Shown here: in pieces, positions 1-64,000 of the stretch | Position numbering within the stretch: the first letter of the stretch is position 1 | How the letters are laid out: each line of letters begins with the position of its first letter | Translations under genes and position numbers: made by a program | Notes under the pieces: generated by a model | Seen by the model: the letters and a program-made list of their open reading frames with translations, nothing else | The model's database searches: none | What the model was told of the DNA's origin: nothing | Assembly (NCBI GenBank): GCA_033581555.1 | Contig: JAVQSZ010000005.1 | Span: forward strand, 41,199 to 105,198 | Direction of reading: 5' to 3' | Origin: Nitrososphaerota archaeon | GTDB lineage: Archaea > Thermoproteota > Nitrososphaeria_A > Caldarchaeales > Calditenuaceae | Length of the DNA: 64,000 bases

Positions 1-46
1 CTGAGTCCGGGCCTCGACACCCCCTTTTTTCACCGATAATAGCAAG

Positions 47-814
47 ATGGGCGGAATTAGGCGTGGGATGGCCTCGAGGAGGAACTTCCTCAGGAGCGGT
101 GCCTTCGTCTCGATCGCCCTCAGCCTCGGGGCGGTGGGACTTACCATCCTCGCACCACTAATAGGAGGGAACGGCACGCGCGACGGCGGGAGGACCGTCT
201 TGAAGGCGATCAGGCTCCCCAGGCCCCGGACCGACGGCCCCCTCTCCGTGGAGCAGGCGATCCTCCGGAGGAGGTCAAGGAGGGAGTACACCGGGGAGCC
301 CCTGACGGTCGAGGAGGTGGCGCAGCTCCTCTGGGCGGCGCAGGGCATCACGGCTCCTCACCTCTGGACCGGCCTCAGGTCGGCCCCCTCCGCCGGAGGC
401 CTCTACCCGTTGGAGACCTACGTCGTCGTCAAGGAGGGCGGGGTGATCGGGCTGGAGGCGGGTGTCTACCGCTACGACCCGCACGGGCACGAGCTAGAGA
501 TGGTTGCCGCGGGCGACCACAGCGGGCAGCTGATGGCCGCGTGCGTGGACCAGGAGTGGGTCGGGTCCGCGGCGGTGAACGTCGTCTTCACGGCGGTCGT
601 CGAGAGGACCAGGGCCCGTTATGGCGACAGGGCCCTCCAGTACGTCTTCCAGGAGTCCGGACACGCGGCGCAGAACGTCTACCTCCAGGCCGAGTCCCTC
701 GGTCTCGGGTGCGTGGTGGTGGGAGCGTTCTACGAGGACGAGGTCCGGGCGATACTCAGGGCCCCGAGGCGCGAGCTCCCGGTCTACGTGATCCCCGTTG
801 GGAGGCCCGCGTGA
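47..814 (+). CDS. SagB-type dehydrogenase / nitroreductase-family protein
   Basis: 255 aa ORF; motifs LWAAQGIT, GGLYPLETYVVV, QNVYLQAESLGLGCVVVGAF typical of nitroreductase/SagB-ThcOx fold. Confidence 0.55.
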   Translation: MGGIRRGMASRRNFLRSGAFVSIALSLGAVGLTILAPLIGGNGTRDGGRTVLKAIRLPRPRTDGPLSVEQAILRRRSRREYTGEPLTVEEVAQLLWAAQGITAPHLWTGLRSAPSAGGLYPLETYVVVKEGGVIGLEAGVYRYDPHGHELEMVAAGDHSGQLMAACVDQEWVGSAAVNVVFTAVVERTRARYGDRALQYVFQESGHAAQNVYLQAESLGLGCVVVGAFYEDEVRAILRAPRRELPVYVIPVGRPA

Positions 815-1373
815 GCGGCTCGCGGCCCAGAGGGCCGCTCTCGCGGTGCTCCTCGGGCCCGTGGTCTTCCTCCTCGCGCTCGGTTTCGAACCCCTCACAG
901 AGGAGCCCGTTCCGTCGCTGAGCCATAGGGACCTGAAGGGAGACGGCTGGTTGGGGTACAGGCTCGGTTACGCGGGGACCGCGATGCTGCTCCTCGCGCA
1001 GGCCTACCTCTTCAGGCCTGGGATGCTGGCGAGGAGGGAGTGGCTCGACGTCCACTGCTACCTCACCACCGCCGGCGGCCTCCTCGTGCTGGTCCACTCG
1101 GGCTTCCCGTTCTCGTTCGAGTACTGGAACCCCTTTGAGCGGGTCTATCCGCGCCTCGGGCTCTACGGACTGGTCGGGCTGCAGGGGCTCGCAGCCTGGC
1201 TGGTCGTCGCGCTGGTCGCCAGCGGCCTCTTCGGGAGGTACGCCCGCGCCTCGTCCCCGGCGGCCTTCAGGCTCTGGCGCGCACTCCACTCCGCGCTCTC
1301 GGGGGCGCTCTACGTCTCCGGGACCGTGCACCTAGTCATCGCGGTCCTCCTCAGACACGTGTCGGCCGCGTGA
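798..1373 (+). CDS. hypothetical polytopic membrane protein
   Basis: 191 aa ORF with 4-5 hydrophobic helices; overlaps upstream gene by 17 nt (operon-like); no recognisable family. Confidence 0.4.
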   Translation: MGGPRERLAAQRAALAVLLGPVVFLLALGFEPLTEEPVPSLSHRDLKGDGWLGYRLGYAGTAMLLLAQAYLFRPGMLARREWLDVHCYLTTAGGLLVLVHSGFPFSFEYWNPFERVYPRLGLYGLVGLQGLAAWLVVALVASGLFGRYARASSPAAFRLWRALHSALSGALYVSGTVHLVIAVLLRHVSAA

Positions 1374-1510
1374 CTCCTGACTCGACCCAAGTCGCTTCAC
1401 GGTAGGTCGAGGCCACGGTCGGTCCACTGAGCCGATCCCGAGTTTCGGCAAAACTGCGACCATTGACGGATGATGCGGGTCGGGCCTCTGCGGGGCGTCC
1501 CTCCACCAGG

Positions 1511-3003
<1,493 letters not shown>

Positions 3004-3164
3004 CCGCCTGGTGGCAGGGGAACGCCTCTCCGCAACCCGACCCGCATTAGACCCGAAGCGTGACCTCGGGTCCTCATCCTGTAGCCAGGACCGGATACCG
3101 CCCCATCACCGCCGGCGCCTCTCGCCTCCCTCTGGGGCGGCGCCGCCTTGAGTCCTGGCTCCAA

Positions 3165-3215
3165 CTCTATTCATACAAATGGTCGCCAAATAAATCTTAC
3201 GCGACCATCGACTAG
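3165..3215 (-). promoter_or_regulatory. AT-rich putative rRNA promoter (TATA-like TTTATTTG on minus strand) upstream of 16S
   Basis: Only AT-rich patch (caaatggtcgccaaataaatcttacg) in the 5' flank of the minus-strand 16S; archaeal TATA-like element on minus strand. Confidence 0.3.
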
Positions 3216-3289
3216 CACCGAGCCCTGACCGATACCGTGGATCGACTCGCCATCGTGTCAGCCTCAAGTGGAGGGTCGAGCGCGGTCCC

Positions 3290-3997
3290 ATGGGCTTGAG
3301 CGCGGCCGACGGCCTCGGGTTCAGGACCGGCCTCGAGCCGCTGGACTCCGCGACCGGAGGGCTGCCCCGTGGCAAGCTCCTCGTGATATCCGGAGAGGAG
3401 AAGTCGGGCAGGACGAGCCTCCTCCTCCAGCTCTGCGCGATCGCGGCCTCGGAGGGACGGAGGTGCCTACTGATCGACCCGGCATCGAAGCTGCACGCCT
3501 CTAGACTGAAGTCGGTCTGCGAGGCGCGACGGGCCGACCTCTCCGTGATCTGGATATCCTCGCCGCAGACGCTCAGGGAGCAGACGAGGTACATCCTCAA
3601 GGCCGCAGAGCTCCTGGACGAGGGCGGCGTGCTGGCCGTCGACAACTTGACCTACCTGTACCGCGTCGAGCTTACCGGAGACCTCGCCTCGGACAGGCCG
3701 AAGTTCATGGAGCTGGCGTTCGAGTTAGCGGCCTTGAAGCATGCCGCGCTCAGGTGGGAGTCCCTCTCGGCGGTCGTCTTCGACGTCCACGACGTCCCAT
3801 CGGCAGGTCCCTTCGCGACCAGGCCCGTATCGGAGAACCTGCTGAGGCACTTCGCGGACCTGAGGGTCCACCTGACCAACGTCTCGGGGGAGCTGAAGTC
3901 GCTGACGTACGAGCTCGGCGAGCTCTCGGGTAAGCTGACCGTGAGGACCACGTCCTCCGGGATCGAGCCGGTCCCTCAACCGCCCGCCGTCTTCTGA
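3290..3997 (+). CDS. RecA-superfamily ATPase (RadA paralog / KaiC-RadB-like) with non-canonical Walker A
   Basis: 235 aa; P-loop-like SGEEKSGRTSL (GKT changed to GRT), followed by hhhhD Walker-B-like LLIDPA; size and layout like crenarchaeal RadA paralogs (aRadC). Confidence 0.5.
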   Translation: MGLSAADGLGFRTGLEPLDSATGGLPRGKLLVISGEEKSGRTSLLLQLCAIAASEGRRCLLIDPASKLHASRLKSVCEARRADLSVIWISSPQTLREQTRYILKAAELLDEGGVLAVDNLTYLYRVELTGDLASDRPKFMELAFELAALKHAALRWESLSAVVFDVHDVPSAGPFATRPVSENLLRHFADLRVHLTNVSGELKSLTYELGELSGKLTVRTTSSGIEPVPQPPAVF

Positions 3998-4365
3998 AGG
4001 AAGGCCAGCAGGACCGTAAGGAGCCCGAGGATGATCAGGCCGGCCGAGGCTGCCGCCACACCGCCGCCCCTGGTGCCGAGCCTGCCCGTAAGGCCGAGGT
4101 GGAGGACGAAGAGGCCGCCGGTCGTCAACGAGTACCCCAGCGCGACCAACACGAACTCCGAGATCGTCTGGCCCGTGAGCGACGGGAAGATCGCCTGCCT
4201 CCCGTAGAGCGGCGGTGGGGCTGAGACGAGGACGTAGACGAGCCCGCTCGCGATGAGGATCGACGCGATGACTGCCGCGACGCCCAGGAACGACTTCAGC
4301 CTCTCCGAGCCTCCCCTGTAGGTCAGGACCTGGAAGACGAACCTGGCGACCCTCCGTGCCATCAT
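3976..4365 (-). CDS. hypothetical membrane protein
   Basis: 129 aa, 3-4 hydrophobic helices, lies at 3' end of the opp operon on the minus strand. Confidence 0.35.
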   Translation of the reverse strand: MMARRVARFVFQVLTYRGGSERLKSFLGVAAVIASILIASGLVYVLVSAPPPLYGRQAIFPSLTGQTISEFVLVALGYSLTTGGLFVLHLGLTGRLGTRGGGVAAASAGLIILGLLTVLLAFLQKTAGG

Positions 4366-4387
4366 GGCTCGAATCGGACGCCCGGCT

Positions 4388-5395
4388 TTATGGATGACCC
4401 CCCGAACCCTCGGGCGATTCGTAGAGGTGGCAGGCGACGTACCTCTCCCCCCTGACCCTGACGAGGGCCGGGTCCACGACGTCGCACTTGCCCTTCATGA
4501 AGAAGGGGCACCTCGGGTGGAACCTGCAGCCCGAAGGCGGGTTCACAAGGCTCGGCGGCTGGCCCGGAGCCACCTTCCTCATCCTGAACCTGTTCGCCGG
4601 GTCTGGGTCCGGTATCGCCTCGATGAGGGCCTGCGTGTAGGGGTGAAGGGGCTCGCCGAGGACCTCCCTTGTGGGCCCGAGCTCGACGATCTTCCCGGCG
4701 TACATGATCGCGATCCTCTCGGAGAAGTACTTCGCGGTCGCCATGTCGTGGGTGATGTAGAGGAACGAGACGTTGTGCTTCTGCTGGATCTCCTTGAATA
4801 GCAGCAGTATCTCGACCCTAATCGAGGCGTCGAGCATCGAGACGGGCTCGTCCGCGACGACGAAGTCCGGGTTCGTGATGATCGCCCTCGCGATCGCGAC
4901 CCTCTGCCTCTGCCCCCCGCTGAGCATGTGCGGGTACTTGGACGCGAAGAACTCGGGAGGCGTCAGCCTGACGTCCTCGAGCGCCCTCATCACCATCTCC
5001 CTCCTCTCCTCAGGCGTCCCGATCCCGTTGACGACGAGCGGCTCCTCGATGATCCTGTATACCGTGAAGACGGGGTTCAGGCTGGCGTAGGGGTCCTGGA
5101 AGACGACGCCCATCCTCCTCCTGATGCGCTTCATGCCCTTCTCGTCGAGTCTCGTTATGTCGGTCCCGTCGAAGACTATCCTGCCACCGCTCGGCTTGAC
5201 CAGTCCCAGTAACGCTCTGCCGAGGGTCGTCTTGCCCGACCCGCTCTCGCCGACCAGCGCGATCGTCTCGCCCTTAGAGACCTCGAGGCTGACCCCGTCC
5301 ACCGCCCTAACGTACCCGGCCGTCCTCAGGAACCTCCTTATCGGGAAGTAGACCTTCAGGTCCTCGACCGAGATCAGGCGTCCGGCGTCAGCCAC
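4388..5395 (-). CDS. oligopeptide/dipeptide ABC transporter ATP-binding protein (OppF/DppF-type)
   Basis: Walker A GESGSGKTT, signature LSGGQRQR, Walker B VVADEP, C-terminal oligopeptide-transporter extension with Cys cluster CRFHPRCPFFMKGKCD. Confidence 0.85.
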   Translation of the reverse strand: MADAGRLISVEDLKVYFPIRRFLRTAGYVRAVDGVSLEVSKGETIALVGESGSGKTTLGRALLGLVKPSGGRIVFDGTDITRLDEKGMKRIRRRMGVVFQDPYASLNPVFTVYRIIEEPLVVNGIGTPEERREMVMRALEDVRLTPPEFFASKYPHMLSGGQRQRVAIARAIITNPDFVVADEPVSMLDASIRVEILLLFKEIQQKHNVSFLYITHDMATAKYFSERIAIMYAGKIVELGPTREVLGEPLHPYTQALIEAIPDPDPANRFRMRKVAPGQPPSLVNPPSGCRFHPRCPFFMKGKCDVVDPALVRVRGERYVACHLYESPEGSGGHP

Positions 5396-6386
5396 CGCCC
5401 CTCTCCTCCATCAACCAGCAGGCGACCAAGTGGTCCGAGTTGACCCTGAACTCCCTCGGGACCTCTACGTCGCACTTGCCCTTCATGAAGAACGGGCACC
5501 TCGGGTGGAACCTGCAGCCCGAAGGCGGGTTGATCAGGTCCGGAGGCGTCCCGGGTATGAAGGTCGGAGGCCTATCGGCCCTCAGCATCGGCACGCTCTC
5601 GAGGAGCAGCTTGGAGTAGGGGTGCTTCGGTTCGGTGTACACTTTGTCCGCGGGGCCGAGCTCGACGATCTTGCCCCCGTACATCACGCCTACCCTGTCG
5701 GCCAGCTCGCTGGCGAGCGCCAGGTCGTGGGTGATGAAGATGTAGGTCAGGCCCAGCTCCGCCTTCAGCCTCTTCAGCAGGTTCATGATGTTCGCCTGCG
5801 TCATCACGTCCAGCGCAGAAGTCGGCTCGTCGAGGATGATCAGCTTCGGCCTGGTGATCAGCGCCATCGCGATGAGCGCCCTCTGCTTCATGCCGCCGCT
5901 CAGCTCGTGGGGGTACCTGTTGACGACGGACCTCTCAAGCCCCACCAGCTCGAGCGCCTCCTCGGCCCTCTTGAGCGCCTCCTCCTTCGGGACGCCCATG
6001 TTGACGATCAACGACTCAGCGACCTGGAAGCCGACCCTCAAGACAGGGTTGAGCGAGTTCATGGCCCCCTGGAAGACCATCGAGATCCCTCCGACCCTGA
6101 CTCTCCTCCTGAACTCCTCGTCGTTCATCCGCATCAGCTCCATCCCGTCGAAGAGTATCGAGCCCCGGTACTCCGCAACGTTCCTCGGAAGGATCCTGAT
6201 AATAGCTAGGGCGGTTGACGACTTCCCGCTCCCGCTCTCGCCCACCAACGCCAGCGTCTCGCCCAACCCGACGGAGAAGCTCACGCCGTCGACCGCCTTG
6301 ACCTCACCGGCCCTCGTGGAGTACTTCAGCACCAGGTCGGTGACTTTGAGCAGAGGTTCGCCCGCCTCCGGACCCAAGGAACTCAC
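5388..6386 (-). CDS. oligopeptide/dipeptide ABC transporter ATP-binding protein (OppD/DppD-type)
   Basis: Walker A GESGSGKSS, LSGGMKQR, ILDEPTSALD, same C-terminal Cys cluster; overlaps OppF start by 8 nt. Confidence 0.85.
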   Translation of the reverse strand: MSSLGPEAGEPLLKVTDLVLKYSTRAGEVKAVDGVSFSVGLGETLALVGESGSGKSSTALAIIRILPRNVAEYRGSILFDGMELMRMNDEEFRRRVRVGGISMVFQGAMNSLNPVLRVGFQVAESLIVNMGVPKEEALKRAEEALELVGLERSVVNRYPHELSGGMKQRALIAMALITRPKLIILDEPTSALDVMTQANIMNLLKRLKAELGLTYIFITHDLALASELADRVGVMYGGKIVELGPADKVYTEPKHPYSKLLLESVPMLRADRPPTFIPGTPPDLINPPSGCRFHPRCPFFMKGKCDVEVPREFRVNSDHLVACWLMEERGGG

Positions 6387-6607
6387 CCTCTGCGCGCGAC
6401 GTACCCGTACGCACCGTGGAGTCCTATCGCGAGCCCCGTCAGCGAGAGCGCGTACGCAGCGAAGCTGAGGAGGAAGTCCTTCTCCAGGAACCCGACGACC
6501 ATCATGAAGGAGAGCAGGAACCCTGAGACGAGCATCAGCCCTCCTATCGCGATCTGGGCGCCCTCGGAGAGGGCAGTGGTCCTCACCTCGCCCTCGTAAC
6601 CGGCCAT
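6383..6607 (-). CDS. small 2-TM membrane protein (operon-embedded)
   Basis: 74 aa hydrophobic ORF; 4-nt overlap with oppD start, 6 nt after oppC stop; unknown function. Confidence 0.35.
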   Translation of the reverse strand: MAGYEGEVRTTALSEGAQIAIGGLMLVSGFLLSFMMVVGFLEKDFLLSFAAYALSLTGLAIGLHGAYGYVARRG

Positions 6608-6612
6608 TTAGC

Positions 6613-8022
6613 CTAGACCTCCCTCAACCTCGGGTTAAAGATCTTGTCGAGCGCGAGGCCCAACGAGACGAAGCCGATCGCGGTCAACACCACCAGGAAG
6701 GAGGGCTCGAGGATCCAGTAGTAATATCCCTTGAAGAGCGAGCCGCCGTAGAAGGCGTCCTGGATCACCTTGCCCCACGTGGGCGTCAGAGGGTCGCCGA
6801 GCCCGAGGATGGCCAGAGCCGCCTCGAGGAAGACGAAGTCCGGCACCGCCAAAACTATAGGGGGTATCGCCGTCGGGAGGACCCTCGGTATCAGGTGGAC
6901 GAAGACGATCCTCGGACTGCTGACGCCGTACGCCTTCGCTGCCTCGACATACGCCAGCTCCCTCAGCTGGAGGAACTGGGCCCTGTAGAACTTCACGCCC
7001 GCGCCCAACGATGAGAACGCAATCACCACGAGCAGGATCGACCAGATGCTCAGCTTGTAGAGCGTCTGGATCATGATCAAGACCGGGAGCAGGGGCAGGA
7101 CTATCACGATCTCGTTCACCCTCTGGACCACGTTGTCGAAGACCCTGCTGTACCACGCGCTAAGGGCCCCTATCGTTATCTGGGTGAGGGCGATCGAGAC
7201 GGCGGCCACGACCCCGAACGCCAGCGCCACCGGGGTCCCCCAGAGGAGGGCAATCCCTATGTCGCGCCTCAGGTGGTCCGTCCCGGCCCAGCCGTAGACC
7301 TTACCGTAGACTACGAGCCTCGCGTCGAAGTCTGACTGCGGGTCGAAGAACAGGCCCTCTATCATCAATCTGTACGTGCCCCTCATCACCTGGAGGGTCT
7401 CCTGACTCAGCATGGACGCGTCCTCGACGCCGAAGAGCACGATCGGCGCCGTAAGCTCATAACCTGGCCTCTGCCCGGTCTTCGCCTGTAGCCTGCTGAC
7501 CGCCTCGGCCGTTATCCTCGGATCCGTCATCAGGTAATAGCTCCCGTTGCTGGCCACCGCGAACTTCTTCAGCTCGATCTGTGTGCCGTCCGGCTTGACC
7601 CAGGACATCGTCACCTGCGGCGGCGAGACCGCGTACCTCACCCTGTAGAAGACGTTGATCTCGGAGGGGAAGTCGTCGTAGTCGAACCGGAACGAGAGCT
7701 CCGCCTTGTACACCCTGAGCTGCTCGCCCGCCGGGACGACGACCTTTATCGAGCCGGGCCCCGGTTTTGCGGTGTCGACGACGATCGTCTCAGGCAGCCG
7801 CTTCTGGACTATCCACGAGTACCAGGTCGGGTATGCGAAACGTGGCGTCTCGACCCAGTGCAGCTCCCCGGCCCTCCAGAGCCTCACCGCCTCGTCATAC
7901 GGTATCGTCACCATGGTGTAGACCGAGAGGACGACGAGTCCAGCGATTATTGCGATCCCTATGACCGCGGACTTGTAGGAGAGGACGAGCTTGAGGTTCT
8001 CGGAGATCCTTCCCGCCGCCAA
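6613..8022 (-). CDS. peptide ABC transporter permease (OppC/DppC-type, long N-terminal extracytoplasmic extension)
   Basis: 469 aa; BPD-transporter signature region EAAKAYGVSSPRIVFVHLIPRVLP; immediately downstream of OppB-type permease. Confidence 0.8.
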   Translation of the reverse strand: MAAGRISENLKLVLSYKSAVIGIAIIAGLVVLSVYTMVTIPYDEAVRLWRAGELHWVETPRFAYPTWYSWIVQKRLPETIVVDTAKPGPGSIKVVVPAGEQLRVYKAELSFRFDYDDFPSEINVFYRVRYAVSPPQVTMSWVKPDGTQIELKKFAVASNGSYYLMTDPRITAEAVSRLQAKTGQRPGYELTAPIVLFGVEDASMLSQETLQVMRGTYRLMIEGLFFDPQSDFDARLVVYGKVYGWAGTDHLRRDIGIALLWGTPVALAFGVVAAVSIALTQITIGALSAWYSRVFDNVVQRVNEIVIVLPLLPVLIMIQTLYKLSIWSILLVVIAFSSLGAGVKFYRAQFLQLRELAYVEAAKAYGVSSPRIVFVHLIPRVLPTAIPPIVLAVPDFVFLEAALAILGLGDPLTPTWGKVIQDAFYGGSLFKGYYYWILEPSFLVVLTAIGFVSLGLALDKIFNPRLREV

Positions 8023-9087
8023 CTACCTCAACCCCGCCCTGATCCTCGGGTCGACGAGCGCGTAGACCAAGTCGAGGATGAAGACGGTGATCACCACGAG
8101 GTAGGCGTAGATGACTACCAGCCCTACTAGCACGGGCGTGTCGAAGATGTGGGCCGCCTCGTAGAAGAGCCTCCCGGTCCCGGGCCAGTTGAAGACCGTC
8201 TCGGTGATGATCGCGCCGGTCCAGGAGGCGACGAGCGTCAGGGAGAAGTCCGTTATTATCGGGGGCAGCGTCGGCCTCAGCACGTATCTCCTCCTCACAA
8301 GGTGCTCGGGAATTCCCTTGGCCTTCGCGACCTCGACGAAGTCCTCACTCGAGTAGATGAGGAAGAAGGTCCTCCTGCTGTAGATGCTGAAGAACGAGAA
8401 GGCGACGAGCCACGACATTATGGGGAGGATCATGTGCTTGAGGACGCTGAGCGCGTAGAGGAACCTATCCTCGGGAGGGGGAATGTCGACCATGCCGCCG
8501 TAGGGAAGGACCCTGAGCCACGAGGCGAAGACCAGGATCAGGAAGATGCCGTAGAACCACCCAGGTATCGCGGAGAGCGTCGCTAGGTAGGAGAAGGTCC
8601 TGTCCGTCTTGGTCCCGTATCTCCTGCTGAGGTAGAGGCCCCCGACGAGCCCGATCGCGAAGATCAGCATCTGCACTGTGGTGAAGAGGAGTATCGTGCT
8701 GGGTAGCCTCTCCAGTATGATCAACCTGACGCTCCTCGAGCCGGAGTCGCTGGTCAGGAACAGGGCCCTCCCGAGGTCGAGCGTTATCGCGTCCCTGAGG
8801 TAGATGAGGCTCCTGACGAAGAAGGGCTGGTCCAGTCCGAGCTCCCTGACCCTCTGGTTGAAGACCTCCATGACCAGCTGGTTGAAGGCGGTCTCGTTGA
8901 GCCCCCTGAACGCGGGGTTCTGCCTCAAGCTGGTGGAGACCTCGAAGAGCAGCTCGCCCTTCACGATCTCGTCGACGTAGCCCCCCATGTTCGCGACCAG
9001 TATCGTGAGGTAAACGGCCACCACTACGGTGAGCATGAGAACACCAGCTCGCTTGGCCAAGTAAACGGCTGCGCCGGGAATCTTCAT
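8023..9087 (-). CDS. peptide ABC transporter permease (OppB/DppB-type)
   Basis: 354 aa, 6 TM, conserved EAAHIFDTPVLVG-like EAA loop region; abuts oppC with no gap. Confidence 0.8.
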   Translation of the reverse strand: MKIPGAAVYLAKRAGVLMLTVVVAVYLTILVANMGGYVDEIVKGELLFEVSTSLRQNPAFRGLNETAFNQLVMEVFNQRVRELGLDQPFFVRSLIYLRDAITLDLGRALFLTSDSGSRSVRLIILERLPSTILLFTTVQMLIFAIGLVGGLYLSRRYGTKTDRTFSYLATLSAIPGWFYGIFLILVFASWLRVLPYGGMVDIPPPEDRFLYALSVLKHMILPIMSWLVAFSFFSIYSRRTFFLIYSSEDFVEVAKAKGIPEHLVRRRYVLRPTLPPIITDFSLTLVASWTGAIITETVFNWPGTGRLFYEAAHIFDTPVLVGLVVIYAYLVVITVFILDLVYALVDPRIRAGLR

Positions 9088-9140
9088 TCAACCCAAAAAA
9101 TGGGTCGTTGTGTTTATATAAGTTTCTGAAAATCCGGGGC

Positions 9141-11855
9141 TTACGAAGCCTTCCGTCCCCTGACGAGCGAGAGGCCGACGCTGGCTAGGGCTAGCACCAG
9201 CGCCAGTACCGCGAGGGCGGTGGTAAGCGTCAGGCTGCCCTGGACGTTCTGGACCGAGGTGTTGACCTCCCTGAGCTGCTGGCTCACCGCGTCCAGCGAC
9301 GACCTGAGCCCAGCTATCTTGGTGTCCGCGTCGGCCTTCGCCTTCGCTATCTCGCCGAGGATCGTGTCTTTGAAGCTGAGCACCGTGACGGGCGTGGTGA
9401 CCGAGACCGGAATCCCCACGAGCTTCGAGACGACGATGGCCTCAACGGTCGCGGCACCGGTCGGCAGCAAGTAGGTCTGCTCAGGCTTCAGGACGATCCT
9501 CCAGAGGCCGTCGCTAACGGGCTCGGCCAGTCCGACCGACACACCGGCGGGGCTGGTAAGGATGTACTTGATGAAGGCGATGTCATCTGTCCTGTAGGGC
9601 CTGCCCTGGAACGTGACCGAGAGCCTCAGCTCAGTCGGGAATCCCTGCTCCACCGTCGGGACCTGCACGAACCTGGCCTCTGGGATCATCGGCGTCGCGA
9701 ACCTCGCCCACTTCTCCGCGGTGTCCGGGAACTCCCTGAACGCCTTCAGCACGACGATCTTAGCGGTGACGTCGACCCTGTCGAGGAAGAACGGTCCATT
9801 GCCCACGAGGAAGTGGCCCCTCGAGGCATGCCACGCAGCGAGGTTCCTGTACCTGGCAACCGCCTCCTCCCTCTTGACGTACTTACCGAGGACCTTCTCG
9901 AACGGGATGTAGCCGGTCTCGATGGCCCTGTCGAGGTGCTTCTTCAGTATCGCAAGCGACGGACCCGCGAGGAGGTTCATCCACTCGACCTTGAGTTTGG
10001 TCGCCTTGGCGGAGCTGAAGGCCAGCTCTCCCGCAGCCTCCGCGAGGGCGCCTATCGCGACTACGTGCCACGGACCTGGGCCTTGCGAGTAATCGGTGAA
10101 GAACCAGCCCGCAGCCTCCGCAGCTATCCACTCAGCGTCGAGGTAGATCCTGTCCGAGTAGACCTCGATGACGAGCGGGTTCTCATTGATTATCCTGAGC
10201 CCCTTGAAGACCTCCCTGAACTCCCTGAAGGTCGGCAAGTAGGACTCGTCGTAGAGCGGGCTGTTCTTGTCGGCCCTCTCGAACGTGAGAATGAACGAGA
10301 AGACGATGTCGGCGATCGACATGGTGCTCCCGTCATGGAACTTGCGCTTGAACAGGTCGTCCTCGTAGTAAACCACCGTCTTGACCTTCGCCGTCGTGCC
10401 CGGCGGCGTAGTCACTATCTCTTGCTTAACCGCGTCCCACCCATACCAGGCGTCAGTCGGAACCGTTATCTCCGGCACGAACTTGAGCGTCACCCAGTCG
10501 AGCGTCACGCCGACCGGGTTCCCGAAGGTCACGAAGACATCAGCGCCCTTGATCCTTTGTGGCCAGTAGAGCCCCGTGAACGGGTCGGGCATGACCGCTG
10601 GGTCCGACGTGGCCCTCAAGTAGAACATGTCGAATATCCAGTTGCTGCCGGCCACCGGATTGACCGGGTCGACGAGCAGGTTGGTCGAGGCGATCTTAAC
10701 CGAGCCGCCGACCCTGTCTACGTACCTGATCGTGTAGGGCCAAAGCCTGGAACCAGAGTAGCCGCCGGCCAGGTCATAGGTGACGGAGACCTCCTTCCTA
10801 GCAGGCCAGGGCGATATCAGGTGAACTAGCCAGACCCTCACGGAGTCCTTCATCGAGAGCGTCAGCGCCTTGCTCATCAGCTCGTCGCGCTCCGCAATAG
10901 TGGTGAAGTCTCTGTTCCAAAGGCGGCTCGCGACCTTGTCGAACTCGGGGTCGGGCTTGTATGCCTGCCAGAGCGGCACCGGCTGGCCCCTAGGCGTGTA
11001 GAAGAACCCGAAGTTGTCACCTTCGTCCCTGCTAATGGCCGTCGTGATCCATCCGCCGGTGTAGAGGTGCCACTGCCCCTCAGCAGGATCACCTCTCAAC
11101 CAGATCGGCGCGGCCTCCCTCGCGGTCTTATACTGCCTGTCGACAACGAAGCCAATCTTCTCGAGCTGCGAGGAGATGTAGTCTCCTATCGGCCTCCTGG
11201 CGTCCTCGACCCTGATGACGAAGATCAGGGTGACAGGCTCGCCCTTGTAGTGCCACTTGCCGTCCCTGAGCTCGGCCCCTAGTTTCCTCATCTCTTCAGT
11301 GATGATCGTCCTGGCCTTCTCGAAGTTGAACGAGTACTCCCTCTCTATCTGGCGGATCAGGTCGGCGTACCTCGCGTAGTCCGGGAACGAGGGCGTAAGG
11401 ACCGTGAACCTAGGTATCGCCATGCCACCCATGATCTCGTTAGCGATGTAGGACCTGTCGATCAGATAGTTCATTGCCTCCCTTATCCTCGGGACCGAGA
11501 ACGGGTTCAGCTTCTTGGTCTTAGGGAACTCGGGCCCAACGGGGTTGAAGGTCAGCTCGTAGTACAGCCCGTAAGACACCGCGTAGCGGAGGTCCGGCGA
11601 CTCCCTTACCTTCTTAAAGTTAGCTGGGTCCCTTAGCGACCAGAAGTAGACGTGCATCTCGTTCTTGAGGAGCATGTCGATGGCCTTCGTCTCATCCGCC
11701 TCGATGAAGAAGCTGACCTCGTCGATCCATGGACCCTTCGGGGCCGCCTGCGCGTACGCAGGCGCGAAGGATGCCAAAGCCGTCACAGCGAGCATCGCGG
11801 CCATCAGCATCGCGGCTGTCCGCCAACCTCTTCCGGATCCGGAGAACATTTCCAT
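9141..11855 (-). CDS. peptide ABC transporter substrate-binding protein (family 5) with C-terminal coiled-coil and TM anchor
   Basis: 904 aa; N-terminal signal/anchor, SBP_bac_5-like core, archaeal-style C-terminal anchor LTLTTALAVLALVLALASVGLSLVRGRKAS; first gene of operon. Confidence 0.8.
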   Translation of the reverse strand: MEMFSGSGRGWRTAAMLMAAMLAVTALASFAPAYAQAAPKGPWIDEVSFFIEADETKAIDMLLKNEMHVYFWSLRDPANFKKVRESPDLRYAVSYGLYYELTFNPVGPEFPKTKKLNPFSVPRIREAMNYLIDRSYIANEIMGGMAIPRFTVLTPSFPDYARYADLIRQIEREYSFNFEKARTIITEEMRKLGAELRDGKWHYKGEPVTLIFVIRVEDARRPIGDYISSQLEKIGFVVDRQYKTAREAAPIWLRGDPAEGQWHLYTGGWITTAISRDEGDNFGFFYTPRGQPVPLWQAYKPDPEFDKVASRLWNRDFTTIAERDELMSKALTLSMKDSVRVWLVHLISPWPARKEVSVTYDLAGGYSGSRLWPYTIRYVDRVGGSVKIASTNLLVDPVNPVAGSNWIFDMFYLRATSDPAVMPDPFTGLYWPQRIKGADVFVTFGNPVGVTLDWVTLKFVPEITVPTDAWYGWDAVKQEIVTTPPGTTAKVKTVVYYEDDLFKRKFHDGSTMSIADIVFSFILTFERADKNSPLYDESYLPTFREFREVFKGLRIINENPLVIEVYSDRIYLDAEWIAAEAAGWFFTDYSQGPGPWHVVAIGALAEAAGELAFSSAKATKLKVEWMNLLAGPSLAILKKHLDRAIETGYIPFEKVLGKYVKREEAVARYRNLAAWHASRGHFLVGNGPFFLDRVDVTAKIVVLKAFREFPDTAEKWARFATPMIPEARFVQVPTVEQGFPTELRLSVTFQGRPYRTDDIAFIKYILTSPAGVSVGLAEPVSDGLWRIVLKPEQTYLLPTGAATVEAIVVSKLVGIPVSVTTPVTVLSFKDTILGEIAKAKADADTKIAGLRSSLDAVSQQLREVNTSVQNVQGSLTLTTALAVLALVLALASVGLSLVRGRKAS

Positions 11856-12104
11856 TGCAGCAATAGTAAAATACGCCCTTACTTAAGTTTTGCTTACAAT
11901 CCTAATGCGGGATTTCGGTGAAATCGATGGAAGGTCTGCGACCGAACACCAAGCGTGGGACCTGTAGGACGAGCCGCGTCGCCCGTAGACCCTCGCTCCT
12001 GACGAAACGACGGCTCAAGGACGCCTCCCGTAAGCGACAGCTGCGGGTTACCTAGGGCCGGCTGGTCTTCACGGTTAAATACGGACCTCAGGAAGGTCTG
12101 GTGT

Positions 12105-12230
12105 CCCCCGGTAGCTCAGCCTGGTAGAGCGCCCGGCTGTAGGGTCAGGCCGTGGCCGTGGACCCGCCAGCCTACCAGGCCACACGACGCGGGGACCGGG
12201 TGGTCGCAGGTTCAAGTCCTGCCCGGGGGA
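12105..12230 (+). tRNA. tRNA-Tyr(GUA) with 52-nt intron after position 37
   Basis: Acceptor CCCCCGG/CCGGGGG, D-arm GCTC-AGCCTGGTA-GAGC, anticodon stem CCCGG/CCGGG with loop CUGUAG|intron(12143-12194)|A, T-arm GCAGG-TTCAAGT-CCTGC, C1:G72 and A73 (archaeal Tyr identity); no encoded CCA. Confidence 0.65.
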
Positions 12231-12330
12231 TTAGGTAACGCGCATATCCTGTTCCACAACTGGTGGTGGAGATCGAATAACGCCCAGTGAGTCATGTCCC
12301 TGTTGTTAGGAAATCAACCCATCACGTCAA

Positions 12331-12403
12331 GGCCGCGGGTGGGACTCGAACCCACGACCGCCGGGTCCACAGCCCGGAGTGCTGCCACTACACCACCGCG
12401 GCC
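12331..12403 (-). tRNA. tRNA-His(GUG)
   Basis: Minus-strand sequence G(-1)+GCCGCGG acceptor, anticodon loop CUGUGGA (GUG), T-arm GTGGG-TTCGAGT-CCCAC, discriminator C73 pairing with extra G-1 (His hallmark). Confidence 0.8.
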
Positions 12404-12502
12404 ATGCTGTCCAGTAAATCATTCGCCCAGCTATGTATTTGATCTTGTGAGGATCTCAGAAACCGGGAAACGGGGTTAGACACCGCGGGTTCGTGGTGCG
12501 GG

Positions 12503-12844
12503 TCACTTGATGGCGTCGACTCCTGACTCGCCTGTCCTTATGCGTATCGCCTGATCGATCGGATGGACGAAGATCTTGCCGTCACCGATGTCACCCGTCC
12601 TCGCGGACTCCATGATCACCTTCACCGCTTTATCCACCTCTTCATCTGGAACGACGAGCTCGATCTTCAGCTTAGGCAGCATATCGACTCTGTACTCGTG
12701 GCCTCTGACCCGCCAGGATATGCCCAACTGCCGTCCCCTTCCCCTGACCTCGTAGACGGTTATCCCTACGAAGCCCGCCGACTCAAGCGCCCTCTTGACG
12801 TCTTCAAGCTTTTCAGGTTTTATTACAGCATGGACCATCTTCAT
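12503..12844 (-). CDS. glnK: nitrogen regulatory protein P-II
   Basis: 113 aa; T-loop RGRGRQLG...Y, C-terminal DGKIFV...IRIRTGE; directly downstream of amt. Confidence 0.88.
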   Translation of the reverse strand: MKMVHAVIKPEKLEDVKRALESAGFVGITVYEVRGRGRQLGISWRVRGHEYRVDMLPKLKIELVVPDEEVDKAVKVIMESARTGDIGDGKIFVHPIDQAIRIRTGESGVDAIK

Positions 12845-12854
12845 GGAACATCAC

Positions 12855-14093
12855 CTAGGACACATATTCTGCGTGTTGTGATATGTCAAGTCCTATGACC
12901 TCTTCCCGCGGTGGAACCCTAAGACCTATCGAGACGTCGATGAGCTTAACGATCAGCAACGTGACCACCGATGCGAAGGCCCAGGTCGCAGCTACACCGA
13001 TCAGCTGAGCCGCTATCAATGAAGGGTTGCCTGCCAGCAGACCGTTGACACCTGCGGGGTTGATGGAGGCATCCGCGAATATCCCAGTCGCTATCGCTCC
13101 CCAGGTACCACCCACGCCGTGAACACCCCAGACGTCGAGCGAGTCGTCAACTCCGAACCTCTGCCGCGCGTTAACCGCGATTGAGCATAGAACTCCTGCA
13201 ACAGCACCTATGACCAGCGCGGACGAGACGCTGACGAACCCCGCGGCCGGAGTTACTGCGACCAGACCTGCGACCGCACCGCTGGCTGCAGCGATGCTGC
13301 TGAACTTTCCCCTTGTGTAGTAGTTCGCGATGAGCCATGAAACGGCACCCGCAGAAGCAGCGGCGTGGGTGTTCAGAAAAGCCTGTGACGCCAACGAGCC
13401 GGATGCGAGCGCGCTGCCGGCGTTGAACCCGTACCATCCGAACCACAGGAGCGCAGCTCCCAAGATGACATAGGTCGGGTTACTTGGCTCAAAGGAGGAG
13501 TTGCCATAGCCGAGTCGCCTACCGAGAACGAGTGCAGCCACCAACGCCGACACTCCAGAGCTGATGTGGACGACTGTACCTCCCGCGAAGTCAAGCGCCC
13601 CTATCCCCCTGAGCCATCCACCGCCCCCCCAAACCCAGTGAGCCAGCGGAGAGTAAACGAACGTCGACCAAGCGACGAGGAAGATCAGGAAGGACCCGAA
13701 CTTGACCCTCTCCGCGAACGCACCCGCGATCAGCGCGGGCGTGATCACGGCGAACATCATCTGGTATATCGCATACGTTGAGTGTGGCACGGTCGCGGCG
13801 TAGTCGGGGTTTGGATCAGGGCCGACACCGTTCAGGCCGAACCATTCCAGACCACCGATGAGACCGAATCGATCAGGTCCGAAGGCCAGGCTGTATCCCC
13901 AGAGTATCCACACGATCGAGATGACGCCGACCGCGGCGAAGCACTGGAACAACGTCGATACGACGTTCTTCTTCCTCGCCAGCCCCGCGTAGAAGAACCC
14001 GAGCCCAGGCGTCATTATCATCACCATCGCCGTCGAGGTCAGCAGCCACGCAGTATCTCCCGTGTCCGTTCCCACGGACATCGACCCCCACAT
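12855..14093 (-). CDS. amt: ammonium transporter
   Basis: 412 aa, about 11 TM; Amt/MEP motifs (DFAGGTVVHISSG, GAVAGLVAVTPAAG); amt-glnK pair. Confidence 0.9.
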   Translation of the reverse strand: MWGSMSVGTDTGDTAWLLTSTAMVMIMTPGLGFFYAGLARKKNVVSTLFQCFAAVGVISIVWILWGYSLAFGPDRFGLIGGLEWFGLNGVGPDPNPDYAATVPHSTYAIYQMMFAVITPALIAGAFAERVKFGSFLIFLVAWSTFVYSPLAHWVWGGGGWLRGIGALDFAGGTVVHISSGVSALVAALVLGRRLGYGNSSFEPSNPTYVILGAALLWFGWYGFNAGSALASGSLASQAFLNTHAAASAGAVSWLIANYYTRGKFSSIAAASGAVAGLVAVTPAAGFVSVSSALVIGAVAGVLCSIAVNARQRFGVDDSLDVWGVHGVGGTWGAIATGIFADASINPAGVNGLLAGNPSLIAAQLIGVAATWAFASVVTLLIVKLIDVSIGLRVPPREEVIGLDISQHAEYVS

Positions 14094-14099
14094 CCGCGA

Positions 14100-14230
14100 C
14101 CTCTAAATAAGAATTCGGGAGTCTATTGAGCAATTGTAGATCAGAAATCGGACTTTATGGATGAGTTTTTTAAAAATTTGTTAAAATTTTGAACAAACAT
14201 CGAAAACATCAATCGAATTTGACTCGTGAA
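14100..14230 (-). promoter_or_regulatory. AT-rich upstream region of amt-glnK containing 21-bp near-palindrome TTTGTTAAAATTTTGAACAAA (14177-14197)
   Basis: Strong AT island in a GC-rich genome; inverted repeat TTTGTT-N9-AACAAA 85-105 nt upstream of amt start; TATA-like TTATTTAG adjacent to start. Confidence 0.3.
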
Positions 14231-14359
14231 GAGGGCCTTTCTTTTGACGAACAGCTAGGGACCGACGAATTGCTCGGTCATTTAACGAGAAGACAGACGG
14301 AGAAGCCCATAGTTGTGAGGTACGGACCGATTAGGAGGCGCGGACGCCGCGCCGTAGTT

Positions 14360-14788
14360 TCAGGTTTTGGTCTTTGCGAGGCCGACCTTGTGACCGTACT
14401 GGGTGCTATGCCTTACGGCGCCGAGCACCTCCTCTGCGGTGGAGAGCATGAGAACCTTGTCGAGCTTACGTACGTAGACCGAAGCCCTCTTGACGCTGAC
14501 GTTGAGCCTTTTCGAGAGCCTCACGAGGTCGTATCCGAGGGGCGTGTAAAACTCGGAGAGGTCGACTAGAGGTTCAGGGGGCGCGTAGTTCCTGATCTTG
14601 AAGTACGCCTCGAGCCACGCCGCGGCCTCCTCCCTGGACGCGACGTGCTTCCTACTCCACCTCCTCAGGAGGCTAGACTTCTCTGGGACCAGCTCGCACG
14701 CCAGCTCGGTCAGGGCCTCCCAAGTGGACTCGTGGCGCGGCTCGGAGAGGAAGGCCCCGTCGGTCGCGCAAACGATCAGCTTCGGCAT
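14360..14788 (-). CDS. hypothetical protein with C-terminal helix-turn-helix
   Basis: Internal Met (MPKLIVCATDG...) of longer GC-artefact ORF 14360..15073; C-terminal LSKRLNVSVKRASVYVRKL resembles HTH; N-terminal extension overlaps opposite-strand thioredoxin gene so was trimmed. Confidence 0.4.
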   Translation of the reverse strand: MPKLIVCATDGAFLSEPRHESTWEALTELACELVPEKSSLLRRWSRKHVASREEAAAWLEAYFKIRNYAPPEPLVDLSEFYTPLGYDLVRLSKRLNVSVKRASVYVRKLDKVLMLSTAEEVLGAVRHSTQYGHKVGLAKTKT

Positions 14789-14893
14789 CCTCGAGGAGCC
14801 CGACCGCCCCACTGAAAACGTTACTTCAAGCCCTCCGTTGAGGGCCCACCGGAGACGTCCAGCGACCTGCTGACTTGCCGGCGAAGGCTTTAA

Positions 14894-15511
14894 TTGCCGA
14901 GGAAGACGATTGCGTCGGAAATGGGCAAGAGGAAGGGGAAGAAGAGGCCCGAGTCGAGGGCCAGGGAGCTGGTGATCGCGTTCGTCCCCGCAGCCCTCCT
15001 CGTCGGCCTCCTGGTCTACCTCGTCTCCCAGCCCGTGAGCCCAACCCTCATAACGCCCCAGAGGACTGCCCATCAGGGCGAGACCGCGCCCGACTTCACC
15101 GCGAGAGTCCTGACGCCCGACGGACTTACTGAGAGGAGCTTCTCGCTCTCAGAGTACAGGGGCTCGGTGATATTCCTGGACTTCGTCTTCAGCTGGTGCC
15201 CCCACTGCAAGAACATGGCGCCGAAGGTGAAGGCCCTCCACGAGGAGTTCTCAGCGAAGGGCGTGAGGTTCGTGACGGTCGCGGGGAGCTCCCGATCGTC
15301 GCCGGAGGACTCCGCGAAGTTCCTCAGGGACCACGGGATCTCCTGGACCGCGGTCTACGACGCCGAGATGAGTGTCTTCCAGAAGTTCGGTGTGAGGGGG
15401 ACGCCGACGTACGTCGTCATCGGCAGGGACGGCAGGATCATCACGAAGCTGGCGGGCGAGCAGCCCTATGAGGTCCTCAAGGGTTACCTCCAGGAGGCCC
15501 TCGGGGGTTAA
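14894..15511 (+). CDS. membrane-anchored thioredoxin-like thiol:disulfide oxidoreductase (TlpA/ResA-like)
   Basis: N-terminal TM anchor then Trx fold with WCPHC active site and cis-Pro region GTPTYVV. Confidence 0.75.
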   Translation: MPRKTIASEMGKRKGKKRPESRARELVIAFVPAALLVGLLVYLVSQPVSPTLITPQRTAHQGETAPDFTARVLTPDGLTERSFSLSEYRGSVIFLDFVFSWCPHCKNMAPKVKALHEEFSAKGVRFVTVAGSSRSSPEDSAKFLRDHGISWTAVYDAEMSVFQKFGVRGTPTYVVIGRDGRIITKLAGEQPYEVLKGYLQEALGG

Positions 15512-15926
15512 CGTGGACGTCAGAGCGGTCGCGGCCGCGGCTGCTTCCGCGGGAGGCGTGGCCGTCAGCACCTACCTCGCGACGCCCGAGCAGGTCGCCT
15601 CCAGCCCCCTCTGCGACGTCAACGCGGTACTCTCATGCACCTCAGTCCTCTCGAGCCAGTACGCTACCTTCATGGGGATTCCGGTCGCGCTGTACGGCGC
15701 TGCCTGGTTCGCGGTCTCGCTCGTAGCCTCGCTGTCGGCCTTTTCGAGGAGGAGGGCGGCGCTCTTCCTCTTCTGGTGGTCAGTGCTCGGGATGCTGGGC
15801 GTGGCGGTGCTGGTCTACGTCGAGGCGTTCATGATCGGGAGCTTCTGCCTCTACTGCACTCTGGCTCACGTGCTGGCGGCCGTCGTCTTCGCAAACGCCT
15901 ACCTGATCCGGTCGGAGTCCTCCTAG
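15468..15926 (+). CDS. vitamin K epoxide reductase (VKOR) family membrane protein
   Basis: 4 TM; loop Cys pair (C-x8-C: CDVNAVLSC) and TM CxxC (CLYC) as in VKOR; probable real start GTG at 15513 one nt after thioredoxin stop. Confidence 0.6.
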   Translation: MRSSRVTSRRPSGVNVDVRAVAAAAASAGGVAVSTYLATPEQVASSPLCDVNAVLSCTSVLSSQYATFMGIPVALYGAAWFAVSLVASLSAFSRRRAALFLFWWSVLGMLGVAVLVYVEAFMIGSFCLYCTLAHVLAAVVFANAYLIRSESS

Positions 15927-15943
15927 GGTCACCGCGCGGCCGC

Positions 15944-16639
15944 TCACCTGCGCCTCTCCTCGGAGACGATCTGACCGTCCCTTATCCTGAGGACCCTCCC
16001 GACGTACTCGGTGACCTCCGGGTTGTGCGTCACGATCACCAGAGTCCTCCCCTGCTCGTTGAGCTGCCTGAAGATCTCGAGGACCTGCTTGCCCGTGGCC
16101 GAGTCGAGGTTCCCGGTGGGCTCATCGGCCAGCAGTAGCGACGGGTCGTTCGCGAGGGCCCTCGCGATGCTGACCCTCTGCTGTTCGCCCCCGCTCAGCT
16201 CGACCGCCCTGTGGTGGATCCTGTGCCCCAGCCCCACCATCTCGAGCAGCTTGGCAGCCCTCTCCCTCCTCTCGCCGGGAGGCACCTTGTCGACGAAGGT
16301 CATCGCGAGCAACACGTTGTCGAGCGCGGTCAGCCTCGGCAGCAGGTTGTAGCTCTGGAAGACGAAGCCTATCTCCATCCCCCTTATCCTCGAGAGCTCG
16401 TCGTCGTTCAGCCTCGAGACGTCCGTGCCCCTGAAGAGGAGCTTCCCCGAGCTCGGCCTGTCGAGAAGGCCCATCAGGTTGAGAAGCGTGCTCTTCCCGG
16501 ACCCGCTCGGGCCCATGATCGCGAGGGACTCGCCCTGCCTCACGGTCAGGCTCACCCCCCTCAAAGCGTGCACCTTCAATCGCCGCTCGTCGTAGACCTT
16601 ATGGACGTCGACCATCCTGACGACGGAGCTATCCTCCAC
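15944..16639 (-). CDS. ABC transporter ATP-binding protein (FtsE/LolD/MacB-type)
   Basis: Walker A GPSGSGKST, LSGGEQQRVSIARAL, LLADEPTGNLD, H-loop THN. Confidence 0.85.
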   Translation of the reverse strand: MEDSSVVRMVDVHKVYDERRLKVHALRGVSLTVRQGESLAIMGPSGSGKSTLLNLMGLLDRPSSGKLLFRGTDVSRLNDDELSRIRGMEIGFVFQSYNLLPRLTALDNVLLAMTFVDKVPPGERRERAAKLLEMVGLGHRIHHRAVELSGGEQQRVSIARALANDPSLLLADEPTGNLDSATGKQVLEIFRQLNEQGRTLVIVTHNPEVTEYVGRVLRIRDGQIVSEERRR

Positions 16640-18647
16640 CGCGCCTCCGCAACCTCCTCGCTACCGCGATCGATATCAGTACGGACAAAGCGAGGGCGGC
16701 GATCGCGAGCAGCGTCTGACCCGAGGGCTGCTCCGACCTGACTGGGGCGGGAGTGGTCGCGGTCTGGACCGCGGCCGCGGGCATAGGCACCTTCACCTCG
16801 ACGAGCTGCTCTAGGACCTCCCGGTCCCCGAACCGGTCCTCGTAGACCACCCTGATCGCTATCTGTCCGGCCCTGAAGCCGCCCCTCAGTTGCAGGTCGA
16901 CCGAGAAGGACTTCTTCTCGCCCGGCGCCACGTCGCCCATGAAGACGCTGCTGGAGCCCGTCACGTCCCTTCCGGCGGCCTCAACCCAGACGTTCCTCAC
17001 CCCCACGTTGCCCTCGTTGAGGAGCTCTCCGGCCACCACGACGCTGTCCCCCTCGCCGAGGCCCGGGATCGACTCGACGTTGAGCACCCGCAACCTGACG
17101 ACGCCTTTCACCAGCAGCCCTATCTCCCTAGACTCGGAGAGCCTCCTCCCTCGCGAGTCGTCGTAGGAGATCGTCAGCGCGACCCTGTACACGCCCTCCT
17201 GCGCGGTCGGAGACGCGGCGATCCTGAAGGCGAGCGTCGCTGCCTCTCCCGGCTTCAGGCTCCCCACCCTCTGCCTGTCCGAGCCCCCCATCACCGCGAG
17301 CGGCGGTGAAGACGCGAGCGAGACGACGACGTTTCCGACGGGCTCCTCGGAGACGTTCCTGAGGACGAGCCTGAGGTCGCCGGTGGTGCCGATCCTCAAG
17401 TCTGAGCTGGCCACCGAGACCTGGAAGACCAGCTCCTCAGGCCTCGCCACGACCAGCCCGACCGACTCGGTCCTCACCCTCTTGACGCCGGTCCTGTCGT
17501 AGTACTCCGCGGTCAGCGTGAGGGCGTAGGCGCCGGGAGAGGCCCCAGGCGAGACGTAGACCTCGAGGGCGTCCCGCACCTCGACCACCTCACCGAGCTT
17601 GACCGCGTCAATCCAAACGGCAGAGGGCCTTAGCACGACGATCGGGGAGCCAGGCTGCGCGGCGAAGGTGAGGAGGAGCTGGGAGACCTCCTCGGTCCCG
17701 TCGTTCGCGACCCTGACCTTCAGGACGTTCCTAGTTCCCGCGACGAGCTCCCTCGGGAGGACCTCGAAGGAGAGCCTGACGGTCCCCCTCAGTTGCACGT
17801 CGAAAGCGTAGACGTAGGTCCTCTTGGTCCCCCACTCGAAGGAGTAGCTGAGGCTGAGCTCGACCCTCGCGGACTTCGCCGACGTTTTGGAAACTAGGTC
17901 GAAGGTTAGCGTTATCAGGGTGCCGGTCAACCTACCCACCGCGGACTTGGCTACCCTGGACCCCGCGGGCGTCTCAAGGCCCCCGGGCAGCCTGAGCTCT
18001 CCTACCACGTCCGAGATCGCCATAGGCTCCGGCAGCCTCAACGAGACGACGAGCCTGCCCGCCGCACCGGCCTCAGGCGGAAGTCCCCCAGACCACGACG
18101 CGTCGACGAGCTCCGGCTTCCCGGGCTCATCGATTAGCCTAACCCTCACCCGCTCGAGGGACCGGCCCGTCGCGAACTCGCCGCGCGCGTCGACGTACTG
18201 GTAACCGAGCCAGACGTAGAGCTCGTAGTCTCCCGGTGCCGCCCGCTTGTCCACGTCCAGCTCGAAGGTTAAATACGTGATCTCGCCAGCCCTCACGGGG
18301 ACGCTGCTGTACGCGAAGGCTCCCGATTCCCCGCCGGACGGGCGGAGGGGCGACCGGTCGAGCACGAGCTCCCCCACGAGCGAGATCAGCGTCTCCCTTC
18401 TCGCGTTGATGACCGCGACAGTGAGGGGCATCGACCTGTCCCCGGGTCCTGCATCGACTTTGGCCCCGGGCCTCCCCCAGTAGGCGTCTAGGACCGAGAC
18501 CTCGTTCGAGGGAGGGAGACGCTCAGCGACAGCAGTCAGGCTCAGGAGGGTCGACGGGGAGAACAGGAGCGCGAGGACGAGCGCGACCGGGACCGCGGAC
18601 CTCAAGGGCCTGCTCACCCTCCTGTGCCTCACACGGATGCGTCCCAC
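16629..18647 (-). CDS. large cell-surface repeat protein (Ig/CARDB-like beta-sandwich repeats) with N-terminal signal anchor and C-terminal TM anchor
   Basis: 672 aa; N-terminal hydrophobic signal, repeated about 100-aa beta-rich segments, C-terminal Thr/Pro linker + TM + RRLRRRGGG; 11-nt overlap with downstream ABC ATPase. Confidence 0.55.
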   Translation of the reverse strand: MGRIRVRHRRVSRPLRSAVPVALVLALLFSPSTLLSLTAVAERLPPSNEVSVLDAYWGRPGAKVDAGPGDRSMPLTVAVINARRETLISLVGELVLDRSPLRPSGGESGAFAYSSVPVRAGEITYLTFELDVDKRAAPGDYELYVWLGYQYVDARGEFATGRSLERVRVRLIDEPGKPELVDASWSGGLPPEAGAAGRLVVSLRLPEPMAISDVVGELRLPGGLETPAGSRVAKSAVGRLTGTLITLTFDLVSKTSAKSARVELSLSYSFEWGTKRTYVYAFDVQLRGTVRLSFEVLPRELVAGTRNVLKVRVANDGTEEVSQLLLTFAAQPGSPIVVLRPSAVWIDAVKLGEVVEVRDALEVYVSPGASPGAYALTLTAEYYDRTGVKRVRTESVGLVVARPEELVFQVSVASSDLRIGTTGDLRLVLRNVSEEPVGNVVVSLASSPPLAVMGGSDRQRVGSLKPGEAATLAFRIAASPTAQEGVYRVALTISYDDSRGRRLSESREIGLLVKGVVRLRVLNVESIPGLGEGDSVVVAGELLNEGNVGVRNVWVEAAGRDVTGSSSVFMGDVAPGEKKSFSVDLQLRGGFRAGQIAIRVVYEDRFGDREVLEQLVEVKVPMPAAAVQTATTPAPVRSEQPSGQTLLAIAALALSVLISIAVARRLRRRGGG

Positions 18648-19375
18648 TCCTCGACGAAGACGACCTTCGTCACGCCCTTCAGGTGCTCCAGTATCTCCCT
18701 CGCGAGGGCCCTCTTCGCCAACTGGATCCCCGAAATCAGGTAGACCTCTTTCGGGAACCTCACGACGACCTTCCCGTCCTCGAGGCTGACCTGCGTGTTC
18801 CCCTTGTTCACCTCAGGGATCCGGGAGTGGAGCAGCGCATAGACCTTCTCGAGGTCTTCGGAGATGATCCTCCTCACCTTCAGGTCGCAGACCAGCGTCT
18901 TCCCGGCGAGGTGGTGGTTGAAGTCGACCTGGACCCTCCCCGAGGATATGCTCCTCACGACGCACTCCTTCCCGTCGATGATCAGCCTGGTCCCGACCGT
19001 GATCGGCTGGTCCACGTCCCTCAGCCTCCTCAGCGGTATCACCTTGACCTTGTTCGGGTCCCTCTGCCCGAAGGCCCTCTCCGGCGGTATCTCGAAGGTC
19101 TTCGACTCGTCCTCGCGCATCCCCAGCATCTCCTCCTCGATCGCCCTGAGGAGCATGCCCCTCCCGACGACCGTCAGCCTCGGCTCGAAGGCGCCTGCTC
19201 CGGACTCGATCCCCGCCTCCTTCGCGACCTCCTCCAGCGTGGTGTCGACCAGCTCCCCCGTCTCCTTCACCCTGAGCGTGTAGTCGACCTCGACGAAGCT
19301 CCCCTGCTCGACGACCTTGCCCGTCGCGCCCGCCTGCGCCTCCGCCATCACCAGAGCAGAGGCCTCTGCGTCCAT
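18629..19375 (-). CDS. long-type archaeal FKBP peptidyl-prolyl cis-trans isomerase (SlyD-like, with IF and C-terminal domains)
   Basis: 248 aa; FKBP core VDYTLRVKETGELVDTT...FEPRLTVVGRG...MLGMREDESKTFEIPPERAFGQRDP plus C-terminal extension. Confidence 0.8.
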   Translation of the reverse strand: MDAEASALVMAEAQAGATGKVVEQGSFVEVDYTLRVKETGELVDTTLEEVAKEAGIESGAGAFEPRLTVVGRGMLLRAIEEEMLGMREDESKTFEIPPERAFGQRDPNKVKVIPLRRLRDVDQPITVGTRLIIDGKECVVRSISSGRVQVDFNHHLAGKTLVCDLKVRRIISEDLEKVYALLHSRIPEVNKGNTQVSLEDGKVVVRFPKEVYLISGIQLAKRALAREILEHLKGVTKVVFVEEWDASV

Positions 19376-19494
19376 AAAAATCCGAGGAGCAGATCGCTGA
19401 GCGCCGTCCTCCTCACGGTCGCGGAGCGACTAGGGATCCTGCTCAGGGCCCGGAGAGACAGTTATTACCGGAGGAGAACCGTTCGGTCCGTGAC

Positions 19495-19803
19495 ATGAAG
19501 GAGACTGTCGAGGTCGTGAAGAGGGTCGAGGAGGAGCTCGACGGCCTCGAGTCGCGGGTCGAGGAGTTCGCGAGGCAGCTCGAGGAGCGGGCCGCGAGGC
19601 AGCTCGAGGAGCTGAGGGGAAAGGTGAGGGAGCTGGTCGAGTCTGAGAGGAGGAGGCGTGCGGCGGACCTGGAGGAGCAGCTCAGGGCCTACTCGGCCGA
19701 GGCGGGCGCGAAGTACGCGAAGAGGGTCGAGGAGCTCAGAAGGAGGTTCTCGGAGAGGAGGGAGGAGATAACTCAGGCTCTCGTGAAGGCGATCCTCGGC
19801 TGA
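19495..19803 (+). CDS. small coiled-coil protein (possibly A/V-ATPase peripheral stalk subunit H/E-like)
   Basis: 102 aa, entirely charged heptad-like helix; sits 6 nt upstream of ATPase subunit C gene. Confidence 0.35.
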   Translation: MKETVEVVKRVEEELDGLESRVEEFARQLEERAARQLEELRGKVRELVESERRRRAADLEEQLRAYSAEAGAKYAKRVEELRRRFSERREEITQALVKAILG

Positions 19804-19809
19804 TCGGGG

Positions 19810-20850
19810 ATGGACTCGAGGTTCGTCTACGTCCTCGCCTTTGCGACCAGGGGCAAGCTGCTGGAGAGGAGGGCGCTGGAGGACCTCGCCGACTCGAGGA
19901 CCCTCGAGGACTTGGTCACCGCGCTCAGGGCCACTCACTACTCGGAGGCGGTCTCGGAGCTCCCGCTGCCAGTCACCGCCAGGAGGGTCGAGCTGGCGCT
20001 CAGGAGGTACCTCTACCGCTACCACCACTCGCTCGTCAAGTACACATCATGGAACCCCGCGCTGGTCGCCCTCTTCGAGAGGTACGTCGTCAGGGAGCTC
20101 AAGGCCGCGGTCAGGGGCATCGCGTCAGGTAAGACGGTCGACGAGGTGACGAGGGAGGTAGACCTCACGCCCGCCGAGCTCCTGGGCGTCAGAGACGTGA
20201 TCGCGAGGGCCGTGGCTTCCAGGTCCGCGACCGAGCTCAGGCAGGCCCTCAGGGGGACGAAGTACGAGGCACCGGTCGGCTCCGCGCTCGACTACTTCGA
20301 GAGGACGGGGGACCCAGCCGCGATAGACGTCGAGTTTGACAAGTCGATCGCCGGGTCCCTCTCGTCATCGATCCGCGCCCTCAGGTGGCCCGACAGGAGG
20401 TGGGTCAGGTGGATGCTCGAGCGCTACATCAACTCGTTCGTCGTCGAGGCGGTCCTCAGGGCGAAGGCCTGGAGGCTCGAGCCGGGGGAGGTCAGGAGGG
20501 CGATCGAGGGCCTCGAGCACGGGATACCGCGCCCCGTGATGGAGGTCCTGCTGGAGAGCTTAGAGGCCGAGGCGATCTCGAGGGCCCTTCAGCTCGTCGA
20601 GGGGAGGAGCTTGCCGCGGCTGACCGAGAGGCTGAGCCTAACCGCGATGGCCTCCCAGCTGAGGGAGAGGGCGTGGAGGGACCTGGTCTCCAGGGCCAAG
20701 AGGACGTTCTTGGTCACCGACTCGCACCTTGCCCTCGCAGTGGCCTCGGTCTTCCTCCTCGAGGACGAGGTCGCTAGGGTCACGTCGATAGCGACCGGTA
20801 TCGAGATGGGCCTCAGGAAGGAGGAGATACTCGAGGTCGCCCTCTTCTGA
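19810..20850 (+). CDS. atpC: A/V-type ATP synthase subunit C (d-subunit family)
   Basis: 346 aa; N-terminus FVYVLAFATRGKLLERRALEDL...TALRATHYS parallels V-ATPase subunit d N-terminus; length and all-helical character fit. Confidence 0.65.
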   Translation: MDSRFVYVLAFATRGKLLERRALEDLADSRTLEDLVTALRATHYSEAVSELPLPVTARRVELALRRYLYRYHHSLVKYTSWNPALVALFERYVVRELKAAVRGIASGKTVDEVTREVDLTPAELLGVRDVIARAVASRSATELRQALRGTKYEAPVGSALDYFERTGDPAAIDVEFDKSIAGSLSSSIRALRWPDRRWVRWMLERYINSFVVEAVLRAKAWRLEPGEVRRAIEGLEHGIPRPVMEVLLESLEAEAISRALQLVEGRSLPRLTERLSLTAMASQLRERAWRDLVSRAKRTFLVTDSHLALAVASVFLLEDEVARVTSIATGIEMGLRKEEILEVALF

Positions 20851-20945
20851 GGTCAGCTAAGGGGGAGGCTCGCGAGAGCGTCCGTGACGATCAGATCCTG
20901 AGAAGGAAAAAGGGAGCTCGAGACTGGAGAGTCAGGCGGAGAGCC

Positions 20946-23303
20946 TCACCTCGCGGCGGACTTGATCGCCCTGAGGACCTTCTCCGGCGTCAGCGGCATG
21001 TCGACGTGCTTGACCCCGAGGTGCGCCAACGCGTCGAGGACCGCGTTCACTACTGCCGGCGTGGAGGCTATCGTCCCCGCCTCTCCGATCCCCTTCACCC
21101 CTAGCGGGTTGTGCGGCGAGGGCGTGACCGTCGAGTCCGTCACGATGTCCGGGATCTCCACGGCGGTCGGGACCAAGTAGTCGTTCAGCGTGGAGGTGAG
21201 GAGGTTGCCAGACGCGTCGTAGACCGCCTCCTCGTAGAGCGCTTGCGCGAGCCCCTGCGCGATGCCCCCGTGGATCTGACCCTCGACGATCATCGGGTTG
21301 ATCTGGTTGCCGCAGTCGTCGACAGCGACGTACTTCAACAGCTCGACCCGGCCGCTCTCCGGGTCCACCTCGACGACGCAGACGTGCGTCCCGAACGGGA
21401 AGGTGAAGTTCTGCGGGTCGTAGAAGACCGTCGCCTCGAGGCCGGGCTCCATCCCGCTGGGGATCTCGTTGGCTCCGGCTCCGTAGGCTGCGAGCGCGAC
21501 CTCCTGTATCGTCTTGGACCTCTCCGGCGCCTCCCTGACGTAGAACTTCCCCGCCTCGAAGACCAGGTCCTCCTCCCTCACCTCGAGCATGTGGGCCGCT
21601 ATCCTCCTCGCCTTCTCCAATACCCTGTCGCACGCCAACGCGATCGCTCCTCCCGCGACCGGAGTCGTCCTGCTCCCGTAGGTCCCCATCCCGAAAGGCA
21701 CCTGATCGGTGTCGCCGTGGATCACCTCGACGTCCTCGAACGGCACGCCGAGCTTGTCCGCGACGATCTGGGCGAATGTCGTCTCCTCGCCCTGGCCGTG
21801 CGGGTGACCTCCAGTGAAGACCGAGACCTTCCCGCTCGGGTGGACCCTAACGACCGCGCTCTCCCAGAGGCCGAGCCCGAACCCCAGCGACCTCACCGCG
21901 GCCGACGGACCCATCCCGCAGATCTCGACGTAACTCGAGATCCCGACCCCGATCAGCCTGCCCCTCTCCCTCGCCCTCCTCTGCTCCTCCCTCCACTTCC
22001 GGTACTCCGCGAGCTCCAGCGCCCTCCTGAAGGCCCTCTCGTAGTCGCCGCTGTCGTAGACGAGGGCTATCGGGGTCTGGTAAGGGAACCTGTCCTTCGG
22101 TATGAAGTTCCTCGCCCTGACATCCGCGGGGTCCATTCCGAGTTCCCTCGCGACGAGGTCCATTACCCGCTCGAGGATGTAGGTCGCCTCAGGCCTGCCC
22201 GCGCCCCTGTAGGCGTCGACCGGGGCCGTGTTGGTCAACGCCCCTACGACCTCGACCGATATACCCTTGATCGCGTACGGGCCCGAGAGCATCGGTCCGA
22301 AGAGGATCGTCGGGATGCCGGGGGCAGCGGTGGAGATGTAAGCACCGAGGTTCGCGTAGGACTTCACCTTCAGGCCCAGGACCTTTCCGTCCTTCGTCGC
22401 CGCGGCCTCGACGTACTGGACGTGGTCCCTGCCGTGGATCGTGGAGGTGAAGTTCTCCTCCCTGGACTCGACCCACTTGACCGGGAGCTCCAGCCTCTTC
22501 GCGAGGTGCAGGACCACGGCCTCAGGGCCGTAGCAGTGGATCTTCGACCCGAAGCCTCCTCCGACGTCGTAGGAGACGACCCTCAGCTTATGTTCGGGTA
22601 TCCCGGTGATCACCGAGAGGAGGAACCTGTGGACGTGCGGGTTCTGCGATGTCAAGTAGACAGTCGACCTGTCCGAGAACCTGTCGTAGACCGCGAGCGC
22701 GGCCCTCGTCTCCAGCGCGGTGGGCTGGAGCCTCGAGTTCACCATCCTCTGCTTCACCACGACGTCCGCCTGCGAGAACGCGCCCTCGACGTCGCCTCCC
22801 GACGCCCTCCAGGTGAAGGCCCTGTTGTCCGGGACCTCGTCGTAGAGCTGTGGGGCGCCAGGCTGGACCGCCTTCTCCGGGTCGGTCACCGCGGGGAGCT
22901 GCTCGAACTCGGCCTTCACGAGCCCTGCCGCGTCCGCGGCCGCGTAGGGAGAGCGGGCGACGACGACCGCATAGGGATCGCCGACGTACCTCACCCTGTC
23001 GACCGCGACCGGCATGTACTTCGGGACCTTGAGGTCCGCTCCGGGTATCAGCCAGGCTGTCGGCACTGGGCCCATCGAGTCCGCGAGGTCGCGGCCAGTG
23101 AAGGCCGCGATCACGCCGTCGGCCTTCAGTGCCCTCGAGACGTCGACCGACTTGATCCTCGCGTGGGCGTACGGGCTCCTCACGAAGTGGGCGTAGACCG
23201 TGCCCGGGAGCGTGATGTCCGCGGTGAACCTCCCCTTTCCGGTGATCAGCCTCGGGTCCTCCTTCCTCTTAACCTTGGCACCGAACAGCTTAGTTACCGC
23301 CAT
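20946..23303 (-). CDS. molybdopterin-dependent hydroxylase large subunit (xanthine dehydrogenase / CoxL / aldehyde oxidoreductase family)
   Basis: About 785 aa from internal Met MAVTKLFGAKVKRKEDPRLITGKGRF (ORF extends to 23345); Ald_Xan_dh_C motifs, GGGFG, terminal glutamate region; no adjacent small/medium subunits. Confidence 0.8.
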   Translation of the reverse strand: MAVTKLFGAKVKRKEDPRLITGKGRFTADITLPGTVYAHFVRSPYAHARIKSVDVSRALKADGVIAAFTGRDLADSMGPVPTAWLIPGADLKVPKYMPVAVDRVRYVGDPYAVVVARSPYAAADAAGLVKAEFEQLPAVTDPEKAVQPGAPQLYDEVPDNRAFTWRASGGDVEGAFSQADVVVKQRMVNSRLQPTALETRAALAVYDRFSDRSTVYLTSQNPHVHRFLLSVITGIPEHKLRVVSYDVGGGFGSKIHCYGPEAVVLHLAKRLELPVKWVESREENFTSTIHGRDHVQYVEAAATKDGKVLGLKVKSYANLGAYISTAAPGIPTILFGPMLSGPYAIKGISVEVVGALTNTAPVDAYRGAGRPEATYILERVMDLVARELGMDPADVRARNFIPKDRFPYQTPIALVYDSGDYERAFRRALELAEYRKWREEQRRARERGRLIGVGISSYVEICGMGPSAAVRSLGFGLGLWESAVVRVHPSGKVSVFTGGHPHGQGEETTFAQIVADKLGVPFEDVEVIHGDTDQVPFGMGTYGSRTTPVAGGAIALACDRVLEKARRIAAHMLEVREEDLVFEAGKFYVREAPERSKTIQEVALAAYGAGANEIPSGMEPGLEATVFYDPQNFTFPFGTHVCVVEVDPESGRVELLKYVAVDDCGNQINPMIVEGQIHGGIAQGLAQALYEEAVYDASGNLLTSTLNDYLVPTAVEIPDIVTDSTVTPSPHNPLGVKGIGEAGTIASTPAVVNAVLDALAHLGVKHVDMPLTPEKVLRAIKSAAR

Positions 23304-23362
23304 GCACCGTGACGATCTCCGACCGATAGAAAATTTTTTCGACAAACACGAAGTCGAGGTTA

Positions 23363-23821
23363 GTGGACATGTCGGGAGGCGAGGGCGCCGCGGTCAAGAC
23401 CAGGACGAGGAGGGAGAGATCGGCGGGGTGCGTCGTCTTCCACGTCTCACCGGACGGTCAGAGGAGGTACCTCGTGCTCCATTACCCGAACGGGCACTGG
23501 GACTTCCCGAAGGGCCACGTCGAGAGGGGCGAGGACGACTTCGAGGCGGCCCTGAGGGAGCTCAAGGAGGAGACAGGGATCTCTCAGGTCGAGCCGGTCC
23601 TCGGCTTCAGGCGTGAGGTCTCGTACTTCTTCACGGACTCGGGCGAGCGGGTCGCCAAGACGGTCGTCTACTTCGCGGTGAGGGCCCTGAGCCCAGAGGT
23701 CAGACTCTCTGAGGAACACTTGAGTTACGAGTGGCTCGCCTACGAGGACGCGATGAAGAGGCTCTCCTTCAGGACCTCGAGGGCGCTGCTCGAGGAGGTC
23801 GAGAGGCTGCTCGCGTCGTAG
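23363..23821 (+). CDS. NUDIX hydrolase
   Basis: Nudix box GHWDFPKGHVERGEDDFEAALRELKEETG. Confidence 0.8.
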   Translation: MDMSGGEGAAVKTRTRRERSAGCVVFHVSPDGQRRYLVLHYPNGHWDFPKGHVERGEDDFEAALRELKEETGISQVEPVLGFRREVSYFFTDSGERVAKTVVYFAVRALSPEVRLSEEHLSYEWLAYEDAMKRLSFRTSRALLEEVERLLAS

Positions 23822-23866
23822 TACGGAGCTCCGCCGGCTTAAGGTCCAGCCCCACGACCTCGGGCG

Positions 23867-24199
23867 TCAGAGGACCTGCGCTCCCTGATGTATGTCCCTC
23901 TCCGGGACGATCGGCACGACGTTGGACTCGTCGGTCATCGCTGCCAGTATCATGCACTCCGAGACCAGCCCCTTAACCTTCTTCGGCCTGAGGTTGGTCA
24001 CGAAGACGAACTTCCTGTTGATGAAGTGCTCCGGGCCGTAGAGGTGCCCCAGTCCCGCGAGCGCCTGCTTCCTGAACGTCCCGAAGTCGACCGTCAGCCT
24101 GATCAGTCTGTCCGTGCCCTGGACCCTCTCAGCCTCGATCACCATCCCGACCCTGATGTCCGCGCGCCTGAACTCAGAGATGTCCAGCTCCGATGACAA
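23867..24199 (-). CDS. tRNA-binding domain protein (CsaA/Trbp111, EMAP-II-like OB fold)
   Basis: 110 aa; RVGMVIEAERV...KLIRLTVDFG...LVSECMILAA pattern of MetRS C-terminal-like tRNA-binding domain. Confidence 0.7.
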   Translation of the reverse strand: MSSELDISEFRRADIRVGMVIEAERVQGTDRLIRLTVDFGTFRKQALAGLGHLYGPEHFINRKFVFVTNLRPKKVKGLVSECMILAAMTDESNVVPIVPERDIHQGAQVL

Positions 24200-24349
24200 G
24201 CCGCTCCCTGTCTCGCGGACCTGGTTGATTAAGGTGGCGAGGCAAAGGTAAGGAAGCTGCCTCCCGATCGGGGATTACGGGCCCGATGCCTCATACGGAT
24301 ATCGCGCACTCCAGTTAAATACGGATCGAGGCGACGGCACGGGGGTAGG

Positions 24350-26092
24350 ATGGTCAAGGTCCACGGGCCGCTCGAGGAGGCGAGGCCTGCGCTGAGGAGG
24401 GTCTACGTCAGGGAGGTGGTGCTCGAGAACTTCATGTCGCACGAGTACAGCAGGGTCAGGGTCTCCAGAGGGATCAACCTGATCACCGGACCTAACGGCG
24501 CCGGGAAGTCCTCGATATTGCTCGGGATATCGGTCGCGCTGGGCCAGAGCTACACCGAGAGGGGCGAGAGGCTCGCGGACCTCATCAGGAGGGGCAGGGA
24601 CTCGGCGAGGGTATCGGTCGTGCTCGACAACTCGCCGGTCGACGGCGAGCGCCCCGTCAGGTCCATCCCGCTGGACACCATCACGATCACCCGTTACATC
24701 AAGAGGACCGGGGAGTACTGGCACTACGTCAACAACAGGTTCAGGACGAAGGCCGAGGTCGACCAGCTCCTCAGGTCGCTGGGGATCAACCCGAACAACC
24801 TCCTGATCGTGATGCACCAGAACATGATAGAGGAGTTCGCGGCCCGCGACGACTCCGAGAAGCTCAGGATGCTCGAGGACGCGGTCGGGCTATCCTCAAT
24901 GAGGGAGAGGATCCTGCAGGCTCAGGAGAGGCTCTCGTCCCTAATGGGCGAGGTGAACGCCGTGAGGAGGGCCCTCGAGGAGGCAGCGGCCGCCGTCGAG
25001 TACTGGAAGTCCGAGGTCGAGAAGCTCTCGAGGAAGAGGGAGCTCGAGTCGAGGAGGACGGCCCTTGAGCTGGAGTTCCTCTGGAGCCTCGCGAGGTCGA
25101 CCGAGCTCGCTGTGAGGAGGAAGTCGGAGCTGCTCGATCAGGTCAGGTCGGAGCTCTTTGGTCTCAGGGCCGAGGAGGCCGAGGTCTCCGAGACGCTGAG
25201 GTCGAGGAGGTCGGCGCTCGCGGAGCTGCTGAGGTCGGGAGGCGGCGACGTCGAGTCGGTCCTGAGGGAAGTCGACGGGCTGATCGAACTGGCGGCGCGG
25301 AGGGGCGTGATCGGGTACAGGATCGGCGAGCTGGAGAGGGAGGGCAGGGCCCTCGAGAGGGAGATCAGGGCCCTCGAGAGGGAGCTCGACGAGAGGGTCA
25401 GGGCCGCGTCGGAGAGGGGGCCGCGGGTCGAGACCGACCGGGAGCCCTCCGAGGTCCAGGAGGAGCTGAAGTTCGTCGCGCTCCAGCTCTCCTCGTTCGG
25501 GACCGTCGTCGGCGAGGCGGAGGAGATGTACTTCATGGCGGACTCGAAGTTCAGGAGCCTCCAGATCAGGGCCGAGGAGCTGGAGCAGAACGTCAGGAGG
25601 GCGCTCGAGGAGGTCGAGCACCGGAAGAGGGTCTGGAGGGAGAAGCTCGAGGAGCTGGTCAGCGAGGTCAACCCCGTCTACGATGAGATCCTCTCCAGCG
25701 TTGGAGGCACCGGCGCGATCAGGGTCAGGGGGCTCGAGGACCCGGCGACCGCGAGGCTCGAGCTCTACGCCGGCTTCAGGGGCAACCCGGCGACGCTCCT
25801 CGACGCGAGGGCCCACAGCGGCGGCGAGAGGGTGCTGGCGACGCTGGGCTTCCTACTCGCGGTCCAATCGAGGGTCAAGTCGCCCTTCAGGGCCGTCGAC
25901 GAGTTCGACGTCCACCTCGACCCGCTGAACAGGGAGAGGATGATGACGATGCTGCTCGAGACCGCCCGGAGGCACGGCGACGTCCAGTACATCATCATCA
26001 CGCCCGGCAGGGTCCCCGAGATGGAGGGCGTCAACCTGATCGTGGTCCAGAACGTCTCGGGCCGCTCCATCGTGACCGGTGGTCAGGGATGA
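24350..26092 (+). CDS. SMC-like ABC ATPase with short (about 250 aa) coiled coil
   Basis: 580 aa; N-terminal LENFMSHEY...ITGPNGAGKSSIL (Walker A), Q-loop-like VMHQN, long coiled coil, C-terminal signature HSGGERVLATL and Walker B VDEFDVHLD; no Zn-hook CxxC so not Rad50. Confidence 0.75.
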   Translation: MVKVHGPLEEARPALRRVYVREVVLENFMSHEYSRVRVSRGINLITGPNGAGKSSILLGISVALGQSYTERGERLADLIRRGRDSARVSVVLDNSPVDGERPVRSIPLDTITITRYIKRTGEYWHYVNNRFRTKAEVDQLLRSLGINPNNLLIVMHQNMIEEFAARDDSEKLRMLEDAVGLSSMRERILQAQERLSSLMGEVNAVRRALEEAAAAVEYWKSEVEKLSRKRELESRRTALELEFLWSLARSTELAVRRKSELLDQVRSELFGLRAEEAEVSETLRSRRSALAELLRSGGGDVESVLREVDGLIELAARRGVIGYRIGELEREGRALEREIRALERELDERVRAASERGPRVETDREPSEVQEELKFVALQLSSFGTVVGEAEEMYFMADSKFRSLQIRAEELEQNVRRALEEVEHRKRVWREKLEELVSEVNPVYDEILSSVGGTGAIRVRGLEDPATARLELYAGFRGNPATLLDARAHSGGERVLATLGFLLAVQSRVKSPFRAVDEFDVHLDPLNRERMMTMLLETARRHGDVQYIIITPGRVPEMEGVNLIVVQNVSGRSIVTGGQG

Positions 26093-26835
26093 GGCCGGTG
26101 GAGGTAAGGGTGGAGGAGCTGAGGAGGATGGCGGCGGCCCTCGAGTCGGTCCTCAGCATGAAGGTCGAGCCCTTCACCGTCAACGTCGCCTCGCTCCTCA
26201 GGAGGCTCAGGTCGATCGTCGAGGAGAGCAGGGACCTCGAGACGGTCGTCCTCGACGCCGAGGTCCTCTACAGGGTCTCGGTGGTCCTGGGGCTCCAGCA
26301 GAGGTACATCCTCCAGAGCGCCTCCTCACTCCTGATCGACTCCCAGCTGGTCGTCGCGAAGGTCCTCAGGTCCGAGCCCCACGAGCTCGCCGCGGCCCTC
26401 GTCTCGGCCTGGCGACCGATCGCGAGGGTCGAGCACGTCACCACACCCCTTCTCGTCAGGGCTTACGAACACTTCCTCTCGCTCCCGGGGAAGCCGGTGA
26501 GGATCGAGGCCGGGCTATCCGCCGAGGAGAGGGCTCCGGGATGGGAGGCCTACGAGGCCGCGTTCGAGGAGGAGCTGAGGTCGCTGAAGTCGGAGCTCGA
26601 GTCCGAGGGAGGCTGGGTCGACTACTGGGAGTTCGTCTCGAGGGAGGGCGAACGCCGGAGGGCCAGCAGGGCGTATCTCCTGAGCTTCCTCATCACCCGA
26701 GGCGAGATTGAGGTCCAGTACGACCCGCTCAGGGAGGAGATCAGGGTAATGGCCGCGACCGCCCCACAGCAGAGGAGGGAGGGCGACGTCCTCTCCCTGG
26801 TGATATCGCTGGGCCGGATGGGGCGGGGCGGCTGA
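26089..26835 (+). CDS. kleisin-like (ScpA-like) protein, translationally coupled to SMC-like gene
   Basis: 248 aa; ATGA stop/start overlap with upstream gene; helical N-terminus and C-terminal RAYLLSFLITRGEIEVQYDPLREEIRV resembling ScpA C-terminal winged-helix consensus (vtFLAiLEL...i.v.Q...f.dI.i). Confidence 0.4.
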   Translation: MRPVEVRVEELRRMAAALESVLSMKVEPFTVNVASLLRRLRSIVEESRDLETVVLDAEVLYRVSVVLGLQQRYILQSASSLLIDSQLVVAKVLRSEPHELAAALVSAWRPIARVEHVTTPLLVRAYEHFLSLPGKPVRIEAGLSAEERAPGWEAYEAAFEEELRSLKSELESEGGWVDYWEFVSREGERRRASRAYLLSFLITRGEIEVQYDPLREEIRVMAATAPQQRREGDVLSLVISLGRMGRGG

Positions 26836-26977
26836 GCGCTAGACCGGTCCATGGCCAATCTCTCGCCCTCTGGGCTTCACTTCCGGCAGGGTTGAGTACC
26901 GGGTCCACTTTCGGGGCGCACTCGGACTTTCGGGAGACCCTCCGTGAATTTCCAGGACCTCGGAGGCCTCAGGGCCG

Positions 26978-27259
26978 ATGGGCAGGACCGTCCCGACGTA
27001 CAGGCAGAGGCTCCTGGCCGAGCTCGAGAGGTGGAAGTGCTTCAGGTCCGCGCTCCTGAGGGACGAGAGGTATGACTTCGACAGGCTGGTGGACCAGGCC
27101 TTCTCCTACGTCCACGCGGGCTCGATGTGCCCCGAGAGGGAGGCGTTCGAGGTGCTGGTGATATCGCTGCTCCTCGCCCACGAGTCGAGGCTCAGGTCGC
27201 TCGAGGGGGCGGCCGGCGTGGAGGCTCCGAGGGTCGGCGCGAAGGGGCTTGATCGGTAG
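26978..27259 (+). CDS. hypothetical small helical protein
   Basis: 93 aa ORF between kleisin-like and PolB-like genes, 11-nt overlap with PolB-like start; no recognisable motifs. Confidence 0.3.
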   Translation: MGRTVPTYRQRLLAELERWKCFRSALLRDERYDFDRLVDQAFSYVHAGSMCPEREAFEVLVISLLLAHESRLRSLEGAAGVEAPRVGAKGLDR

Positions 27260-29432
27260 GCTGCTGGACCTGAACTTCACGCCCGACGGCGAGGCGGTCG
27301 AGCTCTGGCTCAGGCTCGGCGAGTCCGAGGTCGAGAGGGTCCGAGTCGAGTGGATGCCCTCGGTCTGCGCGGTAGGGCCCGGAGGCGCGCTCGAGGAGCT
27401 CGCGAGGGCGTTCTGTGAGCGCTCGGAGCTGGTGACGGCCTCCGAGGAGCCCGGGAGGGATCCCAGGCCGGCGTTGAGGATCAGGGCGAAGGCCTGGGAG
27501 AGGAGAGAGGTCGCGAGGCTTATCGAGTCGTCCTTCGGAAGGTCAGGAGTCAGGGTCTACGACGTCGACGTCCCGGCGCTCCAGCAGTTCCTCTATGAGC
27601 ACGGGCTCTTCCCGACCGCGCTGGTCGAGGTCTCCGGAGACCGGCTGAGGACCATCGACTCGAGGGAGGACGCGGACTACGACGTCTCGTGGGTCAGGGT
27701 CGCGGAGCTCGAAGTCTCGACGCGGCGAGGCTCAGCTTACCCGGGCCTCGACGAGCCCCTGGGTTCCGTGAGGCTGACCTCGAGGGAGGGGGAGGTGGAG
27801 CTGGACGGCGACGAGCCCGGCGTCCTCGAGGAGCTGATGAGGGCGGTGGAGCCCTTCGACGTGCTGTTGGTCAAAGGCGGCGACTCTTTCGCGATGCACT
27901 ACCTCCGCCACAGGGCGTCGGTGAACGGCGTCGAGCTCGAGCTGGGGAGGGAGAGGTCTCCGAGACCGAGGAGGGGCTCGAGGGCCTACTGGAGCTACGG
28001 CAGGGTCTACAGGAGGCACAGCGCCTTCAGGTTGAGGGGAAGGGTCCACGTCGACCCTCTCAACTCCTTCGTCTACTCCCACACGGGGCTCTTCGGCCTC
28101 CTCGAGGTCGCGAGGACCTGCGTAGTCCCGCTCCACGACGCCGCAAGGTACACGATCGGGCAGTGCATGACCTCCCTCCAGTTCGAGGTCGCGAGCAGGA
28201 GGAAAGCGCTGGTGCCCTGGAGGGCCGGGAGACCGCTCTACTTCACCCTCGGGGAGCTCAGCGTGATGGACAGGGGAGGACTCACGCTTGACCACAGACC
28301 CGGAGTCTACTGGGGAGTCGCGGAGGTGGACTTCCAGAGCATGTACCCGATGATCATCCTGACGAGGAACGTCAGCGCGGAGACCGTGAACTGCGGGTGC
28401 TGCGGCGGCCGCGGGACGCCGATCCCGGAGATAGGAGGCCACACCTGCTCGAGGAGGGTAGGGCTGGTCCCGGAGGCGATATCGCTCCCTCTCAGGAAGA
28501 GGCTCGCGTACAAGTCGATGCTTAGGGAGGGAAAGGGCGACCCGGAGGTCCTCAGGGCGAGGTCGGACGCGCTGAAGTGGGTACTCGTCTCCTCCTTCGG
28601 GTATCTGGGCTTCAGGAAGGCGAAGTTCGGGTCTAGGCTCGCCCACATGGCCGTCTGCGCCCACGCCAGGGACGCGCTGCTGAGGGCGGTAAGGGTCGCG
28701 GAGCGAATGGGCTTCGAGGTCGTCCACGGGATCGTCGACTCGCTCTGGGTCAGGAGGGAGGGTGCAGCCGAGGAGGATTACTCGGAGCTGGTGAGGGCGA
28801 TCGAAGAGGAGACCGGCCTGCCCGCGGCCCTCGAGGGGACCTACAGGTGGATCGCGTTCCTCCCCTCGAAGTCCTCCCCCCTCAGGCCCGTGAACGGGAG
28901 GTACTTCGGCTTCAGGACCGACGGCAGGGCCAAGTTCAGGGGGATTGAGGCGAGGAGGTCGGACACGCCGCCGCTGGTCGCGAGGATGCAGCTGGAGATG
29001 CTCGAAGTCCTCTCGAGGGTCGAAGCCCCGCAGGACCTGCCTGGAGCGGTGGAGGAGTGCTTCGGTGTGCTGAGGAGGTACGAGAGGGACCTGGTGCTGG
29101 GGAGGGTCGGAGTGGAGGACTTGGTGGTGACGGTGAGGCTCTCGAGGGACCCCTTCGGCTACTTCAACAGGGTCAGGCAGGCGGTCGCCGCGAGGAGGCT
29201 CCTGAGGATGGGCGTGGAGGTGGGGGCCGGGAGCGTCGTCAGCTACGTCGCCCTCGGGGACAGCTCCGCGCCCTACCCATCGGAGAAGCCCATAAGTCCG
29301 GCCTGTTGCTCGACGGAGTTCTACCTGAACGCGCTCAGAAGGGCCGCGGAGACGATCCTCTCGCCGCTGGTCCGTGCGGTCGCTGGGGCACGCGGCGGAC
29401 CAGTCCCCGTCAGGGCCTCAGCAACACCTTGA
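27249..29432 (+). CDS. family-B DNA polymerase-like protein with degenerate exonuclease motifs and altered motif C (PolB2/Dpo2-like)
   Basis: 727 aa; N-terminal LLDLNFTPDGEAVELWLRL like PolB N-domain; Pol motif A VDFQSMYPMIIL, motif B KWVLVSSFGYLG, motif C HGIVDS (canonical YGDTDS has lost first Asp); Exo I/II/III acidic residues not conserved (AELEV, GDSFAMHYL). Confidence 0.75.
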   Translation: MIGRLLDLNFTPDGEAVELWLRLGESEVERVRVEWMPSVCAVGPGGALEELARAFCERSELVTASEEPGRDPRPALRIRAKAWERREVARLIESSFGRSGVRVYDVDVPALQQFLYEHGLFPTALVEVSGDRLRTIDSREDADYDVSWVRVAELEVSTRRGSAYPGLDEPLGSVRLTSREGEVELDGDEPGVLEELMRAVEPFDVLLVKGGDSFAMHYLRHRASVNGVELELGRERSPRPRRGSRAYWSYGRVYRRHSAFRLRGRVHVDPLNSFVYSHTGLFGLLEVARTCVVPLHDAARYTIGQCMTSLQFEVASRRKALVPWRAGRPLYFTLGELSVMDRGGLTLDHRPGVYWGVAEVDFQSMYPMIILTRNVSAETVNCGCCGGRGTPIPEIGGHTCSRRVGLVPEAISLPLRKRLAYKSMLREGKGDPEVLRARSDALKWVLVSSFGYLGFRKAKFGSRLAHMAVCAHARDALLRAVRVAERMGFEVVHGIVDSLWVRREGAAEEDYSELVRAIEEETGLPAALEGTYRWIAFLPSKSSPLRPVNGRYFGFRTDGRAKFRGIEARRSDTPPLVARMQLEMLEVLSRVEAPQDLPGAVEECFGVLRRYERDLVLGRVGVEDLVVTVRLSRDPFGYFNRVRQAVAARRLLRMGVEVGAGSVVSYVALGDSSAPYPSEKPISPACCSTEFYLNALRRAAETILSPLVRAVAGARGGPVPVRASATP

Positions 29433-30369
29433 GCGTCCCTGGAGACGACGCGGACGCAAAGGCCTCCCTGTGCTCCTCGAGCCTGTGAACGGCGTCGACC
29501 AGCCTCCTGACGTCGACCAGTCCCCTCTCGAGCGCCCTGATGGCCGGCCTGAAGGGCCCGCACCTCGAGCCCACGACGTGGACTTCATCGACGACGACCT
29601 TCGCGAGGTCGATCCTGTAATCGGCTGCGATCGTCGACTTCAGGACCAAGTAGCCCCGCGGCCTGACGAGCTTCAGCGCGGTCGCCAACCCCTCCGCCCT
29701 CCCGGTGGCCTCGACCACGAGGTCGTAGGAGGACTCCTCGCCCGGGGCCACGCCCTCGACCGCGTCGATCCCGAGCTCTCTCAGCAACCCGACCTTCCTC
29801 CCGTGCTTCCCGATCACCCTCAGCCTCGAGACCCTGTCCCTCAAGACCTGAGCGATCAGGTTAGCGAGCCTCCCGTCGCCGACCACGCAGGCGCTCCAGC
29901 TGGGGTCGACATGGACCTGCTCGAGGACCTCGAAGGCCGCAGCGAGGGGCTCCACGAAGACCGCCCTCTCGTCTTCCACCGAGTCCGGGACCCTGTGGAG
30001 GTTCTCGACCGGGAGCCTCAGGTACTCCGCGAACGCACCGTCCCTTCCCTTGATCCCGAGGACCGTCCTGCTCCTGCAGTGCCTCCTCAGCCCTATCGAG
30101 CACATGTCGCACCTTCCGCAGGCGGCGTTGATCTCGCCCACCACCCTCGCGCCCACGAGGTCGCTCCTGTCAGACTCGACCACCTCGCCGACGAACTCGT
30201 GCCCCGGCACCCCCTTGAAGCCCGCGTAGCCCTTGAGTATCTGGAGGTCGGTGCCGCATATCCCTGCGAGCCTGACTTTGATCAGCACCTCCCCGTCCCG
30301 CTCGACCCTATGGTCCTCGACGAGCCTGATCTCCCTGCCGTTGAAGTAGAGGGCCCTGCACTCCACCAT
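29410..30369 (-). CDS. zinc-dependent alcohol/threonine dehydrogenase (MDR family)
   Basis: GICGTDLQ...GHEFVGEV, structural Zn CGRCDMC, Rossmann VVGDGRLANLIAQVL. Confidence 0.8.
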   Translation of the reverse strand: MVECRALYFNGREIRLVEDHRVERDGEVLIKVRLAGICGTDLQILKGYAGFKGVPGHEFVGEVVESDRSDLVGARVVGEINAACGRCDMCSIGLRRHCRSRTVLGIKGRDGAFAEYLRLPVENLHRVPDSVEDERAVFVEPLAAAFEVLEQVHVDPSWSACVVGDGRLANLIAQVLRDRVSRLRVIGKHGRKVGLLRELGIDAVEGVAPGEESSYDLVVEATGRAEGLATALKLVRPRGYLVLKSTIAADYRIDLAKVVVDEVHVVGSRCGPFRPAIRALERGLVDVRRLVDAVHRLEEHREAFASASSPGTLKVLLRP

Positions 30370-30370
30370 C

Positions 30371-31168
30371 TCAGATCACGTGCGGGAAGACGACGCCGTA
30401 ACCGTTCAGCCTCAGGTAGACCGAGAACGCCGCGAGGAAGAGGACCGTCGCGGTGAAGGCCGCGTCCCTGGCCCTGAACCTCAGGTCCAACAGGTAGCTC
30501 CTCTTCGCCGTCGGGACGAAACCCCTCGACTCAATCGCGAGCGGCAGCTCCCCGAACCTCCGCATCGTCGTGATGAAGAGCGGCACGATGACCGCCGCGG
30601 AGTTCCTCATCCTCGAGAAGACGTTGCCCTTGACCAGGTTGACGCCCCTCGCCCTCTGGGCAGCGAGAATCGTCAGTCCGTCACCGACCATCGCTGGGAT
30701 GAACCTGAAGACCGCGGAGACCCCGAAGGCCATCGAATAGGGCATCCCGAGCTTCGTCAGCGCGAGCTCCAAGTCCTCGATCCTCGAGGTGGTGAGGAGC
30801 AGGAGGCCCGAGAGGACCATCGCGACGAGCCTGAAGGCGACCGCGAGGGCGTACATCACCGACTCCTGCGTGAACGTTACCCCCGCGAGCTGAATGAGGA
30901 CCGTCTCTCCGCCCCTCCTGAAGAGCGGCCAGAGGACCAGGCTCATGACTGCCAGCGAGACTAGCCCAAACCAGAACATCTTCAGCCTCGAGGCGACTCC
31001 AGACGCAAGGACCATCGCGAGCACCGCAGCCAAGACGGTCCCCGTGTAGAGCGGGTGGTTGAAGACCGAGGACCAGACGAAGACGCAGACGACGAACGCG
31101 ATCTTCGCCCTAGGGTCGAGGGAGTGGAAGAAGCTCCGGCCCTCGACGTAAAGGATGTACTTCGTCAC
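30371..31168 (-). CDS. ECF transporter transmembrane (T) component (CbiQ/EcfT)
   Basis: 265 aa, 5-6 TM, CbiQ-like; directly downstream of duplicated ECF ATPase. Confidence 0.7.
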   Translation of the reverse strand: MTKYILYVEGRSFFHSLDPRAKIAFVVCVFVWSSVFNHPLYTGTVLAAVLAMVLASGVASRLKMFWFGLVSLAVMSLVLWPLFRRGGETVLIQLAGVTFTQESVMYALAVAFRLVAMVLSGLLLLTTSRIEDLELALTKLGMPYSMAFGVSAVFRFIPAMVGDGLTILAAQRARGVNLVKGNVFSRMRNSAAVIVPLFITTMRRFGELPLAIESRGFVPTAKRSYLLDLRFRARDAAFTATVLFLAAFSVYLRLNGYGVVFPHVI

Positions 31169-31169
31169 C

Positions 31170-32849
31170 TCAGCCCACCTCCACGTGCTCTAAGAACTCC
31201 CTCGGCGTGAGGAGCGTCACGCCCGCCACCCTCCTCGAGAGCTCGCAGGTCTCCGGCGGGAAGATGTCGTGCTGCGCCAGGAGCTCGGCGTTGGAGAAGG
31301 CGACCCTCGTCGGAGCGTCGAGGACGATCCGGCCGTCGGCCATCATGACGGTCCTCGTGCAGTACTCGGCCACGACCCACATCTCGTGGGTTATGGTGAT
31401 GACCGTCGTCCCAGCCCTGTTCAGGTTGAGCACCGTGTTCATCAGGGCCCTCGTCTCGCCGGGCGAGAGGCCGGTCGTGGGCTCGTCGAGGATGACGACC
31501 CTTGGGTTCAGGGCCAGTATCGAGGCGACCGCGACCCTCTGCCTCTCGCCCTTCTGAAGGAAGAACGGGTCCTCGTTGAGGAGGCGCGTTATCCCCATCA
31601 TCTCCGCGACCTCCCTAACCCTCCTGTCAACTTCGGCCTCGCTGAGGCCCCTTGCCCTGAGGCCGTACGCAAGCTCCTCGTAGACCGTCTGCGAGAATAT
31701 CTGGTAGTCGGGGTTCTGGAAGATGTACCCGACGTCCTTAGCCCTCTCGGAGACGTCCTCCGCCGTCGCGTCCCTCCCGAAGATCCTCACCCTGCCCCTC
31801 TTCGGCCTCAGGATCCCCATGATCACCTGAGCGAGCGTAGTCTTCCCGCTCCCGTTCTGCCCGATCAGCGCCAGCATCTCTCCCTGGTGGACCCTGAAGT
31901 CAACGCCCTTCAGGACCCAGTTCTGGCCATCGTAGGCGAACCAGACGTCCTCGAGCTCCACGGCGAGGCCGTCGCCCGGGGCAGGCCTCTCCTCCGGCGT
32001 CCTCACCCTCTTGACCCTAGGGAAGACCCGCAGGGCCTCGTCGAGCAGAACAGGGACCGAGTTGCTCCTGACCCTCATGTCCCAGCAGATCTCCGCGACC
32101 TCCGGCGGCTTCAGCCCAAGCGACCTGAGCTCCTCGACCATCCCTAGTACCTCCTTCGCATCCCCCTCCACCGCCACCTTGCCGTCGACCAAAAGGATGA
32201 CCCTGTCTGCGAACTCCGCGACCTTCTCGAGGCGGTGGTCGACCAAGACCAGCGATTTGATCACCTCCTCGTCCAGCAGCCTCCTCATCACGTCGTAGAC
32301 CTCCCTCTTCCCCCTCGGGTCGAGGTCGCTCGTGGCCTCGTCGAGTATCAGGACCGAGGGCTGCAGCGAGAGCAGCGAGGCTATCGCGAGCCTCTGCTTC
32401 TGCCCCCCACTGAGCGCGAACGAGTACCTCTTCTCTAAGCCCGTGAGCCCCACGAGGTCCAGGGCCCACTTGACCCTCCTCCTGATCTCCTCCCTCTCAA
32501 GTTGGAGGTTCTCCGGCCCGAAGGCGACCTCAAGCTCGACGGTCGTCCTGAAGAGCTGGACCTCGTAGTCCTGCATCACCATCGCGCAACTCTTGCTGAT
32601 CTCCCCGACCCGCTTAGACGTCGTCACCTCCCCGTACACCCTCGCCTCTCCCCTGAAGTCGTCGTAGACGCCCATGTTAGGTATCAGGCCGGCCATCACC
32701 TTGCAAAGGGTCGTCTTGCCGGCGCCCGTGGGCCCGATGATCGCAACGACCTCGCCCTCCGAGACCTCAGCGCTGACGCCCTTTAGCGCGTAGTCGTTCG
32801 AGCCGCGGTACTTCACCCAGACGTCCCTTACCTCGACGGCCTTCACCAT
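31170..32849 (-). CDS. ECF transporter fused tandem ATPase (EcfA1-EcfA2 / CbiO duplicated)
   Basis: 559 aa with two ABC cassettes: GPTGAGKTT...LSGGQKQR...ILDEATSDLD and GQNGSGKTT...LQKGERQR...ILDEPTTGL. Confidence 0.85.
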   Translation of the reverse strand: MVKAVEVRDVWVKYRGSNDYALKGVSAEVSEGEVVAIIGPTGAGKTTLCKVMAGLIPNMGVYDDFRGEARVYGEVTTSKRVGEISKSCAMVMQDYEVQLFRTTVELEVAFGPENLQLEREEIRRRVKWALDLVGLTGLEKRYSFALSGGQKQRLAIASLLSLQPSVLILDEATSDLDPRGKREVYDVMRRLLDEEVIKSLVLVDHRLEKVAEFADRVILLVDGKVAVEGDAKEVLGMVEELRSLGLKPPEVAEICWDMRVRSNSVPVLLDEALRVFPRVKRVRTPEERPAPGDGLAVELEDVWFAYDGQNWVLKGVDFRVHQGEMLALIGQNGSGKTTLAQVIMGILRPKRGRVRIFGRDATAEDVSERAKDVGYIFQNPDYQIFSQTVYEELAYGLRARGLSEAEVDRRVREVAEMMGITRLLNEDPFFLQKGERQRVAVASILALNPRVVILDEPTTGLSPGETRALMNTVLNLNRAGTTVITITHEMWVVAEYCTRTVMMADGRIVLDAPTRVAFSNAELLAQHDIFPPETCELSRRVAGVTLLTPREFLEHVEVG

Positions 32850-32933
32850 GGGACGGCCATCAATCCTCTCGCCCTAAAGATATACGCTGAGAGCTGACGG
32901 GTACAGGTTGAGAGGGACCGAAAAATTCGGGCT

Positions 32934-33746
32934 TCAGTCCTTCGCCAGCAGCGCCATCCCGACCGCGAAGATAAGGATGAAGACGCCGCCAACCGTCAGG
33001 AGGGGCGCGCCCGCGAAGACCGGTGCGAACTGCAGCAGCGGCTGGCCTAGCCCCACACCGACCAGTATCGTGACCCAGGTGCCCACGACGCCCGCGACGA
33101 AGACCAACGCGGTCCCGATCCTGTGATAGGACTTGACCTCCGACGGAGTGTACTGGTAACCCTTCATCACGTCGGTCCAGAGCCAGCCCGCCCTCTTCGC
33201 CCTCGGGTAGACGAGGGCCATCAGGATCGGGGCGATGATGCCCGCAGAGATCAACTCGTTGAAGAAGATGATGAACGCGAGGAAAGTGAACGGCACGAAC
33301 CCGACCAGCTCGGTCCAGTAGGGGATTATCAGCGCGACGACTCCCGAGTGCACCAGTATCACGAACTCGTACTTCAGGAGGCTCGAGAGCGTCCTGCAGT
33401 GCGGCTCCTCCCTGAAGACCCTGTGCCAGATCTTGTAAGGCACGAGCCCGAGGAAGAAGTTCCCGATGAACCCGCCGATGCTCCCGATCGTCAGCGCCCC
33501 GCCCAATATGTCGAAGCCTATCAGGTTCCCCACGGCCGAGCCCCACGCAGCCGCCGGCCCGAAGAGCAGGCTGGTGAACGGAGGTATCGCGTTGCCAGGC
33601 CTTATCGCGGTGACGCCAGGAATGATCCATATCGGGAGCGCCGCGAAGACGAAGAGCAGCGCGGCGTAGAGTCCTGCGGAGACGACGAACGCCGTGATCA
33701 TCTGCGTGTAGCGCCACATCGTGAAGATTTCCCTCATGACGTCCAT
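32934..33746 (-). CDS. putative ECF transporter substrate-specific (S) component
   Basis: About 270 aa from internal Met MDVMREIF (ORF extends to 33836); 6-7 TM with Gly-rich helices (GSAVGNLIGFDILGG, GSIGGFIGNFFLG) typical of S components; first gene of ECF operon. Confidence 0.5.
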   Translation of the reverse strand: MDVMREIFTMWRYTQMITAFVVSAGLYAALLFVFAALPIWIIPGVTAIRPGNAIPPFTSLLFGPAAAWGSAVGNLIGFDILGGALTIGSIGGFIGNFFLGLVPYKIWHRVFREEPHCRTLSSLLKYEFVILVHSGVVALIIPYWTELVGFVPFTFLAFIIFFNELISAGIIAPILMALVYPRAKRAGWLWTDVMKGYQYTPSEVKSYHRIGTALVFVAGVVGTWVTILVGVGLGQPLLQFAPVFAGAPLLTVGGVFILIFAVGMALLAKD

Positions 33747-33859
33747 GATCGCTCGACTCGGTATAAAACAGTTCCGACGCGTGGCTCGCCAAGTAAAATC
33801 AGCCCGAGGCGCAGAGACGCAACACGGCTTCGACACGCGACGGCCCGGTCGCGGTTGTT

Positions 33860-33992
33860 CGCCAGCTCTAATCTTAAATATGAAACAAAAGCTTTAAATC
33901 AACGTCCCATGAGGATTTGAAGTGTGCGTATATGTAGTTTATATAATCTATATGCAATATTTAAATCTGAACCAAAAACCTCTATTACAGCC
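33860..33992. promoter_or_regulatory. strongly AT-rich divergent promoter region (ECF operon on minus, crenactin locus on plus) with multiple TATA-like boxes
   Basis: About 130 nt at greatly reduced GC versus flanks: ...ttaaatatgaaacaaaagctttaaatc...atatgtagtttatataatctatatgcaatatttaaatc... Confidence 0.35.
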
Positions 33993-34196
33993 ATGGCGGT
34001 GGTGCAGAACCAGGTCAGGAAGGAGGAGAAGGTCGTCACGAGGAGGAGCTATGCGGCCGGCTACAGGTACTGCTCGAGGTGCAGGGTCTACCACCTGACC
34101 GACAGCGTGAGGTGCCCATACTGCGGGATCCTCCTGAGGAACTCGCCTAGGAAGAAGAAGCCGGTGGACCCATCGAAGTACGTCAGGATCGAGTGA
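33993..34196 (+). CDS. small zinc-ribbon protein (C-x2-C-x12-C-x2-C) with basic C-terminal tail
   Basis: 67 aa from Met at 33993 (ORF track starts 33924 in AT-rich DNA); CSRCRVYHLTDSVRCPYCG; 76 nt upstream of crenactin. Confidence 0.5.
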   Translation: MAVVQNQVRKEEKVVTRRSYAAGYRYCSRCRVYHLTDSVRCPYCGILLRNSPRKKKPVDPSKYVRIE

Positions 34197-34272
34197 GCTC
34201 AAGCTGAGCTGGGCGGCAACGGACCGAAGAGCCCGATAAGCTATTAGACGACCTGGGCCTCCCCCCAGCGGA

Positions 34273-35538
34273 GTGTGGGAGGAGGAGTACAAGCGGAGGT
34301 ACGTCTTCGCCGCCGATTACGGGACCAGCGACTACAAGTACGGGCCGATAACGCTCGGCGAGCGGCCGCAGGTCATCGAGAACAGGGGCTACTTCCCGGA
34401 GCCCTCGATCGTCTCGAGGATAATGGGCGTCGAGAGGGAGGTCGTCGTGGGCAAGGACGTCGTGCTCTTCCTCGAGAGCGGCGCGGACTTGCTGAGCAGG
34501 ATGGTTTACCCTATGAGGAGCGGGATCGTGGGCAAGGACGACGCGAGGGCATGGAAGGTGATAAGGGAGCTGACGAGGGCCTCACTGGAGGAGTTCAGGC
34601 CGAAGGGCGTGGGGTTCAACGGGTTTTACGTCGTCGCGGCGCTCTCCGCGGTCGCACCGAGGTACATGTACGAGCGGCTCTTCGAGGTCCACTCCGAGCT
34701 CGCGAAAGAGGGACTGGTCCACTCCTCGACGATCATACCGCAGCCCCTCGCCGTCGCCATCGCCCACAAGGCGACCTCATGCGTCGTCGTGGAGAGCGGG
34801 CACGGAAACACCCAGGTCACGCCGATCTCGAGGGCCCCGATCAGGGGAGCAGTCGTGGCCCTGAACAGAGGAGGGGCCGACGCGAACGCGATTACCGCGG
34901 AGATCCTCAAGGACGCGGGGTACGGCGACCTCGCGAAGGAGGAGGCGCTCGTGAGGAGGGTGAAGGAGCACCTCGGCCTGCTTCCGCTCGACTTGGACCG
35001 CGCGGTCTCCTTCGCGAGGTCGAACCCCTCCCTAGTCCATAAGGCGATCAAGGTCCCGGGGACCAGGATCAGGATCGACCTCGGAGAGAACTCTTGGGCG
35101 AGGTTCCTGATCGGCGAGTACGTCTTCGACCCGAACAAGGAGGTCTTCGAGAGCTACTTCAAGCGCGGGATGCCCAGGCCGAAGGACGTGAAGTTCGGCG
35201 ACACGGTCTTCTACGGCACCACAACGGTGGCCGACGCGATCATCTCCGCGGTCGAGAAGTGCCCGGTGGAGCTCCAGCCTTACCTCTACTCGCAGATCAT
35301 CCTCTCGGGAGGGAACCTTTCGTGGTCGGTCCCGCAGGAGCTGAGGGGCGTGGCCTCTGACGCGGCCGCCAGGGTCAAGAAGGACCTCTCGGAGAGGGGA
35401 GTGGAGAACGTCAACGTCAGGTCCTCCGAGGAGCCCCAGTTCACGGTCTGGAGGGGCTGCATAGTCTTCGGGTACTCGGTCCCCGCGAACTATGAGTGGT
35501 CCTGGGAGAGGATGGAGGGATGGATGAGGTTCAGGTGA
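34273..35538 (+). CDS. crenactin (archaeal actin homolog)
   Basis: 421 aa; actin-fold phosphate-1 VFAADYGTSDYKYG, GIVGKDDARAWKVIREL, phosphate-2 VVESGHGNTQVTPI, adenosine motif IILSGGNLSWSVPQEL; size matches crenactin (about 430 aa). Confidence 0.85.
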   Translation: MWEEEYKRRYVFAADYGTSDYKYGPITLGERPQVIENRGYFPEPSIVSRIMGVEREVVVGKDVVLFLESGADLLSRMVYPMRSGIVGKDDARAWKVIRELTRASLEEFRPKGVGFNGFYVVAALSAVAPRYMYERLFEVHSELAKEGLVHSSTIIPQPLAVAIAHKATSCVVVESGHGNTQVTPISRAPIRGAVVALNRGGADANAITAEILKDAGYGDLAKEEALVRRVKEHLGLLPLDLDRAVSFARSNPSLVHKAIKVPGTRIRIDLGENSWARFLIGEYVFDPNKEVFESYFKRGMPRPKDVKFGDTVFYGTTTVADAIISAVEKCPVELQPYLYSQIILSGGNLSWSVPQELRGVASDAAARVKKDLSERGVENVNVRSSEEPQFTVWRGCIVFGYSVPANYEWSWERMEGWMRFR

Positions 35539-35544
35539 GGCCTT

Positions 35545-36588
35545 TTGGGGTGCGACGTGCTCTTCGACGTCCTTACACCGAAGCAAGCCCTCTTCTTCTG
35601 GGCCGTAGGCCGAGAGCTCGAGGCCCGAGGGATCGAGGTCTCCTACGTCGCTAGGGACTACGAGCAGCTGGACTGGGTCGAGCGCGAGCTTCGGCTCGGG
35701 GCCCTGAAGGTAGGGAGGTTCGGCGGGGAGGGGCTCGAGGGGAAGCTGGTCGCGAGCACCGAGAGGCAGGCGGCCCTCATCGATGTCCTCAAGGAGCTCA
35801 GACCGAAGATCGCGGCCTCGAGCGGGTCGATCGAGCTCTGCAGGGTCGCCTACGGACTCGCGGTCAGGCACTACCTCGCCTCCGACACGCCCCACTCGCC
35901 GGTGAACAGGGTCTGCGTCCCGCTCTCCGACCTCGTCGCGACTCCCCGCTACATCCCAGTCTCGGAGTGGAGGAGGTGGGCAACTCCCTCGACCAGGTTC
36001 CTGAGGTACAGGGCCCTCGACCCGATCGCGTGGATCAGGAGGCTGGAGGGCCCGGTGAGTCGTAGTGCGGGGAGGAGGTACGTCCTCGTCAGGCCGCCGG
36101 AGAGGAAGGCGAGCTACCTCAGATCGGGTGGTCTGGAGGAGACCTCGGCGGTGATCCGGGCCCTCAGATCCAACTACGAAGGCGAGGTGCTGGTGGTCGC
36201 GAGGTACAGGGACGACGCCTCCCAACTCTCGGGGGTCTCCGGAGACCGGGTGAAGGTGTTGAACGAGCCGACGCTACTGCTGCCGCTGATCGCCGGCGCC
36301 GACGCGGTCTTCTCGGGCGGCGGAACCACGGCCCAAGAGGCCGCACTGCTCGGCGTCCCTACATTCACCTTCTACCCCGGCGAGATACCTGCAGTCCACA
36401 GGTTCCTGATCAGGAGGGGGCTGCTGAAGGAGGTAGACCCTGAAAAGCGTTCGATTGCGGCGGCGATCGAGCTCGCGATGGAGTCCGGGTTCCGAAGGAG
36501 GCTGATGGAGAGGGCGAGGAGGCTGAGGGGCTCAATGGAGGACCCCGCTGAGGCCCTCGCGAACGCTATTGCGGCTGGACTGGAGTAG
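35545..36588 (+). CDS. DUF354-like GT-B-fold protein (glycosyltransferase/epimerase-like)
   Basis: 347 aa; C-terminal Rossmann GADAVFSGGGTTAQEAALLGVPTFTF as in MurG/2-epimerase GT-B C-domains; 6 nt downstream of crenactin. Confidence 0.55.
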   Translation: MGCDVLFDVLTPKQALFFWAVGRELEARGIEVSYVARDYEQLDWVERELRLGALKVGRFGGEGLEGKLVASTERQAALIDVLKELRPKIAASSGSIELCRVAYGLAVRHYLASDTPHSPVNRVCVPLSDLVATPRYIPVSEWRRWATPSTRFLRYRALDPIAWIRRLEGPVSRSAGRRYVLVRPPERKASYLRSGGLEETSAVIRALRSNYEGEVLVVARYRDDASQLSGVSGDRVKVLNEPTLLLPLIAGADAVFSGGGTTAQEAALLGVPTFTFYPGEIPAVHRFLIRRGLLKEVDPEKRSIAAAIELAMESGFRRRLMERARRLRGSMEDPAEALANAIAAGLE

Positions 36589-36690
36589 CTTGATGGACCG
36601 GCGACTCAGATGGCAGCCAGGTGGTAGGCGCTGAGGGTCTTCGCGGACCTGCAGATCCACTCGAGGTACTCGGGGGCCACGTCGACCAAG

Positions 36691-37941
36691 ATGACCCTCG
36701 ACGAACTGGTCTACTACGCCGACCTCAAGGGAATAGACCTGATGGGGACCGGAGACGCCCTTCACCCGCTCTGGCTGAGGGAGCTGATCGAGAACACCGT
36801 GGAGGTCTCGCAGGGCGTCTACGCGTACAAAGGAGGAGGGAGGGTGAAGTTCGTCGCGCAGACGGAGGTCGCGACCGTCCACGACTACGCCGGGAGGACG
36901 CGGAAGATCCACCACGTGATCCTCATGCCGAGCCTCGAGGTCGCTGGCCAGCTCTCGGACGCGCTGAGGGGGTACGGGAACGTCGAGTCCGACGGGAGGC
37001 CAGTTCTGAACGTCAGGCCGAGCGAACTGGTCGAGGTCGTCCTTCAGACGGAACCCAGGTGCTACGTCTTCCCCGCACACGCCTGGACTCCCTGGTGGTC
37101 GATCTTCGGGGCCTTCAGTGGCGTCGACGCGGTAGAGGAGTGCTACGAGGACAAGGCCGACCGGATCCATGCGATCGAGACCGGGTTGAGCAGCGACCCG
37201 CCGATGAACTGGAGGGTGAGCTCGCTCGATCGATACCTGCTGGTCAGCTCCTCTGACTCCCACAGCCCCTACCCCTATAGGATAGGGAGGGAGATGGTCG
37301 TCCTCGAGCTGAAGGACCTCTCATACGACGGCCTCTACGCCGCCCTCACCCGCTCCCCGGGCCCTTCGATGGCGGTCATGACGGTCGAGGTCCCCCCGAG
37401 CTACGGGAAGTACCACTGGTCGGGACACAGGAGGTGCGGGGTGGGTCCGCTGAGCCCGAAGGAGGCGAAGAGGCTGAACTACGTCTGCCCGAGGTGCGGG
37501 AGGAGGCTCACGAAGGGCGTCGAGGACAGGGTCGAGGAGCTCGCCGACAGGCCTGAGGGTTACAGGCCGGAGGGCGCCCTAGACTTCGTCTACGTACTGC
37601 CGCTGCAAGAGCTGATCGCCCTGAGCAGGGGCGAGGACCCGAACGCGACCAACCTGATGTCCAAGGCGATATGGGGCGAGTACGTGAGGATGGTCGGGGC
37701 CTTCGGGAGCGAGATTCGGGCCCTCCTCGAGGCGCCAGTCGGGGAGATCGCGAGGCTCACCGACCCGGTACTCGCTCGGCTGATCGAGAGGATGAGGAGG
37801 AACCAGCTAGAAGTCGTGCCCGGGTACGACGGCCTCTACGGAAGGGTCAAGCTGCCTGAGGGCATCGGCGCCAGCGCTAGGAAGATGACGCCGAAGTCCG
37901 AGGTCGGGAGGAGGCGCACTAAGACCCTCGACGAGTACTGA
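36691..37941 (+). CDS. PHP-domain phosphoesterase with internal Zn ribbon (COG1379-like)
   Basis: 416 aa from first ATG; PHP motifs (FADLQIHSRYS encoded just upstream of this ATG, HHVILMPS, FPAHAW, SSSDSH) and CPRCGRR zinc ribbon; true N-terminus unresolved (see findings). Confidence 0.65.
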   Translation: MTLDELVYYADLKGIDLMGTGDALHPLWLRELIENTVEVSQGVYAYKGGGRVKFVAQTEVATVHDYAGRTRKIHHVILMPSLEVAGQLSDALRGYGNVESDGRPVLNVRPSELVEVVLQTEPRCYVFPAHAWTPWWSIFGAFSGVDAVEECYEDKADRIHAIETGLSSDPPMNWRVSSLDRYLLVSSSDSHSPYPYRIGREMVVLELKDLSYDGLYAALTRSPGPSMAVMTVEVPPSYGKYHWSGHRRCGVGPLSPKEAKRLNYVCPRCGRRLTKGVEDRVEELADRPEGYRPEGALDFVYVLPLQELIALSRGEDPNATNLMSKAIWGEYVRMVGAFGSEIRALLEAPVGEIARLTDPVLARLIERMRRNQLEVVPGYDGLYGRVKLPEGIGASARKMTPKSEVGRRRTKTLDEY

Positions 37942-37956
37942 CGGCAAACCCCGCGG

Positions 37957-39861
37957 TCAGGCGAGCCTAAGGGAGTCCAGGTTGTTCGGCGCGTAGACCG
38001 AGGCGCCGGGAACCACCTTCCTAGCTACCGGGTACATGGCCTGAATCGCCTCGGGCTCGCCGTGGATGAAGACGACGTTCTTAGGTCTGGTGGAGACCCG
38101 CTTGAGGTAGTTGATCAGCTGCTGCCTGCTCGAGTGGCCGGAGAAGCCATCGACCTTGTCGACCCTCATCCTCACGGTCAGGGCCTCGAACTTCCCCTCC
38201 TCGTTCATCACCTGGACCTCCCTCATCCCCTTCAGGATCTTCCTCCCCAGGGTCCCCTCGACCTGATAGCTGACGAACTGCAGCAGGTTCCGCTCGTCGC
38301 CGCAGAGCCTCCTGAAGTACGCCAGGACCGGACCTCCCTCCATCATGCCCGAGGTGGCGAGGATGATCGCGGGCTCCGTCGACTGGAGGACCTCCTCCCT
38401 CTGCTGGGGGCTCCTGACCAGCGTGAAGTAGTCGGAGAGGAAGACGTTCCCGACCTGTTCCATCTCGGCCTGGAGCTTGCCCGACATGTACTCGGGGAAC
38501 ATCATGTGGATCGCGGTGGACTCGATGAGGAGGCCATCTAGGAAGACCGGGACTTCGGGGATCACCTTCTGCTCGAAGAGCCTCCTGATCACCAGCATGA
38601 TCTCCTGAGCCCTCCCGACCGCCGGGACAGGTATCAGTACCTGACCTCCCTCACTCACGGTCTGGGATATCCTCTCGCCTAGCATCCTGACGCTCTCCTC
38701 CCTCGTGTATGGGACCGGAGTCGCGCCGTAGGTGCTCTCGAGGATCAGCGTCTCGACCCTCGGGAACTTCGTGACTGCGGGGCTCAGCATCTCGGTCTCC
38801 TCGTACTTGAAGTCGCCGGTGTAGACGACGTTGTGGAAGCCGTCGTCGACGTGAAGGTGCGCGATCGCGGATCCTATGATGTGGCCCGCGTTGTAGAAGG
38901 TCAGCCTCATGTCGGGGGTTATGTTGGTGACCACGCCGTACCTGAGCGTGACCGTGTACTGAGCGACGGTCCTGACGTCGTGCTCGGAGTATGGCGCGAA
39001 CTCACCCTCTTTCCCTATTAGGTTGAGGTAGTCGAGGTGCTCCATGATCATCAAGGGCAGCGTCGGCTCCGTCATGTAGACCGGGCCCCTGTAACCGTAC
39101 TTGAAGAGGAGCGGGAGGGCCCCGTGGTGGTCCATGTGTGAGTGCGTGACGACGACCGCGTCCAGCTCCTCGATCAGGTCTGGGTAGGAGTCGAACCTCG
39201 GGAAGACGTCGTGGATCCTGGTCGCGCCGGCGTTGATGCCCGCGTCGAGCAGGACCGTGCTCTCCTTAGTCTTGACCAGCAGGCAGGACCTCCCGACCTG
39301 CATAGCTCCCCCGAGGAACGTGATGACGACCTCGCTGTCCTGGAAGAGCCTGTCCCTGAAGACCCTCTCGCCGATCGACCTGAGGATCTCTATCCGCTCG
39401 GGCCCGGCCCCGTAGATGTACCTGCTCACCTTCTCGACGGTCGTCGAGGTCATCGGCGGAGCCCTCCTCACCGTCACGACCCACCTCAACCTGTTCTCGA
39501 GTTCAGCCACGACGGCCTCGTCGATCGGGACCACCACGTCCTTCGTCTTGATGGTGACGATCACCTCTCCCAGCTCCTCGTCGATCCGGAGGCTGTACTG
39601 GTGGCCCGCGAACGCCTCCGCGACCGCGGCCTCCGCCTCCTCCTTCGGGGCCCTTATCGAAGGGTCGGGCCTGATCACGACCCTCTTCTTGATCATGCTC
39701 ACCAGCTCCCTCGCGATCCTGTTCCTGTCCGCGAAGACGTCGGGCCTGTCGGTGTAGATCGCGATCCTCGGCCCCTCATAGTCGATCTTGGTCGCGACGC
39801 GCTGCCCCTGACCCACCGTCGCTAGATAGCTTAAGATCTCGTCCCTGATCGAGCTAAACAT
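37957..39861 (-). CDS. fttA: transcription termination factor FttA / aCPSF1 (KH-KH-metallo-beta-lactamase-beta-CASP RNase)
   Basis: 634 aa; two N-terminal KH domains, MBL motif VVTHSHMDHHGALP, beta-CASP motifs, C-terminal FIHGEPEA. Confidence 0.9.
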   Translation of the reverse strand: MFSSIRDEILSYLATVGQGQRVATKIDYEGPRIAIYTDRPDVFADRNRIARELVSMIKKRVVIRPDPSIRAPKEEAEAAVAEAFAGHQYSLRIDEELGEVIVTIKTKDVVVPIDEAVVAELENRLRWVVTVRRAPPMTSTTVEKVSRYIYGAGPERIEILRSIGERVFRDRLFQDSEVVITFLGGAMQVGRSCLLVKTKESTVLLDAGINAGATRIHDVFPRFDSYPDLIEELDAVVVTHSHMDHHGALPLLFKYGYRGPVYMTEPTLPLMIMEHLDYLNLIGKEGEFAPYSEHDVRTVAQYTVTLRYGVVTNITPDMRLTFYNAGHIIGSAIAHLHVDDGFHNVVYTGDFKYEETEMLSPAVTKFPRVETLILESTYGATPVPYTREESVRMLGERISQTVSEGGQVLIPVPAVGRAQEIMLVIRRLFEQKVIPEVPVFLDGLLIESTAIHMMFPEYMSGKLQAEMEQVGNVFLSDYFTLVRSPQQREEVLQSTEPAIILATSGMMEGGPVLAYFRRLCGDERNLLQFVSYQVEGTLGRKILKGMREVQVMNEEGKFEALTVRMRVDKVDGFSGHSSRQQLINYLKRVSTRPKNVVFIHGEPEAIQAMYPVARKVVPGASVYAPNNLDSLRLA

Positions 39862-40109
39862 GAGCTTTCTTTCACCTTCTGGGCGACAGCCCTACCTGAA
39901 CCCGCTCCGTCTTTATTTAAGTGTAAATCGTTCGGCATCCCGGCCCGCGTTGAGCTCGCACAACCGGTGCGCGCCCTCGCACACCACCTAAGCGACGGGC
40001 AGGACGCTGCAGAGTCGTCACGACACCCGCCGTATGACATACCAGTGACACCCTGGGTGCGCGCCTCGGGACGGTTTATCTTCAGGAGAGGTGTAAGAGG
40101 GGGACCGAG

Positions 40110-41441
40110 TTGCAGGACGACGTGGTCAGCGTCACCAGGGCCCACCTCTTCGGGACCTGGAGGAAGCAGAGGGGGTGGACGCCCCTCAATGCCGTGAAGG
40201 GAGAGGGCTGCTACGTCCTCGACGCCTCGGGGAGGTCGATCCTGGACTTCTCCTCGATGCTGGTCTGCGTCAACCTCGGGTACTCGAACAGGGCGATAGC
40301 CGAAGCCGTAGCGTCGCAGATAGGCACGCTGCCTTACGTGATCCCCTCCATGACCACCGTCGTGAAGGCCGAGGTCGCCCGGCTCCTGAAGGAGGTCCTG
40401 CCCGAGGGCCTCGAGAAGTTCTTCTTCTCGACTTCAGGGACAGACGCGGTAGAGGCCGCGATCAAGATCGCGAGGCTCAAGACCGGCAGGCCCAAAATCC
40501 TCTCGAGGTACTTCTCCTACCACGGGTCCACGAGCGGCTCGATCGCGGCCAGCGGCGAGGTGAGGAGGTGGTTCGTCGAGCACTTCGGGAAGGCCGGAGA
40601 CGTCGTCTTCGCACCGCCGCCTTACTGCTACAGGTGCCCGTTCAAGCTGAAGTACCCCGAGTGCGGCATCGCCTGCGTCGAGGTGATCGACCACATCATC
40701 AAGAACGAGTTCGGGATAGCCGGGATCATCTTCGAGCCTGTGGTGGGCACGAACGGCGTGATAGTCCCTCCCGAGGGTTACATGGAGAGGCTACAGGAAA
40801 TAGCGAGGGAGAACGACGTCCTCCTCATCGACGACGAGGTGATGACGGGATGGTTCAGGACCGGGAAGTGGTTCGCGGTCGAGCACTGGGGCGTCAAGCC
40901 CGACATACTCGTCACCGCGAAGGGTCTCACCTCCGCGTACGTCCCGCTCGCGCTCACAGCAGTCAGCAGGGAGATCGCGGAGCACTTCGAGGACAACTTC
41001 TTCGCGCACGGCCACACCTACGAGGCTCATCCGGTGGGGCTGGCGGCCGCTAAGGCAGCGATCCAGGAGTACAGGAGGCTCAGGATCTGGGAGAACGTCG
41101 AGAGGGTCGGGAGGTACTTGGGCAGGAGGCTGAGGGAGCTGGAGGAGAGGCACCGGTCGGTGGGTGAGGTGAGGGGAATCGGGATGTTCTGGGCAATCGA
41201 CCTGACCAGGGACAGGAACACGAGGGAACCCTTCAGCGTCTACGCCGATAAGTACGCGGGGAACTCGACGATGGCCGAGAGGTTGGCGGCAGAAGCGCTC
41301 AAGCGCGGAGTCTACCTCCTCGGCTACGTCAACAACCTCGTGATCGCCCCTCCCCTCATCGCCACCGAGGCCGACGTCGACAGGGGAGTTGATGTCCTGG
41401 ACGAGGTCCTCAGGGTCTCGGACCAGGAGGCGAGGGGCTGA
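40110..41441 (+). CDS. class-III PLP-dependent aminotransferase (acetylornithine/GABA aminotransferase family)
   Basis: 443 aa; FSTSGTDAVEAAIKIAR, DEVMTGWFRTGKWFAVEHWGVKPDILVTAKGL (PLP Lys). Confidence 0.85.
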   Translation: MQDDVVSVTRAHLFGTWRKQRGWTPLNAVKGEGCYVLDASGRSILDFSSMLVCVNLGYSNRAIAEAVASQIGTLPYVIPSMTTVVKAEVARLLKEVLPEGLEKFFFSTSGTDAVEAAIKIARLKTGRPKILSRYFSYHGSTSGSIAASGEVRRWFVEHFGKAGDVVFAPPPYCYRCPFKLKYPECGIACVEVIDHIIKNEFGIAGIIFEPVVGTNGVIVPPEGYMERLQEIARENDVLLIDDEVMTGWFRTGKWFAVEHWGVKPDILVTAKGLTSAYVPLALTAVSREIAEHFEDNFFAHGHTYEAHPVGLAAAKAAIQEYRRLRIWENVERVGRYLGRRLRELEERHRSVGEVRGIGMFWAIDLTRDRNTREPFSVYADKYAGNSTMAERLAAEALKRGVYLLGYVNNLVIAPPLIATEADVDRGVDVLDEVLRVSDQEARG

Positions 41442-41443
41442 GC

Positions 41444-42373
41444 TCAACCGATCGATATCATCAGGTACGAGACCACTATCGAGACGTAGATCAGGGAGAA
41501 GGAGATGAGGGCGGCCACGTGCCACCTCATCCTCCTGACGTAGGAGAGGCCGGCCGCGAAGACGAGGAACGAACCCACCTGGGAGACCACTAGGACCAGG
41601 TTCGCGGTGACGCTGTTCGGGAGCGGGAAGGTAGCCTCGAACTGCCCGAGCCTCATGACCCTATCGACGAAGGCCGCAGCGGGGTAGAGCGACATCGGGA
41701 GGAGCCCGAGCGGCAACAGGGCCAGCATCTGCCTCCACTGACCCCCGAACGTGATCAGCGACGCGAGGAGGCCCTTCACCCCCTTGAACCTGTCGGGCGT
41801 CCGGCCCGAGAGCCGCTCGTAGAGCTCCGAGAGGGCCGAGAAGTACCCGTAGGTGAGGAGGGCCGTGGCCGCGAGGCATACCGCGAGCCCGTCGACTGAG
41901 AAGTGCCTGAACTTGTAGACGTGGAGTATCAGGAGGACGAACTTGCCGTTGAGCAGGAGCGCCACTAGCACCGCCGCGGAGAGGGCCGCCGTCAGCGCCC
42001 CGAACCTCGGCCTTTCGACGAAAGGGCTGATCAGCCACGTGGGGACGAAGACCTGGCTCAGCAGCTCAATTGCCCTGCTCCGCCTCTGGTCAATCTCCTC
42101 GAACGAGAGGTCTTCCCTCGTCTTGAGGTACCTATAGACCTGCTCCCCAAGCTTGGTGAGGACGTAGTTCCGCTTGTCGTCCTGAGCGACGAGGTCCCTC
42201 AGCTGCCTGAGGTTGTAGTAGAGGGAGCCCGTGCTTATCCCGAGCTTCTCCCTCAAGGCCACCGCGCCTATCTTCCCGGAGTCGCCGACGACCTCGATGA
42301 TCCTCCGCCTTATGCGGTGCCGGAGCAGCCACAAGAGCTCCCTCTCGTCGATGCCTTCGGCCAAAATCTTCAC
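41444..42373 (-). CDS. membrane protein with N-terminal ArsR-like winged HTH
   Basis: 309 aa; N-terminal RRRIIEVVGDSGKIGAVALREKLGISTGSLYYNLRQL HTH then about 6 TM helices. Confidence 0.5.
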   Translation of the reverse strand: MKILAEGIDERELLWLLRHRIRRRIIEVVGDSGKIGAVALREKLGISTGSLYYNLRQLRDLVAQDDKRNYVLTKLGEQVYRYLKTREDLSFEEIDQRRSRAIELLSQVFVPTWLISPFVERPRFGALTAALSAAVLVALLLNGKFVLLILHVYKFRHFSVDGLAVCLAATALLTYGYFSALSELYERLSGRTPDRFKGVKGLLASLITFGGQWRQMLALLPLGLLPMSLYPAAAFVDRVMRLGQFEATFPLPNSVTANLVLVVSQVGSFLVFAAGLSYVRRMRWHVAALISFSLIYVSIVVSYLMISIG

Positions 42374-42442
42374 ACCTACGGGTCACCGCGTCCGCTGGAT
42401 ATTTACCGTTTATTCGGCGGGAGCTTCACGGCGGAGCTTCGC

Positions 42443-43585
42443 ATGACCTTAAGAGAAGGCGCTGGGCCTGCACTTCGGATGAAGGACGACGGGCCCGAGA
42501 AGTCGGTCTACAGGGCCGACAAGGAGAAGGAGAAGGTCCTCAGGGAGCTGAAGGCGCTCGGGACCAGGATAGTCAACGACCTGAAGAGGGGGAGATGGCC
42601 CTCGGTCGAGCTGCCGTTGAGGACGACCAAGAACATCGTCTACGACGCGGACCTCAGGCAGTACGTCCTCGGACCGAAGAAGGCGGTCAGAACCCTGAGC
42701 AACATCAGGCACGTCAGGCCCTTCGCGCAGATGGTGTGGCTGATGAAGTTCTCAAAGCAGCTGATCGAGTCGGGGAAGACCTCGACACTCAGGGACACGT
42801 ACTACGTCGCGCTGGGCGAGAACGTCGACTTCGAGGACCAGGACGAAAGCGACGACATCATCTTGGAGCTCGAGAGCGTGCTGGGTCACCCGAGGGAGGA
42901 CTTCAACATCTTCCCGGAGGAGAGGGCCTCGATATACGGGGACCTCGTGATCGAGTACACCGTCCCCGGTTTCAGGGGCAACAGGGTCGACCTATCTACG
43001 CACCCGGACGGGTATGCGATAGGCCCGGCCCTCACGACCGCCGAGTTCGTCAGGTGCGGGGCCGAGATGGTCTTCGTGATCGAGAAGGGCGCGGTCTTCA
43101 GCAGGTTCGTCGAGGAGAGGGCCGACAAGAAGTTCAAGGCGCTGCTGATCCACACCGCGGGCCAGTCTCCGAGGAACTGCAGGAAGCTGATCAGGAGGCT
43201 GAGGGAGGAGCTGGACCTCCCAATCTACGTCTTCGCCGACGCCGACCCCTACGGCGTCCACATAGCCTCGGTCCTAATCCACGGCTCCGCGCTCTCCGCC
43301 CACATCAAGCAGCTCAACGTCCCCGACGCGATCTGGGCAGGCGTCTACGCCACGGACATCACGAAGTACAAGCTGCCCTCGATGAAGTTCACTGACGTCG
43401 ACGAGAAGAGGCTCTCTGAGCTCCTGGAGGACCCCAGGTACCAGGCCGACCCGTGGAGAAGGGAGGTGAAGTACTTCGAGAAGCTGAAGAGGAAGGCGGA
43501 GCTCGAGGCCTTCTCGAAGTACGGGCTCGAGTTCATCGTGAAGGACTTCCTCCCGGAGAGGCTCGCGGAGCTCCAGAAGCGGTGA
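42443..43585 (+). CDS. top6A: DNA topoisomerase VI subunit A (Spo11 homolog)
   Basis: 380 aa from Met 42443 (longer ORF from 42317 overlaps divergent gene); 5Y-CAP region YYVALGENVDFEDQDESDD with catalytic Tyr context, Toprim VFVIEKGAVF...E and ADADPYG (DxDxxG). Confidence 0.8.
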   Translation: MTLREGAGPALRMKDDGPEKSVYRADKEKEKVLRELKALGTRIVNDLKRGRWPSVELPLRTTKNIVYDADLRQYVLGPKKAVRTLSNIRHVRPFAQMVWLMKFSKQLIESGKTSTLRDTYYVALGENVDFEDQDESDDIILELESVLGHPREDFNIFPEERASIYGDLVIEYTVPGFRGNRVDLSTHPDGYAIGPALTTAEFVRCGAEMVFVIEKGAVFSRFVEERADKKFKALLIHTAGQSPRNCRKLIRRLREELDLPIYVFADADPYGVHIASVLIHGSALSAHIKQLNVPDAIWAGVYATDITKYKLPSMKFTDVDEKRLSELLEDPRYQADPWRREVKYFEKLKRKAELEAFSKYGLEFIVKDFLPERLAELQKR

Positions 43586-43621
43586 GTTATTAGGCCGGCG
43601 GGACGATCGCACGTCAGGGTA

Positions 43622-44431
43622 TTGGTGCTGAGGTTCGCGGGCGAGAGGCCGGCGGTCCTGATAGAGAGCTCGGGGAGGAGGTACCTGCTGGTCACGGACG
43701 TCCACCTCGGCTACGAGCTGGAGCTCGCGGCTAAGGGCGTAAGGGTCCCTCCTCAGGCCCCTAAGGTCACCAGGCAACTGCTCGAGCTGGGCGAGGAGTC
43801 TGGAGCCGAGGTGCTGGTCCTCTTGGGAGACATCAAGCACAGGGTCACCGGAGTCAGCTGGAGTGAGGAGGTGGGCGTGAGGACGATGCTCTCAGAGCTA
43901 AGCAGGAGGTTCGAGGAGGTGGTGGTCCTCCCTGGGAACCACGACGCGGGCATCTCGGAGCTCGCGAAGGACACGGCGAGGCTCGCGGGGAGCAGGGGCA
44001 TCAGGATCGGGGGCTACTGGGTGATGCACGGCCACACCTGGCCCCTCCCCGAGTCGCTGGACGTCGACGCCTACGTCATCGGACACACTCACCCGACCGC
44101 GGTGATCAGGACGCCCGAGGGGGACCTCAGAATGAGGGTGAACCTGGTCCTGAAGGGCTCGAGGTCCAGGCTCGCGAGGGCGATCGCCGAGAGGCCCGGT
44201 TACGCCGAGGTCCTCGAGGTGATGAGGCCGAGGGGGACGGTCAAGCTGCTAGTGCTCGCGCACTTCAGCCCCATGGCTCCCGGCGTCGACGTGGCGGAGC
44301 TCCCCGGTTCGCGGAGGACCAGCCCGCTTTTGAGGTCCGGCGCCTTCGACGTCGCGGAGGCCGAAGTCCTGAGCACGTCGGGCGAGCTGCTCGGGAGGTT
44401 GACGGAGCTTGGGGTCGAGGAGGAGGCTTGA
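43622..44431 (+). CDS. calcineurin-like metallophosphoesterase (ICC/COG1407-like)
   Basis: VTDVHLGYE, GDIKH, GNHD, GHTWP, GHTHP metal-binding motifs. Confidence 0.7.
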   Translation: MVLRFAGERPAVLIESSGRRYLLVTDVHLGYELELAAKGVRVPPQAPKVTRQLLELGEESGAEVLVLLGDIKHRVTGVSWSEEVGVRTMLSELSRRFEEVVVLPGNHDAGISELAKDTARLAGSRGIRIGGYWVMHGHTWPLPESLDVDAYVIGHTHPTAVIRTPEGDLRMRVNLVLKGSRSRLARAIAERPGYAEVLEVMRPRGTVKLLVLAHFSPMAPGVDVAELPGSRRTSPLLRSGAFDVAEAEVLSTSGELLGRLTELGVEEEA

Positions 44432-44732
44432 GCCCGAGGAGGAGGCGAGGAGGCTCGCGGAGGAGGGAAGGGTCAAGCGGTACGTCTTCAGGCCGAGCGG
44501 CCGCGTCGTCTGGGTCGTGGTGGGCAGGAGGAGGGAGTACATCGTGATGCCCGAGGTGAACTACTGCACCTGCGACGACTACTACTTCAGGGTGATCAAG
44601 GGTCAGAAGCCCTCTTGCTACCACATAGCAGCCGTGAGGACCGCGATCTCGGAGGGGAGCTACGTCGATGTCGAGGAGGAGGACAGGTGGTTCTGGCACC
44701 TCCTCGACGAGTGGCTCGATTGGAGCGGGTGA
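44409..44732 (+). CDS. SWIM zinc-finger protein
   Basis: 107 aa; CTCDDYYFRVIKGQKPSCYHIAAV = CxC-x(n)-CxH SWIM motif; overlaps upstream gene by 23 nt. Confidence 0.5.
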   Translation: MGSRRRLEPEEEARRLAEEGRVKRYVFRPSGRVVWVVVGRRREYIVMPEVNYCTCDDYYFRVIKGQKPSCYHIAAVRTAISEGSYVDVEEEDRWFWHLLDEWLDWSG

Positions 44733-45253
44733 GCGCGCTCCGCGTAAGTCCGTGAGGAGCGAGGCCCCTCGGGTCCGGCAGAGAACCCCTTTTCGGGCCC
44801 TTCGGCCCCTTTGTAATCCCCGGGCCTCACCTTCCAGACCCAGACGAAGCTCGTGAGGAGGTTGACTGAGAAGGCGACCACGACCGCAAGGAAGTACGCG
44901 ACGAGGTGGTTCACCAGCAGGACCTTGTTCAGCAGGTAGAAGGTCGCGAGGTTGACCGCGATGCTCCCGACCCTCGAGGCGTGGAACTTCAACAGCCTGG
45001 CCGCGAACCCGTTGTTCGGGTCTCCGCCTGCGCCGAAGGTCCACCTGTCGTTGATGAGGAAGTTCGCGACGAGCGTGACCTCCGTGACTAGGGCAGCGCT
45101 GAGGAAGGACTCCGCGCCGAGCAGGTCCACCATCCCGAACATCATCGCCTCCGCGAGGACGAGCGTCGCGACCCCTACCGTCACAAACCTGTACGTCCTC
45201 CGGTCCCTAAGGAGCGCGAGCCCGTAGGACCAGGCGACCCTGAGGGCCCTCAA
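44660..45253 (-). CDS. GtrA-family small membrane protein (putative TTG start overlapping nfo stop)
   Basis: 4-TM core RFVTVGVATLVLAEAMMFGMVDLL...NFLINDRWTF...RVGSIAVNLATFYLLNKVL typical of GtrA; long ORF N-terminal extension is antisense to nfo, so TTG at 45253 (TTGA overlap with nfo stop) proposed; unusual low-complexity C-terminal tail. Confidence 0.4.
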   Translation of the reverse strand: MRALRVAWSYGLALLRDRRTYRFVTVGVATLVLAEAMMFGMVDLLGAESFLSAALVTEVTLVANFLINDRWTFGAGGDPNNGFAARLLKFHASRVGSIAVNLATFYLLNKVLLVNHLVAYFLAVVVAFSVNLLTSFVWVWKVRPGDYKGAEGPEKGFSAGPEGPRSSRTYAERAHPLQSSHSSRRCQNHLSSSSTST

Positions 45254-46101
45254 CCCGCGGGCCCCTCGTAGAGCGACCTGAGCACGCCTAGGTCCCTGGA
45301 GTAGTCGCCGCGCTCGTCCTCGGGCGTCTCGATGATCATCGGGAGCCTCCTGAGCTTCGGGTGGTTGATTATCCTCCTGAAACCTTCCTTCCCGATGTTG
45401 CCCAGGCCGATGTGCTCGTGCCTGTCGAGCCTGCTCCCGAGCCCTCCCTTCGAGTCGTTGAGGTGGAGGACCTTGAGTTCTCTGATCCCGACCAGCTCGT
45501 CGAAAGACCTGAGGGTCTCCTCGAGGCCGGTCGCGGACCTGACGTCGTAGCCGGCTGCGTAGAGGTGGCAGGTGTCGAGGCAGACTCCCACCCGATCCCC
45601 GAACGAGAGCCTCCCGAGGATCTCCTTGATCTCCTCGAACCTCGAGCCGATGCTCCCCCTCTGACCAGCCATGTTCTCGAGGAGGAGCACGCACTTCGGG
45701 TCGGCCTCGCCGATCGCCCTCTCGACGGCCCTAACGACCTGAGACGTTCCGACCTCAACTCCCTTCCCGAGGTGGCTCCCGATGTGGCAGACGAGGTACT
45801 CGATGCCGAGCGCGTCGCACCTCCTCAGCTCCTCGACGAGCGACCTGACCGACCTCTCCCACCCCTCCTTCACCGGCGAGGCGATGTTCGGGAGGTACGG
45901 CATGTGGGCTACGACGACCTCGTACCGCGCCTCTCTCCTCCGCCTCCTGAACTCCTCGACCTCCTCGTCCCTCAGCTTCCCGGCCCTCCAGCCCCTGGGG
46001 TTCCTCGTGAAGATCTGGAACGTCGTACACCCGAGCTCCTGGGCCCTATCGACCGACTTCGCGATCGACCCTGCTATGGAGACGTGCGCGCCTAGCAGCA
46101 T
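45250..46101 (-). CDS. nfo: endonuclease IV (AP endonuclease, TIM barrel)
   Basis: 283 aa; MLLGAHVSIAG...HMPYLPN...LLENMAGQ...CLDTCHLYAAGYD...HLNDSK motifs. Confidence 0.9.
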   Translation of the reverse strand: MLLGAHVSIAGSIAKSVDRAQELGCTTFQIFTRNPRGWRAGKLRDEEVEEFRRRRREARYEVVVAHMPYLPNIASPVKEGWERSVRSLVEELRRCDALGIEYLVCHIGSHLGKGVEVGTSQVVRAVERAIGEADPKCVLLLENMAGQRGSIGSRFEEIKEILGRLSFGDRVGVCLDTCHLYAAGYDVRSATGLEETLRSFDELVGIRELKVLHLNDSKGGLGSRLDRHEHIGLGNIGKEGFRRIINHPKLRRLPMIIETPEDERGDYSRDLGVLRSLYEGPAG

Positions 46102-46158
46102 CCACGATCACCGGTCCCCCAGACCATAAATGCTTGTCCCGTCGGCCTGAACCGGTCC

Positions 46159-47871
46159 TCAAAGCAGGAGCGGGATCAGGAACGACGACACCATCAGCGC
46201 GAGGTAGACCGCGATCGACCTCTGCGTCAACCTGGAGAGCCTCTCGAGCGCGTTGCCGCTGAGGGCCGGGACCTCCCTGTGGGCCACCTCGACGACCGAG
46301 ACATCGGCCTCCTCCAACGACCCCACGGCCCTCCTCGCGAGCCTCTTCAGCCTCTCCGCGACCTCCCCAGCGCCCACCGCCTCCCCTATCGTCCTGTAGC
46401 CCCTTCCGCCGAGACTGACGCCGTTCACCGCGTGCGTGTCGGTAGTGAGGAACTCCACCGCGTCCCAGCCCTCCTCCCTCACGGCCTCGACGACCGCGGG
46501 CCTCACCTCGGGCAGAGCGTTGTTCCCGTCGACCACCGCCATCGCGAGCCTGTACCCGTTCACCTCGAGCCCGAAGACCGAGAGCCCCGAGGGCCCCATT
46601 CCGTCGGTCGGTCCGATGTCCTCGGGCACCTCCCTGGCCAGCGCCACTCTCGGCCTGCCGGTCACCCGGTCAGAGCGGCCTACGAACAGCTCGAGCGCAG
46701 CCCTGATTCTGGAGAGCTCCCGATCGGAGAGGCCGTTGTAGCCGTCCATGAAGGAGTTGTGCGGGTCGATCACCCTGACGCCCACGCCGGAGAAGGGCTC
46801 CTCGAGGGACTTGGGGAAGTCCTCCATCGGCATCGGGTGGAGCGTGGCCACGACGAACGTCCTCCCGCAGGCCTCGAAGCCCGTCACCGTGACGCCGTCG
46901 ACCTCGCGCTGGGGCAGGATCGACGCGGTCCGGGAAGGAGTTCCTTTGTGACTCGCGACGGTGTCCGCGACCTCGGTCACGACCCTCATCACGGAGCCCG
47001 AGTCGGCGACGTCCGCGTCGTGCCCTGCGCACCCCTTCACCACCAGGGCCTCGACGCCGCGCCTCGAGAGCTCCAGCTCGACCTGGTAGTTCAGCATCGA
47101 GCTCCCGACGTTCCTGAAGGGTCCGAAGTGGAAGTCGGTCACGACCAGAGCTAGCCTCCTTCCGGAGGAGGTCCTGAAGACCACCGCGGTCGACGCGAAG
47201 TCCCTCCTCCCCGAGAGGTGCACCAGCTCCCGCTCGAGGTGGCCCGAGTCTCCCGCGAGGACCGTCCTCGCGAAGCCCCTCGCTAGCCTGAGGGGCGTGG
47301 TCCCGGAGAAGCCAGTGGAGAGCGCTGCTAACGAGGCGGCGGGCGCGAGGAGCGTAGCGGCGAGCGAGACAACGACCTGGTAGTGGAGCTCGGGCCGCGG
47401 CAGCGCGACCGAGTACCTCACTAGAGCCTCGGCCACGCCGGCGGCGTAGCCCCTGATGGGCCCCTCAAAAGCCGCGAGGACCGTGACCCTGACGTACCCG
47501 GAGAGCGAGACCGACGCGAGATAGGCCTTCCAGGTCCCCTGATCGCCCTGGGCTAGGACCGAGTAGCCCGTGCCCGCCAGGGAGGCCGCGAGCCCGAAGT
47601 AGTTCTCGAGGAGGGTGAGCATGTTGAGCCTCCTGAGCGTGACCACCCTCGACCCCGCGTAAAAGGTCCTCGAGGAGACCAGGTTGACGACCATCGGGAG
47701 GATGGCCATCGACGAGGCCCAGGCGACCAGTTCGGTCGGGGAGAGGGCGGCCAGCTCGACGACCAGCGCGGTCACGAGGGCCGTCGCGAGGACCAAAAGG
47801 GGGGCGAAGTCTGCGCCTGGGGGCCTGAAGAGGAACCTGTACTTAGATGCGATCCCCGAGGCGTCGACCAA
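46159..47871 (-). CDS. large archaeal polytopic membrane protein with cytoplasmic domain (DUF2070-like?)
   Basis: 570 aa; multiple TM at N-terminus and middle, soluble domain in between; family assignment tentative. Confidence 0.45.
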   Translation of the reverse strand: MVDASGIASKYRFLFRPPGADFAPLLVLATALVTALVVELAALSPTELVAWASSMAILPMVVNLVSSRTFYAGSRVVTLRRLNMLTLLENYFGLAASLAGTGYSVLAQGDQGTWKAYLASVSLSGYVRVTVLAAFEGPIRGYAAGVAEALVRYSVALPRPELHYQVVVSLAATLLAPAASLAALSTGFSGTTPLRLARGFARTVLAGDSGHLERELVHLSGRRDFASTAVVFRTSSGRRLALVVTDFHFGPFRNVGSSMLNYQVELELSRRGVEALVVKGCAGHDADVADSGSVMRVVTEVADTVASHKGTPSRTASILPQREVDGVTVTGFEACGRTFVVATLHPMPMEDFPKSLEEPFSGVGVRVIDPHNSFMDGYNGLSDRELSRIRAALELFVGRSDRVTGRPRVALAREVPEDIGPTDGMGPSGLSVFGLEVNGYRLAMAVVDGNNALPEVRPAVVEAVREEGWDAVEFLTTDTHAVNGVSLGGRGYRTIGEAVGAGEVAERLKRLARRAVGSLEEADVSVVEVAHREVPALSGNALERLSRLTQRSIAVYLALMVSSFLIPLLL

Positions 47872-47934
47872 CCCGGCCGGCCACGAAGAGCGCTCACTAT
47901 ATCCATGACGTCACCGCCCCCGCAGTGAGTCAGA

Positions 47935-49641
47935 TCACTTCAGCGGGTGTCCCTTCAGGTCTATGACGGGCTTCGGCGAGAAGCCAGGGGGGTATATCGT
48001 CTCCTCGAGCGGCCTGCCGGGAGGGACCATCGGGAAGACCTTCTCGTCCCTGCTGACCGGGACGTCCAGGACCAGGGCCTGCTCGCTCCTGATGGCCCTC
48101 CTGACGTGGGAGACCAGCTCGCCGTAGTCCTGGACGAAGTGGGCCTCCACCCCGAACGCCTCCGAGAGCTTGACGAGGTTCGTGACGTCGGTGAAGTCGA
48201 CGTCCTTGAACCTCCTCTTATAGAAGAGGTCCTGCCACTGCCTGACCATCCCGAGGCTCCTGTTGTCGAAGACCACCGTGATCACGGGGACGTCGTTCTC
48301 GGCCACGTTCGCGAGCGTCTGGCAGGTCATCAGGAAGCTACCGTCGCCGTCGAGGTTCATGACCACCCTGTTCGGCGCTGCGACCTTCGCCCCGAACGCC
48401 GCCGGGAGCCCGAAGCCCATCGTACCGAGCCCGGCGCTGGTGATGAACGTCCCCGGCTCGAGGACCTTGTAGAAGAGCTGGGCCCACATCTGGTGCTGCC
48501 CGACGCCGGTCGTCACGATCGCGGACCTCGGGAGCTCGTCCCTGAGGAGCTTGACGACCCTCCAGGAGGATAGCGCACCGGAGTCGTCCTGGGAGAGCAT
48601 GTACTCGTCGTAGGCGGCACCGATCCCCTTCAGCCTCGGTATCCAACCGGGGTCCACGTCGGACCTCCCCGACCTGATCGCCCTCAGGAGCGACCTCAGC
48701 GCAGCCTTGCAGTCCGCCTGGACGAAGACGTCGGGCCTGACGACCTTCGAGTTCTCCGAGGAGTCAACGTCGACATGTATCAGGGCCTTGCCCTTCCTGA
48801 ACTCGCTCGCGGGGCCAATGGCCCTATCCGAGAGCCTCGTACCCACCGCGATCACGAGGTCCGCCTCCACCATCGCGAGGTTCGCCTCGACCCTCCCGTG
48901 CATCCCCACCACGCCGAGCACGTTCATGTGGTCCTCGGGTACGGAGGTCTTCCCGGGCGTGGTTGTCACCACAGGGGCCAGGATCCTCTCGGAGAGCTCG
49001 AGGACTTCGTCAGTGGCGCCGCTCGACCAGACCCCTCCGCCAACGAGTATCAGCGGCCTCCTCGACCTGGCGATCAGCTCCGCGGCCCTCGAGACCGCTT
49101 CCTCGCTCGGCTCCGTCGGCGTCCTCGCGAAGCCCGGCTCGGGCTCGACCGTCAGCTCCTCGCCCACTTCCTCTTGGAAGACGTCCCTTGGAACGTCGAC
49201 CAGTGTCGGGCCCGCCCGCGGAGACGCGGCGCAGAAGTAGGCGTTCACGAACTCCTGGGGGAGCCTCTCGGACCGGAGTACGGTCGTCGCGTACTTAACG
49301 TGCGGCAGGACCATGCTCACGATGTCCGACTCCTGGAACGCGTCGGTGCCCATGAAGGGCCTCGTCACCTGCCCGGTTACAGCGACGAGGGGCGCGCTGT
49401 CCATCGAGGCGTTCACCAGCCCCGTGATCAGGTTCGTGGCCCCCGGTCCCGAGGTCGCGGACGCGATCCCGGGCCTCCTCTTCACCCTGGCGTACCCCTC
49501 TGCCGCGTGGGCAGCTTGCTGCTCGTGCCTCATCAGGTAGCTCCTGATCTCCGAGTCGAGGAGCGCGTCGTAGAAGGGGAGGTTCGCGCCCCCGGGTATC
49601 CCGAAGACAGCCTCGACCCCGAGCTCCTCCATCGTCCTCAC
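47935..49641 (-). CDS. ilvB: thiamine-diphosphate enzyme, acetolactate synthase large subunit-like
   Basis: 568 aa; TPP N-domain, central FAD/TPP_enzyme_M, C-terminal TPP motif GLGTMGFGLPAAFGAKVA...NLDGDGSF...N (GDG-x24-N). Confidence 0.8.
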   Translation of the reverse strand: MRTMEELGVEAVFGIPGGANLPFYDALLDSEIRSYLMRHEQQAAHAAEGYARVKRRPGIASATSGPGATNLITGLVNASMDSAPLVAVTGQVTRPFMGTDAFQESDIVSMVLPHVKYATTVLRSERLPQEFVNAYFCAASPRAGPTLVDVPRDVFQEEVGEELTVEPEPGFARTPTEPSEEAVSRAAELIARSRRPLILVGGGVWSSGATDEVLELSERILAPVVTTTPGKTSVPEDHMNVLGVVGMHGRVEANLAMVEADLVIAVGTRLSDRAIGPASEFRKGKALIHVDVDSSENSKVVRPDVFVQADCKAALRSLLRAIRSGRSDVDPGWIPRLKGIGAAYDEYMLSQDDSGALSSWRVVKLLRDELPRSAIVTTGVGQHQMWAQLFYKVLEPGTFITSAGLGTMGFGLPAAFGAKVAAPNRVVMNLDGDGSFLMTCQTLANVAENDVPVITVVFDNRSLGMVRQWQDLFYKRRFKDVDFTDVTNLVKLSEAFGVEAHFVQDYGELVSHVRRAIRSEQALVLDVPVSRDEKVFPMVPPGRPLEETIYPPGFSPKPVIDLKGHPLK

Positions 49642-49658
49642 GAGCTTCTTGGCCGCGT

Positions 49659-51218
49659 TCAGGACCCATCACCACCTGTTCTCATGCTGAGGGCCTGCGA
49701 GACCGCGCCTCCCACCGCCATCGCGACCGCCATCGCCGGGTCGTGGGCGAGCCCCCTTCCGACGAGCGTCGAACCGTTGAACCTCAAGACCACCTCGGCC
49801 TCCGCAGGGCACCTGTCCGGGTTGGGCGGGACGTATACGGAGCACTCGACCACCTCCACTGGGCCCAGGACCCTCGAGACGACGTTCGCGACCGCCGAGA
49901 TCGAGGCGGAGACCGGCGACCTGCCCCTCCCGAACCCCGTGACGCGCTCGCCCCTGAGGAAGACCTCTACCTCGCCAGAGACCTCCCGACCGTCGGCCCT
50001 CAACGAGACCGAGATCACCTCGAGGGGCTGCGAGGAGACCAGCGACGGGTCGTCCCTGACGAGCCCTAGCAGGAGCTGCTCGGTCAGCCTCGCGCCCGTG
50101 TCCGCGAGCTCCTTCACCCTCTCCAGGACCCTCTTCCCCTCCTCGAGGTCAAGCTCGAACCCGTGCTGCCTGAGGACCTCGACGACCGCGTGGGTCCCCG
50201 AGTGCTTCCCGACCACTATCCTCCTCCTCTTCCCGACCAGCTCCGGAGCTATCGGCTCGTAGGTGAGGGGGTTGTTGATGACGCCGTGGACGTGAATGCC
50301 GCTCTCGTGGCTGAAGGCGTGGTCCCCGACGACCGCCTTGTTCCTCTGGACCACCATCCCGGTGAGGCTCGAGACCAGCCTCGAGACGGCCGCCAGCTTG
50401 CTCAGGTCTATCCCGGAGTCGACGCCGTAGAGCACCTTCAGGGCCACGACCACCTCCTCCAGGCTCGCGTTCCCAGCCCTCTCCCCGATCCCGTTGACCG
50501 TGACGTGGACGATCTCGGCTCCGCCCTCTACGCCCGCGATCGTGTTGGCGGTCGCTAGGCCCATGTCGTCGTGGCAGTGGACCGCTACCGGAAGGCCCGT
50601 GGCCTCCCTCACCTGCCTCGCCAGCTCCCTCATCACGAGCGGAATCGCGACTCCTACCGTGTCGGGGACGTCGAGGCTGTCCGCGCCCGCCTCTGCAGCT
50701 CCCTTGTAGACCCTCAGGAGGAAGGACCTCTCGGACCTCGTCGCGTCCTCGCAGGAGAAGTGGACCTCGACGCCACGCGACTTCGCGTACTCGACGCTCT
50801 CCACCGCAGCCTCGTAGACCTGCTCCGGCGTCATCCTGAGCTTGTGCCTCATGTGGATCTCCGAGGTCGCGATGAAGACGTGGACCCAATCGACCCCCGC
50901 GTCCACCGCCCTGTCGATGTCCCTCCTGTCGCACCTCGCCAGCGCGCAGACCTTCGGCCCCAGACCCAGCCTCGAGATCTCCCTCACCGCCTCGTGCTCG
51001 CCCCTCGAGACGGCCGGGTAACCGGCCTCGATCACCGCGACGCCGAGCTCAGCCAGCGCCCTCGCGACCTCCACCTTCTCCTCCTTCCTCAGCGAGACTC
51101 CCGGCGTCTGTTCTCCGTCCCTCAGCGTCGTGTCGAAGACCTGCACCCGCTCGGGGAGGAGACGGAATGCGTCCCGGACAACGCTGCCCCACGACACGGT
51201 TCCCACCTCAGGGGGCAA
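49659..51218 (-). CDS. leuA: 2-isopropylmalate synthase / citramalate synthase (LeuA/CimA family, with C-terminal regulatory domain)
   Basis: VQVFDTTLRDGEQTPG, HCHDDMGLATANT, HxH region; probable true start GTG at 51146 (VQVFDTTLRDGEQ) rather than ATG at 51218. Confidence 0.85.
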   Translation of the reverse strand: MPPEVGTVSWGSVVRDAFRLLPERVQVFDTTLRDGEQTPGVSLRKEEKVEVARALAELGVAVIEAGYPAVSRGEHEAVREISRLGLGPKVCALARCDRRDIDRAVDAGVDWVHVFIATSEIHMRHKLRMTPEQVYEAAVESVEYAKSRGVEVHFSCEDATRSERSFLLRVYKGAAEAGADSLDVPDTVGVAIPLVMRELARQVREATGLPVAVHCHDDMGLATANTIAGVEGGAEIVHVTVNGIGERAGNASLEEVVVALKVLYGVDSGIDLSKLAAVSRLVSSLTGMVVQRNKAVVGDHAFSHESGIHVHGVINNPLTYEPIAPELVGKRRRIVVGKHSGTHAVVEVLRQHGFELDLEEGKRVLERVKELADTGARLTEQLLLGLVRDDPSLVSSQPLEVISVSLRADGREVSGEVEVFLRGERVTGFGRGRSPVSASISAVANVVSRVLGPVEVVECSVYVPPNPDRCPAEAEVVLRFNGSTLVGRGLAHDPAMAVAMAVGGAVSQALSMRTGGDGS

Positions 51219-51408
51219 GCGCCGGCGGGGAGGAACGTCGAGACACGAACTCGTTCGGCTCCGCGAAGTGACAGTTCCGAACTCCGGTCAACCCACGTGC
51301 CCGAGCAATAGGCACCACCGGCTTGCACCGACGCGGATTCTGCTCCGATTTATACCTTCCTAAACGACCGACGGTCGCAGACCTTCGAGGGGTATCGGCT
51401 TAATTACA

Positions 51409-51687
51409 GTGCCGGACGCTCTCTCGGCGTTGAGGGAGCCGAAGTACCAGGTCGAGGTGAAGCAGTCCTCCAGGGCCCTAAGGGTCGAGAGGCAGCTAGT
51501 CGAGGAGCTGAAGGGCTCGCTCAGCGCGAAGGTCATCTCCCGGATGAGGAAGGAGTACGTCGACTGCCCGGTCGCGGGCGCACAGCTCCCCTTCCTGATC
51601 TGCTACAACTGCACCTCGTTCATCAGGAGGGTCTCGGGGGTGGTCCACTGCGAGGGGAAGGAGCAGAGGCTGAGGGACAGGACATGA
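51409..51687 (+). CDS. hypothetical small protein with Cys/His cluster
   Basis: 92 aa; CPV...CYNC...HCEG; 4-nt overlap with next ORF. Confidence 0.3.
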   Translation: MPDALSALREPKYQVEVKQSSRALRVERQLVEELKGSLSAKVISRMRKEYVDCPVAGAQLPFLICYNCTSFIRRVSGVVHCEGKEQRLRDRT

Positions 51688-51953
51688 ACCAGGGCATGGT
51701 CCTCTCGGGGCTCGTCACAACGGTCTTCGGCGTGATATTCCTGCTAACGGGCTTCATCCCGCTCGGCGCCCTGATACTCGTCGGGATCGCGATGTTCGTC
51801 ATCGGGATAGGGGCGCCGCCCTCGGAGCCCGTCACCCCTCAGGACCCGACGAAGAAGTTCTGCTGGTACTGCATGGAGGAGATCGACAAGGACGCCACGA
51901 CCTGCCCCTACTGCGGCATAGAGCAGATCGAGGAGGGGAAGAAGCGGGGATAG
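51684..51953 (+). CDS. small membrane protein with C-terminal zinc ribbon
   Basis: 89 aa; two TM helices then CWYC...CPYCG. Confidence 0.4.
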   Translation: MNQGMVLSGLVTTVFGVIFLLTGFIPLGALILVGIAMFVIGIGAPPSEPVTPQDPTKKFCWYCMEEIDKDATTCPYCGIEQIEEGKKRG

Positions 51954-51983
51954 AATTAAAGCGGGCTGGCGGGCGATACGGGC

Positions 51984-53180
51984 ATGCGCGTCGCGCTTGC
52001 CTACAGCGGAGGGCTCGACACGACCGTCTCGATCAAGTGGCTCCAGGAGAAATACGGTGCGGAGGTGATCACGGTTACCGTCGATGTCGGCCAACCCGAG
52101 GACTTCGAGGAGGTCGAGAGGAGGGCGTACACGGCTGGTGCGGTCAAGCACTACCTGATCGACGGGAAGGCGAGGTTCGCGGAGGAGTTCGTCTCTAAGG
52201 CGATCAAGGCGAACGCCCTTTACGAGGGCGAGTACCCGGTCTCGACCGCACTGGCGAGGTACCTGATCGCGGAGGAGGTGGCGAAGGTCGCGAAGGCCGA
52301 GGGCTGCGACGCGGTCGCGCACGGTTGCACCGGAAAGGGGAACGACCAGCTGAGGTTCGACGCGACCTTCGCGGTCCTGGTCCCCGAGATGAGGGTGATC
52401 GCGCCCGTCAGGGAGTGGGGGATGAGCAGGGACGAGGAGGTCGAGTACGCCAGGTCTAAGGGCCTGAGGCTGGACCTGAAGAAGAGCAGGTTCAGCATCG
52501 ACGAGAACCTCTGGGGCAGGTCCCTCGAGGCTGGGGAGCTGGAGGACCCGTGGAACGAGCCGCCCTGGGACGCGCTGAAGTTCGTGAGGCCTCCGTCAGA
52601 GTGGAGGGACGGCGAGGACCTGGTCGTGGAGTTCGAGGGAGGCGTGCCGGTCGCGGTCGACGGCGAGAGGATGAGACTCGACGCGATGGTACAGCACCTG
52701 AACTTCAGGGCCGGGAGGCACGGGGTCGGGCTGATCGACCACATCGAGGACAGAGTTGTAGGCCTGAAGTCAAGGGAGGTCTACGAGGCACCGGCCGCGA
52801 CCGTACTGATCAGGGCCCACAGGGACCTGGAGAAGCTGGTGTTGAGCAGGAGGGCCCTCGCCTTCAAGAGGCAGGTCGAGGAGGAGTGGGCCTGGCTCGT
52901 CTACGCGGGGCTCTGGTACGACCCGTTGAGGGAGGCGCTGGACGCGTTCGTCGAGGAGACCCAGAAGGCCGTGGCCGGCGAGGTGAGGTTGAGGCTCGAG
53001 AAGGGCGCGCTGCTGGTCAGGGGGAGGAGGAGCCCTTACTCGGCTTACGCGGAGGACCTGATCACGTACTCGGCCGCGAGCAGGTTCGATCAGCGGGCCG
53101 GAGAGGCCTTCTCGAGGATCTGGTCGTTGGAGTCGCAGATCGTCAACAGGGCCAGGGGGAGGTTCAGGTCCGGCCGCTGA
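51984..53180 (+). CDS. argG: argininosuccinate synthase
   Basis: AYSGGLDTT PP-loop, GCTGKGNDQ, full length 398 aa. Confidence 0.9.
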   Translation: MRVALAYSGGLDTTVSIKWLQEKYGAEVITVTVDVGQPEDFEEVERRAYTAGAVKHYLIDGKARFAEEFVSKAIKANALYEGEYPVSTALARYLIAEEVAKVAKAEGCDAVAHGCTGKGNDQLRFDATFAVLVPEMRVIAPVREWGMSRDEEVEYARSKGLRLDLKKSRFSIDENLWGRSLEAGELEDPWNEPPWDALKFVRPPSEWRDGEDLVVEFEGGVPVAVDGERMRLDAMVQHLNFRAGRHGVGLIDHIEDRVVGLKSREVYEAPAATVLIRAHRDLEKLVLSRRALAFKRQVEEEWAWLVYAGLWYDPLREALDAFVEETQKAVAGEVRLRLEKGALLVRGRRSPYSAYAEDLITYSAASRFDQRAGEAFSRIWSLESQIVNRARGRFRSGR

Positions 53181-54555
53181 GGAACTTCTCCCTCACTGCC
53201 TCGAACCGCTCCTCCGCTCTCCTGATCACCGACTCCTCGTCCATCGTCAGCACCTTTCCGTCCATCACGACCGGTTGACCGTCCACGAGGACGTGGGCGA
53301 CGTCGCGGCCCGTCGCCGCGTAGATGAGCAGGGATACTGGGTCGGTGAACGGGGCCAGCGAAGGGCTGCCGGTCCTGACCACTACCACGTCGCCCCTCTT
53401 CCCCCTCTCCAGCGTGCCTACGAGACCTTCCAGTCCAAGGGCCCTCGCTCCACCGATCGTCGCGACCTCGAGGGCGTCCCAGGCCGTGAAGCGGTCCGGT
53501 CCGTGGAGCGCCTTCTGGAAGAGTGCCGCGACCTTCATCTCCCTCACCATGTCGTAGGAGTCGTTGCTCGGTCCCCCGTCGCACCCCAGGGAGACGTTGA
53601 CGCCCTTCTCGAGCATCCTCGCGACCGGCGCTATCCCCGAACCGAGCTTCGCGTTGGAGGAGGGGCAGTGGGCCACCGAGGTCCCGGTAGCCGCGAACGC
53701 CTCCAAGTCCTCCTCCGAGAGCCAGACGCAGTGGGCGTAGACCCTCTTCCTCCCCAGCAGCCCGAACCCCCTCAGGAAGGACGAGGGCGTGAAGCCCCTC
53801 GAGGCGAAGTAGGCCACGTCGTCCCTAACCTCCGCGAGGTGCATGGTGATGCCCGCGCCGGTCTCCTCCGCGAGCTCCGCTGCCCTTCGAAACATCTCGT
53901 CCGAGACCGCTCCCGGCGTCCTGAGCCCGATCCAGAAGTCGATCCTGCCCCCGCCAGCGCCGGCCCACTTCCTCCTCGCTTCGAGGAACTGCTTGAGGCA
54001 CTCCTCGCCGTCCTCGACCATGCCCTCGGGGAGCGCGTTCCCAATCGACGCGTAGCCCTGCAGGTCCATCACCTTCTTCGAGAGCACGGCCCTAATACCG
54101 GACCTGAGGACCGACTCGGCTATCCCGTCGATACCGTACCTCGCGTGGAGCCCTGCCTCGAGGAACGTCGTAGTCCCGGTCCTGAGCATCTCGAGGACGC
54201 AGAGCTCTGCGCTGGCCCTCCCGTCCTCGTTGTCGTAGACGCCCTGAAGCCTCCAGACCCACTCCCTCAGCCACGGGATCAACGTGACTGTGTCTGGAAC
54301 GAACCCGCGTATCAGGGCCTGGGCGAGGTGAACGTGCGTGTCGACCAGTCCTGGTATCGCGACGCCCCTAGGCTCGTCTATCACCAGGTCGTCCTTAGAC
54401 CACTTCCCAACGCCGTCGCGCCCGCCGACGTACGAGATCTCCCCGTCCTCGACCAGAACGGCTCCGTCCCTGATGACCTCTCCCCTCCTCGCGACCGAGA
54501 CGACCGCGCCGCACCTGATGAGGACCCTCTCGACTCTACCCATGCCCCTCCCCAC
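53164..54555 (-). CDS. metal-dependent amidohydrolase (guanine deaminase / MtaD / chlorohydrolase subfamily)
   Basis: 463 aa; DTHVHLAQ, HCVWLSEEDL, CPSSNAKLG, GCDGGPSND motifs; 20-nt overlap with upstream XDH large subunit. Confidence 0.75.
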   Translation of the reverse strand: MGRGMGRVERVLIRCGAVVSVARRGEVIRDGAVLVEDGEISYVGGRDGVGKWSKDDLVIDEPRGVAIPGLVDTHVHLAQALIRGFVPDTVTLIPWLREWVWRLQGVYDNEDGRASAELCVLEMLRTGTTTFLEAGLHARYGIDGIAESVLRSGIRAVLSKKVMDLQGYASIGNALPEGMVEDGEECLKQFLEARRKWAGAGGGRIDFWIGLRTPGAVSDEMFRRAAELAEETGAGITMHLAEVRDDVAYFASRGFTPSSFLRGFGLLGRKRVYAHCVWLSEEDLEAFAATGTSVAHCPSSNAKLGSGIAPVARMLEKGVNVSLGCDGGPSNDSYDMVREMKVAALFQKALHGPDRFTAWDALEVATIGGARALGLEGLVGTLERGKRGDVVVVRTGSPSLAPFTDPVSLLIYAATGRDVAHVLVDGQPVVMDGKVLTMDEESVIRRAEERFEAVREKFLSGRT

Positions 54556-56971
54556 CGGCCTTGAGCTTGTCGACGACGCCCGCCTCCTTCAGGAGCCAGT
54601 AGACCTTTTCAGGGGTCATGGGGACCGAGGTGGGCTCGACGCCGCACGCGTCCGCGATCGCGTTGGCTATCGCCGGCGCGACCGAGAGGATCCCGACCTC
54701 GCCTATGCCCTTCGCGCCGAACGGCCCCTCCTCCTCGAAGGTCTCGACGGGTATCACATCGATCCTCGGGGAGTCCTTCGAGCTCGGTATCAGGTAGGTG
54801 GAGAGGTCCCTAGTCAGCAGGTATCCGTCGGCGATCTTGGCGTCCTCCATCAGCGCGAACCCCAGCCCCTGGACCACCGCGCCCTCGATCTGGCCGGTGA
54901 AGTTGAGCGGGTTGATCACCCTTCCAGCGTCGACGACCGAGACGACCCTCGGGACCGTCACGGACCCCGTGAGGACGTTCACGACCACCTCCGCGACCGT
55001 CACGCCGAACATGAAGAAGAGGTGCGGTATCTCGAGCGTACCGGGTATCGGCTCGACCTTGGGGACCTCGTAAGTCCCGACGACCCCCCTCCCCAGCCCC
55101 TTCGCCTCCAGCCTCTCCGCCAGCTCTCCGAGTGGGACAGGCCTCCCGGAGTCGACGACCGCGCCCTCCTCCGTGAACGAGACGCTCGAGGGCCTCTTTC
55201 CCGTCTCCGCCTCGAAGAGGTCCTTCACCCTCTCCGCCAACGCCTCAACCGCCCTCCTCAGCGCGTTCCCAGCCAGGAAGACCTGCCTCGACGCCGAGGT
55301 GACGCTGGTGTCAGGGGACCTCTCGGTGTCCGCGAAGAGCACTCGGACCCTCTCGACGGGGACCCTGAGGAGCTCGGCGGCGAGCTGTGCGACGGACTCC
55401 ACCACGCCCTGGCCGATCTCCGTGAAGCTCCCGCCCACTACGACCGTTCCGTCGGGGTTCAGCTCGAGCGAGACGCTCCCCCTGTCGGGAAGGGCGCCGA
55501 TCGTGTAACCCTTCATCCCGGCCGCGACGCCTATCCCCCTCCTCAGCCACGGGTACTCGAGTTCCACCGGCCTCCCCCTCTCCCTCCAGAGCGGGTGCTC
55601 CCTCGCGGCCCTGAGGCAGTCGTAGATCCCGACGCTCCCCTCCATCCTGTTCCCGAAGACGTAGACGTCGCCTTTCCTGACCGCGTTGATCATCCTCAGC
55701 TCGATCGGGTCCATCCCGAGCTTCCTCGCGATCCTGTCGACCTGCCTCTCCATCGCGAAGAGCACCTGCGGAGCGCCGAAGCCCCTGAAGGCCGAGGCGA
55801 CCATGTTGTTGGTGTAGACGAGGTAAGCGTCGATCTTCGCGTTCGCGATCCTGTAGGGGCCGTTGCAGTTCTCGATCGCGACGTCCAACACGGCTGGACC
55901 CAGGGCCGCGTAGGCTCCGGTGTCGTAGATGATCTCGACCTCGTTGGCGAGCAGCCGGCCGTCCCTCGAGGCAGCGGTCCTCATTCTGATCACCGCAGGA
56001 TGCCTCTTGGTCCCAGAGACCATCGACTCCTCCCTCGACAGGACGAGCCTCGCGGCCCTCCCGGTCTTCATCGTCACCAGCGCCAAGTGTATTTGGACCG
56101 AGACGTCGTCCTTCCCTCCGAACGCTCCGCCGACGTAGGGCGTAATCACCCGTATCCTCTCCGGGGGGAGGTCGAGGGCGTGGGCGATCTCGGCCCTGTC
56201 GCGATGAGGGGACTGTCCTCCGGCCACCACGACTATCCTCCCCTGCTCGTCGAGGTAGGAGATCCCGGCCTCCGTCTCGAGGAACGCGTGGATCTGGGTG
56301 CCGGTGGTGTAGGTCCCCTCGACCACCACGTCGGCCGCCGCGAAGGCCGCCTCCACGTCACCGAACCTGAGGCTGGTCTGTCTGCAGACGTTCCCGCCTT
56401 CGTGGACCTTCGGCGAGTCGGGCATCATCGCCCTGACCGGGTCCGTCACCGGGGGCAACGGTTCGTACTCGACATCGATCAGCCTGACCGCCTCCGAGGC
56501 CGCCTCCCTCGTCTCGGCGGCCACCAGCGCGACCGGGTCGCCGATGTACCTGACCTTGTCGTCGCAGAGGACTGGCCTGTCCTTCACGAAGACGCCGAAC
56601 CTGTTGACTGGAACGTCCTGGTGCGTGAGTACCGCAACTACTCCGGGATAGGACTTGGCCCTTGAGGCATCGATCCGCTTGATCAGGGCGTGTGGGTACC
56701 TGCTCCTTAGGACCGAGACCCAGAGGAAGTCGTCGGGGAAGAGGTCGGAGGCGTACTTCGCCGCGCCGGTCGCTTTCTCGAGCGCGTCCCTCCTGACAAC
56801 CGGCGCACCGACGTAGGTCGTCCTGGAGGTCAGAGGACACCGACCTCCCTCGCGATCCTCCAGAGGGTCATGAAGACGTAGTTGACCGAGAGCTCCCTGC
56901 GGTACGCCGCGGAGCCCCTGACGTCGTCGATCGGCGAGATGGACCTCAACACTGCCCGGGCCGCCTCCCAC
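54536..56971 (-). CDS. xanthine dehydrogenase-family molybdopterin-binding large subunit
   Basis: Ald_Xan_dh_C/C2 motifs (GGAFGGK, catalytic E near C-terminus GAKGIGEVG); N-terminus uncertain, as ORF start overlaps FAD-subunit gene by 141 nt and no canonical start closer. Confidence 0.8.
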   Translation of the reverse strand: MGGGPGSVEVHLADRRRQGLRGVPQGALGQLRLHDPLEDREGGRCPLTSRTTYVGAPVVRRDALEKATGAAKYASDLFPDDFLWVSVLRSRYPHALIKRIDASRAKSYPGVVAVLTHQDVPVNRFGVFVKDRPVLCDDKVRYIGDPVALVAAETREAASEAVRLIDVEYEPLPPVTDPVRAMMPDSPKVHEGGNVCRQTSLRFGDVEAAFAAADVVVEGTYTTGTQIHAFLETEAGISYLDEQGRIVVVAGGQSPHRDRAEIAHALDLPPERIRVITPYVGGAFGGKDDVSVQIHLALVTMKTGRAARLVLSREESMVSGTKRHPAVIRMRTAASRDGRLLANEVEIIYDTGAYAALGPAVLDVAIENCNGPYRIANAKIDAYLVYTNNMVASAFRGFGAPQVLFAMERQVDRIARKLGMDPIELRMINAVRKGDVYVFGNRMEGSVGIYDCLRAAREHPLWRERGRPVELEYPWLRRGIGVAAGMKGYTIGALPDRGSVSLELNPDGTVVVGGSFTEIGQGVVESVAQLAAELLRVPVERVRVLFADTERSPDTSVTSASRQVFLAGNALRRAVEALAERVKDLFEAETGKRPSSVSFTEEGAVVDSGRPVPLGELAERLEAKGLGRGVVGTYEVPKVEPIPGTLEIPHLFFMFGVTVAEVVVNVLTGSVTVPRVVSVVDAGRVINPLNFTGQIEGAVVQGLGFALMEDAKIADGYLLTRDLSTYLIPSSKDSPRIDVIPVETFEEEGPFGAKGIGEVGILSVAPAIANAIADACGVEPTSVPMTPEKVYWLLKEAGVVDKLKAGGEGHG

Positions 56972-57714
56972 ATGACGTCCTCCCTGAGCCTCCTCCCCTT
57001 CAGGGCCCTCTCGGCCTCGTGTGCCCTCACGACCGTAGGCGCGACGGCTCCCAGCGCTATCGCAGCGCCCCTCACCAGGTCTCCCTCGAGGTCCAGGAGG
57101 ACCGCGCCGTTGACAACCGATATCGCGTCGCCCTGCCTGAGGCCGTGCTTGAAGAAGTGGCCCACCTCGCCCCCCTTCTCCGCTCTCAGTCGGACCTCAA
57201 CGAGCAGCTCGTCGGGCCTCATGTCCAGCCTCTTATAGCCCCTATAGAACTCCGTGATCCCGACGGTCCTGGTCCCCTTGAGGCTGGCCAGCTTCAGCTC
57301 CGCGTCGTGGACGTAGAGCGCGGGGAGCGAGTCCGCGGCGGGAGAGGCGTTGACGACGTTGCCGCCTATCGTCCCCTTGTTCATTATCTGGACCGAGCCG
57401 ACCGTCTCCGCGGCCTCCGCGAGGACCGGCGCGTGCCTCCTGATCACCTCTGAGGAGGCGATCTCGGAGAACGTCGTCAGCGCGCCTATCGCGATCGTCT
57501 CGTCCTCGTGCCTGACGTACTTCAGCTCCCAGAGCCCCGAGACGTCCAGCAGGTCGGACTTCTGAACGGCACCAGACCTCATCTGGACCAACAGGTCCGT
57601 CCCTCCAGCGAGCACCTTGATACCCCTCCTTTCCGCGAGGACCCTGAGGGCCTCGTCCAGGTCCCTGGGGACCAGGACGTCGACGTCGTGGAGGAGGACC
57701 TCCAACTCAGGCAC
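56830..57714 (-). CDS. xanthine dehydrogenase-family FAD-binding medium subunit (CoxM/XdhB-like)
   Basis: 294 aa; FAD_binding_5 motifs AGGTDLLV, GTIGGN; CO_deh_flav_C. Confidence 0.8.
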   Translation of the reverse strand: MPELEVLLHDVDVLVPRDLDEALRVLAERRGIKVLAGGTDLLVQMRSGAVQKSDLLDVSGLWELKYVRHEDETIAIGALTTFSEIASSEVIRRHAPVLAEAAETVGSVQIMNKGTIGGNVVNASPAADSLPALYVHDAELKLASLKGTRTVGITEFYRGYKRLDMRPDELLVEVRLRAEKGGEVGHFFKHGLRQGDAISVVNGAVLLDLEGDLVRGAAIALGAVAPTVVRAHEAERALKGRRLREDVMWEAARAVLRSISPIDDVRGSAAYRRELSVNYVFMTLWRIAREVGVL

Positions 57715-58171
57715 CCGCCGCCCTCAGGACCGCGGCCACGACCTTCGCGTACCCGGTGCACCTGCAGAGGTTCCCCCTTATCGCGTCCCTCACCTCCTCC
57801 TCAGTCGGCCTCGGGTTCCTTGAGAGGAGCGCGTAGGAGGCCACGATCAGGCCCGGAGTGCAGTGGCCGCACTGGACCGCGCCCGACTCGACGAACGCCC
57901 TCACCAGCGGGTGTCCCGGATCGATCCCCTCGATCGTCGTGACCCTCCTCCCCTCGACCTGGGTCATCGCGGTAAGGCACGCGTGGACTGGTTCGCCGTC
58001 GATGAGGACGGTGCACTCGCCGCAGTCCCCCCTAGCGCAGCCCTCCTTCGTCCCGGTCATCCTGAGCTCGTACCTCAGGACCTCGAGGAGCGAGTACGCA
58101 GGGGGAGCCCTGACCTTCACCGGTTTACCGTTCAGAACGAAGCTGAACTCCCTCTCGATCCTGTGGACCAT
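57707..58171 (-). CDS. xanthine dehydrogenase-family [2Fe-2S] small subunit (CoxS-like)
   Basis: 155 aa from internal Met MVHRIEREFSF; Cys clusters CARGDCGECTV and CGHCTPG...C-x-C; upstream 149 codons of ORF are antisense artefact. Confidence 0.8.
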   Translation of the reverse strand: MVHRIEREFSFVLNGKPVKVRAPPAYSLLEVLRYELRMTGTKEGCARGDCGECTVLIDGEPVHACLTAMTQVEGRRVTTIEGIDPGHPLVRAFVESGAVQCGHCTPGLIVASYALLSRNPRPTEEEVRDAIRGNLCRCTGYAKVVAAVLRAAGA

Positions 58172-58267
58172 CCGTGACGTTCCAAACCCCCGACTGAAGA
58201 TAAAAACGTGAACCGTCTCTCCGGGACGCGACAGACATATCAGAGACCGGGCCCGTCTAGGCGAGAG

Positions 58268-58564
58268 ATGCTGGTCTACAAGGGGAGCAAGGAGGCGGTC
58301 GCGAAGGTCGTCGAGCGGATCCTCTCCGACGACATCGGCTCGAGGGCTAACGTCATCGTCAGGGACGCGGCGCAGCTGACCGGAGGCCAGGGCCAGTACG
58401 TCAGGGTGCTCGGGACAGAGGAGCAAGAGGCCAGGGTCAGGGAGCTGGTCGGGCTTGAGCTCGAGGAGGTCAAGGGTGAGGAGCTCGAACGGGTCGTGAG
58501 TGCGCTCCGCGAGGAGGACGAGAGGGCGCTCTCGGGGATGGGGATGATCTTCGGCGGCGAGTAG
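58268..58564 (+). CDS. hypothetical small acidic protein
   Basis: 98 aa from Met 58268 (MLVYKGSKEAVAKVVERIL...); mixed alpha/beta, no motif recognised. Confidence 0.35.
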   Translation: MLVYKGSKEAVAKVVERILSDDIGSRANVIVRDAAQLTGGQGQYVRVLGTEEQEARVRELVGLELEEVKGEELERVVSALREEDERALSGMGMIFGGE

Positions 58565-58752
58565 GACCCGGCGTGCTGACGTGTCACATGCATGCGACTG
58601 TATACCGTATATTATCATGATGCATACGTGACGAATGTTTAATGGGGACGCTTGATAACATTAATGATACAGGGAAATCGGTCTGGGCATCTAGGTTCAT
58701 AATGGCGGCGATCATCTAGGGCGCCCTGGCCACCGCGAACACGCTGTTCTGG

Positions 58753-59210
58753 GTGGTAGGGCAGCTCGGATTCCTGAGGCCGGAGGTCAGCAGGGTCATC
58801 GCCTTCGGCAGCGCGGGGACTTGGTTCACGGTCGGGTACACGACCTACCTGATCGTCGGCGTGGTCGCGATGGCGGTCACGGCCCTCTTCTACCACTACA
58901 TCGAAAACGTGCTCGGTAAGCCCTACACCGGCATAGCCAACACGTTCGCATGGTTACACTTAGTACTGATGAACGTCGGCGTGGTGGGTGCGACTTGGAT
59001 GATGATCGGAGGCTATCAGGGAGGAGCCGCCATGCTGCCGCCCGCCGTCGGGGGGGGGGGGGGGATGGAACGCGACGATGGTGCACGTTAACGTCTTCTA
59101 CGGCATCCCGCTGGGTTATCCGACGTGGATAGCGCTCTTCATCTTCGTGCTAGCTGCCGGGGTCATCTTCGGAGGGCTTGGCTACCTGATAACTTGGCGG
59201 AGGAGGTAGA
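58753..59210 (+). pseudogene. membrane protein gene interrupted by frameshift at G15 homopolymer (59050-59064)
   Basis: ORF 58753..59091 ends 8 codons after a 15-G run; +1 frame continues with hydrophobic helix WNATMVHVNVFYGIPLGYPTWIALFIFVLAAGVIFGGLGYLITWRRR to 59210; G14 or G17 would give one 151-aa 4-TM protein. Confidence 0.45.
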
Positions 59211-59316
59211 CTGCCCCTGACTTTACTCATCAGTATTTTTGTGACACGCGCTTTTTCATTTGTCGCGCAGTTCCATTACGGATGCGCCAACATCCCAATT
59301 TGCCGCACAGCGTGGC

Positions 59317-60339
59317 TTAGGTGGTCAGCCAGCTCGACATGCTCTCGGTGGACCTGACTATCCTCGCGCCCTCTGAAGCGAACTTCCTGTAGTAGAGATC
59401 GGCGGCCTCGGTGTAGTCCACAACGCCCTTCACGACGACCGGAGAGGAGCAGTCGTCGAGCAGGAATACCTTATTGACCAAAGCTGGGTCCCTCTCCTTG
59501 AAGGCGTTGATCAGGTCCTCAACGGTCCACGCGACGCAGTGGCTCTTCGCCTGACCCGCGACCAGGATCACGTCGTATCCGCTCAGCTCCTGCACGAGCT
59601 CCACGTCCAGAGCACCCAGCTTCTCGCCGTCGGGGCCGGTCTTGACCTCCGGCTGCAGCGCTGAGTAGTGCTCGGTGAACGGGTTCGTCCCCTTGATCCT
59701 GATGAAGGGCTGCGAGGCCCTCGCGATCGAGTGGAAGAAGACCGCCTCCTCAACCGCAGAGACTATCGCGTGGCCTATCCCTCCCAGCATCGCGTGGAAC
59801 GGCCATATCGTGAGCTCGTACTTTCCCGACCTCTCCAGCGACTCGACGTAGTGGAGCAGGTGCCTCTGGGCCCACTCTCTCGATACCCCCAGCGCGTTGC
59901 AGGCCTCCGGGTCCACGGACCACCTCCCGCGCCTCACGTCCTCGACCGAGATCCTCGTGTAGGGCTCAGGGTGGTTTCCGTCCCTGTCGACTAGGAAGGT
60001 CTCGTGGAAGATCTGGTAAGCTTGGTGAGTGTCCATCGTCAGATAGATCCTAGTTATGTTCTCGAGGTTCCTGTAGACGAACTGGCAGAGCCTTACGTTG
60101 TCCTCGACTGCTCCTAGCCCAGACCTCCCGGCCACGAAGAGCTCGAAGCCAGGTACGCAGAAGGTGTTCTGGACGTCGATCAGTAGCAGCGCGACCCTGA
60201 GGTCGTCCTTCGACGCGGGCCTGACTCCGTACGTCCTAGCCCACCTCCTCGCGTCCCTCGCCCTCTCCGCGTACTCGACCCTCCAGACGTCGCCCACCAG
60301 CTCGGGCCTGAAGTGGGGAGGAATGGGGAGCTCCCTCAT
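59317..60339 (-). CDS. isochorismatase-family cysteine hydrolase (nicotinamidase PncA-like, extended)
   Basis: LLLIDVQNTFC (Asp/catalytic triad region), ILVAGQAKSHCVAWT (nucleophile Cys); divergent from NAPRTase gene. Confidence 0.55.
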   Translation of the reverse strand: MRELPIPPHFRPELVGDVWRVEYAERARDARRWARTYGVRPASKDDLRVALLLIDVQNTFCVPGFELFVAGRSGLGAVEDNVRLCQFVYRNLENITRIYLTMDTHQAYQIFHETFLVDRDGNHPEPYTRISVEDVRRGRWSVDPEACNALGVSREWAQRHLLHYVESLERSGKYELTIWPFHAMLGGIGHAIVSAVEEAVFFHSIARASQPFIRIKGTNPFTEHYSALQPEVKTGPDGEKLGALDVELVQELSGYDVILVAGQAKSHCVAWTVEDLINAFKERDPALVNKVFLLDDCSSPVVVKGVVDYTEAADLYYRKFASEGARIVRSTESMSSWLTT

Positions 60340-60462
60340 CGGGCGTTCCTGACTCGAGCCTGGAGATCAGCGTTCCCGAACCGGTAAAGCGATCTCGCTC
60401 GAGGACCGTTGCCTAGAAATTACACGTTAAAAAGACTCGTCCCCGATTGAGGTGGAACCGGG

Positions 60463-61674
60463 ATGAGCCTCAGGCCGAAGATCTACTGCGCCGACGAGAG
60501 GACGATCCTCGAGGGTCGGGTGACCGACGTCTACTTCCTTAGGACCGAGGAGATCGTGAGGAGGAGCGGTCTTGGGGAGAGGAGGGTCTGCGCGGACGTC
60601 CACAGCTACGGCCTGCCCGAGGGGTACTCTTGGGCGGTCTTCGCGGGGCTCGAGGAGGCACTCAAGCTTCTCGAGGGCAGGAGGGTGAACGTCTACGCGA
60701 TGGAGGAGGGCGAGGTCTTCAGGCCGATGGAGCCCGTGATGGAGATCGAGGGGCCCTACGCCGAGTTCGGTGTCCTCGAGTCCTCGATCCTTGGGGCCCT
60801 CAGGCACGAGTCCAGCGTCGCCACTAAGGCCGCGAGGGTGAGGCTCGCGACGTGGGGAAAGCTGCTGGTCTTCTTCGGGATAAGGTGCGTCCACCCGGCC
60901 GTGGCTCCCGCGGTCGACAGGGCCGCGTTCATAGGAGGATGCGACGCGGTCTCGGGCGTCCTCGGGGCCGAGATGCTGGGCGAAAGGCCGGTCGGGACGA
61001 TGCCTCACGCCCTGATCATCCTCTTCGGCGACCAGGAGAAGGCGTGGATGGCCTTCGACGAGGTCATGCCGCCGGAGGTCCCGAGGATAGCGCTCTGCGA
61101 CACCTTCGACGACGAGCGCGTCGAGTCCCTGAAGGCCGCGAGGGCGCTGGGGAGGAGGCTCCACGCTGTGAGGCTCGACACGCCGAGCTCGAGGAGGGGC
61201 AACATGAGGGCGATCGTCGAGGAGGTCAAGTGGACGTTGAGGGTGAACGGCTACGACTGGGTGGGGGTCTTCGTCAGCGGCGGCATAGACGAGGAGGAGG
61301 CGAAGGAGCTGGTCGACGTCGCCGACGGGTTCGGCGTGGGGACCTCGATCGCGTTCCCGCCATCGGTCGACCTGGCCATGGACATCGTCGAGGTAGACGG
61401 CTCGCCGCTCTCGAAGAGGGGAAAGCTCCCCGGGAGGAAGCAGGTCTACAGGTGCGAGAGGTTCCACGACACCCTCGTCCCGCGGACTATGGAGCTGGAG
61501 AGGTGTCCGACCTGCGGAGGCGAGGTGAGACCGCTGCTGAGGCCCGTGATGCTCAACGGAGAGCTGGTCAAGCCGATTGAACCTCCGAGGGAGATCAGGG
61601 AGCGGGTGATCAAGAGGCTCAGCGCGATCAGGGAGATGGACGGCCAACTCCCGCCGGTAAAGGTCTTCGCGTAG
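60463..61674 (+). CDS. pncB: nicotinate phosphoribosyltransferase (archaeal-type NAPRTase) with C-terminal zinc ribbon
   Basis: 403 aa; GTMPHALIILFG, AVRLDTPSSRRG, VFVSGGIDEEE motifs; C-terminal CERFHD...CPTCGG. Confidence 0.8.
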   Translation: MSLRPKIYCADERTILEGRVTDVYFLRTEEIVRRSGLGERRVCADVHSYGLPEGYSWAVFAGLEEALKLLEGRRVNVYAMEEGEVFRPMEPVMEIEGPYAEFGVLESSILGALRHESSVATKAARVRLATWGKLLVFFGIRCVHPAVAPAVDRAAFIGGCDAVSGVLGAEMLGERPVGTMPHALIILFGDQEKAWMAFDEVMPPEVPRIALCDTFDDERVESLKAARALGRRLHAVRLDTPSSRRGNMRAIVEEVKWTLRVNGYDWVGVFVSGGIDEEEAKELVDVADGFGVGTSIAFPPSVDLAMDIVEVDGSPLSKRGKLPGRKQVYRCERFHDTLVPRTMELERCPTCGGEVRPLLRPVMLNGELVKPIEPPREIRERVIKRLSAIREMDGQLPPVKVFA

Positions 61675-61765
61675 TCCGACCCCGACCCAGGGGACTTCAC
61701 GCCGTCAGCCTCCCGGCGGAGCGGCTGTCACAACTTTCTAATAACGGACGCTCGCTGAGTCCCCC

Positions 61766-62269
61766 GTGTCGGAGGAAGGGGACCGAGTCAAGGTCACGAT
61801 CGAGTACCGAGGACTTCAGACGTCGTTCGAGGGCGACCCTGAGGGAGTCGTCAGGGCGGTGAACGCGTTCCTCGAGAAGGTCCTGCCCTCCTACTCGCTG
61901 GCGAGGAAGCTCAGCGTCGACGTCTCCGCGGAGGAGGTGATCAAGGCCCTCGAGGGCTACGTGGTCCATGACAGGACGGTCGGTTTCGTCCATAAGCCGA
62001 CCATCCACGGCCTCCCAGCGGCCGACCAGATCCTCTCGGTGCTCGCGGCGAGGTGGCTCGAGCACGTCTTCGGGATGAGGGACAGGCCCGCCGTTTCCCT
62101 GAAGGCGATCTCCGAGGCCCTGGGTCTGAAGAGGGGGACGCTGACCGCTGCGCTCTCCGAGCTGAGGAGGTCCGGCTGCGTCAGGAGCGCAGAACGGGGC
62201 GATTACGAGATCACGGCGGTCGGGCTTCAGACTCTTGCCGAGAGGCTTGCCGAGAGGTCGAGGCAGTGA
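61766..62269 (+). CDS. hypothetical protein with C-terminal winged HTH
   Basis: 167 aa; N-terminal VKVTIEYRGLQTSFEGDPEGVVRAVNAFLEKV, C-terminal SLKAISEALGLKRGTLTAALSELRRSGCV HTH. Confidence 0.45.
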   Translation: MSEEGDRVKVTIEYRGLQTSFEGDPEGVVRAVNAFLEKVLPSYSLARKLSVDVSAEEVIKALEGYVVHDRTVGFVHKPTIHGLPAADQILSVLAARWLEHVFGMRDRPAVSLKAISEALGLKRGTLTAALSELRRSGCVRSAERGDYEITAVGLQTLAERLAERSRQ

Positions 62270-62684
62270 CGTCCGCGGGCTGACCCCTAGAGGGCGCAAA
62301 GTAGACGTACCTCCTGGGCGCGCCGCCCCTCGCCAGCCTCTCCTCCCTGACCAGGTCCAGCAGCACGTGCCCGACCGCGGTCGAGTCAAACCCGTACCCC
62401 CTCCTCGCGACCTCCCGAGTCACGTCAGAGAGAGTCCTCGGCTCCGAGAAGAAGCCCTCCGCCAGGAGCCTCTCGACGACCTGCCTGCAGGTGATCGGTT
62501 TCGGCCGCTCCCGCTCCTCCCTCTCCTCCAGCCCCTCCGCTCTCGCGCCGCCCAACGCCTCAACGACCCTCCTCACGCCCTCCTCGATCTGGTCCAGCCC
62601 CGCCTCGATCTCGACCTCATAGGCTCCTACCTTCAGCCTAACCTTGACTCTTTCAGTTGATTTTTCATGAGACAAGCCGGGCAC
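62211..62684 (-). CDS. paralog of preceding wHTH protein (convergent, 3' ends overlap 59 nt)
   Basis: 157 aa; N-terminal VKVRLKVGAYEVEIEAGLDQIEEGVRRVVEAL mirrors neighbour's N-domain; wHTH-like RTLSDVTREVARRGYGFDSTAVGHVLLDLV. Confidence 0.4.
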   Translation of the reverse strand: MPGLSHEKSTERVKVRLKVGAYEVEIEAGLDQIEEGVRRVVEALGGARAEGLEEREERERPKPITCRQVVERLLAEGFFSEPRTLSDVTREVARRGYGFDSTAVGHVLLDLVREERLARGGAPRRYVYFAPSRGQPADVTASTSRQASRQESEARPP

Positions 62685-62731
62685 CTCCAGAAAAATTTAA
62701 TAGGAAGCTTCCTTCAATCAATTGATGGATC

Positions 62732-63667
62732 ATGAAGGTCATGAGCGGTTTGATGAACATCATGGAGCACATCGACGTTCAAGAGTTTTCGCCGATATTT
62801 ATGAGTGTAGTAAGAGACTGCATCGCTTCTTTCCGGTGGAGGGAGAGGCGTCCGCGCGGCTCACCGATCGTCTTCGGTGCCGAGGAGCTGCTCGACGGGT
62901 TCTGCAGGTCGCCCGACCTGAGCGGGTGCGAGGTCTACGAGCTACGGGGGCGGGGTACGCGGAGGAGCGTCGCCGCAGTCGACGCCTCGGTGACGGCGAT
63001 CGGGCTCTGGGACGGAGGGGTGCTGGCCTCGCTGAAGGGCGCGGTGGTCCAGAGGTCCCACGAAGGGGTCAGGGTTACGGTCCTGGGCCCGGTCCCTAAG
63101 TACGTTCCTCTGGAGGTGACGGACGACCCCGTCGGCGACTCGGTGCTGCTCAGTGAGCTCAGGTGGTTCGAGAGGCACCTCCAGGCCTTCGCGGCCTCAC
63201 AGGAGGGGCCGGAGCTGCTGCTGTTCGACTCTCCGCTCGCAAAGGTCGACAGGGGCGTGCTCGAGCTCTCCAGGAGCAGGCACGTGGTCGGCGTCGTCAA
63301 GTCGAGCCCGCTTGCCTTGATTCCAGGGGCCCTTGAACTCCCACCGACCCGCGGGGTCGGAGCTGTGGCCCTCGTCAGGGAGGGGGAGTTCGCGGTCACG
63401 GTCTCGAGGCTCTCGCCCAACGGACTACCGCTGAGGATTGACGTCTGGCCCGCGGACGGGTGGAGGGAGGCTCTTGAGGACGTCCTGACCAGCGACTGCC
63501 TCGTCCACGGTTACCCCGAGTCCCTGGCGCTGGCCCACGCGTACTCCAGGCAGACCTGGCCCGAGGTCTTTGCGTTGAGGTCGCTTCTGACGAGGGAGCT
63601 GCGCGCGGGGTGCATTGAGGCCCCGGACGTGAGGTCGACGGTCCTCTCGCCGTTCGACGGGAGATGA
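62732..63667 (+). CDS. nurA: NurA 5'-3' nuclease
   Basis: 311 aa; AAVDASVTAIG (NurA IDGS-like catalytic Asp), VVGVVKSS, LVHGYPESLALAHAYS (GYPxxLxxAHxxA motif); ATGA overlap with herA start. Confidence 0.55.
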   Translation: MKVMSGLMNIMEHIDVQEFSPIFMSVVRDCIASFRWRERRPRGSPIVFGAEELLDGFCRSPDLSGCEVYELRGRGTRRSVAAVDASVTAIGLWDGGVLASLKGAVVQRSHEGVRVTVLGPVPKYVPLEVTDDPVGDSVLLSELRWFERHLQAFAASQEGPELLLFDSPLAKVDRGVLELSRSRHVVGVVKSSPLALIPGALELPPTRGVGAVALVREGEFAVTVSRLSPNGLPLRIDVWPADGWREALEDVLTSDCLVHGYPESLALAHAYSRQTWPEVFALRSLLTRELRAGCIEAPDVRSTVLSPFDGR

Positions 63668-64000
63668 GGATCTACCGGAAGGCCGGCGACAGGGTGGAGC
63701 TCATCGCCCTCGGGAGGGACCTGAGGCTCGAGAAGGGCGACTACGTCCTCGCGTCGGACGGAAGCAGCACGCTGGTCCTGCAGGTGATAGACGTTGAGTA
63801 CGCCGAGCTCCCCGGCGCCCTCGAGGAGACCCTCAGGGACCTAACGACCGACTCGCTCGTCCAGCTCGTCAGGCACGACCCTATGAACGTCGAGTCTCAC
63901 GTGAGGGCCGTCAGGGACTCGAGGCTTGTGGTCACGAAGCTCAGGAAGGTGATCGGAGGACCCTCGATCTCGCTGCCCTCGAGGCACGCGACCCGTGTGA
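63664..64000 (+). CDS. herA: HerA helicase, N-terminal HAS-barrel region (partial, runs off window)
   Basis: Open from ATG 63664 to window end; small beta-barrel pattern RVELIALGRDLRLEKGDYVLASDGSSTLVLQVIDVE; position after nurA. Confidence 0.5.
   Translation, partial: MRIYRKAGDRVELIALGRDLRLEKGDYVLASDGSSTLVLQVIDVEYAELPGALEETLRDLTTDSLVQLVRHDPMNVESHVRAVRDSRLVVTKLRKVIGGPSISLPSRHATRV

Follow-up and report, generated by a model that had tools for sequence, protein, structure and literature searches.

Four co-directional plus-strand genes in a 64-kb stretch of archaeal DNA (64,000 nucleotides; hereafter the window) most probably represent two autonomous and already described archaeal modules, which a lineage-specific rearrangement would have juxtaposed head to tail. 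Module A (24350-26835) codes for the SMC and kleisin subunits of an archaeal SMC5/6-related complex, and module B (26836-29432) is the PPB2-PolB2 unit of the PolB2 'mutasome' (Table 1). Both kinds of module are known, and it is their side-by-side placement that is specific to the lineage.

Layout of the Locus

The SMC and kleisin genes overlap by 4 nt (ATGA stop/start), a gap of 142 nt separates the kleisin gene from the PPB2 gene, and the PPB2 and PolB2 genes overlap by 11 nt; the ORF calls reproduce the four-gene, same-strand string described in an earlier note on this DNA. In all four ORFs GC3 is 0.90-0.95 (0.95 in PPB2) and GC2 is 0.42-0.50, similar to the remaining genes of the window. 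Judged by the usual archaeal promoter layout, the element TTAAATA, about 30 nt 5' of the SMC start codon, is a putative promoter of the SMC-kleisin unit.

Table 1. Features of the locus, from ORF listing, translation and the evidence named (positions are those of the window)
Feature	Position	Strand	Basis
TATA-box-like element TTAAATA upstream of SMC	24314..24320	+	Read from sequence
SMC5/6-related SMC ATPase, short, predicted hinge-less, 580 aa, ATG start	24350..26092	+	Profiles, AlphaFold2, HR02 ortholog
Nse4-related kleisin, 248 aa, ATG start	26089..26835	+	Profile, Foldseek, synteny, HR02 ortholog
Spacer with conserved PPB2-PolB2 upstream region	26836..26977	+	Box conservation among relatives
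ATGGCCAAT in spacer	26851..26859		
First AC(T/A)T(T/C)C box	26879..26884		
Second AC(T/A)T(T/C)C box, ACTTTCGG	26907..26914		
Third AC(T/A)T(T/C)C box, ACTTTCGG	26926..26933		
TATA-like GAATTTC	26946..26952		
PPB2 (partner of PolB2, arCOG07300 / Pfam DUF8156), 93 aa, ATG start	26978..27259	+	MGRT motif, position, ortholog domain
PolB2 (Dpo2-type family-B translesion polymerase), 727 aa, TTG start	27249..29432	+	Profiles, motif alignment
Crenactin-like actin	34273..35538		NCBIfam crenactin model

A Short SMC5/6-Related ATPase

The translation of the first gene contains Walker A (GPNGAGKSS), Q-loop (MHQNM), signature (SGGER) and Walker B (VDEFD) motifs, and its 580 residues include no cysteine, so there is no zinc hook. 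In the AlphaFold2 model (pLDDT 86), the head carries a single antiparallel coiled coil, approximately residues 182-420, which is closed by a 5-residue turn at 296-300 and has no hinge; the top Foldseek match is 5xei, an SMC head with coiled coil and joint. Translation and model bear out the earlier description of an SMC-like protein with these four motifs, a short coiled coil and no zinc hook. The architecture is thus predicted to be hinge-less. The 84 homologs span 569-673 aa, and alignment places the surplus of the longer proteins in an insertion at the coiled-coil tip.

Pfam SMC_N matches the protein at 2e-32, and its best PDB sequences are Smc5 and Smc6 (4e-36 with a single-sequence query). 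The family profile ranks yeast Smc5 (8e-51) and SMC6 (1e-44) before archaeal Smc (1.7e-32) and has in common with Smc5 the motif QYxxITP, which lies where, we presume, the H-loop histidine of other SMCs would be expected. Furthermore, the ortholog in Calditenuaceae archaeon HR02 (locus L012; 58% identical) is the gene BEHE01000017.1_4, named 'SMC5/6-related SMC' in Suppl. Table 3 of a preprint (van Hooff et al., bioRxiv 10.1101/2024.01.07.573240). By profile E-values and the phylogeny of that preprint, the 580-aa protein is SMC5/6-related.

Eukaryotic Smc5/6-Nse4-Nse1/Nse3 complexes (e.g. PDB 7qcd, 7tve, 8i4x, 9lwi) are the closest in sequence to SMC and kleisin alike and follow the same logic of a kleisin with tandem winged-helix kites, but their ~1,100-aa SMCs have long arms and a hinge and pair as an Smc5-Smc6 heterodimer, whereas the window has one 580-aa SMC gene, whose product presumably acts as a homodimer. 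The extra eukaryotic subunits and domains (Nse2 SUMO ligase, Nse5/6, Nse1 RING domain) were not seen beside the window genes. In architecture only, RecN and Rad50/SbcC are comparable, having an antiparallel coiled coil on an ABC-type head and likewise lacking the SMC hinge, and RecN is close in overall size; however, the window SMC scores far under the cut-offs of the RecN and Rad50 NCBIfam models and lacks the zinc hook of Rad50/SbcC, whose partner is Mre11 and not a kleisin and kite. Term searches found no discussion of a hinge-less ~580-aa architecture in the main texts of the two papers that describe the archaeal SMC5/6-related operon, and coiled-coil columns are stated there to have been removed before tree building (Yoshinaga & Inagaki, 2021, PMC8665677; van Hooff et al., bioRxiv 10.1101/2024.01.07.573240).

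An Nse4-Related Kleisin and Its Missing Kite

The 248-aa protein begins with a helical domain and ends in a winged helix, and the middle region between them is conserved. Its single sequence found no match in Pfam or PDB, but a profile of 31 diverse orthologs matches human NSE4/EID3 (9lwi_D, 7.5e-5) and yeast Nse4 (7ymd_A, 1.7e-4), with only 0.38 for ScpA. In a Foldseek search with a low-confidence model (pLDDT 57), kleisins come out on top, with Nse4 first (7qcd_F, 3e-3), followed by the C-terminal winged helices of ScpA, Rad21 and Scc1. In 79 of 81 loci the kleisin gene comes after the SMC gene, and the HR02 ortholog has been named 'Nse4-related kleisin' (van Hooff et al., bioRxiv 10.1101/2024.01.07.573240). 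Profile and fold search together uphold the proposal that this protein is kleisin-like.

The pair had also been proposed to be distinct from canonical SMC-ScpAB, which holds and can be put more exactly as an SMC5/6-related SMC with an Nse4-related kleisin. The SMC-ScpA-ScpB complex is likewise built from SMC, kleisin and kite, and the ScpA C-terminal winged helix (4i99_C) matches the kleisin model (pLDDT 57) with an rmsd of 3.6 A over 68 columns; the window SMC, however, lacks the hinge, is about half the length and reaches 175 bits against TIGR02169 (cut-off 729), and the kleisin profile prefers Nse4 (~1e-4) over ScpA. HR02 has a condensin/cohesin-related operon apart from its SMC5/6-related one (van Hooff et al., bioRxiv 10.1101/2024.01.07.573240).

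The archaeal SMC5/6-related operon, found in TACK lineages and some Asgard and Euryarchaeota, a distribution that the window family matches, contains a kite gene (PMC8665677; bioRxiv 10.1101/2024.01.07.573240). The third gene of relatives gives repeated sub-threshold MAGE and Nse1 matches, all at the C-terminal winged helix, and its best PDB profile match is a MAGE domain (E = 0.06). The HR02 trio, orthologous to the window genes, maps onto BEHE01000017.1_4, _3 and _2 of Suppl. Table 3, the third being named an Nse1/3-related kite (van Hooff et al., bioRxiv 10.1101/2024.01.07.573240). In the window, no kite gene was found in the operon or across the whole 64 kb, and PPB2-PolB2 occupies its position after the kleisin. 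The earlier note had not recognised the 93-aa ORF as PPB2 and had overlooked the missing kite gene at this position.

In the proposed complex, each SMC would consist of an ABC-type head and a coiled-coil hairpin of ~100 residues per strand, and two such heads would engage on ATP. The Nse4-type kleisin would bridge them: its N-terminal helices would contact one neck, and its C-terminal winged helix the other cap. Its middle region, presumed to bind kites as in other kleisins, would carry Nse1/3-type kites as a dimer. Such an assembly would act as a small clamp on DNA at the heads and not as a large hinge-closed ring. Within the middle region, W108 and P110 are invariant among the 31 orthologs, and its continued conservation suggests that a kite partner is still present elsewhere.

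PADLOC returns generic SMC-head matches (mad3, 6e-32; LmuB, 8e-18; JetC, 1e-6), and Wadjet likewise joins SMC, kleisin and kite. Membership of the pair in a Wadjet (JetABC)- or Lamassu-type system of defence against phages or plasmids is nevertheless very improbable: PADLOC has no match for kleisin, kite or PPB2, its SMC scores are well under those to Smc5/6, and no JetD- or LmuA-type nuclease was seen beside the genes. At least 536 species-level genomes from many phyla have the operon in a housekeeping context, unlike the patchy, island-type spread usual for defence systems; its annotated conserved neighbour clusters are Lhr, M54 peptidase, NAD kinase and a PIN-domain protein.

The PPB2-PolB2 Unit

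PPB2-PolB2 has been described as a separate operon, and the PolB2 mutasome as PolB2 (Dpo2), PPB2 (arCOG07300) and iRadA (Timinskas et al., 2025, PMC11791011; Feng et al., 2020, 2022). The 93-aa protein begins with MGRTVPTYR and so has the N-terminal arm published for PPB2, 'MGRT' with Arg3 and Arg9 (PMC11791011), and its L003 ortholog carries PF26485 DUF8156. In the window and in six of six metagenome relatives, the PPB2 gene immediately precedes PolB2 and overlaps with it.

The 727-aa protein matches Pfam DNA_pol_B (8e-18) and reaches 341 bits against NCBIfam NF004416, below the cut-off of 516; its exonuclease domain is under the Pfam threshold (E = 0.05). The TTG start fits a published PolB2 N-terminus (MISGWLFD versus IGRLLD after the initiator in the window). 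Alignment with P. abyssi PolB shows an intact motif A (DFQSMYP), KWVLVSSFGY as motif B and a motif C (HGIVDS) that has lost its first Asp. Exo II has Ala at the catalytic position (GGDSFA), as does the aligned P. abyssi chain (NGDNFA), a position that is normally Asp in family-B polymerases. The assignment to the PolB2/Dpo2 type is supported by profiles, motif alignment and a published table, in which ALKWVLVSSFGYLGF and HGIVDSLWV match the 'IVD' PolB2 rows. The accompanying claim, that the Exo I, II and III acidic residues and one motif-C Asp are lost, stands for motif C, for the decay of the exonuclease domain and for the Ala at Exo II, while for Exo I and Exo III, both unalignable to P. abyssi PolB, we infer a loss.

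PolB2 is an exonuclease-decayed family-B polymerase with IVD replacing DxD, as published for PolB2 (Timinskas et al., 2025, PMC11791011), and PPB2 is its small helical partner, whose MGRT arm reportedly inserts next to the polymerase. A conserved D(K/R) loop of PolB2 is said to contact PPB2 (PMC11791011), and D341-R342 of the window protein would fit this loop. The unit is probably damage-inducible. No iRadA gene adjoins the pair in the window or in its six closest metagenome relatives, the sole RadA paralog of the 64-kb window being 23 kb away, and Orc1/Cdc6, SRAP and DUF72 genes were not seen beside the window pair.

Gene Order and Spacer across Genomes

Gene order was compared in 64 informative species-level loci, each with at least 3 kb of sequence behind the kleisin gene. 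Behind the kleisin lies a kite gene in 62, PolB2 in one (L007, the closest species representative to the window) and neither in one. PolB2 behind the kleisin is confined to the window, L007 (SMC 94% identical) and L003/L004/L005/L008 (SMC 85% identical); beyond the window, two further species-level genome groups retain the SMC-kleisin-PPB2-PolB2 order, and the arrangement is at least tolerated. In six PolB2 relatives (62-64% identity), neither SMC nor kleisin genes lie within 6 kb of PPB2-PolB2. Across related genomes the SMC-PolB2 linkage is not conserved but confined to one narrow hot-spring lineage.

The spacer contains ATGGCCAAT, three AC(T/A)T(T/C)C boxes, of which the latter two read ACTTTCGG, and a TATA-like GAATTTC. 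The window has a single pair of ACTTTC boxes at a distance of 8-20 nt, where 0.01 such pairs would be expected. The boxes are unchanged in two sister genomes and are also kept upstream of PPB2 in L090-L092 (PolB2 62-64% identical), where the gene upstream of them is a divergent acyl-CoA dehydrogenase. The region with ACTTTCGG-type boxes would be the promoter region of PPB2-PolB2 itself, and the simplest reading of boxes kept where SMC is absent is that PPB2-PolB2 moved with its own promoter. As a lead, the boxes may resemble the Sulfolobus Orc1-2 element, ANTTTC (PMC6061795). The suggested SMC-kleisin-polymerase module is not supported as a conserved unit: 62 of 64 loci have the kite instead, PPB2-PolB2 has been described as a separate operon, and these upstream elements are kept whatever the upstream gene.

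A simple scan, not designed for archaeal oligo-T terminators, found no terminator-like site in the spacer, and with co-directional genes and only 142 nt between them, read-through co-transcription is possible. It is unlikely, however, that all four genes work in this lineage as a single functional operon, in which an SMC5/6-type clamp would be co-expressed and work with PolB2 at damaged or stalled forks and PPB2-PolB2 would replace kite and Lhr. Such an operon would be consistent with the shared strand, overlaps and short spacer, with the order kept in the window, L007 and L003/L004/L005/L008, and with a kite missing exactly at the PPB2-PolB2 site. A functional link is not absurd: both modules plausibly handle DNA damage, as eukaryotic Smc5/6 does, and a repair-type Lhr helicase gene adjoins the SMC operon in 40 of 64 related loci, often convergent and behind the kite. 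Against this, the order occurs outside the window in only one of the 64 species-level loci, the same boxes precede PPB2-PolB2 where SMC is absent, the conserved kleisin middle region points to a kite elsewhere, and published models of the PolB2 complex need PPB2 and iRadA but no SMC (PMC11791011). If two autonomous modules were juxtaposed, the chromosome would have been broken right behind the kleisin gene in the window lineage, leaving the kite gene elsewhere in the genome or lost.

Crenactin Follows PolB2

A crenactin-like actin is encoded 7.4 kb downstream (NCBIfam crenactin model 559 bits, E = 5e-168, slightly below the cut-off of 630). The earlier note had considered the SMC-like and kleisin-like proteins as arcadin-4/arcadin-3-type partners of this cytoskeleton, and arcadin-4 is itself an SMC/Rad50-superfamily protein (Yoshinaga et al., 2022). 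The two proteins match Smc5/6 and Nse4 instead, and the NCBIfam arcadin-4 model reaches only 31 bits (cut-off 860), over residues 20-94, the N-terminal P-loop. Four opposite-strand genes separate PolB2 from crenactin in the window and, among the SMC loci, with up to 8 kb of available sequence on each side, the window and L003 are the only ones in which crenactin was found next to SMC. The synteny already contradicts the arcadin reading, to which we give the least credence of all: in relatives, crenactin lies directly behind PolB2 where SMC is absent, so its proximity follows PolB2 and not SMC.

Two gene modules in one co-directional string

ORF calling and translation recovered, in exactly the layout that the earlier note had described, four co-directional ORFs, here assigned to an SMC protein, a kleisin, the 93-aa protein PPB2, and the family-B polymerase PolB2 (genes 1–4). 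Genes 1 and 2 overlap by 4 nt, with an ATGA common to both, a spacer of 142 nt separates genes 2 and 3, and the end of gene 3 shares 11 nt with gene 4. Each of the four has a GC3 of 0.90–0.95 and a GC2 of 0.42–0.50, similar to those of other genes in the window (GC content 65%), and the 93-aa ORF is therefore a real gene. The host belongs to the Caldarchaeales ("Aigarchaeota") and stands near Calditenuaceae; with the SMC proteins of MAG DT_Bin_10 and Calditenuaceae SKYB46, its own shares 94% and 85% identity, respectively.

The SMC–kleisin pair (module A) and the PPB2–PolB2 pair (module B) are both of known kinds; the novelty lies in the new members and in their lineage-specific juxtaposition. 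One partner gene of each module is not adjacent here, namely the kite (an Nse1/3-type protein normally encoded after the kleisin) and iRadA (an ATPase-dead RadA partner of PolB2 without the N-terminal domain). The exotic-looking "SMC + kleisin + dead polymerase" operon consists of two families described in 2021–2025, and its linkage should not be carried forward as if it were a novel repair module; genes that databases label "AAA family ATPase" and "hypothetical protein" can now be given clean names.

Features of the window, with positions and supporting remarks
Feature	Position	Strand	Remarks
16S rRNA gene	1514-3003	-	complete, archaeal; 1445 bits
RadA/RadB-like protein	3290-3997	+	235 aa, without N-terminal domain
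tRNA match	12105-12230	+	126 nt; Rfam match not called by ARAGORN
tRNA-His (GTG)	12330-12403	-	next to the 126-nt tRNA match
Gene 1, SMC	24350-26092	+	580 aa (ORF calling)
Gene 2, kleisin	26089-26835	+	248 aa
Conserved region upstream of PPB2	26851-26952		boxes shared with PolB2 relatives
Gene 3, PPB2	26978-27259	+	93 aa
Gene 4, PolB2	27249-29432	+	727 aa, TTG start
Actin homolog, divergent Caldarchaeales crenactin	34273-35538	+	NCBIfam crenactin equivalog, 559 bits, just under the cut-off of 630

A predicted hinge-less SMC with a Smc5/6-like head

Gene 1 encodes an SMC-superfamily ATPase, as indicated by a Pfam SMC_N match at 2e-32. The Walker A, Q-loop, signature, and Walker B motifs reported in the earlier note are all present and intact in the translation, and the protein contains no cysteine. 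Its scores are far under the NCBIfam cut-offs for SMC, Rad50, RecN, ASRP, and arcadin-4. An identity as Rad50 or RecN was rejected on these scores, and a canonical condensin was likewise rejected for genes 1 and 2 (TIGR02169, 175 bits vs a cut-off of 729; TIGR02168, 135 vs 567).

Searching PDB sequences with the single sequence gave Smc5 and Smc6 as the best matches (4e-36). A family profile of 19 sequences, run against PDB sequences, returned the same ranking of Smc5/6 above canonical SMC (Smc5, 8e-51; SMC6, 1e-44 to 1e-42; archaeal Smc, 1.7e-32; SMC2/3, ~1e-23), with QYLLITP of the gene 1 family aligned to QYFLITP of Smc5. Judged by sequence, the gene 1 head is closer to Smc5/Smc6 than to canonical SMC or SMC1–4. 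SMC5/6-related archaeal SMCs were first reported in TACK lineages (Yoshinaga and Inagaki, 2021, PMC8665677), and the SMC–kleisin–kite trio is already published (van Hooff et al., bioRxiv 10.1101/2024.01.07.573240). Supplementary Table 3 of the latter lists BEHE01000017.1_4, _3, and _2 of Calditenuaceae archaeon HR02 as a SMC5/6-related SMC, a Nse4-related kleisin, and a Nse1,3-related kite. Locus mapping showed that these are the SMC, kleisin, and kite of the HR02 locus retrieved here (L012), whose SMC is 58% identical to that of the window, and gene 1 is therefore an ortholog of a published SMC5/6-related member.

The AlphaFold2 model of gene 1 (pLDDT 86) consists of a head and a helix (residues 182–295) that is followed by a 5-residue turn and by returning helices (301–356, 366–382, and 390–449). 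SMC proteins in the strict sense (SMC, SMC1–6) have a central dimerisation domain, the hinge, with a long coiled-coil arm on either side; this model shows none, and its top Foldseek match is the engineered "Smc head with coiled coil and joint" (5xei). The 84 retrieved homologs come from a wide range of archaeal phyla, Hodarchaeaceae among them, and have lengths of 569–673 aa (median 585), whereas eukaryotic Smc5/6 proteins have ~1,100 aa; in the alignment, the additional residues of the longer homologs form an insert at the tip of the hairpin of coiled coil. From these lengths and alignments, the SMC5/6-related family looks uniformly hinge-less. Term searches found no discussion of a hinge-less architecture in the main text of van Hooff et al. 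or of Yoshinaga and Inagaki, and the sole find of a literature search on "hinge-less" SMC was an actinobacterial ocean clade.

Module A, whose SMC is hinge-less and has arms of only ~100 residues in each strand, would be unable to form a large ring closed by a hinge as canonical SMCs do. Most likely, it would act as a homodimeric head clamp in which the ATP-engaged heads are bridged by the kleisin, and a kite dimer may sit on the conserved middle region of the kleisin, where W108 and P110 are invariant in 31 orthologs. The SMC5/6-related archaeal family is thought to be sister to eukaryotic Smc5/6. If hinge-lessness holds clade-wide, it matters for the way in which the Smc5/6 ancestor gripped DNA and for the point in evolution at which hinge and long arms were gained or lost. 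Structural studies would also have a practical target in such a minimal, thermophile-derived clamp.

A Nse4-type kleisin and its usual neighbours

Single-sequence searches of Pfam, its ScpA family included, of NCBIfam, and of PDB gave no match to gene 2, and a 10-sequence kleisin profile gave nothing useful. A word-indexed protein search returned 10 and then 16 relatives, none with Pfam domains, so that by this route the family could be tied neither to ScpA nor to Nse4 and the alignment behind the structural model could not be deepened. Nse4 was reached solely with a profile of 31 diverse multi-phylum orthologs, chosen from the orthologs of 80 genomes. This profile matched human NSE4/EID3 (7.5e-5) and yeast Nse4 (1.7e-4) over the C-terminal winged helix, aligning AYLLSFLIxxG of the family to FYTSFLIKEG of Nse4. 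The structural model of gene 2 is of low confidence (pLDDT 57) and shows three N-terminal helices and a C-terminal winged helix, with Nse4, ScpA-C, Rad21, and Scc1-C as the best Foldseek matches. Because the profile matches Nse4 and the top Foldseek matches are kleisins, we conclude from these comparisons that gene 2 encodes a kleisin of the Nse4 type.

The earlier note had described the partner of the SMC as having a ScpA-like winged helix. Its kleisin nature stands on the profile and Foldseek searches, while the ScpA family falls away (E = 0.38 with the 31-sequence profile, vs ~1e-4 for Nse4). A lack of structural similarity of the 248-aa protein to kleisins, which by the note would refute its reading, is not what we found, kleisins dominating the top Foldseek matches. 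The proposal that the pair is distinct from canonical SMC–ScpAB agrees with the TIGR02169 and TIGR02168 scores under cut-off and with the preference of the kleisin profile for Nse4.

In a genome scan, at least 536 species-level genomes carried a homolog of the SMC. The best 80 of these belong to Caldarchaeales, Methanomethylicia, Hadarchaeota, Hodarchaeaceae (Asgard), Thermofilales, Bathyarchaeota, Hydrothermarchaeota, and Nitrososphaerales, and in nearly all of the 80, HMM and phmmer mapping gave the order SMC, kleisin, and then a third gene of ~200 aa. This third gene follows the kleisin at 62 of the 64 loci with at least 3 kb of sequence beyond the kleisin. Its product gives repeated sub-threshold matches to MAGE and Nse1, all at one C-terminal winged helix, and its top PDB profile match is a MAGE domain (E = 0.06), which together argue for a Nse1/3-type kite. 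No kite homolog was found in the 64-kb window, where the best tblastn E-value was no better than 0.2 and an HMM search returned nothing. A Thermofilaceae MAG (L079) provides the sole other locus with enough downstream sequence and no kite, and PolB2 is not present there either.

A Lhr-type helicase gene (~950 aa, with DEAD, Helicase_C, WH_Lhr, and DEAD_assoc domains) occurs at 40/64 loci in several phyla, for example at 11358-14171 in L002 and 11185-14742 in L053. It is mostly convergent with the kite gene, abutting it within a few tens of nucleotides. No Lhr homolog was found in the window, and a literature search returned nothing relevant on a link between Lhr and SMC. The interest of the locus lies chiefly in the hinge-less SMC5/6-type family and its Lhr neighbour rather than in the polymerase linkage: all SMC members retrieved have ~570–670 aa, the modelled one is hinge-less, and the gene is very often tail to tail with that for the helicase. 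A defence system of the Wadjet/Lamassu type would be expected to show subunit-specific matches for SMC, kleisin, and kite and to have a nuclease partner. PADLOC matches were to the generic SMC head only, with none for the kleisin or kite, and no nuclease was seen in the conserved neighbourhood, so that we consider this identity very unlikely.

PPB2 and a PolB2 polymerase

Aligned to P. abyssi PolB, gene 4 has DFQSMYP as motif A, KWVLVSSFGY as motif B, and HGIVDS as motif C, the last showing the loss of an aspartate that the earlier note had pointed out. The note had also claimed that Exo I, II, and III are lost; the alignment has an alanine at the catalytic position of Exo II (GGDSFA), and the exonuclease domain as a whole has decayed to the point of being hardly detectable (Pfam E = 0.05). 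In a published survey (Timinskas et al., 2025, PMC11791011), most PolB2 proteins are without the first Asp of DxD, the exonuclease domain is decayed, and a tight linkage joins polB2 to the genes for PPB2 (arCOG07300) and iRadA. The motif strings of gene 4 match the PolB2 rows of that survey, in which "IVD" sequences include ALKWVLVTSFGYLGF, HAIVDSIWV, and HGIVDSIWV, which supports the assignment to the PolB2/Dpo2 type. The window lineage is absent from the survey tables.

The defining features of PPB2 are a conserved "MGRT" arm at the N-terminus and the residues Arg3 and Arg9 (PMC11791011). The 93-aa ORF begins with MGRTVPTYR, an N-terminus that is almost invariant in six orthologs (Thr4 is Asn in three), and its ortholog in the close relative L003 carries Pfam DUF8156. 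Module B thus resembles the PolB2 mutasome in the replaced first Asp of DxD, the decayed exonuclease, and the adjoining PPB2 with its MGRT arm, and would represent the catalytic core of such a translesion "mutasome". It differs in that no iRadA gene was found beside PPB2–PolB2, the neighbourhood covered being 10 kb for L003 and 6 kb for six metagenomic PolB2 relatives (L087–L092). The RadA/RadB-like protein of the window lies 23 kb from PPB2–PolB2 and has GEEKSGRTS as Walker A, with Arg for Lys and GRT instead of GKT; the RadB model TIGR02237 scores 62 bits against a cut-off of 172. From its sequence, either of two identities would fit, that of the iRadA partner of PolB2 or that of a RadA paralog unconnected with the polymerase.

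The linkage is confined to one narrow lineage

PPB2–PolB2 sits behind the kleisin solely in the window and at the loci L007 (SMC 94% identical) and L003, L004, L005, and L008 (85%), and the kite is missing in these same SMC loci. The next relatives, including Calditenuis fumarioli (71%) and HR02 (58%), have the kite and no PolB2. A metagenome scan with PolB2 returned six loci of 62–64% identity, with PPB2 directly upstream in 6/6, preceded by a divergent acyl-CoA dehydrogenase gene, and with no SMC, kleisin, or kite within 6 kb. The SMC–kleisin–polymerase module proposed in the earlier note is not supported as a conserved unit by these comparisons, 62/64 loci having a kite after the kleisin and the PolB2 linkage being limited to one narrow lineage.

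The 142-nt spacer in front of PPB2 is likewise conserved. In two sister genomes, it retains ATGGCCAAT, three boxes of the form AC(T/A)T(T/C)C, and GAATTTC as a TATA-like element. The conserved region of the window and positions ~5600-5730 of L090–L092 have in common ATGGCCAA, three spaced boxes of the AC(T/A)TTCG type, and GA(A/T)(T/A)TC as the TATA-like element. The same region is thus kept upstream of PPB2 in PolB2 relatives of 62–64% identity, behind different upstream genes, and by this sequence conservation the spacer is not neutral. The SMC gene has a TTAAATA of its own ~30 nt upstream. The conserved boxes and this element indicate two predicted transcription units, genes 1–2 and genes 3–4, between which read-through may occur. 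A scan for sigma-70 promoters and intrinsic terminators was uninformative for an archaeon.

A pair of ACTTTC sites 8–20 nt apart occurs once in the window, vs 0.01 expected. In Sulfolobus, Orc1-2 activates damage-response genes via ANTTTC, and activation of dpo2 is also Orc1-2-dependent (PMC6061795). The ACTTTCGG-type boxes resemble this element, and damage-inducible expression of PPB2–PolB2 is suggested as a lead only. A third ACTTTCGG box, at 2807, was considered as a promoter for the RadA paralog and rejected; it is treated as chance because it lies inside the 16S rRNA gene.

We regard a coupled operon of SMC–kleisin and PPB2–PolB2 as unlikely. In this Calditenuaceae-related lineage, a rearrangement would have taken the kite and Lhr genes away from the hinge-less SMC5/6-type SMC–kleisin pair and set the putatively damage-responsive PPB2–PolB2 in their place. 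That read-through from the SMC promoter, or a physical contact, then couples the two is quite unlikely. If coupling were true, a SMC5/6-type clamp, possibly in a kite-less complex, would work directly with a translesion polymerase in an archaeon, a precursor to the part that eukaryotic Smc5/6 plays under replication stress.

Crenactin accompanies PolB2

In the PolB2 relatives whose sequence suffices, crenactin lies downstream of PolB2, separated from it in L091 by a 71-aa ORF and followed in L092 by DUF354 (region 8254-10956 of L091 and L092). Near SMC genes, crenactin was found solely in the window and L003, within the sequence available. Crenactin proximity therefore goes with PolB2 and not with the SMC. 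The earlier note had suggested that the SMC and kleisin are arcadin-3/arcadin-4-like partners of crenactin. This reading is scarcely credible, as the arcadin-4 model (NF053563) scores 31 bits vs a cut-off of 860 and crenactin accompanies the SMC in those two loci alone. Four minus-strand genes lie between PolB2 and crenactin (window 29410-36588), identified by orthology with L003 as alcohol dehydrogenase, CbiQ, a double ABC ATPase, and QueT. A 90-aa ORF before crenactin shows faint similarity to zinc-ribbon proteins (RpoP, Nop10).

Stable RNA genes

The rRNA genes appear unlinked, since the 1.5 kb downstream of the 16S gene contains protein-coding ORFs (a nitroreductase and one unknown) and Rfam found no 23S gene in the window. 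The 126-nt tRNA match, by its sequence, is probably an intron-containing tRNA.

Follow-up and report, generated by a model that had tools for sequence, protein, structure and literature searches.

We assign the open reading frame (ORF) at 27249..29432 on the + strand of the analysed DNA, with a probability of about 80%, to the catalytic subunit of a PolB2 (Dpo2-type) translesion "mutasome" of the Caldarchaeales (Aigarchaeota), which would be co-transcribed and translationally coupled with the gene for the small partner protein PPB2. The window, i.e. the whole analysed stretch of 64 kb, belongs to a metagenome-assembled genome (MAG), and its polymerase is an uncharacterised member of a family whose nature and activity have already been described in the literature. 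The assignment corrects a likely annotation pitfall, namely the labelling of such a gene as "hypothetical protein" or as "degenerate, inactive polymerase".

The polB2 gene and its family

The coding region was recovered as originally predicted, with a TTG start and 727 codons for amino acids, and the motif strings quoted for it were located in the translation. An identical protein is encoded in the MAG GCA_025058175.1.

27249..29432, + strand: polB2, PolB2 (Dpo2-family) family-B DNA polymerase, 727 aa, TTG start, all five domains

The protein matched the Pfam family DNA_pol_B (PF00136) with E=7.8e-18, and the exonuclease domain of Pfam (exo1) reached only E=0.05, which is under the cutoff. The top NCBIfam models were two "type B DNA polymerase" families with 665 and 717 positions, and not the families of DNA polymerase I or II. 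The AlphaFold2 (AF2) model has a mean pLDDT of 91.1 and a pTM of 0.89; Foldseek superposed it over its full length on the PolB of Thermococcales (DNA-bound KOD, 9N) with TM values of 0.77-0.78. Model and superposition confirm the earlier statement that the N-terminal domain is retained and that we are not dealing with a truncated fragment. When the solved structures in the PDB were searched with phmmer, PolB3 and PolB1 proteins were found at approximately 20% identity with E values down to 4e-32, which excludes a chance match.

Much closer relatives were found among operon-borne proteins. Three homologues (P0070, P0099 and P0049) share 38-44% identity with the window protein (E about 1e-145) and are encoded in Rad51(iRadA)-DUF8156(PPB2)-PolB operons, one of them with DUF72 genes nearby, which agrees with the published PolB2 operon iRadA-PPB2-PolB2 (PMC11791011). 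Furthermore, the first 399 aa of TLX87974.1, a catalogued PolB2 of the Nitrososphaerota, are 33% identical to the N-terminal 380 aa of the window protein (E=3e-64), and this match covers the N-terminal and exonuclease-like half, a region that canonical PolBs barely match. The label "PolB2-like" given to the protein before is thus supported by these homologues, by the HGIVDS/IVD signature and by the PPB2 gene upstream. Judged from its sequence, the protein is an ordinary member of the PolB2 (Dpo2) family, nearer to catalogued PolB2 than to PolB1 or PolB3.

It could also be asked whether the gene encodes the replicative family-B polymerase of the organism or the polymerase of a mobile element (casposon or virus). 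In favour of such a role, no second polymerase is present within the 64-kb window, where the large ORFs encode a solute-binding protein, two molybdopterin dehydrogenases, a TPP enzyme and similar proteins. However, the protein has no proofreading site, and it comes with a PPB2 partner and a damage-type promoter. PolD is present in all archaea except the Crenarchaeota, and PolB1 in TACK archaea (Makarova et al., 2014). Against a mobile origin, the locus is syntenic with the chromosome of a relative, in both of which crenactin and DUF354 follow downstream, the GC content of polB2 is similar to that of its surroundings, and genes for cas1, a terminal protein or a capsid were not found among its neighbours. 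We consider both a replicative and a mobile role extremely improbable.

Active-site motifs and predicted catalytic competence

The PolB2 assignment places the unusual active-site motifs into the context of a family. Conservation was evaluated in the alignment columns of 116 homologues of the window protein from three phyla; the motifs are located as follows.

27702..27716, + strand: ExoI equivalent AELEV (aa 152-156), E-x-E in place of D-x-E
27876..27905, + strand: ExoII equivalent GGDSFAMHYL (aa 210-219), aligned to the NGDNF(D)FPYL region of 5mdn
28323..28361, + strand: motif A, EVDFQSMYPMIIL (aa 359-371), with the invariant metal-ligand Asp D361
28392..28448, + strand: four-cysteine cluster C382-x-C384-C385-x14-C400, invariant columns
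28575..28610, + strand: motif B, KWVLVSSFGYLG (aa 443-454), K443 kept
28725..28742, + strand: motif C, HGIVDS (aa 493-498), first Asp of DTD replaced by I495, catalytic D497 kept
28893..28907, + strand: KxY equivalent NGRYF (aa 549-553), aligned to KKKY of 4flt

The choice of AELEV as ExoI equivalent was borne out by its phmmer alignment with FDIEV of the Pyrobaculum PolB (5mdn). The claim that all three exonuclease motifs lack their acidic residues is correct for ExoII, in which A215 takes the place of the catalytic Asp (Leu or Val elsewhere in the family), and for ExoIII, since no YxxxD was found in the window protein and the best positional candidate is Y276..G280. It does not hold for ExoI, which has E153-x-E155. 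However, the acidic positions of ExoI vary freely among the homologues (R/W/S/E/F and D/E/R/N, respectively). Given these unconserved positions, A215, the missing YxxxD and the sub-threshold Pfam match, the conclusion of a dead exonuclease stands, and the site is predicted to be dead across the PolB2 family.

Regarding the polymerase site, motifs A and B had been described as intact. This is true for motif A, whose quoted string VDFQSMYPMIIL corresponds to aa 360-371, but motif B is only partly canonical: compared with KxxxNSxYG the Asn is replaced by V447 and the Tyr by F450, and both replacements are invariant in the family. They represent a candidate structural basis of mismatch extension. 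In the KxY region, which lacks the canonical Lys, Y552 never varies and R551 hardly does. The replacement of YGDTDS by HGIVDS was verified in the alignment to 5mdn, but its description as degenerate must be revised, because the residues H493, G494, I495, V496 and D497 show little or no variation (114-116 of 116 homologues) and "IVD" is a published PolB2 signature. The supplementary table of Timinskas et al. (2025, PMC11791011) gives HGIVDSIWV/IVD for haloarchaeal proteins, HFIVDS for Thermoprotei and HAIVDS for Nitrososphaerota. In view of the PolB2 membership, the PPB2 gene directly upstream and the promoter with its damage motif, we read the odd motif C as a hallmark of the PolB2 family and not as a sign of decay.

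The same replacements can be interpreted differently, i.e. as those of a catalytically inactive PolB paralogue that serves as a structural or regulatory subunit only. The hypothesis of an inactivated archaeal PolB reportedly goes back to Rogozin in 2008, together with Makarova in 2014. Inactivation was inferred from replacements of this kind (Makarova et al., 2014), and the Ile at the first Asp of DTD, Val and Phe for Asn and Tyr in motif B, the missing Lys of KxY and the dead exonuclease are in line with it. However, the metal ligands D361 and D497 and the triphosphate-binding K443 are invariant in the approximately 116 homologues from three phyla, and since an inactive scaffold has no need of these three residues, their invariance counts against inactivity. 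Moreover, Sulfolobus Dpo2, whose motif C is likewise Ile-x-Asp, polymerises robustly, and the prediction of inactivation has been called erroneous by Timinskas et al. (PMC11791011). An inactive paralogue is therefore improbable in our view, and we return to an active PolB2.

The best biochemical reference are the Dpo2 enzymes of Sulfolobus (Saccharolobus) islandicus and S. solfataricus, which have I-I-D as motif C, show robust polymerase but no exonuclease activity and extend mismatched and lesion-paired termini (PMC8764526). Dpo2 is a damage-inducible polymerase that is required for targeted mutagenesis (PMC7390963; PMC11791011). The earlier view that it is undetermined whether such proteins are inactive or act in translesion synthesis (TLS) is out of date, because Sulfolobus Dpo2 is an active extender without proofreading (PMC8764526). 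The window protein resembles it in the Ile at the first Asp of motif C (IID there, IVD here), the replaced Tyr of motif C, the dead exonuclease, the D(K/R) loop, the adjoining PPB2 gene and an ANTTTC-type promoter element. Nevertheless, Sulfolobus Dpo2 is a distant and shorter family member, and this likeness is one of published motifs and positions: its motif C lies at 401-403 compared with 495-497 here, i.e. approximately 90 additional residues precede motif C in the window protein, whose five-domain model is complete. By analogy to the Sulfolobus enzymes, the window protein would polymerise DNA without proofreading, and its main role would probably be the extension of mismatched or lesion-paired primer ends following base insertion by another polymerase. 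The invariant D361, D497 and K443 together with the Dpo2 biochemistry point to catalytic competence. However, with the canonical Asn and Tyr of motif B and the Lys of KxY gone, the kinetics could differ greatly from those of Dpo2.

Other family-B enzymes are related less directly. The PolB3 type (KOD, 9N, Tgo, Pfu and P. abyssi PolB) provides the best structural match and shares the order of motifs A, B and C, but beyond its low identity it differs by an active DxE/NxxxFD/YxxxD exonuclease, DTD, canonical KxxxNSxYG and the lack of PPB2. A cysteine pair is common to both, since C385 and C400 correspond in the alignment to the two disulfide-forming cysteines of Thermococcales PolB (4flt). C382 and C384 are additional, and the cluster may serve in Zn binding or disulfide formation. 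Eukaryotic Pol zeta (Rev3) and E. coli Pol II are also family-B translesion polymerases, and Pol zeta is likewise an exonuclease-dead extender in a multi-subunit complex, but both belong to other clades with other accessory subunits and provide a functional analogy only.

The PPB2 partner and the question of iRadA

Two further features connect the window protein to the mutasome.

26978..27259, + strand: PPB2 (arCOG07300 / Pfam DUF8156), 93 aa, small helical PolB2 partner, ATG start
28230..28280, + strand: docking loop of PolB2, RPLYFTLGELSVMDRGG (aa 328-344), with Rad51-type FxxA-like Y331-F-T-L334 followed by D341-R342-G-G

The 3' end of the PPB2 gene (stop codon) overlaps the start of polB2 by 11 nt. 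Its product begins with MGRTVPTYR, i.e. with an "MGRT" arm including Arg3 and Arg9, and MGRT, R3 and R9 represent the published PPB2 signature (PMC11791011). A tblastn search with the PPB2 of a canonical Bathyarchaeota operon found the gene in the window at 44% identity (E=1.5e-15). Searched directly against Pfam and NCBIfam profiles, the window PPB2 gave no match; the identical public gene has a precomputed match to PF26485 (DUF8156). The AF2 model of PPB2, made from the single sequence and of low confidence (pLDDT 60.6), displays a free N-terminal arm and helices at 8-28, 34-46 and 53-79.

In the polymerase, D341, R342, G343 and G344 are invariant (116/116 homologues), and the docking loop is the only internal dip in pLDDT of the AF2 model (62-78). 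The D(K/R) motif precedes motif C by approximately 155 residues (148 in S. islandicus) and is reported to contact the PPB2 arm (Timinskas et al., 2025, PMC11791011). Published AlphaFold models of the family suggest that a PPB2 trimer docks via one N-terminal arm on the D-R loop. D341 was also considered as motif-C Asp at a shifted position, an older published idea, but its own authors have reassigned the motif to PPB2 binding (PMC11791011); the possibility mentioned with the original prediction, a catalytic Asp pair at shifted positions, corresponds to this older idea.

The mutasome modelled by Timinskas, Timinskas and Venclovas (2025) consists of PolB2, three PPB2 and iRadA. The window module shares its signature motifs, MGRT with Arg3 and Arg9 and the invariant D-R, and its closest operon-validated relatives are the type 1a operons found in Bathyarchaeota and Nitrososphaerota, which have DUF72 genes as neighbours. 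In contrast, it comprises two genes only, its FxxA-like residues read Y-F-T-L, and no PCNA motif was seen at the PolB2 C-terminus (...ARGGPVPVRASATP), where no QxxLxxFF-like sequence was found by eye and the model is disordered. Clamp-binding motifs occur in only a fraction of PolB2 systems (PMC11791011). Among the genes beside polB2, none for orc1/cdc6, SRAP or DUF72 was seen.

The difference in gene content concerns iRadA, which is a component of every modelled mutasome (PMC11791011) and belongs to the Sulfolobus operon PPB2-PolB2-iRadA (type 3a). No iRadA was found beside PPB2-polB2 when the six-frame ORFs of the window were searched by tblastn with two operon iRadAs and with an HMM of approximately 31 iRadAs, and this holds for the 23 kb upstream and 34 kb downstream of polB2. 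The adjacency is also missing in six related Aigarchaeota-type loci (L002, L005, L008, L009, L010 and L013), compared with three out of three Bathyarchaeota/Thaumarchaeota loci in which iRadA adjoins PolB2. The FxxA-like position reads F-K-[SP]-[AR] in loci with an adjacent iRadA and [YC]-x-x-[LAC] in loci without. A protein search with a Bathyarchaeota iRadA returned only near-identical sequences from Bathyarchaeota. KaiC-like ATPases with an intact Walker A are found near PolB2 in L008 and L010 and have no counterpart in the window. A 248-aa ORF upstream of PPB2 (26089..26835) was considered as a deteriorated iRadA and rejected, with an hhalign probability of 0.9% against the iRadA profile and no match in Pfam, NCBIfam or the PDB; it is not kept beside PPB2 in relatives and is coupled to an SMC-like gene.

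A complete three-part mutasome would still be formed if the gene for iRadA lay at another place; a possible candidate is the RadB-like gene at 3290..3997, with GEEKSGRT as its Walker A (Lys to Arg). Its product of 235 aa is without the RadA N-terminal domain, scores above the Pfam cutoffs for Rad51 and RecA and matches RadB best. All of 6 close and 13 metagenomic relatives share the Lys-to-Arg exchange of its P-loop, one MAG labelled "NZ988" contains a homologue of it together with a PolB2, and the window PolB2 still retains its docking loop. However, in 15 loci of this family neither PolB2 nor PPB2 is encoded less than 10 kb away, the protein reached only 9.9% hhalign probability against operon-validated iRadAs and no match with the iRadA HMM, and no ANTTTC is found upstream of its gene. 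Moreover, the operon iRadAs are RadA/Dmc1-like with fully degenerate P-loops, in contrast to this RadB-like protein. In view of the missing linkage and the weak profile similarity, we retain the gene as an unlikely candidate for the missing iRadA, and a three-part complex with iRadA encoded elsewhere as an unlikely alternative.

Seven loci without linked iRadA and the change of the docking residues from F-K-S-A to [YC]-x-x-[LAC] form the basis for another tentative proposal: in Caldarchaeales, a streamlined mutasome of PolB2 and PPB2 might work without iRadA and be subject to Orc1-2-type damage control via ANTTTC (ACTTTCGG). We regard this combination as possible but doubtful. The two-gene arrangement in seven Aigarchaeota-type loci raises the question whether iRadA is dispensable for the mutasome.

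Promoter motifs and a possible damage response

The region upstream of PPB2 contains a candidate element for such control.

26907..26952, + strand: three ANTTTC motifs in the PPB2-polB2 promoter, candidate DNA-damage-responsive element (DDRE)

The copies are ACTTTCGGG at 26907 (-71 relative to the PPB2 ATG), ACTTTCGGG at 26926 (-52) and AATTTC at 26947 (-31), the last of which may also function as TATA-like element. ANTTTC is the binding motif of Orc1-2 in DNA damage response (DDR) promoters of Sulfolobales (PMC6061795). The whole window contains only 18 ANTTTC matches on both strands, three of them within the 46 nt of the promoter cluster, and the only other ACTTTCGG of the window lies within the 16S rRNA gene. 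Furthermore, ACTTTC was the top 6-mer in the region -100..-1 of 10 PolB2 operons; it was present in 6/10 and missing from the other four promoters, and no 6-mer reached six in 2000 shuffles.

From the motif, we assume that DNA damage would switch on expression via an Orc1-2-like activator, with the ACTTTCGGG copies at -71 and -52, and perhaps also AATTTC at -31, as its binding sites. No orc1/cdc6 gene turned up in those window ORFs that were scanned. The segment 26845-26980 gave no significant sign of a structured RNA leader (fold z-score -1.39), and a scan for bacterial-type promoters and terminators, a scan type inapplicable to archaea, found nothing.

The presence of the Sulfolobales damage-response hexamer upstream of PolB2 operons from Aigarchaeota and Bathyarchaeota provides a testable handle on the spread of Orc1-2-type regulation. 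If the proposal is true, PolB2 of these two groups is also under the control of the Orc1-2 DNA-damage regulon, which up to now has been demonstrated only for Sulfolobales. A further conserved upstream element, ATGGCCAA, might represent a second operator.

Polymerase fold and active site

The original prediction of a family-B polymerase could be assigned to one open reading frame, polB2, and all four strings quoted for its motifs were located in the product:

27249..29432, + strand: polB2, 727 aa, TTG start
aa 152-156: AELEV, ExoI equivalent
aa 360-371: VDFQSMYPMIIL, motif A
aa 443-454: KWVLVSSFGYLG, motif B
aa 493-498: HGIVDS, motif C

Residues 342-682 match Pfam DNA_pol_B (E=7.8e-18), and the exonuclease Pfam domain reached just E=0.05, under its cutoff. 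A phmmer search of all PDB chains recovered archaeal PolBs with P. abyssi 4flt at the top (E=4e-32). In the alignment with Pyrobaculum PolB 5mdn, HGIVDS stands opposite YGDTDS and AELEV opposite FDIEV; furthermore, the phmmer alignments place GGDSFAMHYL opposite the ExoII block and KWVLVSSFGYLG opposite KILANSYYGYYG. The AlphaFold2 model built from 61 homologues (mean pLDDT 91.1, pTM 0.89) superposes end to end on DNA-bound Thermococcales polymerases of about 20% identity (TM 0.78 for 5omq, 0.77 for 6wya and 9mye). Hence, the N-terminal domain is present, as had been proposed, and the protein is a complete five-domain family-B polymerase. Its nearest database relatives are found in Aigarchaeota/Caldarchaeales MAGs (91% and 88% identity), and an identical protein exists on NCBI contig JANXED010000005.1 (GCA_025058175.1). 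That contig starts at window position 23557, inside a NUDIX (MutT-like) ORF (23363..23821, +) which is intact upstream in the window, its NUDIX domain match covering 23557; the window must therefore stem from a longer record.

Column conservation was counted over 116 homologues from Aigarchaeota, Bathyarchaeota and Thaumarchaeota. In ternary complexes of family-B polymerases, e.g. RB69 gp43 (D411, D623), the motif-A Asp and the second motif-C Asp hold both catalytic metals; their equivalents D361 and D497 are both invariant in the PolB2 homologues. Motif C had been regarded as degenerate, but it is not decaying: H493, G494, I495, V496 and D497 show no or almost no variation (conserved in 114-116 of the 116 sequences). 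Motif B is intact only in part: K443 is kept, whereas V447 and F450, both invariant in the family, take the places of the canonical Asn and Tyr. In RB69, N564 and Y567 of this motif monitor the nascent base pair, and the substitutions offer a plausible basis for tolerating distorted termini.

Judged from these alignments, the claim of a dead exonuclease stands: the ExoII Asp position is A215 (Leu/Val across the family), YxxxD of ExoIII is absent from the protein, the best positional candidate being Y276..G280 with an invariant G280, and both ExoI columns are unconserved (R/W/S/E/F and D/E/R/N). It went too far in describing the motifs as devoid of acidic residues, as the ExoI equivalent reads E153-x-E155.

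Four cysteines (C382, C384, C385 and C400; CxCC-x14-C, window 28392..28448) occur without exception in 61 PolB2 homologues. Of these, C385 and C400 correspond to a known disulfide pair of Thermococcales PolB in the alignment, C382 and C384 are extra, and the cluster may bind Zn or form a second disulfide. No mention of this cluster at aa 382-400 was found in the PolB2 literature consulted.

Family membership and the lack of a linked iRadA

Homologues with 38-44% identity are encoded in three-gene operons of the order Rad51-like, DUF8156, PolB:

L006, Bathyarchaeota: operon with two DUF72 genes nearby
L007, Thaumarchaeota: operon with two DUF8156 copies
L014: operon of the same three genes

This is the iRadA-PPB2-PolB2 operon of the PolB2 (Dpo2) family, iRadA being an inactivated RadA, as outlined by Makarova et al. 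(2014; PMC4104785) and Timinskas et al. (2025; PMC11791011). The motif C variants in the supplementary table of the latter include HGIVDSIWV / IVD in haloarchaeal PolB2, HFIVDS in Thermoprotei and HAIVDS in the Nitrososphaerota PolB2 TLX87974.1. The first 399 residues of TLX87974.1 match the window protein with 33% identity (E=3e-64), in the half scarcely matched by canonical PolBs. The D(K/R) loop motif of PolB2 corresponds to D341-R342-G-G, invariant in 116/116 sequences, and lies in the sole internal stretch of lowered model confidence (residues 321-350, pLDDT 62-78), which would fit a loop that becomes ordered only on partner binding.

The partner gene adjoins polB2:

26978..27259, + strand: PPB2, 93 aa, its end lying 11 nt inside polB2

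The product starts with MGRTVPTYR and so bears the MGRT arm, including Arg3 and Arg9, that is the key PPB2 element according to Timinskas et al. (PMC11791011). Pfam DUF8156 was assigned to an identical public copy of the gene and likewise to the PPB2-position genes of the canonical operons; a tblastn search with the Bathyarchaeota operon PPB2 matched 26978..27259 (E=1.5e-15, 44% identity). A single-sequence AF2 model of low confidence (pLDDT 60.6) predicts three helices preceded by a free N-terminal arm, like the published PPB2 (PMC11791011). Taken with the operons of its relatives and the catalogued IVD signature, the earlier view of a PolB2-like protein is borne out, and we assign the window protein to the PolB2 (Dpo2) family with a probability of about 0.8.

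No RadA-like gene flanks PPB2-polB2, and tblastn and an iRadA HMM gave no match across the window. A linked iRadA is also absent from six other Aigarchaeota-type loci (L002, L005, L008, L009, L010, L013), whereas it is present in all three Bathyarchaeota/Thaumarchaeota loci. The published docking position, which is Rad51-like, reads F-K-[S/P]-[A/R] in the three iRadA-bearing loci and [Y/C]-x-x-[L/A/C] in the seven iRadA-less ones (Y-F-T-L in the window). That docking residues track iRadA linkage is a hint rather than a result, with n=10 and phylogeny as a confounder.

A RadB-like gene (3290..3997, +; about 235 aa) belongs to the RecA superfamily and could be considered as the missing iRadA, as it lacks the RadA N-terminal domain and its Walker A, GEEKSGRT, carries a Lys to Arg exchange found in 6/6 close and 13/13 metagenomic relatives, with identities as low as 34%; GEEKSGRT was also the bait used in scanning the metagenomes. 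Nevertheless, this candidate has a low probability: none of the 15 loci of its family (L011, L012, L015-L027) has PolB2 or PPB2 in the vicinity, and profile comparison shows only weak similarity to the operon iRadAs. The family may represent an ATP-binding, hydrolysis-poor RadA paralogue of Caldarchaeales.

Immediately ahead of PPB2-polB2 and in the same orientation lie a short SMC/Rad50-like ATPase gene and a 248-aa ORF (together 24350..26835, +), a pair not conserved at this place in relatives. The 580-aa ATPase has a Pfam SMC_N match and merely partial matches to SMC, "archaea-specific SMC-related protein" and arcadin-4. The ORF (26089..26835), whose start overlaps the ATPase stop (ATGA), was rejected as iRadA: it is unrelated (hhalign 0.9%), has no Pfam, NCBIfam or PDB match and is not kept beside PPB2 in relatives. 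By eye, its C-terminus resembles a kleisin winged helix.

Promoter motif and proposed function

The 142-nt spacer ahead of PPB2 contains ACTTTCGGG at -71 and -52 and AATTTC at -31, i.e. three of just 18 ANTTTC matches on both strands of the whole window; outside the spacer, ACTTTCGG occurs once in the window, within the 16S rRNA gene. ANTTTC is the hexanucleotide bound by Orc1-2 in DNA-damage-responsive promoters of Sulfolobales, with an extended consensus AATAGTTTCRG... at -23 to -55 relative to ATG (PMC6061795). When every 6-mer was counted without bias over positions -100..-1 of ten PolB2 operons, ACTTTC ranked first with 6/10 promoters; no 6-mer reached six in any of 2000 shuffles, and the background frequency of ACTTTC at these loci, taken over 100-nt windows, amounts to 1.3%. 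Literature on ANTTTC as a damage-response motif was found for Sulfolobales alone, therefore its recurrence, as a sequence motif, in Aigarchaeota and Bathyarchaeota may be new. The PolB2 family itself is already known; mildly novel are the two-gene module without iRadA and this conserved motif.

In the relative L013, the PPB2-PolB2 pair (3745..6169) is embedded in a ribosomal-protein cluster, where S14 and L5 flank it and are encoded on the other strand; ACTTTC is again present, at -54. An 8-mer, ATGGCCAA (palindromic core TGGCCA), occurs at window 26851..26858 and at -116, -105 and -120 from the PPB2 start in L002, L010 and L013, i.e. in 4/10 promoters, 45-66 nt upstream of ACTTTC. All four loci are iRadA-less, with GC from about 47% to 65% or lower; an 8-mer common to four loci arose in 1/500 shuffles. 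The 8-mer does not represent a conserved uORF, and RNA folding gave nothing significant.

The original prediction left the choice between an inactive protein and a TLS enzyme open, but the literature answers it for the PolB2 family. As described in PMC8764526, Dpo2 of S. islandicus and S. solfataricus, with motif C I-I-D, synthesizes DNA robustly but distributively, has no exonuclease and efficiently extends mismatches and lesions; it is damage-inducible and needed for targeted mutagenesis (PMC7390963, PMC11791011). This precedent and the invariant catalytic residues make an inactive scaffold unlikely. A replicative or mobile-element polymerase is likewise improbable given the lacking proofreading, the PPB2 gene, the damage-type promoter and the synteny with a relative's chromosome (crenactin and DUF354 downstream); moreover, according to Makarova et al. 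(PMC4104785), PolD is encoded by non-crenarchaeal archaea and PolB1 by TACK archaea.

For a PolB2 of the Dpo2 type, we propose that DNA damage would switch on the PPB2-polB2 promoter via an Orc1-2-like factor, as the motif suggests, and that both genes are co-translated, as their 11-nt overlap shows. By analogy to published models, a PPB2 trimer would dock on the D341-R342 loop via one MGRT arm, and the polymerase would then, like Dpo2, extend mismatched or lesion-paired primer ends by D361 and D497 catalysis without proofreading. Each step is somewhat less probable than the family assignment.

Other genes of the window

Downstream of polB2 follow a crenactin gene (34273..35538, +; NCBIfam crenactin, E=5e-168) and a DUF354 gene, an order also found in the relative L002 (12606..13874), whose PolB2 is 63% identical. 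In the window, the minus strand carries an inserted ADH gene and ECF-type transporter cluster (CbiQ, double ABC ATPase, QueT) between them and polB2. Among the ORFs scanned, no orc1/cdc6, SRAP or DUF72 gene was seen. Two further DNA-metabolism genes were recorded:

42317..43585, + strand: topoisomerase VI subunit A
45250..46101, - strand: AP-endonuclease-2 / xylose-isomerase-like TIM-barrel protein

A complete archaeal 16S rRNA gene (1514..3003, -; Rfam 1445 bits) diverges from the RadB-like gene. As the 1.5 kb on its 3' side (1..1513) hold a nitroreductase gene and the window has no 23S rRNA gene, the 16S gene appears to be unlinked from 23S. A 126-nt tRNA match (12105..12230, +), recognized by Rfam but not by ARAGORN and adjoining a tRNA-His gene (12330..12403, -), is probably an intron-containing archaeal tRNA.

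Follow-up and report, generated by a model that had tools for sequence, protein, structure and literature searches.

The crenactin locus

The DNA analysed here (the window, 64 kb in length) comes from a hot-spring genome of the Calditenuaceae (Caldarchaeales, "Aigarchaeota"), and its source is no relative of Pyrobaculum; NCBI taxonomy bears out the family assignment. Four genes occupy the positions and lengths that an earlier note had given them, as ORF and length checks confirm. They encode, in order, a small zinc ribbon, crenactin, a DUF354 protein, and Endonuclease Q (Table 1).

Table 1. Features at and near the crenactin locus (window positions)
Feature	Position	Strand	Evidence
Putative AT-rich divergent promoter region, between QueT-like gene (-) and Zn-ribbon gene (+)	33837..33992	.	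GC; TATA-like element
Basic C4 Zn-ribbon protein, 67 aa, RpoP-like (below threshold)	33993..34196	+	Core motif; NCBIfam RpoP
Crenactin (archaeal actin), 421 aa, GTG start	34273..35538	+	NCBIfam, PDB, Pfam matches
DUF354 protein, GT-B fold, predicted nucleotide-sugar enzyme (glycosyltransferase or 2-epimerase-like), 347 aa	35545..36588	+	PF04007; AF2; Foldseek
Endonuclease Q (PHP, Zn-binding, and C-terminal helical domains), by sequence	36631..37941	+	PDB 5zb8; TIGR00375
Short SMC-family ATPase, 580 aa (context only)	24350..26092	+	SMC_prok_A; SMC_N

Crenactin is an ATP-dependent, filament-forming, actin-like protein. The window's copy deserves its earlier description as an unmistakable actin-fold protein: it matches the NCBIfam crenactin model over its full length (559 bits, model positions 1-422), PDB entries 4cj7/5ly3 across residues 4-418 (E=8e-111), and Pfam Actin (54 bits, cutoff 27). 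The ATP-site motifs DYGTS and ESGHGNTQ show no variation across the crenactin alignment. The score falls below the NCBIfam equivalog cutoff (559 versus 630 bits, NF053560), a modest shortfall; our assumption is that Thermoproteales sequences may dominate the model. Identity to the crenactins of three Caldarchaeales/Calditenuaceae MAGs (L001, L002, and L003) is 97%, 91%, and 90%, and all three fall in its 90% cluster. The JGI label "crenactin" is carried by some homologues at 57-75% identity, and also by some 90%-cluster members of the Calditenuis and second-clade crenactins described below. Judged by its sequence, the window's protein is an orthodox crenactin and would be expected to show the usual filament and ATP behaviour.

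The gene upstream encodes a basic zinc ribbon, as had been claimed. Its ORF spans 33924-34196; the conserved ATG at 33993 yields 67 residues, with 16 K/R against 5 D/E and the motif CxxC-x10-CxxC. The core RRSYA.GY.YCSRCRVY.LTDSVRCPYCGILLRNSPRKKK is nearly invariant among 38 homologues. The NCBIfam RpoP model hits each of the 38, always below its cutoff (best E=9.4e-6); the window's protein scores 22.8 bits on this equivalog model against a cutoff of 72, and a PDB profile search returned RpoP at E=0.29. These scores indicate only a resemblance to RNA polymerase subunit P (Rpo12).

The AT-rich island in front of this gene is both real and extreme. Between 33860 and 33990 the GC content is 0.31, and the lowest 120 nt reach 0.275; the window as a whole averages 0.645 (SD 0.048), and only six of its islands fall below 0.45. 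A TATA-like element, ATTTAAAT, precedes the Zn-ribbon ATG by about 25-32 nt and is conserved in L001-L006, the six other loci of the window's clade. The island may act as a promoter. It was previously placed directly before crenactin, but lies about 280 nt upstream and precedes the Zn-ribbon gene.

Just 6 nt behind crenactin, again as the earlier note had it, begins the GT-B-fold DUF354 gene. Its product matches Pfam PF04007 (106.9 bits, cutoff 22; E=1.5e-30). The AF2 model (pLDDT 92) retrieves GT1 glycosyltransferases and UDP-GlcNAc 2-epimerases in Foldseek (E 1e-13 to 1e-11, TM 0.6-0.72), and the protein is predicted to be a GT-B sugar-nucleotide enzyme. Because the spacing is tight, crenactin and DUF354 are probably co-transcribed, in the window's genus only; the Zn-ribbon gene, 76-128 nt before crenactin in the window and L001-L006, is possibly part of the same transcript in that genus. 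The arrangement is thus a putative operon.

The last gene had been described as a PHP phosphoesterase with a Zn ribbon. The PHP and Zn-binding domains stand; the more specific identity, from sequence comparison, is Endonuclease Q (EndoQ), a DNA-repair nuclease. From the first ATG the ORF runs 36691-37941 (416 aa), but an in-frame CTG at 36631 is the probable start: the extended ORF matches Pyrococcus furiosus EndoQ (PDB 5zb8) at E=1.6e-67, versus 6e-62 from the ATG, and the window and L001-L003 share its N-terminal VFADLQIHSRYS in frame. The alignment covers residues 3-386 of the PfuEndoQ chain, and TIGR00375 scores 190 bits. Of 80 crenactin loci compared, just three have EndoQ next to crenactin.

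The only SMC-like gene does lie 8 kb from crenactin, with unrelated genes between; it is neither arcadin-4 nor part of the locus. It matches NCBIfam SMC_prok_A at 175 bits and Pfam SMC_N across residues 19-552, whereas the arcadin-4 model Rkd4, with a cutoff of 860 bits, gives just 31, through the P-loop only (residues 20-94).

The usual pairing and its exceptions

Among 80 crenactin loci in reference genomes of TACK archaea, a distant arcadin-2 homologue directly adjoins crenactin in 67, sister Caldarchaeales genera included. These homologues are 200-280 aa long with the C-terminal end LPSF/Y..DNPW..ILS. They lie upstream of crenactin in 15 loci (gap usually about 35 nt) and downstream in 52 (gap about 0). 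Rkd2, the NCBIfam arcadin-2 model, is matched full length by crenactin-flanking homologues (E=6.7e-11 and 1.4e-5). The C-terminal helix of arcadin-2 plugs the hydrophobic groove of crenactin, and thereby depolymerises or sequesters it (PMC5173319).

The 13 exceptions are L001-L006, from the window's clade, and seven loci from a second Calditenuaceae clade (L020, L022-L025, L027, and L028). An HMM built from 66 arcadin-2 homologues, used alongside a C-terminal motif search, detected no arcadin-2 gene, either across the 64-kb window or within the flanks of L001-L006 (for L001-L003, 10 kb where the contig allows). Nor did any NCBIfam Rkd model (the set's content for Rkd1 and Rkd3 being uncertain) match the crenactin neighbours or ten small ORFs of the window, and the Zn-ribbon profile had no match to PDB 5LY5 at E<=10. 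Two earlier claims, that no arcadin gene is adjacent and that the locus is rearranged, therefore hold. The rearrangement had been measured against Pyrobaculum; the proper norm is the organism's own order, Caldarchaeales. The crenactin tree is an unbootstrapped neighbour-joining tree and leaves it uncertain how many times uncoupling occurred.

Arcadin-2 at a distance

Arcadin-2 has been relocated in the sister genus, Candidatus Calditenuis, and likewise in the second exceptional clade: crenactin and an intact arcadin-2 occur in the same MAGs, about 100 to 800 genes apart. For Calditenuis, the arcadin-2 of metagenomic locus L125 clusters at 90% identity or more with MDJ0273801.1 (Ca. Calditenuis fumarioli), QXP81_05745, and QXO17_04925, and the corresponding crenactin cluster members are MDJ0275099.1 (Ca. 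C. fumarioli), QXP81_00985, and QXO17_02290. In the second clade, the two genes are RQ798_00010 (crenactin, L028) and RQ798_04125 (arcadin-2). Among the best 80 of 184 metagenomic arcadin-2 matches, 15 of 68 assessable loci are without crenactin; their GC (0.56-0.63) exceeds that of all the other loci, and every stand-alone copy retains the LPSFL.DNPW tail.

Interpretation

The gene identities and the rarity of their arrangement are plain. The reading that we consider probable is an ordinary crenactin in a rearranged locus, from which arcadin-2 has moved away and where the present neighbours are unrelated housekeeping genes. Ancestrally, crenactin would have abutted arcadin-2 directly, as in most crenactin-bearing archaea. 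A genome rearrangement in the window's lineage would then have parted the two, leaving crenactin between RpoP-like Zn-ribbon, DUF354, and EndoQ genes of unrelated function, with arcadin-2 kept at another genomic site and still regulating crenactin. For the window's own genome, we infer relocation and not loss: most likely, going by its relatives, arcadin-2 is still encoded elsewhere and still acts on crenactin.

That the window's genus has truly lost arcadin-2 seems unlikely. Crenactin would then work without a sequestering factor of the arcadin-2 type, or under another regulator. Consistent with this, no arcadin-2 was recovered for the genus (MAG prefixes NZ953, NZ957, NZ988, and ABDH63) in the 64 kb of the window and about 20 kb of flanks; no named arcadin-2 cluster member carries the genus's locus-tag prefixes; and the neighbourhood of the Calditenuis arcadin-2 (PEP synthase, SDR, KaiC-like ATPase, and CarA) is not in the window. 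However, the search covered a small fraction of the genome, and a copy from this genus could have been missed beyond the 80 best of the 184 metagenomic matches, which were the ones considered. Moreover, both the closest sister genus, with the same Zn-ribbon-crenactin order, and the second exceptional clade keep arcadin-2 elsewhere.

The earlier note had suggested an alternative partner set for crenactin, with the Zn-ribbon and DUF354 proteins as new cytoskeleton-associated factors. In its narrowest form, one or both would have been recruited within the clade after arcadin-2 was uncoupled, which we regard as improbable. The Zn-ribbon gene lies directly upstream of crenactin, co-oriented, in all seven clade genomes (window and L001-L006), but only there. 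In other crenactin-encoding lineages its orthologues (62-80% identity) have a different conserved partner: all 12 loci examined (L081-L092) pair the gene divergently with an AbrB/PhoU gene, and none of the 12 has crenactin within 6 kb. In three MAGs, locus tags place the Zn-ribbon and crenactin genes about 80-90 genes apart. The earlier note had named an outcome that would refute its proposal, and for the Zn ribbon that outcome was seen.

The DUF354 product has a GT-B fold. Besides the window, its gene abuts crenactin only in L001-L003 (within about 10 nt). In L004 and L006 the distance downstream is about 0.8 kb; in L022-L028 it is 4.2 kb, with the gene on the opposite strand. Of the 13 exceptional loci, 11 thus have DUF354 no more than 5 kb from crenactin, so that a clade-specific functional link would be possible on synteny alone. 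Against this, another gene intervenes in L004 and L006, no DUF354 was found downstream of crenactin in L005, and none occurs at the other 69 crenactin loci. The family is widespread and elsewhere sits among sugar genes (Glycos_transf_4, GFO_IDH_MocA, and hexapeptide transferases). Both neighbours are therefore unlinked from crenactin in other lineages, while the sister genus retains an arcadin-2 with its crenactin-binding tail, as does the second clade. In bacteria, MreB is coupled to MurG; by analogy, a new operon might couple an actin filament to envelope-glycan synthesis through the GT-B enzyme, possibly with the Zn ribbon, but this we hold to be very improbable.

The Zn-ribbon, crenactin, and DUF354 genes have probably come to lie side by side recently and locally, rather than forming a functional module that is conserved. 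Adjacency to crenactin is an unsafe guide to new cytoskeletal partners, a caution for guilt-by-association annotation. Arcadin-2 is the one crenactin neighbour conserved across TACK archaea, and this linkage can be broken without gene loss; the Calditenuaceae provide natural cases of crenactin and arcadin-2 expressed from separate loci. The overall importance is modest: a small data point on the evolution of the archaeal actin module.

Comparison with known systems

The arcade cluster of Pyrobaculum calidifontis was reportedly treated by Ettema (in 2011) and Izore (in 2016). There, crenactin is accompanied by arcadin-1 to -4; in the window no arcadin was seen adjacent, although its crenactin is a clear full-length homologue of the P. 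calidifontis protein of solved structure (E=8e-111). P. calidifontis belongs to the Thermoproteales, the window's organism to the Caldarchaeales.

The window's EndoQ shares the PHP, Zn-binding, and helical domains of P. furiosus EndoQ (PDB 5zb8; PMC5961232), and differs in His8 to Gln, Cys249 to His, and an apparent CTG start. (The H8A mutant keeps about half activity; PMC5961232.)

Candidatus Calditenuis (L004-L006) shares the Zn-ribbon-crenactin order and likewise has no adjacent arcadin-2, but its DUF354 is absent or one gene away, and EndoQ is absent. Its arcadin-2 is documented elsewhere in its genomes, whereas none has been recovered so far for the window's genus.

Other members of the same order or superphylum, with crenactins 60-75% identical to the window's, retain the pair. 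Arcadin-2 lies directly upstream of crenactin in Caldarchaeum, Terraquivivens, and Pelearchaeum (Caldarchaeales), and directly downstream in Bathyarchaeia, Brockarchaeia, Wolframiiraptor, and Geocrenenecus. In the window, these positions are held by the Zn-ribbon gene upstream and DUF354 downstream.

The crenactin locus and its relatives

The four ORFs described in the earlier note stand in both position and length; the fourth, which it had called a PHP/Zn-ribbon gene, encodes Endonuclease Q (EndoQ; PDB 5zb8, E=6e-62). The crenactin protein matches the NCBIfam crenactin model over positions 1-422 with 559 bits, below the cutoff of 630, and PDB 4cj7/5ly3 with E=8e-111. Its nearest relatives are from Caldarchaeales/"Aigarchaeota" MAGs: the three closest (loci L001-L003) share 97%, 91%, and 90% identity with it and carry the label Caldarchaeales or Calditenuaceae, the latter a family in the order Caldarchaeales, phylum Nitrososphaerota. 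Pyrobaculum, the yardstick proposed earlier, is therefore the wrong comparator.

Features of the crenactin locus and of the surrounding window
Feature	Coordinates	Remarks
Zn-ribbon ORF	33924-34196	conserved start ATG at 33993, giving 67 aa
Crenactin	34273-35538	NCBIfam crenactin model and PDB 4cj7/5ly3 match
DUF354	35545-36588	Pfam PF04007, E=1.5e-30
Endonuclease Q (fourth gene)	36691-37941	PDB 5zb8 match
16S rRNA gene	1514-3003 (-)	no 23S rRNA detected within the window
Second AT-rich island	14058-14306	intergenic; minimum GC 0.28
SMC-family ATPase and overlapping 248-aa ORF	24350-26835	ATPase of 580 aa, starting at 24350
Alcohol dehydrogenase and ECF-type transporter module	29410-33836	CbiQ, duplicated ABC ATPase, QueT-like S component

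Elsewhere in the window, 12105-12230 (+) gives a 126-nt Rfam tRNA match, missed by ARAGORN and probably an intron-containing tRNA, and 12330-12403 (-) encodes a tRNA-His.

Arcadin-2 as the usual neighbour

We surveyed 80 crenactin loci, one genome per species, and clustered all ORFs within 6 kb. A same-strand protein of 200-280 aa ending LPSF/Y..DNPW..ILS directly adjoins crenactin in 67 of these loci. Its gene lies upstream, with a gap of usually about 35 nt, in 15 Caldarchaeales loci (L007-L019, L021, and L026), and downstream (gap about 0) in 52 loci from Bathyarchaeia, Brockarchaeia, Wolframiiraptor, Geocrenenecus, Culexarchaeia, and Methanomethylicia (counting L041, in which the gene runs off the contig end). 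Members of this family match Rkd2, the NCBIfam arcadin-2 model, over its full length (E=6.7e-11 and 1.4e-5), below the equivalog cutoff. They start with a globular N-terminal domain, run through a coiled coil and a linker, and end in a conserved Trp-containing C-terminal tail. This architecture fits published arcadin-2, whose last 17 residues bind a hydrophobic groove in crenactin and depolymerise the filaments (PMC5173319).

Thirteen loci have no arcadin-2-like neighbour: those of the window's clade (L001-L006, of which L004-L006 are the sister genus Calditenuis) and a second Calditenuaceae clade (L020, L022-L025, L027, and L028). Searches of the 64-kb window with the arcadin-2 HMM and the C-terminal motif likewise gave no match, so the earlier observation that no arcadin genes adjoin crenactin here is correct. 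The missing neighbour is a true deviation from the usual arrangement, specific to these clades.

The SMC-like gene at 24350 was rejected as arcadin-4, scoring 31 bits on that model (cutoff 860, P-loop region only) versus 175 bits on SMC; it encodes a complete short SMC-family ATPase. Its split head is complete. A 248-aa ORF without family matches has a 4-nt overlap with the stop of this gene; the two could form an SMC-like/accessory pair.

Outside the Caldarchaeales (L030-L080), a recurrent gene of about 175-240 aa (clusters 7, 42, and 43) ends 3-145 nt before crenactin, and in many of the loci arcadin-2 is followed by a gene for a Cys-rich CP..x11..CxxCP protein of 95-110 aa (cluster 14, 19 loci). 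Possible additional components of a TACK-wide arcade module, these proteins match no arcadin model or PDB entry; clusters 7, 42, and 43 were thus rejected as arcadin-1, whose structure is PDB 5LY5.

Arcadin-2 away from crenactin

A metagenome scan with the Caldarchaeales arcadin-2 alignment yielded 79 loci from the best 80 of 184 matches. Crenactin is directly adjacent in 53 and absent in 15, the latter class having at least 1.5 kb available on both sides of arcadin-2; 11 were not assessable. The highest GC values of the set occur among the stand-alone loci: 12 of the 15 fall between 0.56 and 0.63, which overlaps with the 0.57-0.65 of the window's clade. Every stand-alone copy keeps the LPSFL.DNPW tail. 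They fall in two conserved contexts: PEP synthase, SDR, arcadin-2, KaiC-like ATPase, and CarA; and PriL-like followed by arcadin-2.

Exact-sequence look-ups tied these copies to the exceptional clades. One metagenomic arcadin-2 (L125) clusters at 90% or more with MDJ0273801.1 (Ca. Calditenuis fumarioli), QXP81_05745, and QXO17_04925; the Calditenuis crenactin cluster holds MDJ0275099.1 (Ca. C. fumarioli; L006), QXP81_00985, and QXO17_02290. In the second clade, RQ798_00010 is the L028 crenactin and RQ798_04125 is arcadin-2. Crenactin and arcadin-2 therefore occur in the same genomes, about 100 to 800 genes apart. Arcadin-2 has been relocated, not lost, in Calditenuis and the second clade. The searches yielded no arcadin-2 from the window's own genus (locus-tag prefixes NZ953, NZ957, NZ988, and ABDH63); we infer relocation there from the sister genus, which has the same Zn-ribbon-crenactin arrangement. 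The Calditenuis arcadin-2 neighbourhood was sought in the window and is absent there.

In Calditenuis the relocated gene lies immediately upstream of genes for a KaiC/RecA-like ATPase and a 180-aa predicted regulator (L125, L157, L127, L130, and L135, at about 4000-5700), a conserved block between PEP synthase/SDR and CarA.

The present neighbours of crenactin

In the window and L001-L006 alike, the gene for the 67-aa Zn-ribbon protein (CxxC-x10-CxxC; 16 K/R versus 5 D/E) immediately precedes crenactin. A core of 40 residues hardly varies among 38 homologues of the protein, which come from lineages with a crenactin identity of only 60-70%. The proposal that it is a crenactin partner finds no support in its context in other lineages (L081-L092): all 12 loci pair the gene divergently with an AbrB/PhoU-domain gene of about 350 aa, and none has crenactin within 6 kb. 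The gene that follows is an M20 peptidase in seven, a family-B DNA polymerase in four, and unannotated in one (L088). One MAG carries both a Zn-ribbon locus (L086) and, on a separate contig, crenactin with arcadin-2 (L046). Locus tags in three pairs, each from one MAG (NZ929_04520/_04950, J7J94_02920/_02460, and ABDH32_03060/_02665), set the two genes about 80-90 genes apart. The remaining 74 crenactin loci hold no convincing Zn-ribbon copy within 10 kb, the sole match being weak (L056, 41%, opposite strand). The AbrB/PhoU partner gene is absent from the window.

Family members span 65-90 aa, and in L081-L092 the gene (mostly at about 6001-6250) is often close to a family-B DNA polymerase. In the window and in loci L001 and L002, PolB and the Zn-ribbon gene are separated by the alcohol dehydrogenase/ECF block. 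L003-L006 lack this block, and there the Zn-ribbon gene comes straight after PolB.

A single family signal recurs consistently: all 38 members match RNA polymerase subunit P, but with scores under the threshold (about 23 bits versus a cutoff of 72; best E=9.4e-6), which does not make the protein a bona fide RpoP. The AF2 model (core pLDDT 81-87) finds generic Zn-ribbon folds only, at a non-significant E of at least 0.3, and no member (0/38) matches NCBIfam or Pfam eL40, so ribosomal protein eL40 was rejected. The family could represent a so far unrecognised subunit of the core machinery, or a divergent Rpo12 of this lineage.

The second clade (L020, L022-L025, L027, and L028) has a different gene directly upstream of crenactin, at about 9050-9920. 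Its product of about 285 aa has a Zn-ribbon at the N-terminus, followed by a P/Q-rich linker and a long coiled coil, and gives weak Pfam matches (CdvA-like, E=4.7e-5; GvpG-like, E=4.2e-5). A diverged arcadin-2 was rejected (hhalign probability below 2%). The window has no homologue of this protein, whose HMM also misses the 67-aa protein; the two Zn-ribbon neighbours have only a motif in common. The longer protein may be a real clade-specific crenactin-associated candidate.

DUF354 has a GT-B fold (pLDDT 92; Foldseek E 1e-13 to 1e-11 against GT1 glycosyltransferases and UDP-GlcNAc 2-epimerases), and it too had been advanced as a crenactin partner. It abuts crenactin in L001-L003 only; L004 and L006 have it about 0.8 kb downstream with one gene intervening, L005 has no downstream copy, and in six second-clade loci it sits on the opposite strand at a distance of 4.2 kb. 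No copy occurs in the other 69 loci. The family is widespread, with homologues in Caldarchaeum, Nitrososphaera, Baldrarchaeota, and Asgard. Sugar or glycan genes flank two of three loci sampled elsewhere (one has Glycos_transf_4 and a GFO_IDH_MocA oxidoreductase; the other has a hexapeptide transferase and an aminotransferase as well as a GFO_IDH_MocA oxidoreductase), and none of the three has an actin gene beside it. These contexts argue against partnership.

EndoQ, a lesion-specific DNA-repair nuclease (PMC4357722, PMC5961232), adjoins crenactin in 3 of 80 loci. Its conserved N-terminus (VFADLQIHSRYSGATS) is in frame at 36631-36690, 5' of the ATG at 36691. No ATG, GTG, or TTG follows the stop codon before it, which makes a CTG at 36631 the likely start. 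The PfuEndoQ study (PMC5961232) describes complete conservation of the PHP metal ligands and high conservation of the Zn-site cysteines; by comparison, the window's protein has Gln for metal ligand His8 and His for Zn-site Cys249.

Expression and history

Crenactins as a family polymerise into actin-like filaments, as this one probably does. In this genome, arcadin-2 encoded elsewhere would bind the crenactin hydrophobic groove through its conserved tail. Crenactin and DUF354, 6 nt apart from stop to start, are probably co-transcribed in this genus. The AT-rich promoter island that the earlier note set ahead of crenactin is real and extreme (minimum GC 0.275 versus a window mean of 0.645, SD 0.048; among the window's two most extreme, the second AT-rich island being its equal), but it lies about 280 nt upstream of crenactin, between a divergent QueT-like gene and the Zn-ribbon gene. 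With a conserved TATA-like ATTTAAAT about 25-32 nt 5' of the Zn-ribbon ATG, it is therefore the predicted Zn-ribbon/QueT promoter region. Crenactin may also be read from this strong predicted promoter; alternatively, it may use its own weaker putative element in the 76-nt spacer that follows the Zn-ribbon gene, where a genus-level conserved 'GATAAGCTATTAGACGA' is the sole candidate.

Arcadin-2 still adjoins crenactin in Pelearchaeum, also of the Calditenuaceae, which makes adjacency the probable ancestral state of the family. The two exceptional clades do not group as sisters in an unbootstrapped tree of crenactin, and their arcadin-2 genes lie in different contexts, which suggests, with some uncertainty, two independent uncouplings. 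Crenactin's present neighbours are ordinary genes in a lineage-specific juxtaposition; we think it very improbable that the putative new operon, in which crenactin would be joined to a GT-B enzyme, is functionally meaningful.

The Caldiarchaeum crenactin was already described (PMC4571572), and arcadin-1 and arcadin-2 were already noted in Caldarchaeales (Culexarchaeia preprint). Both crenactin and arcadin-2 were known from the Caldarchaeales; the sole new element is their documented uncoupling in the Calditenuaceae.
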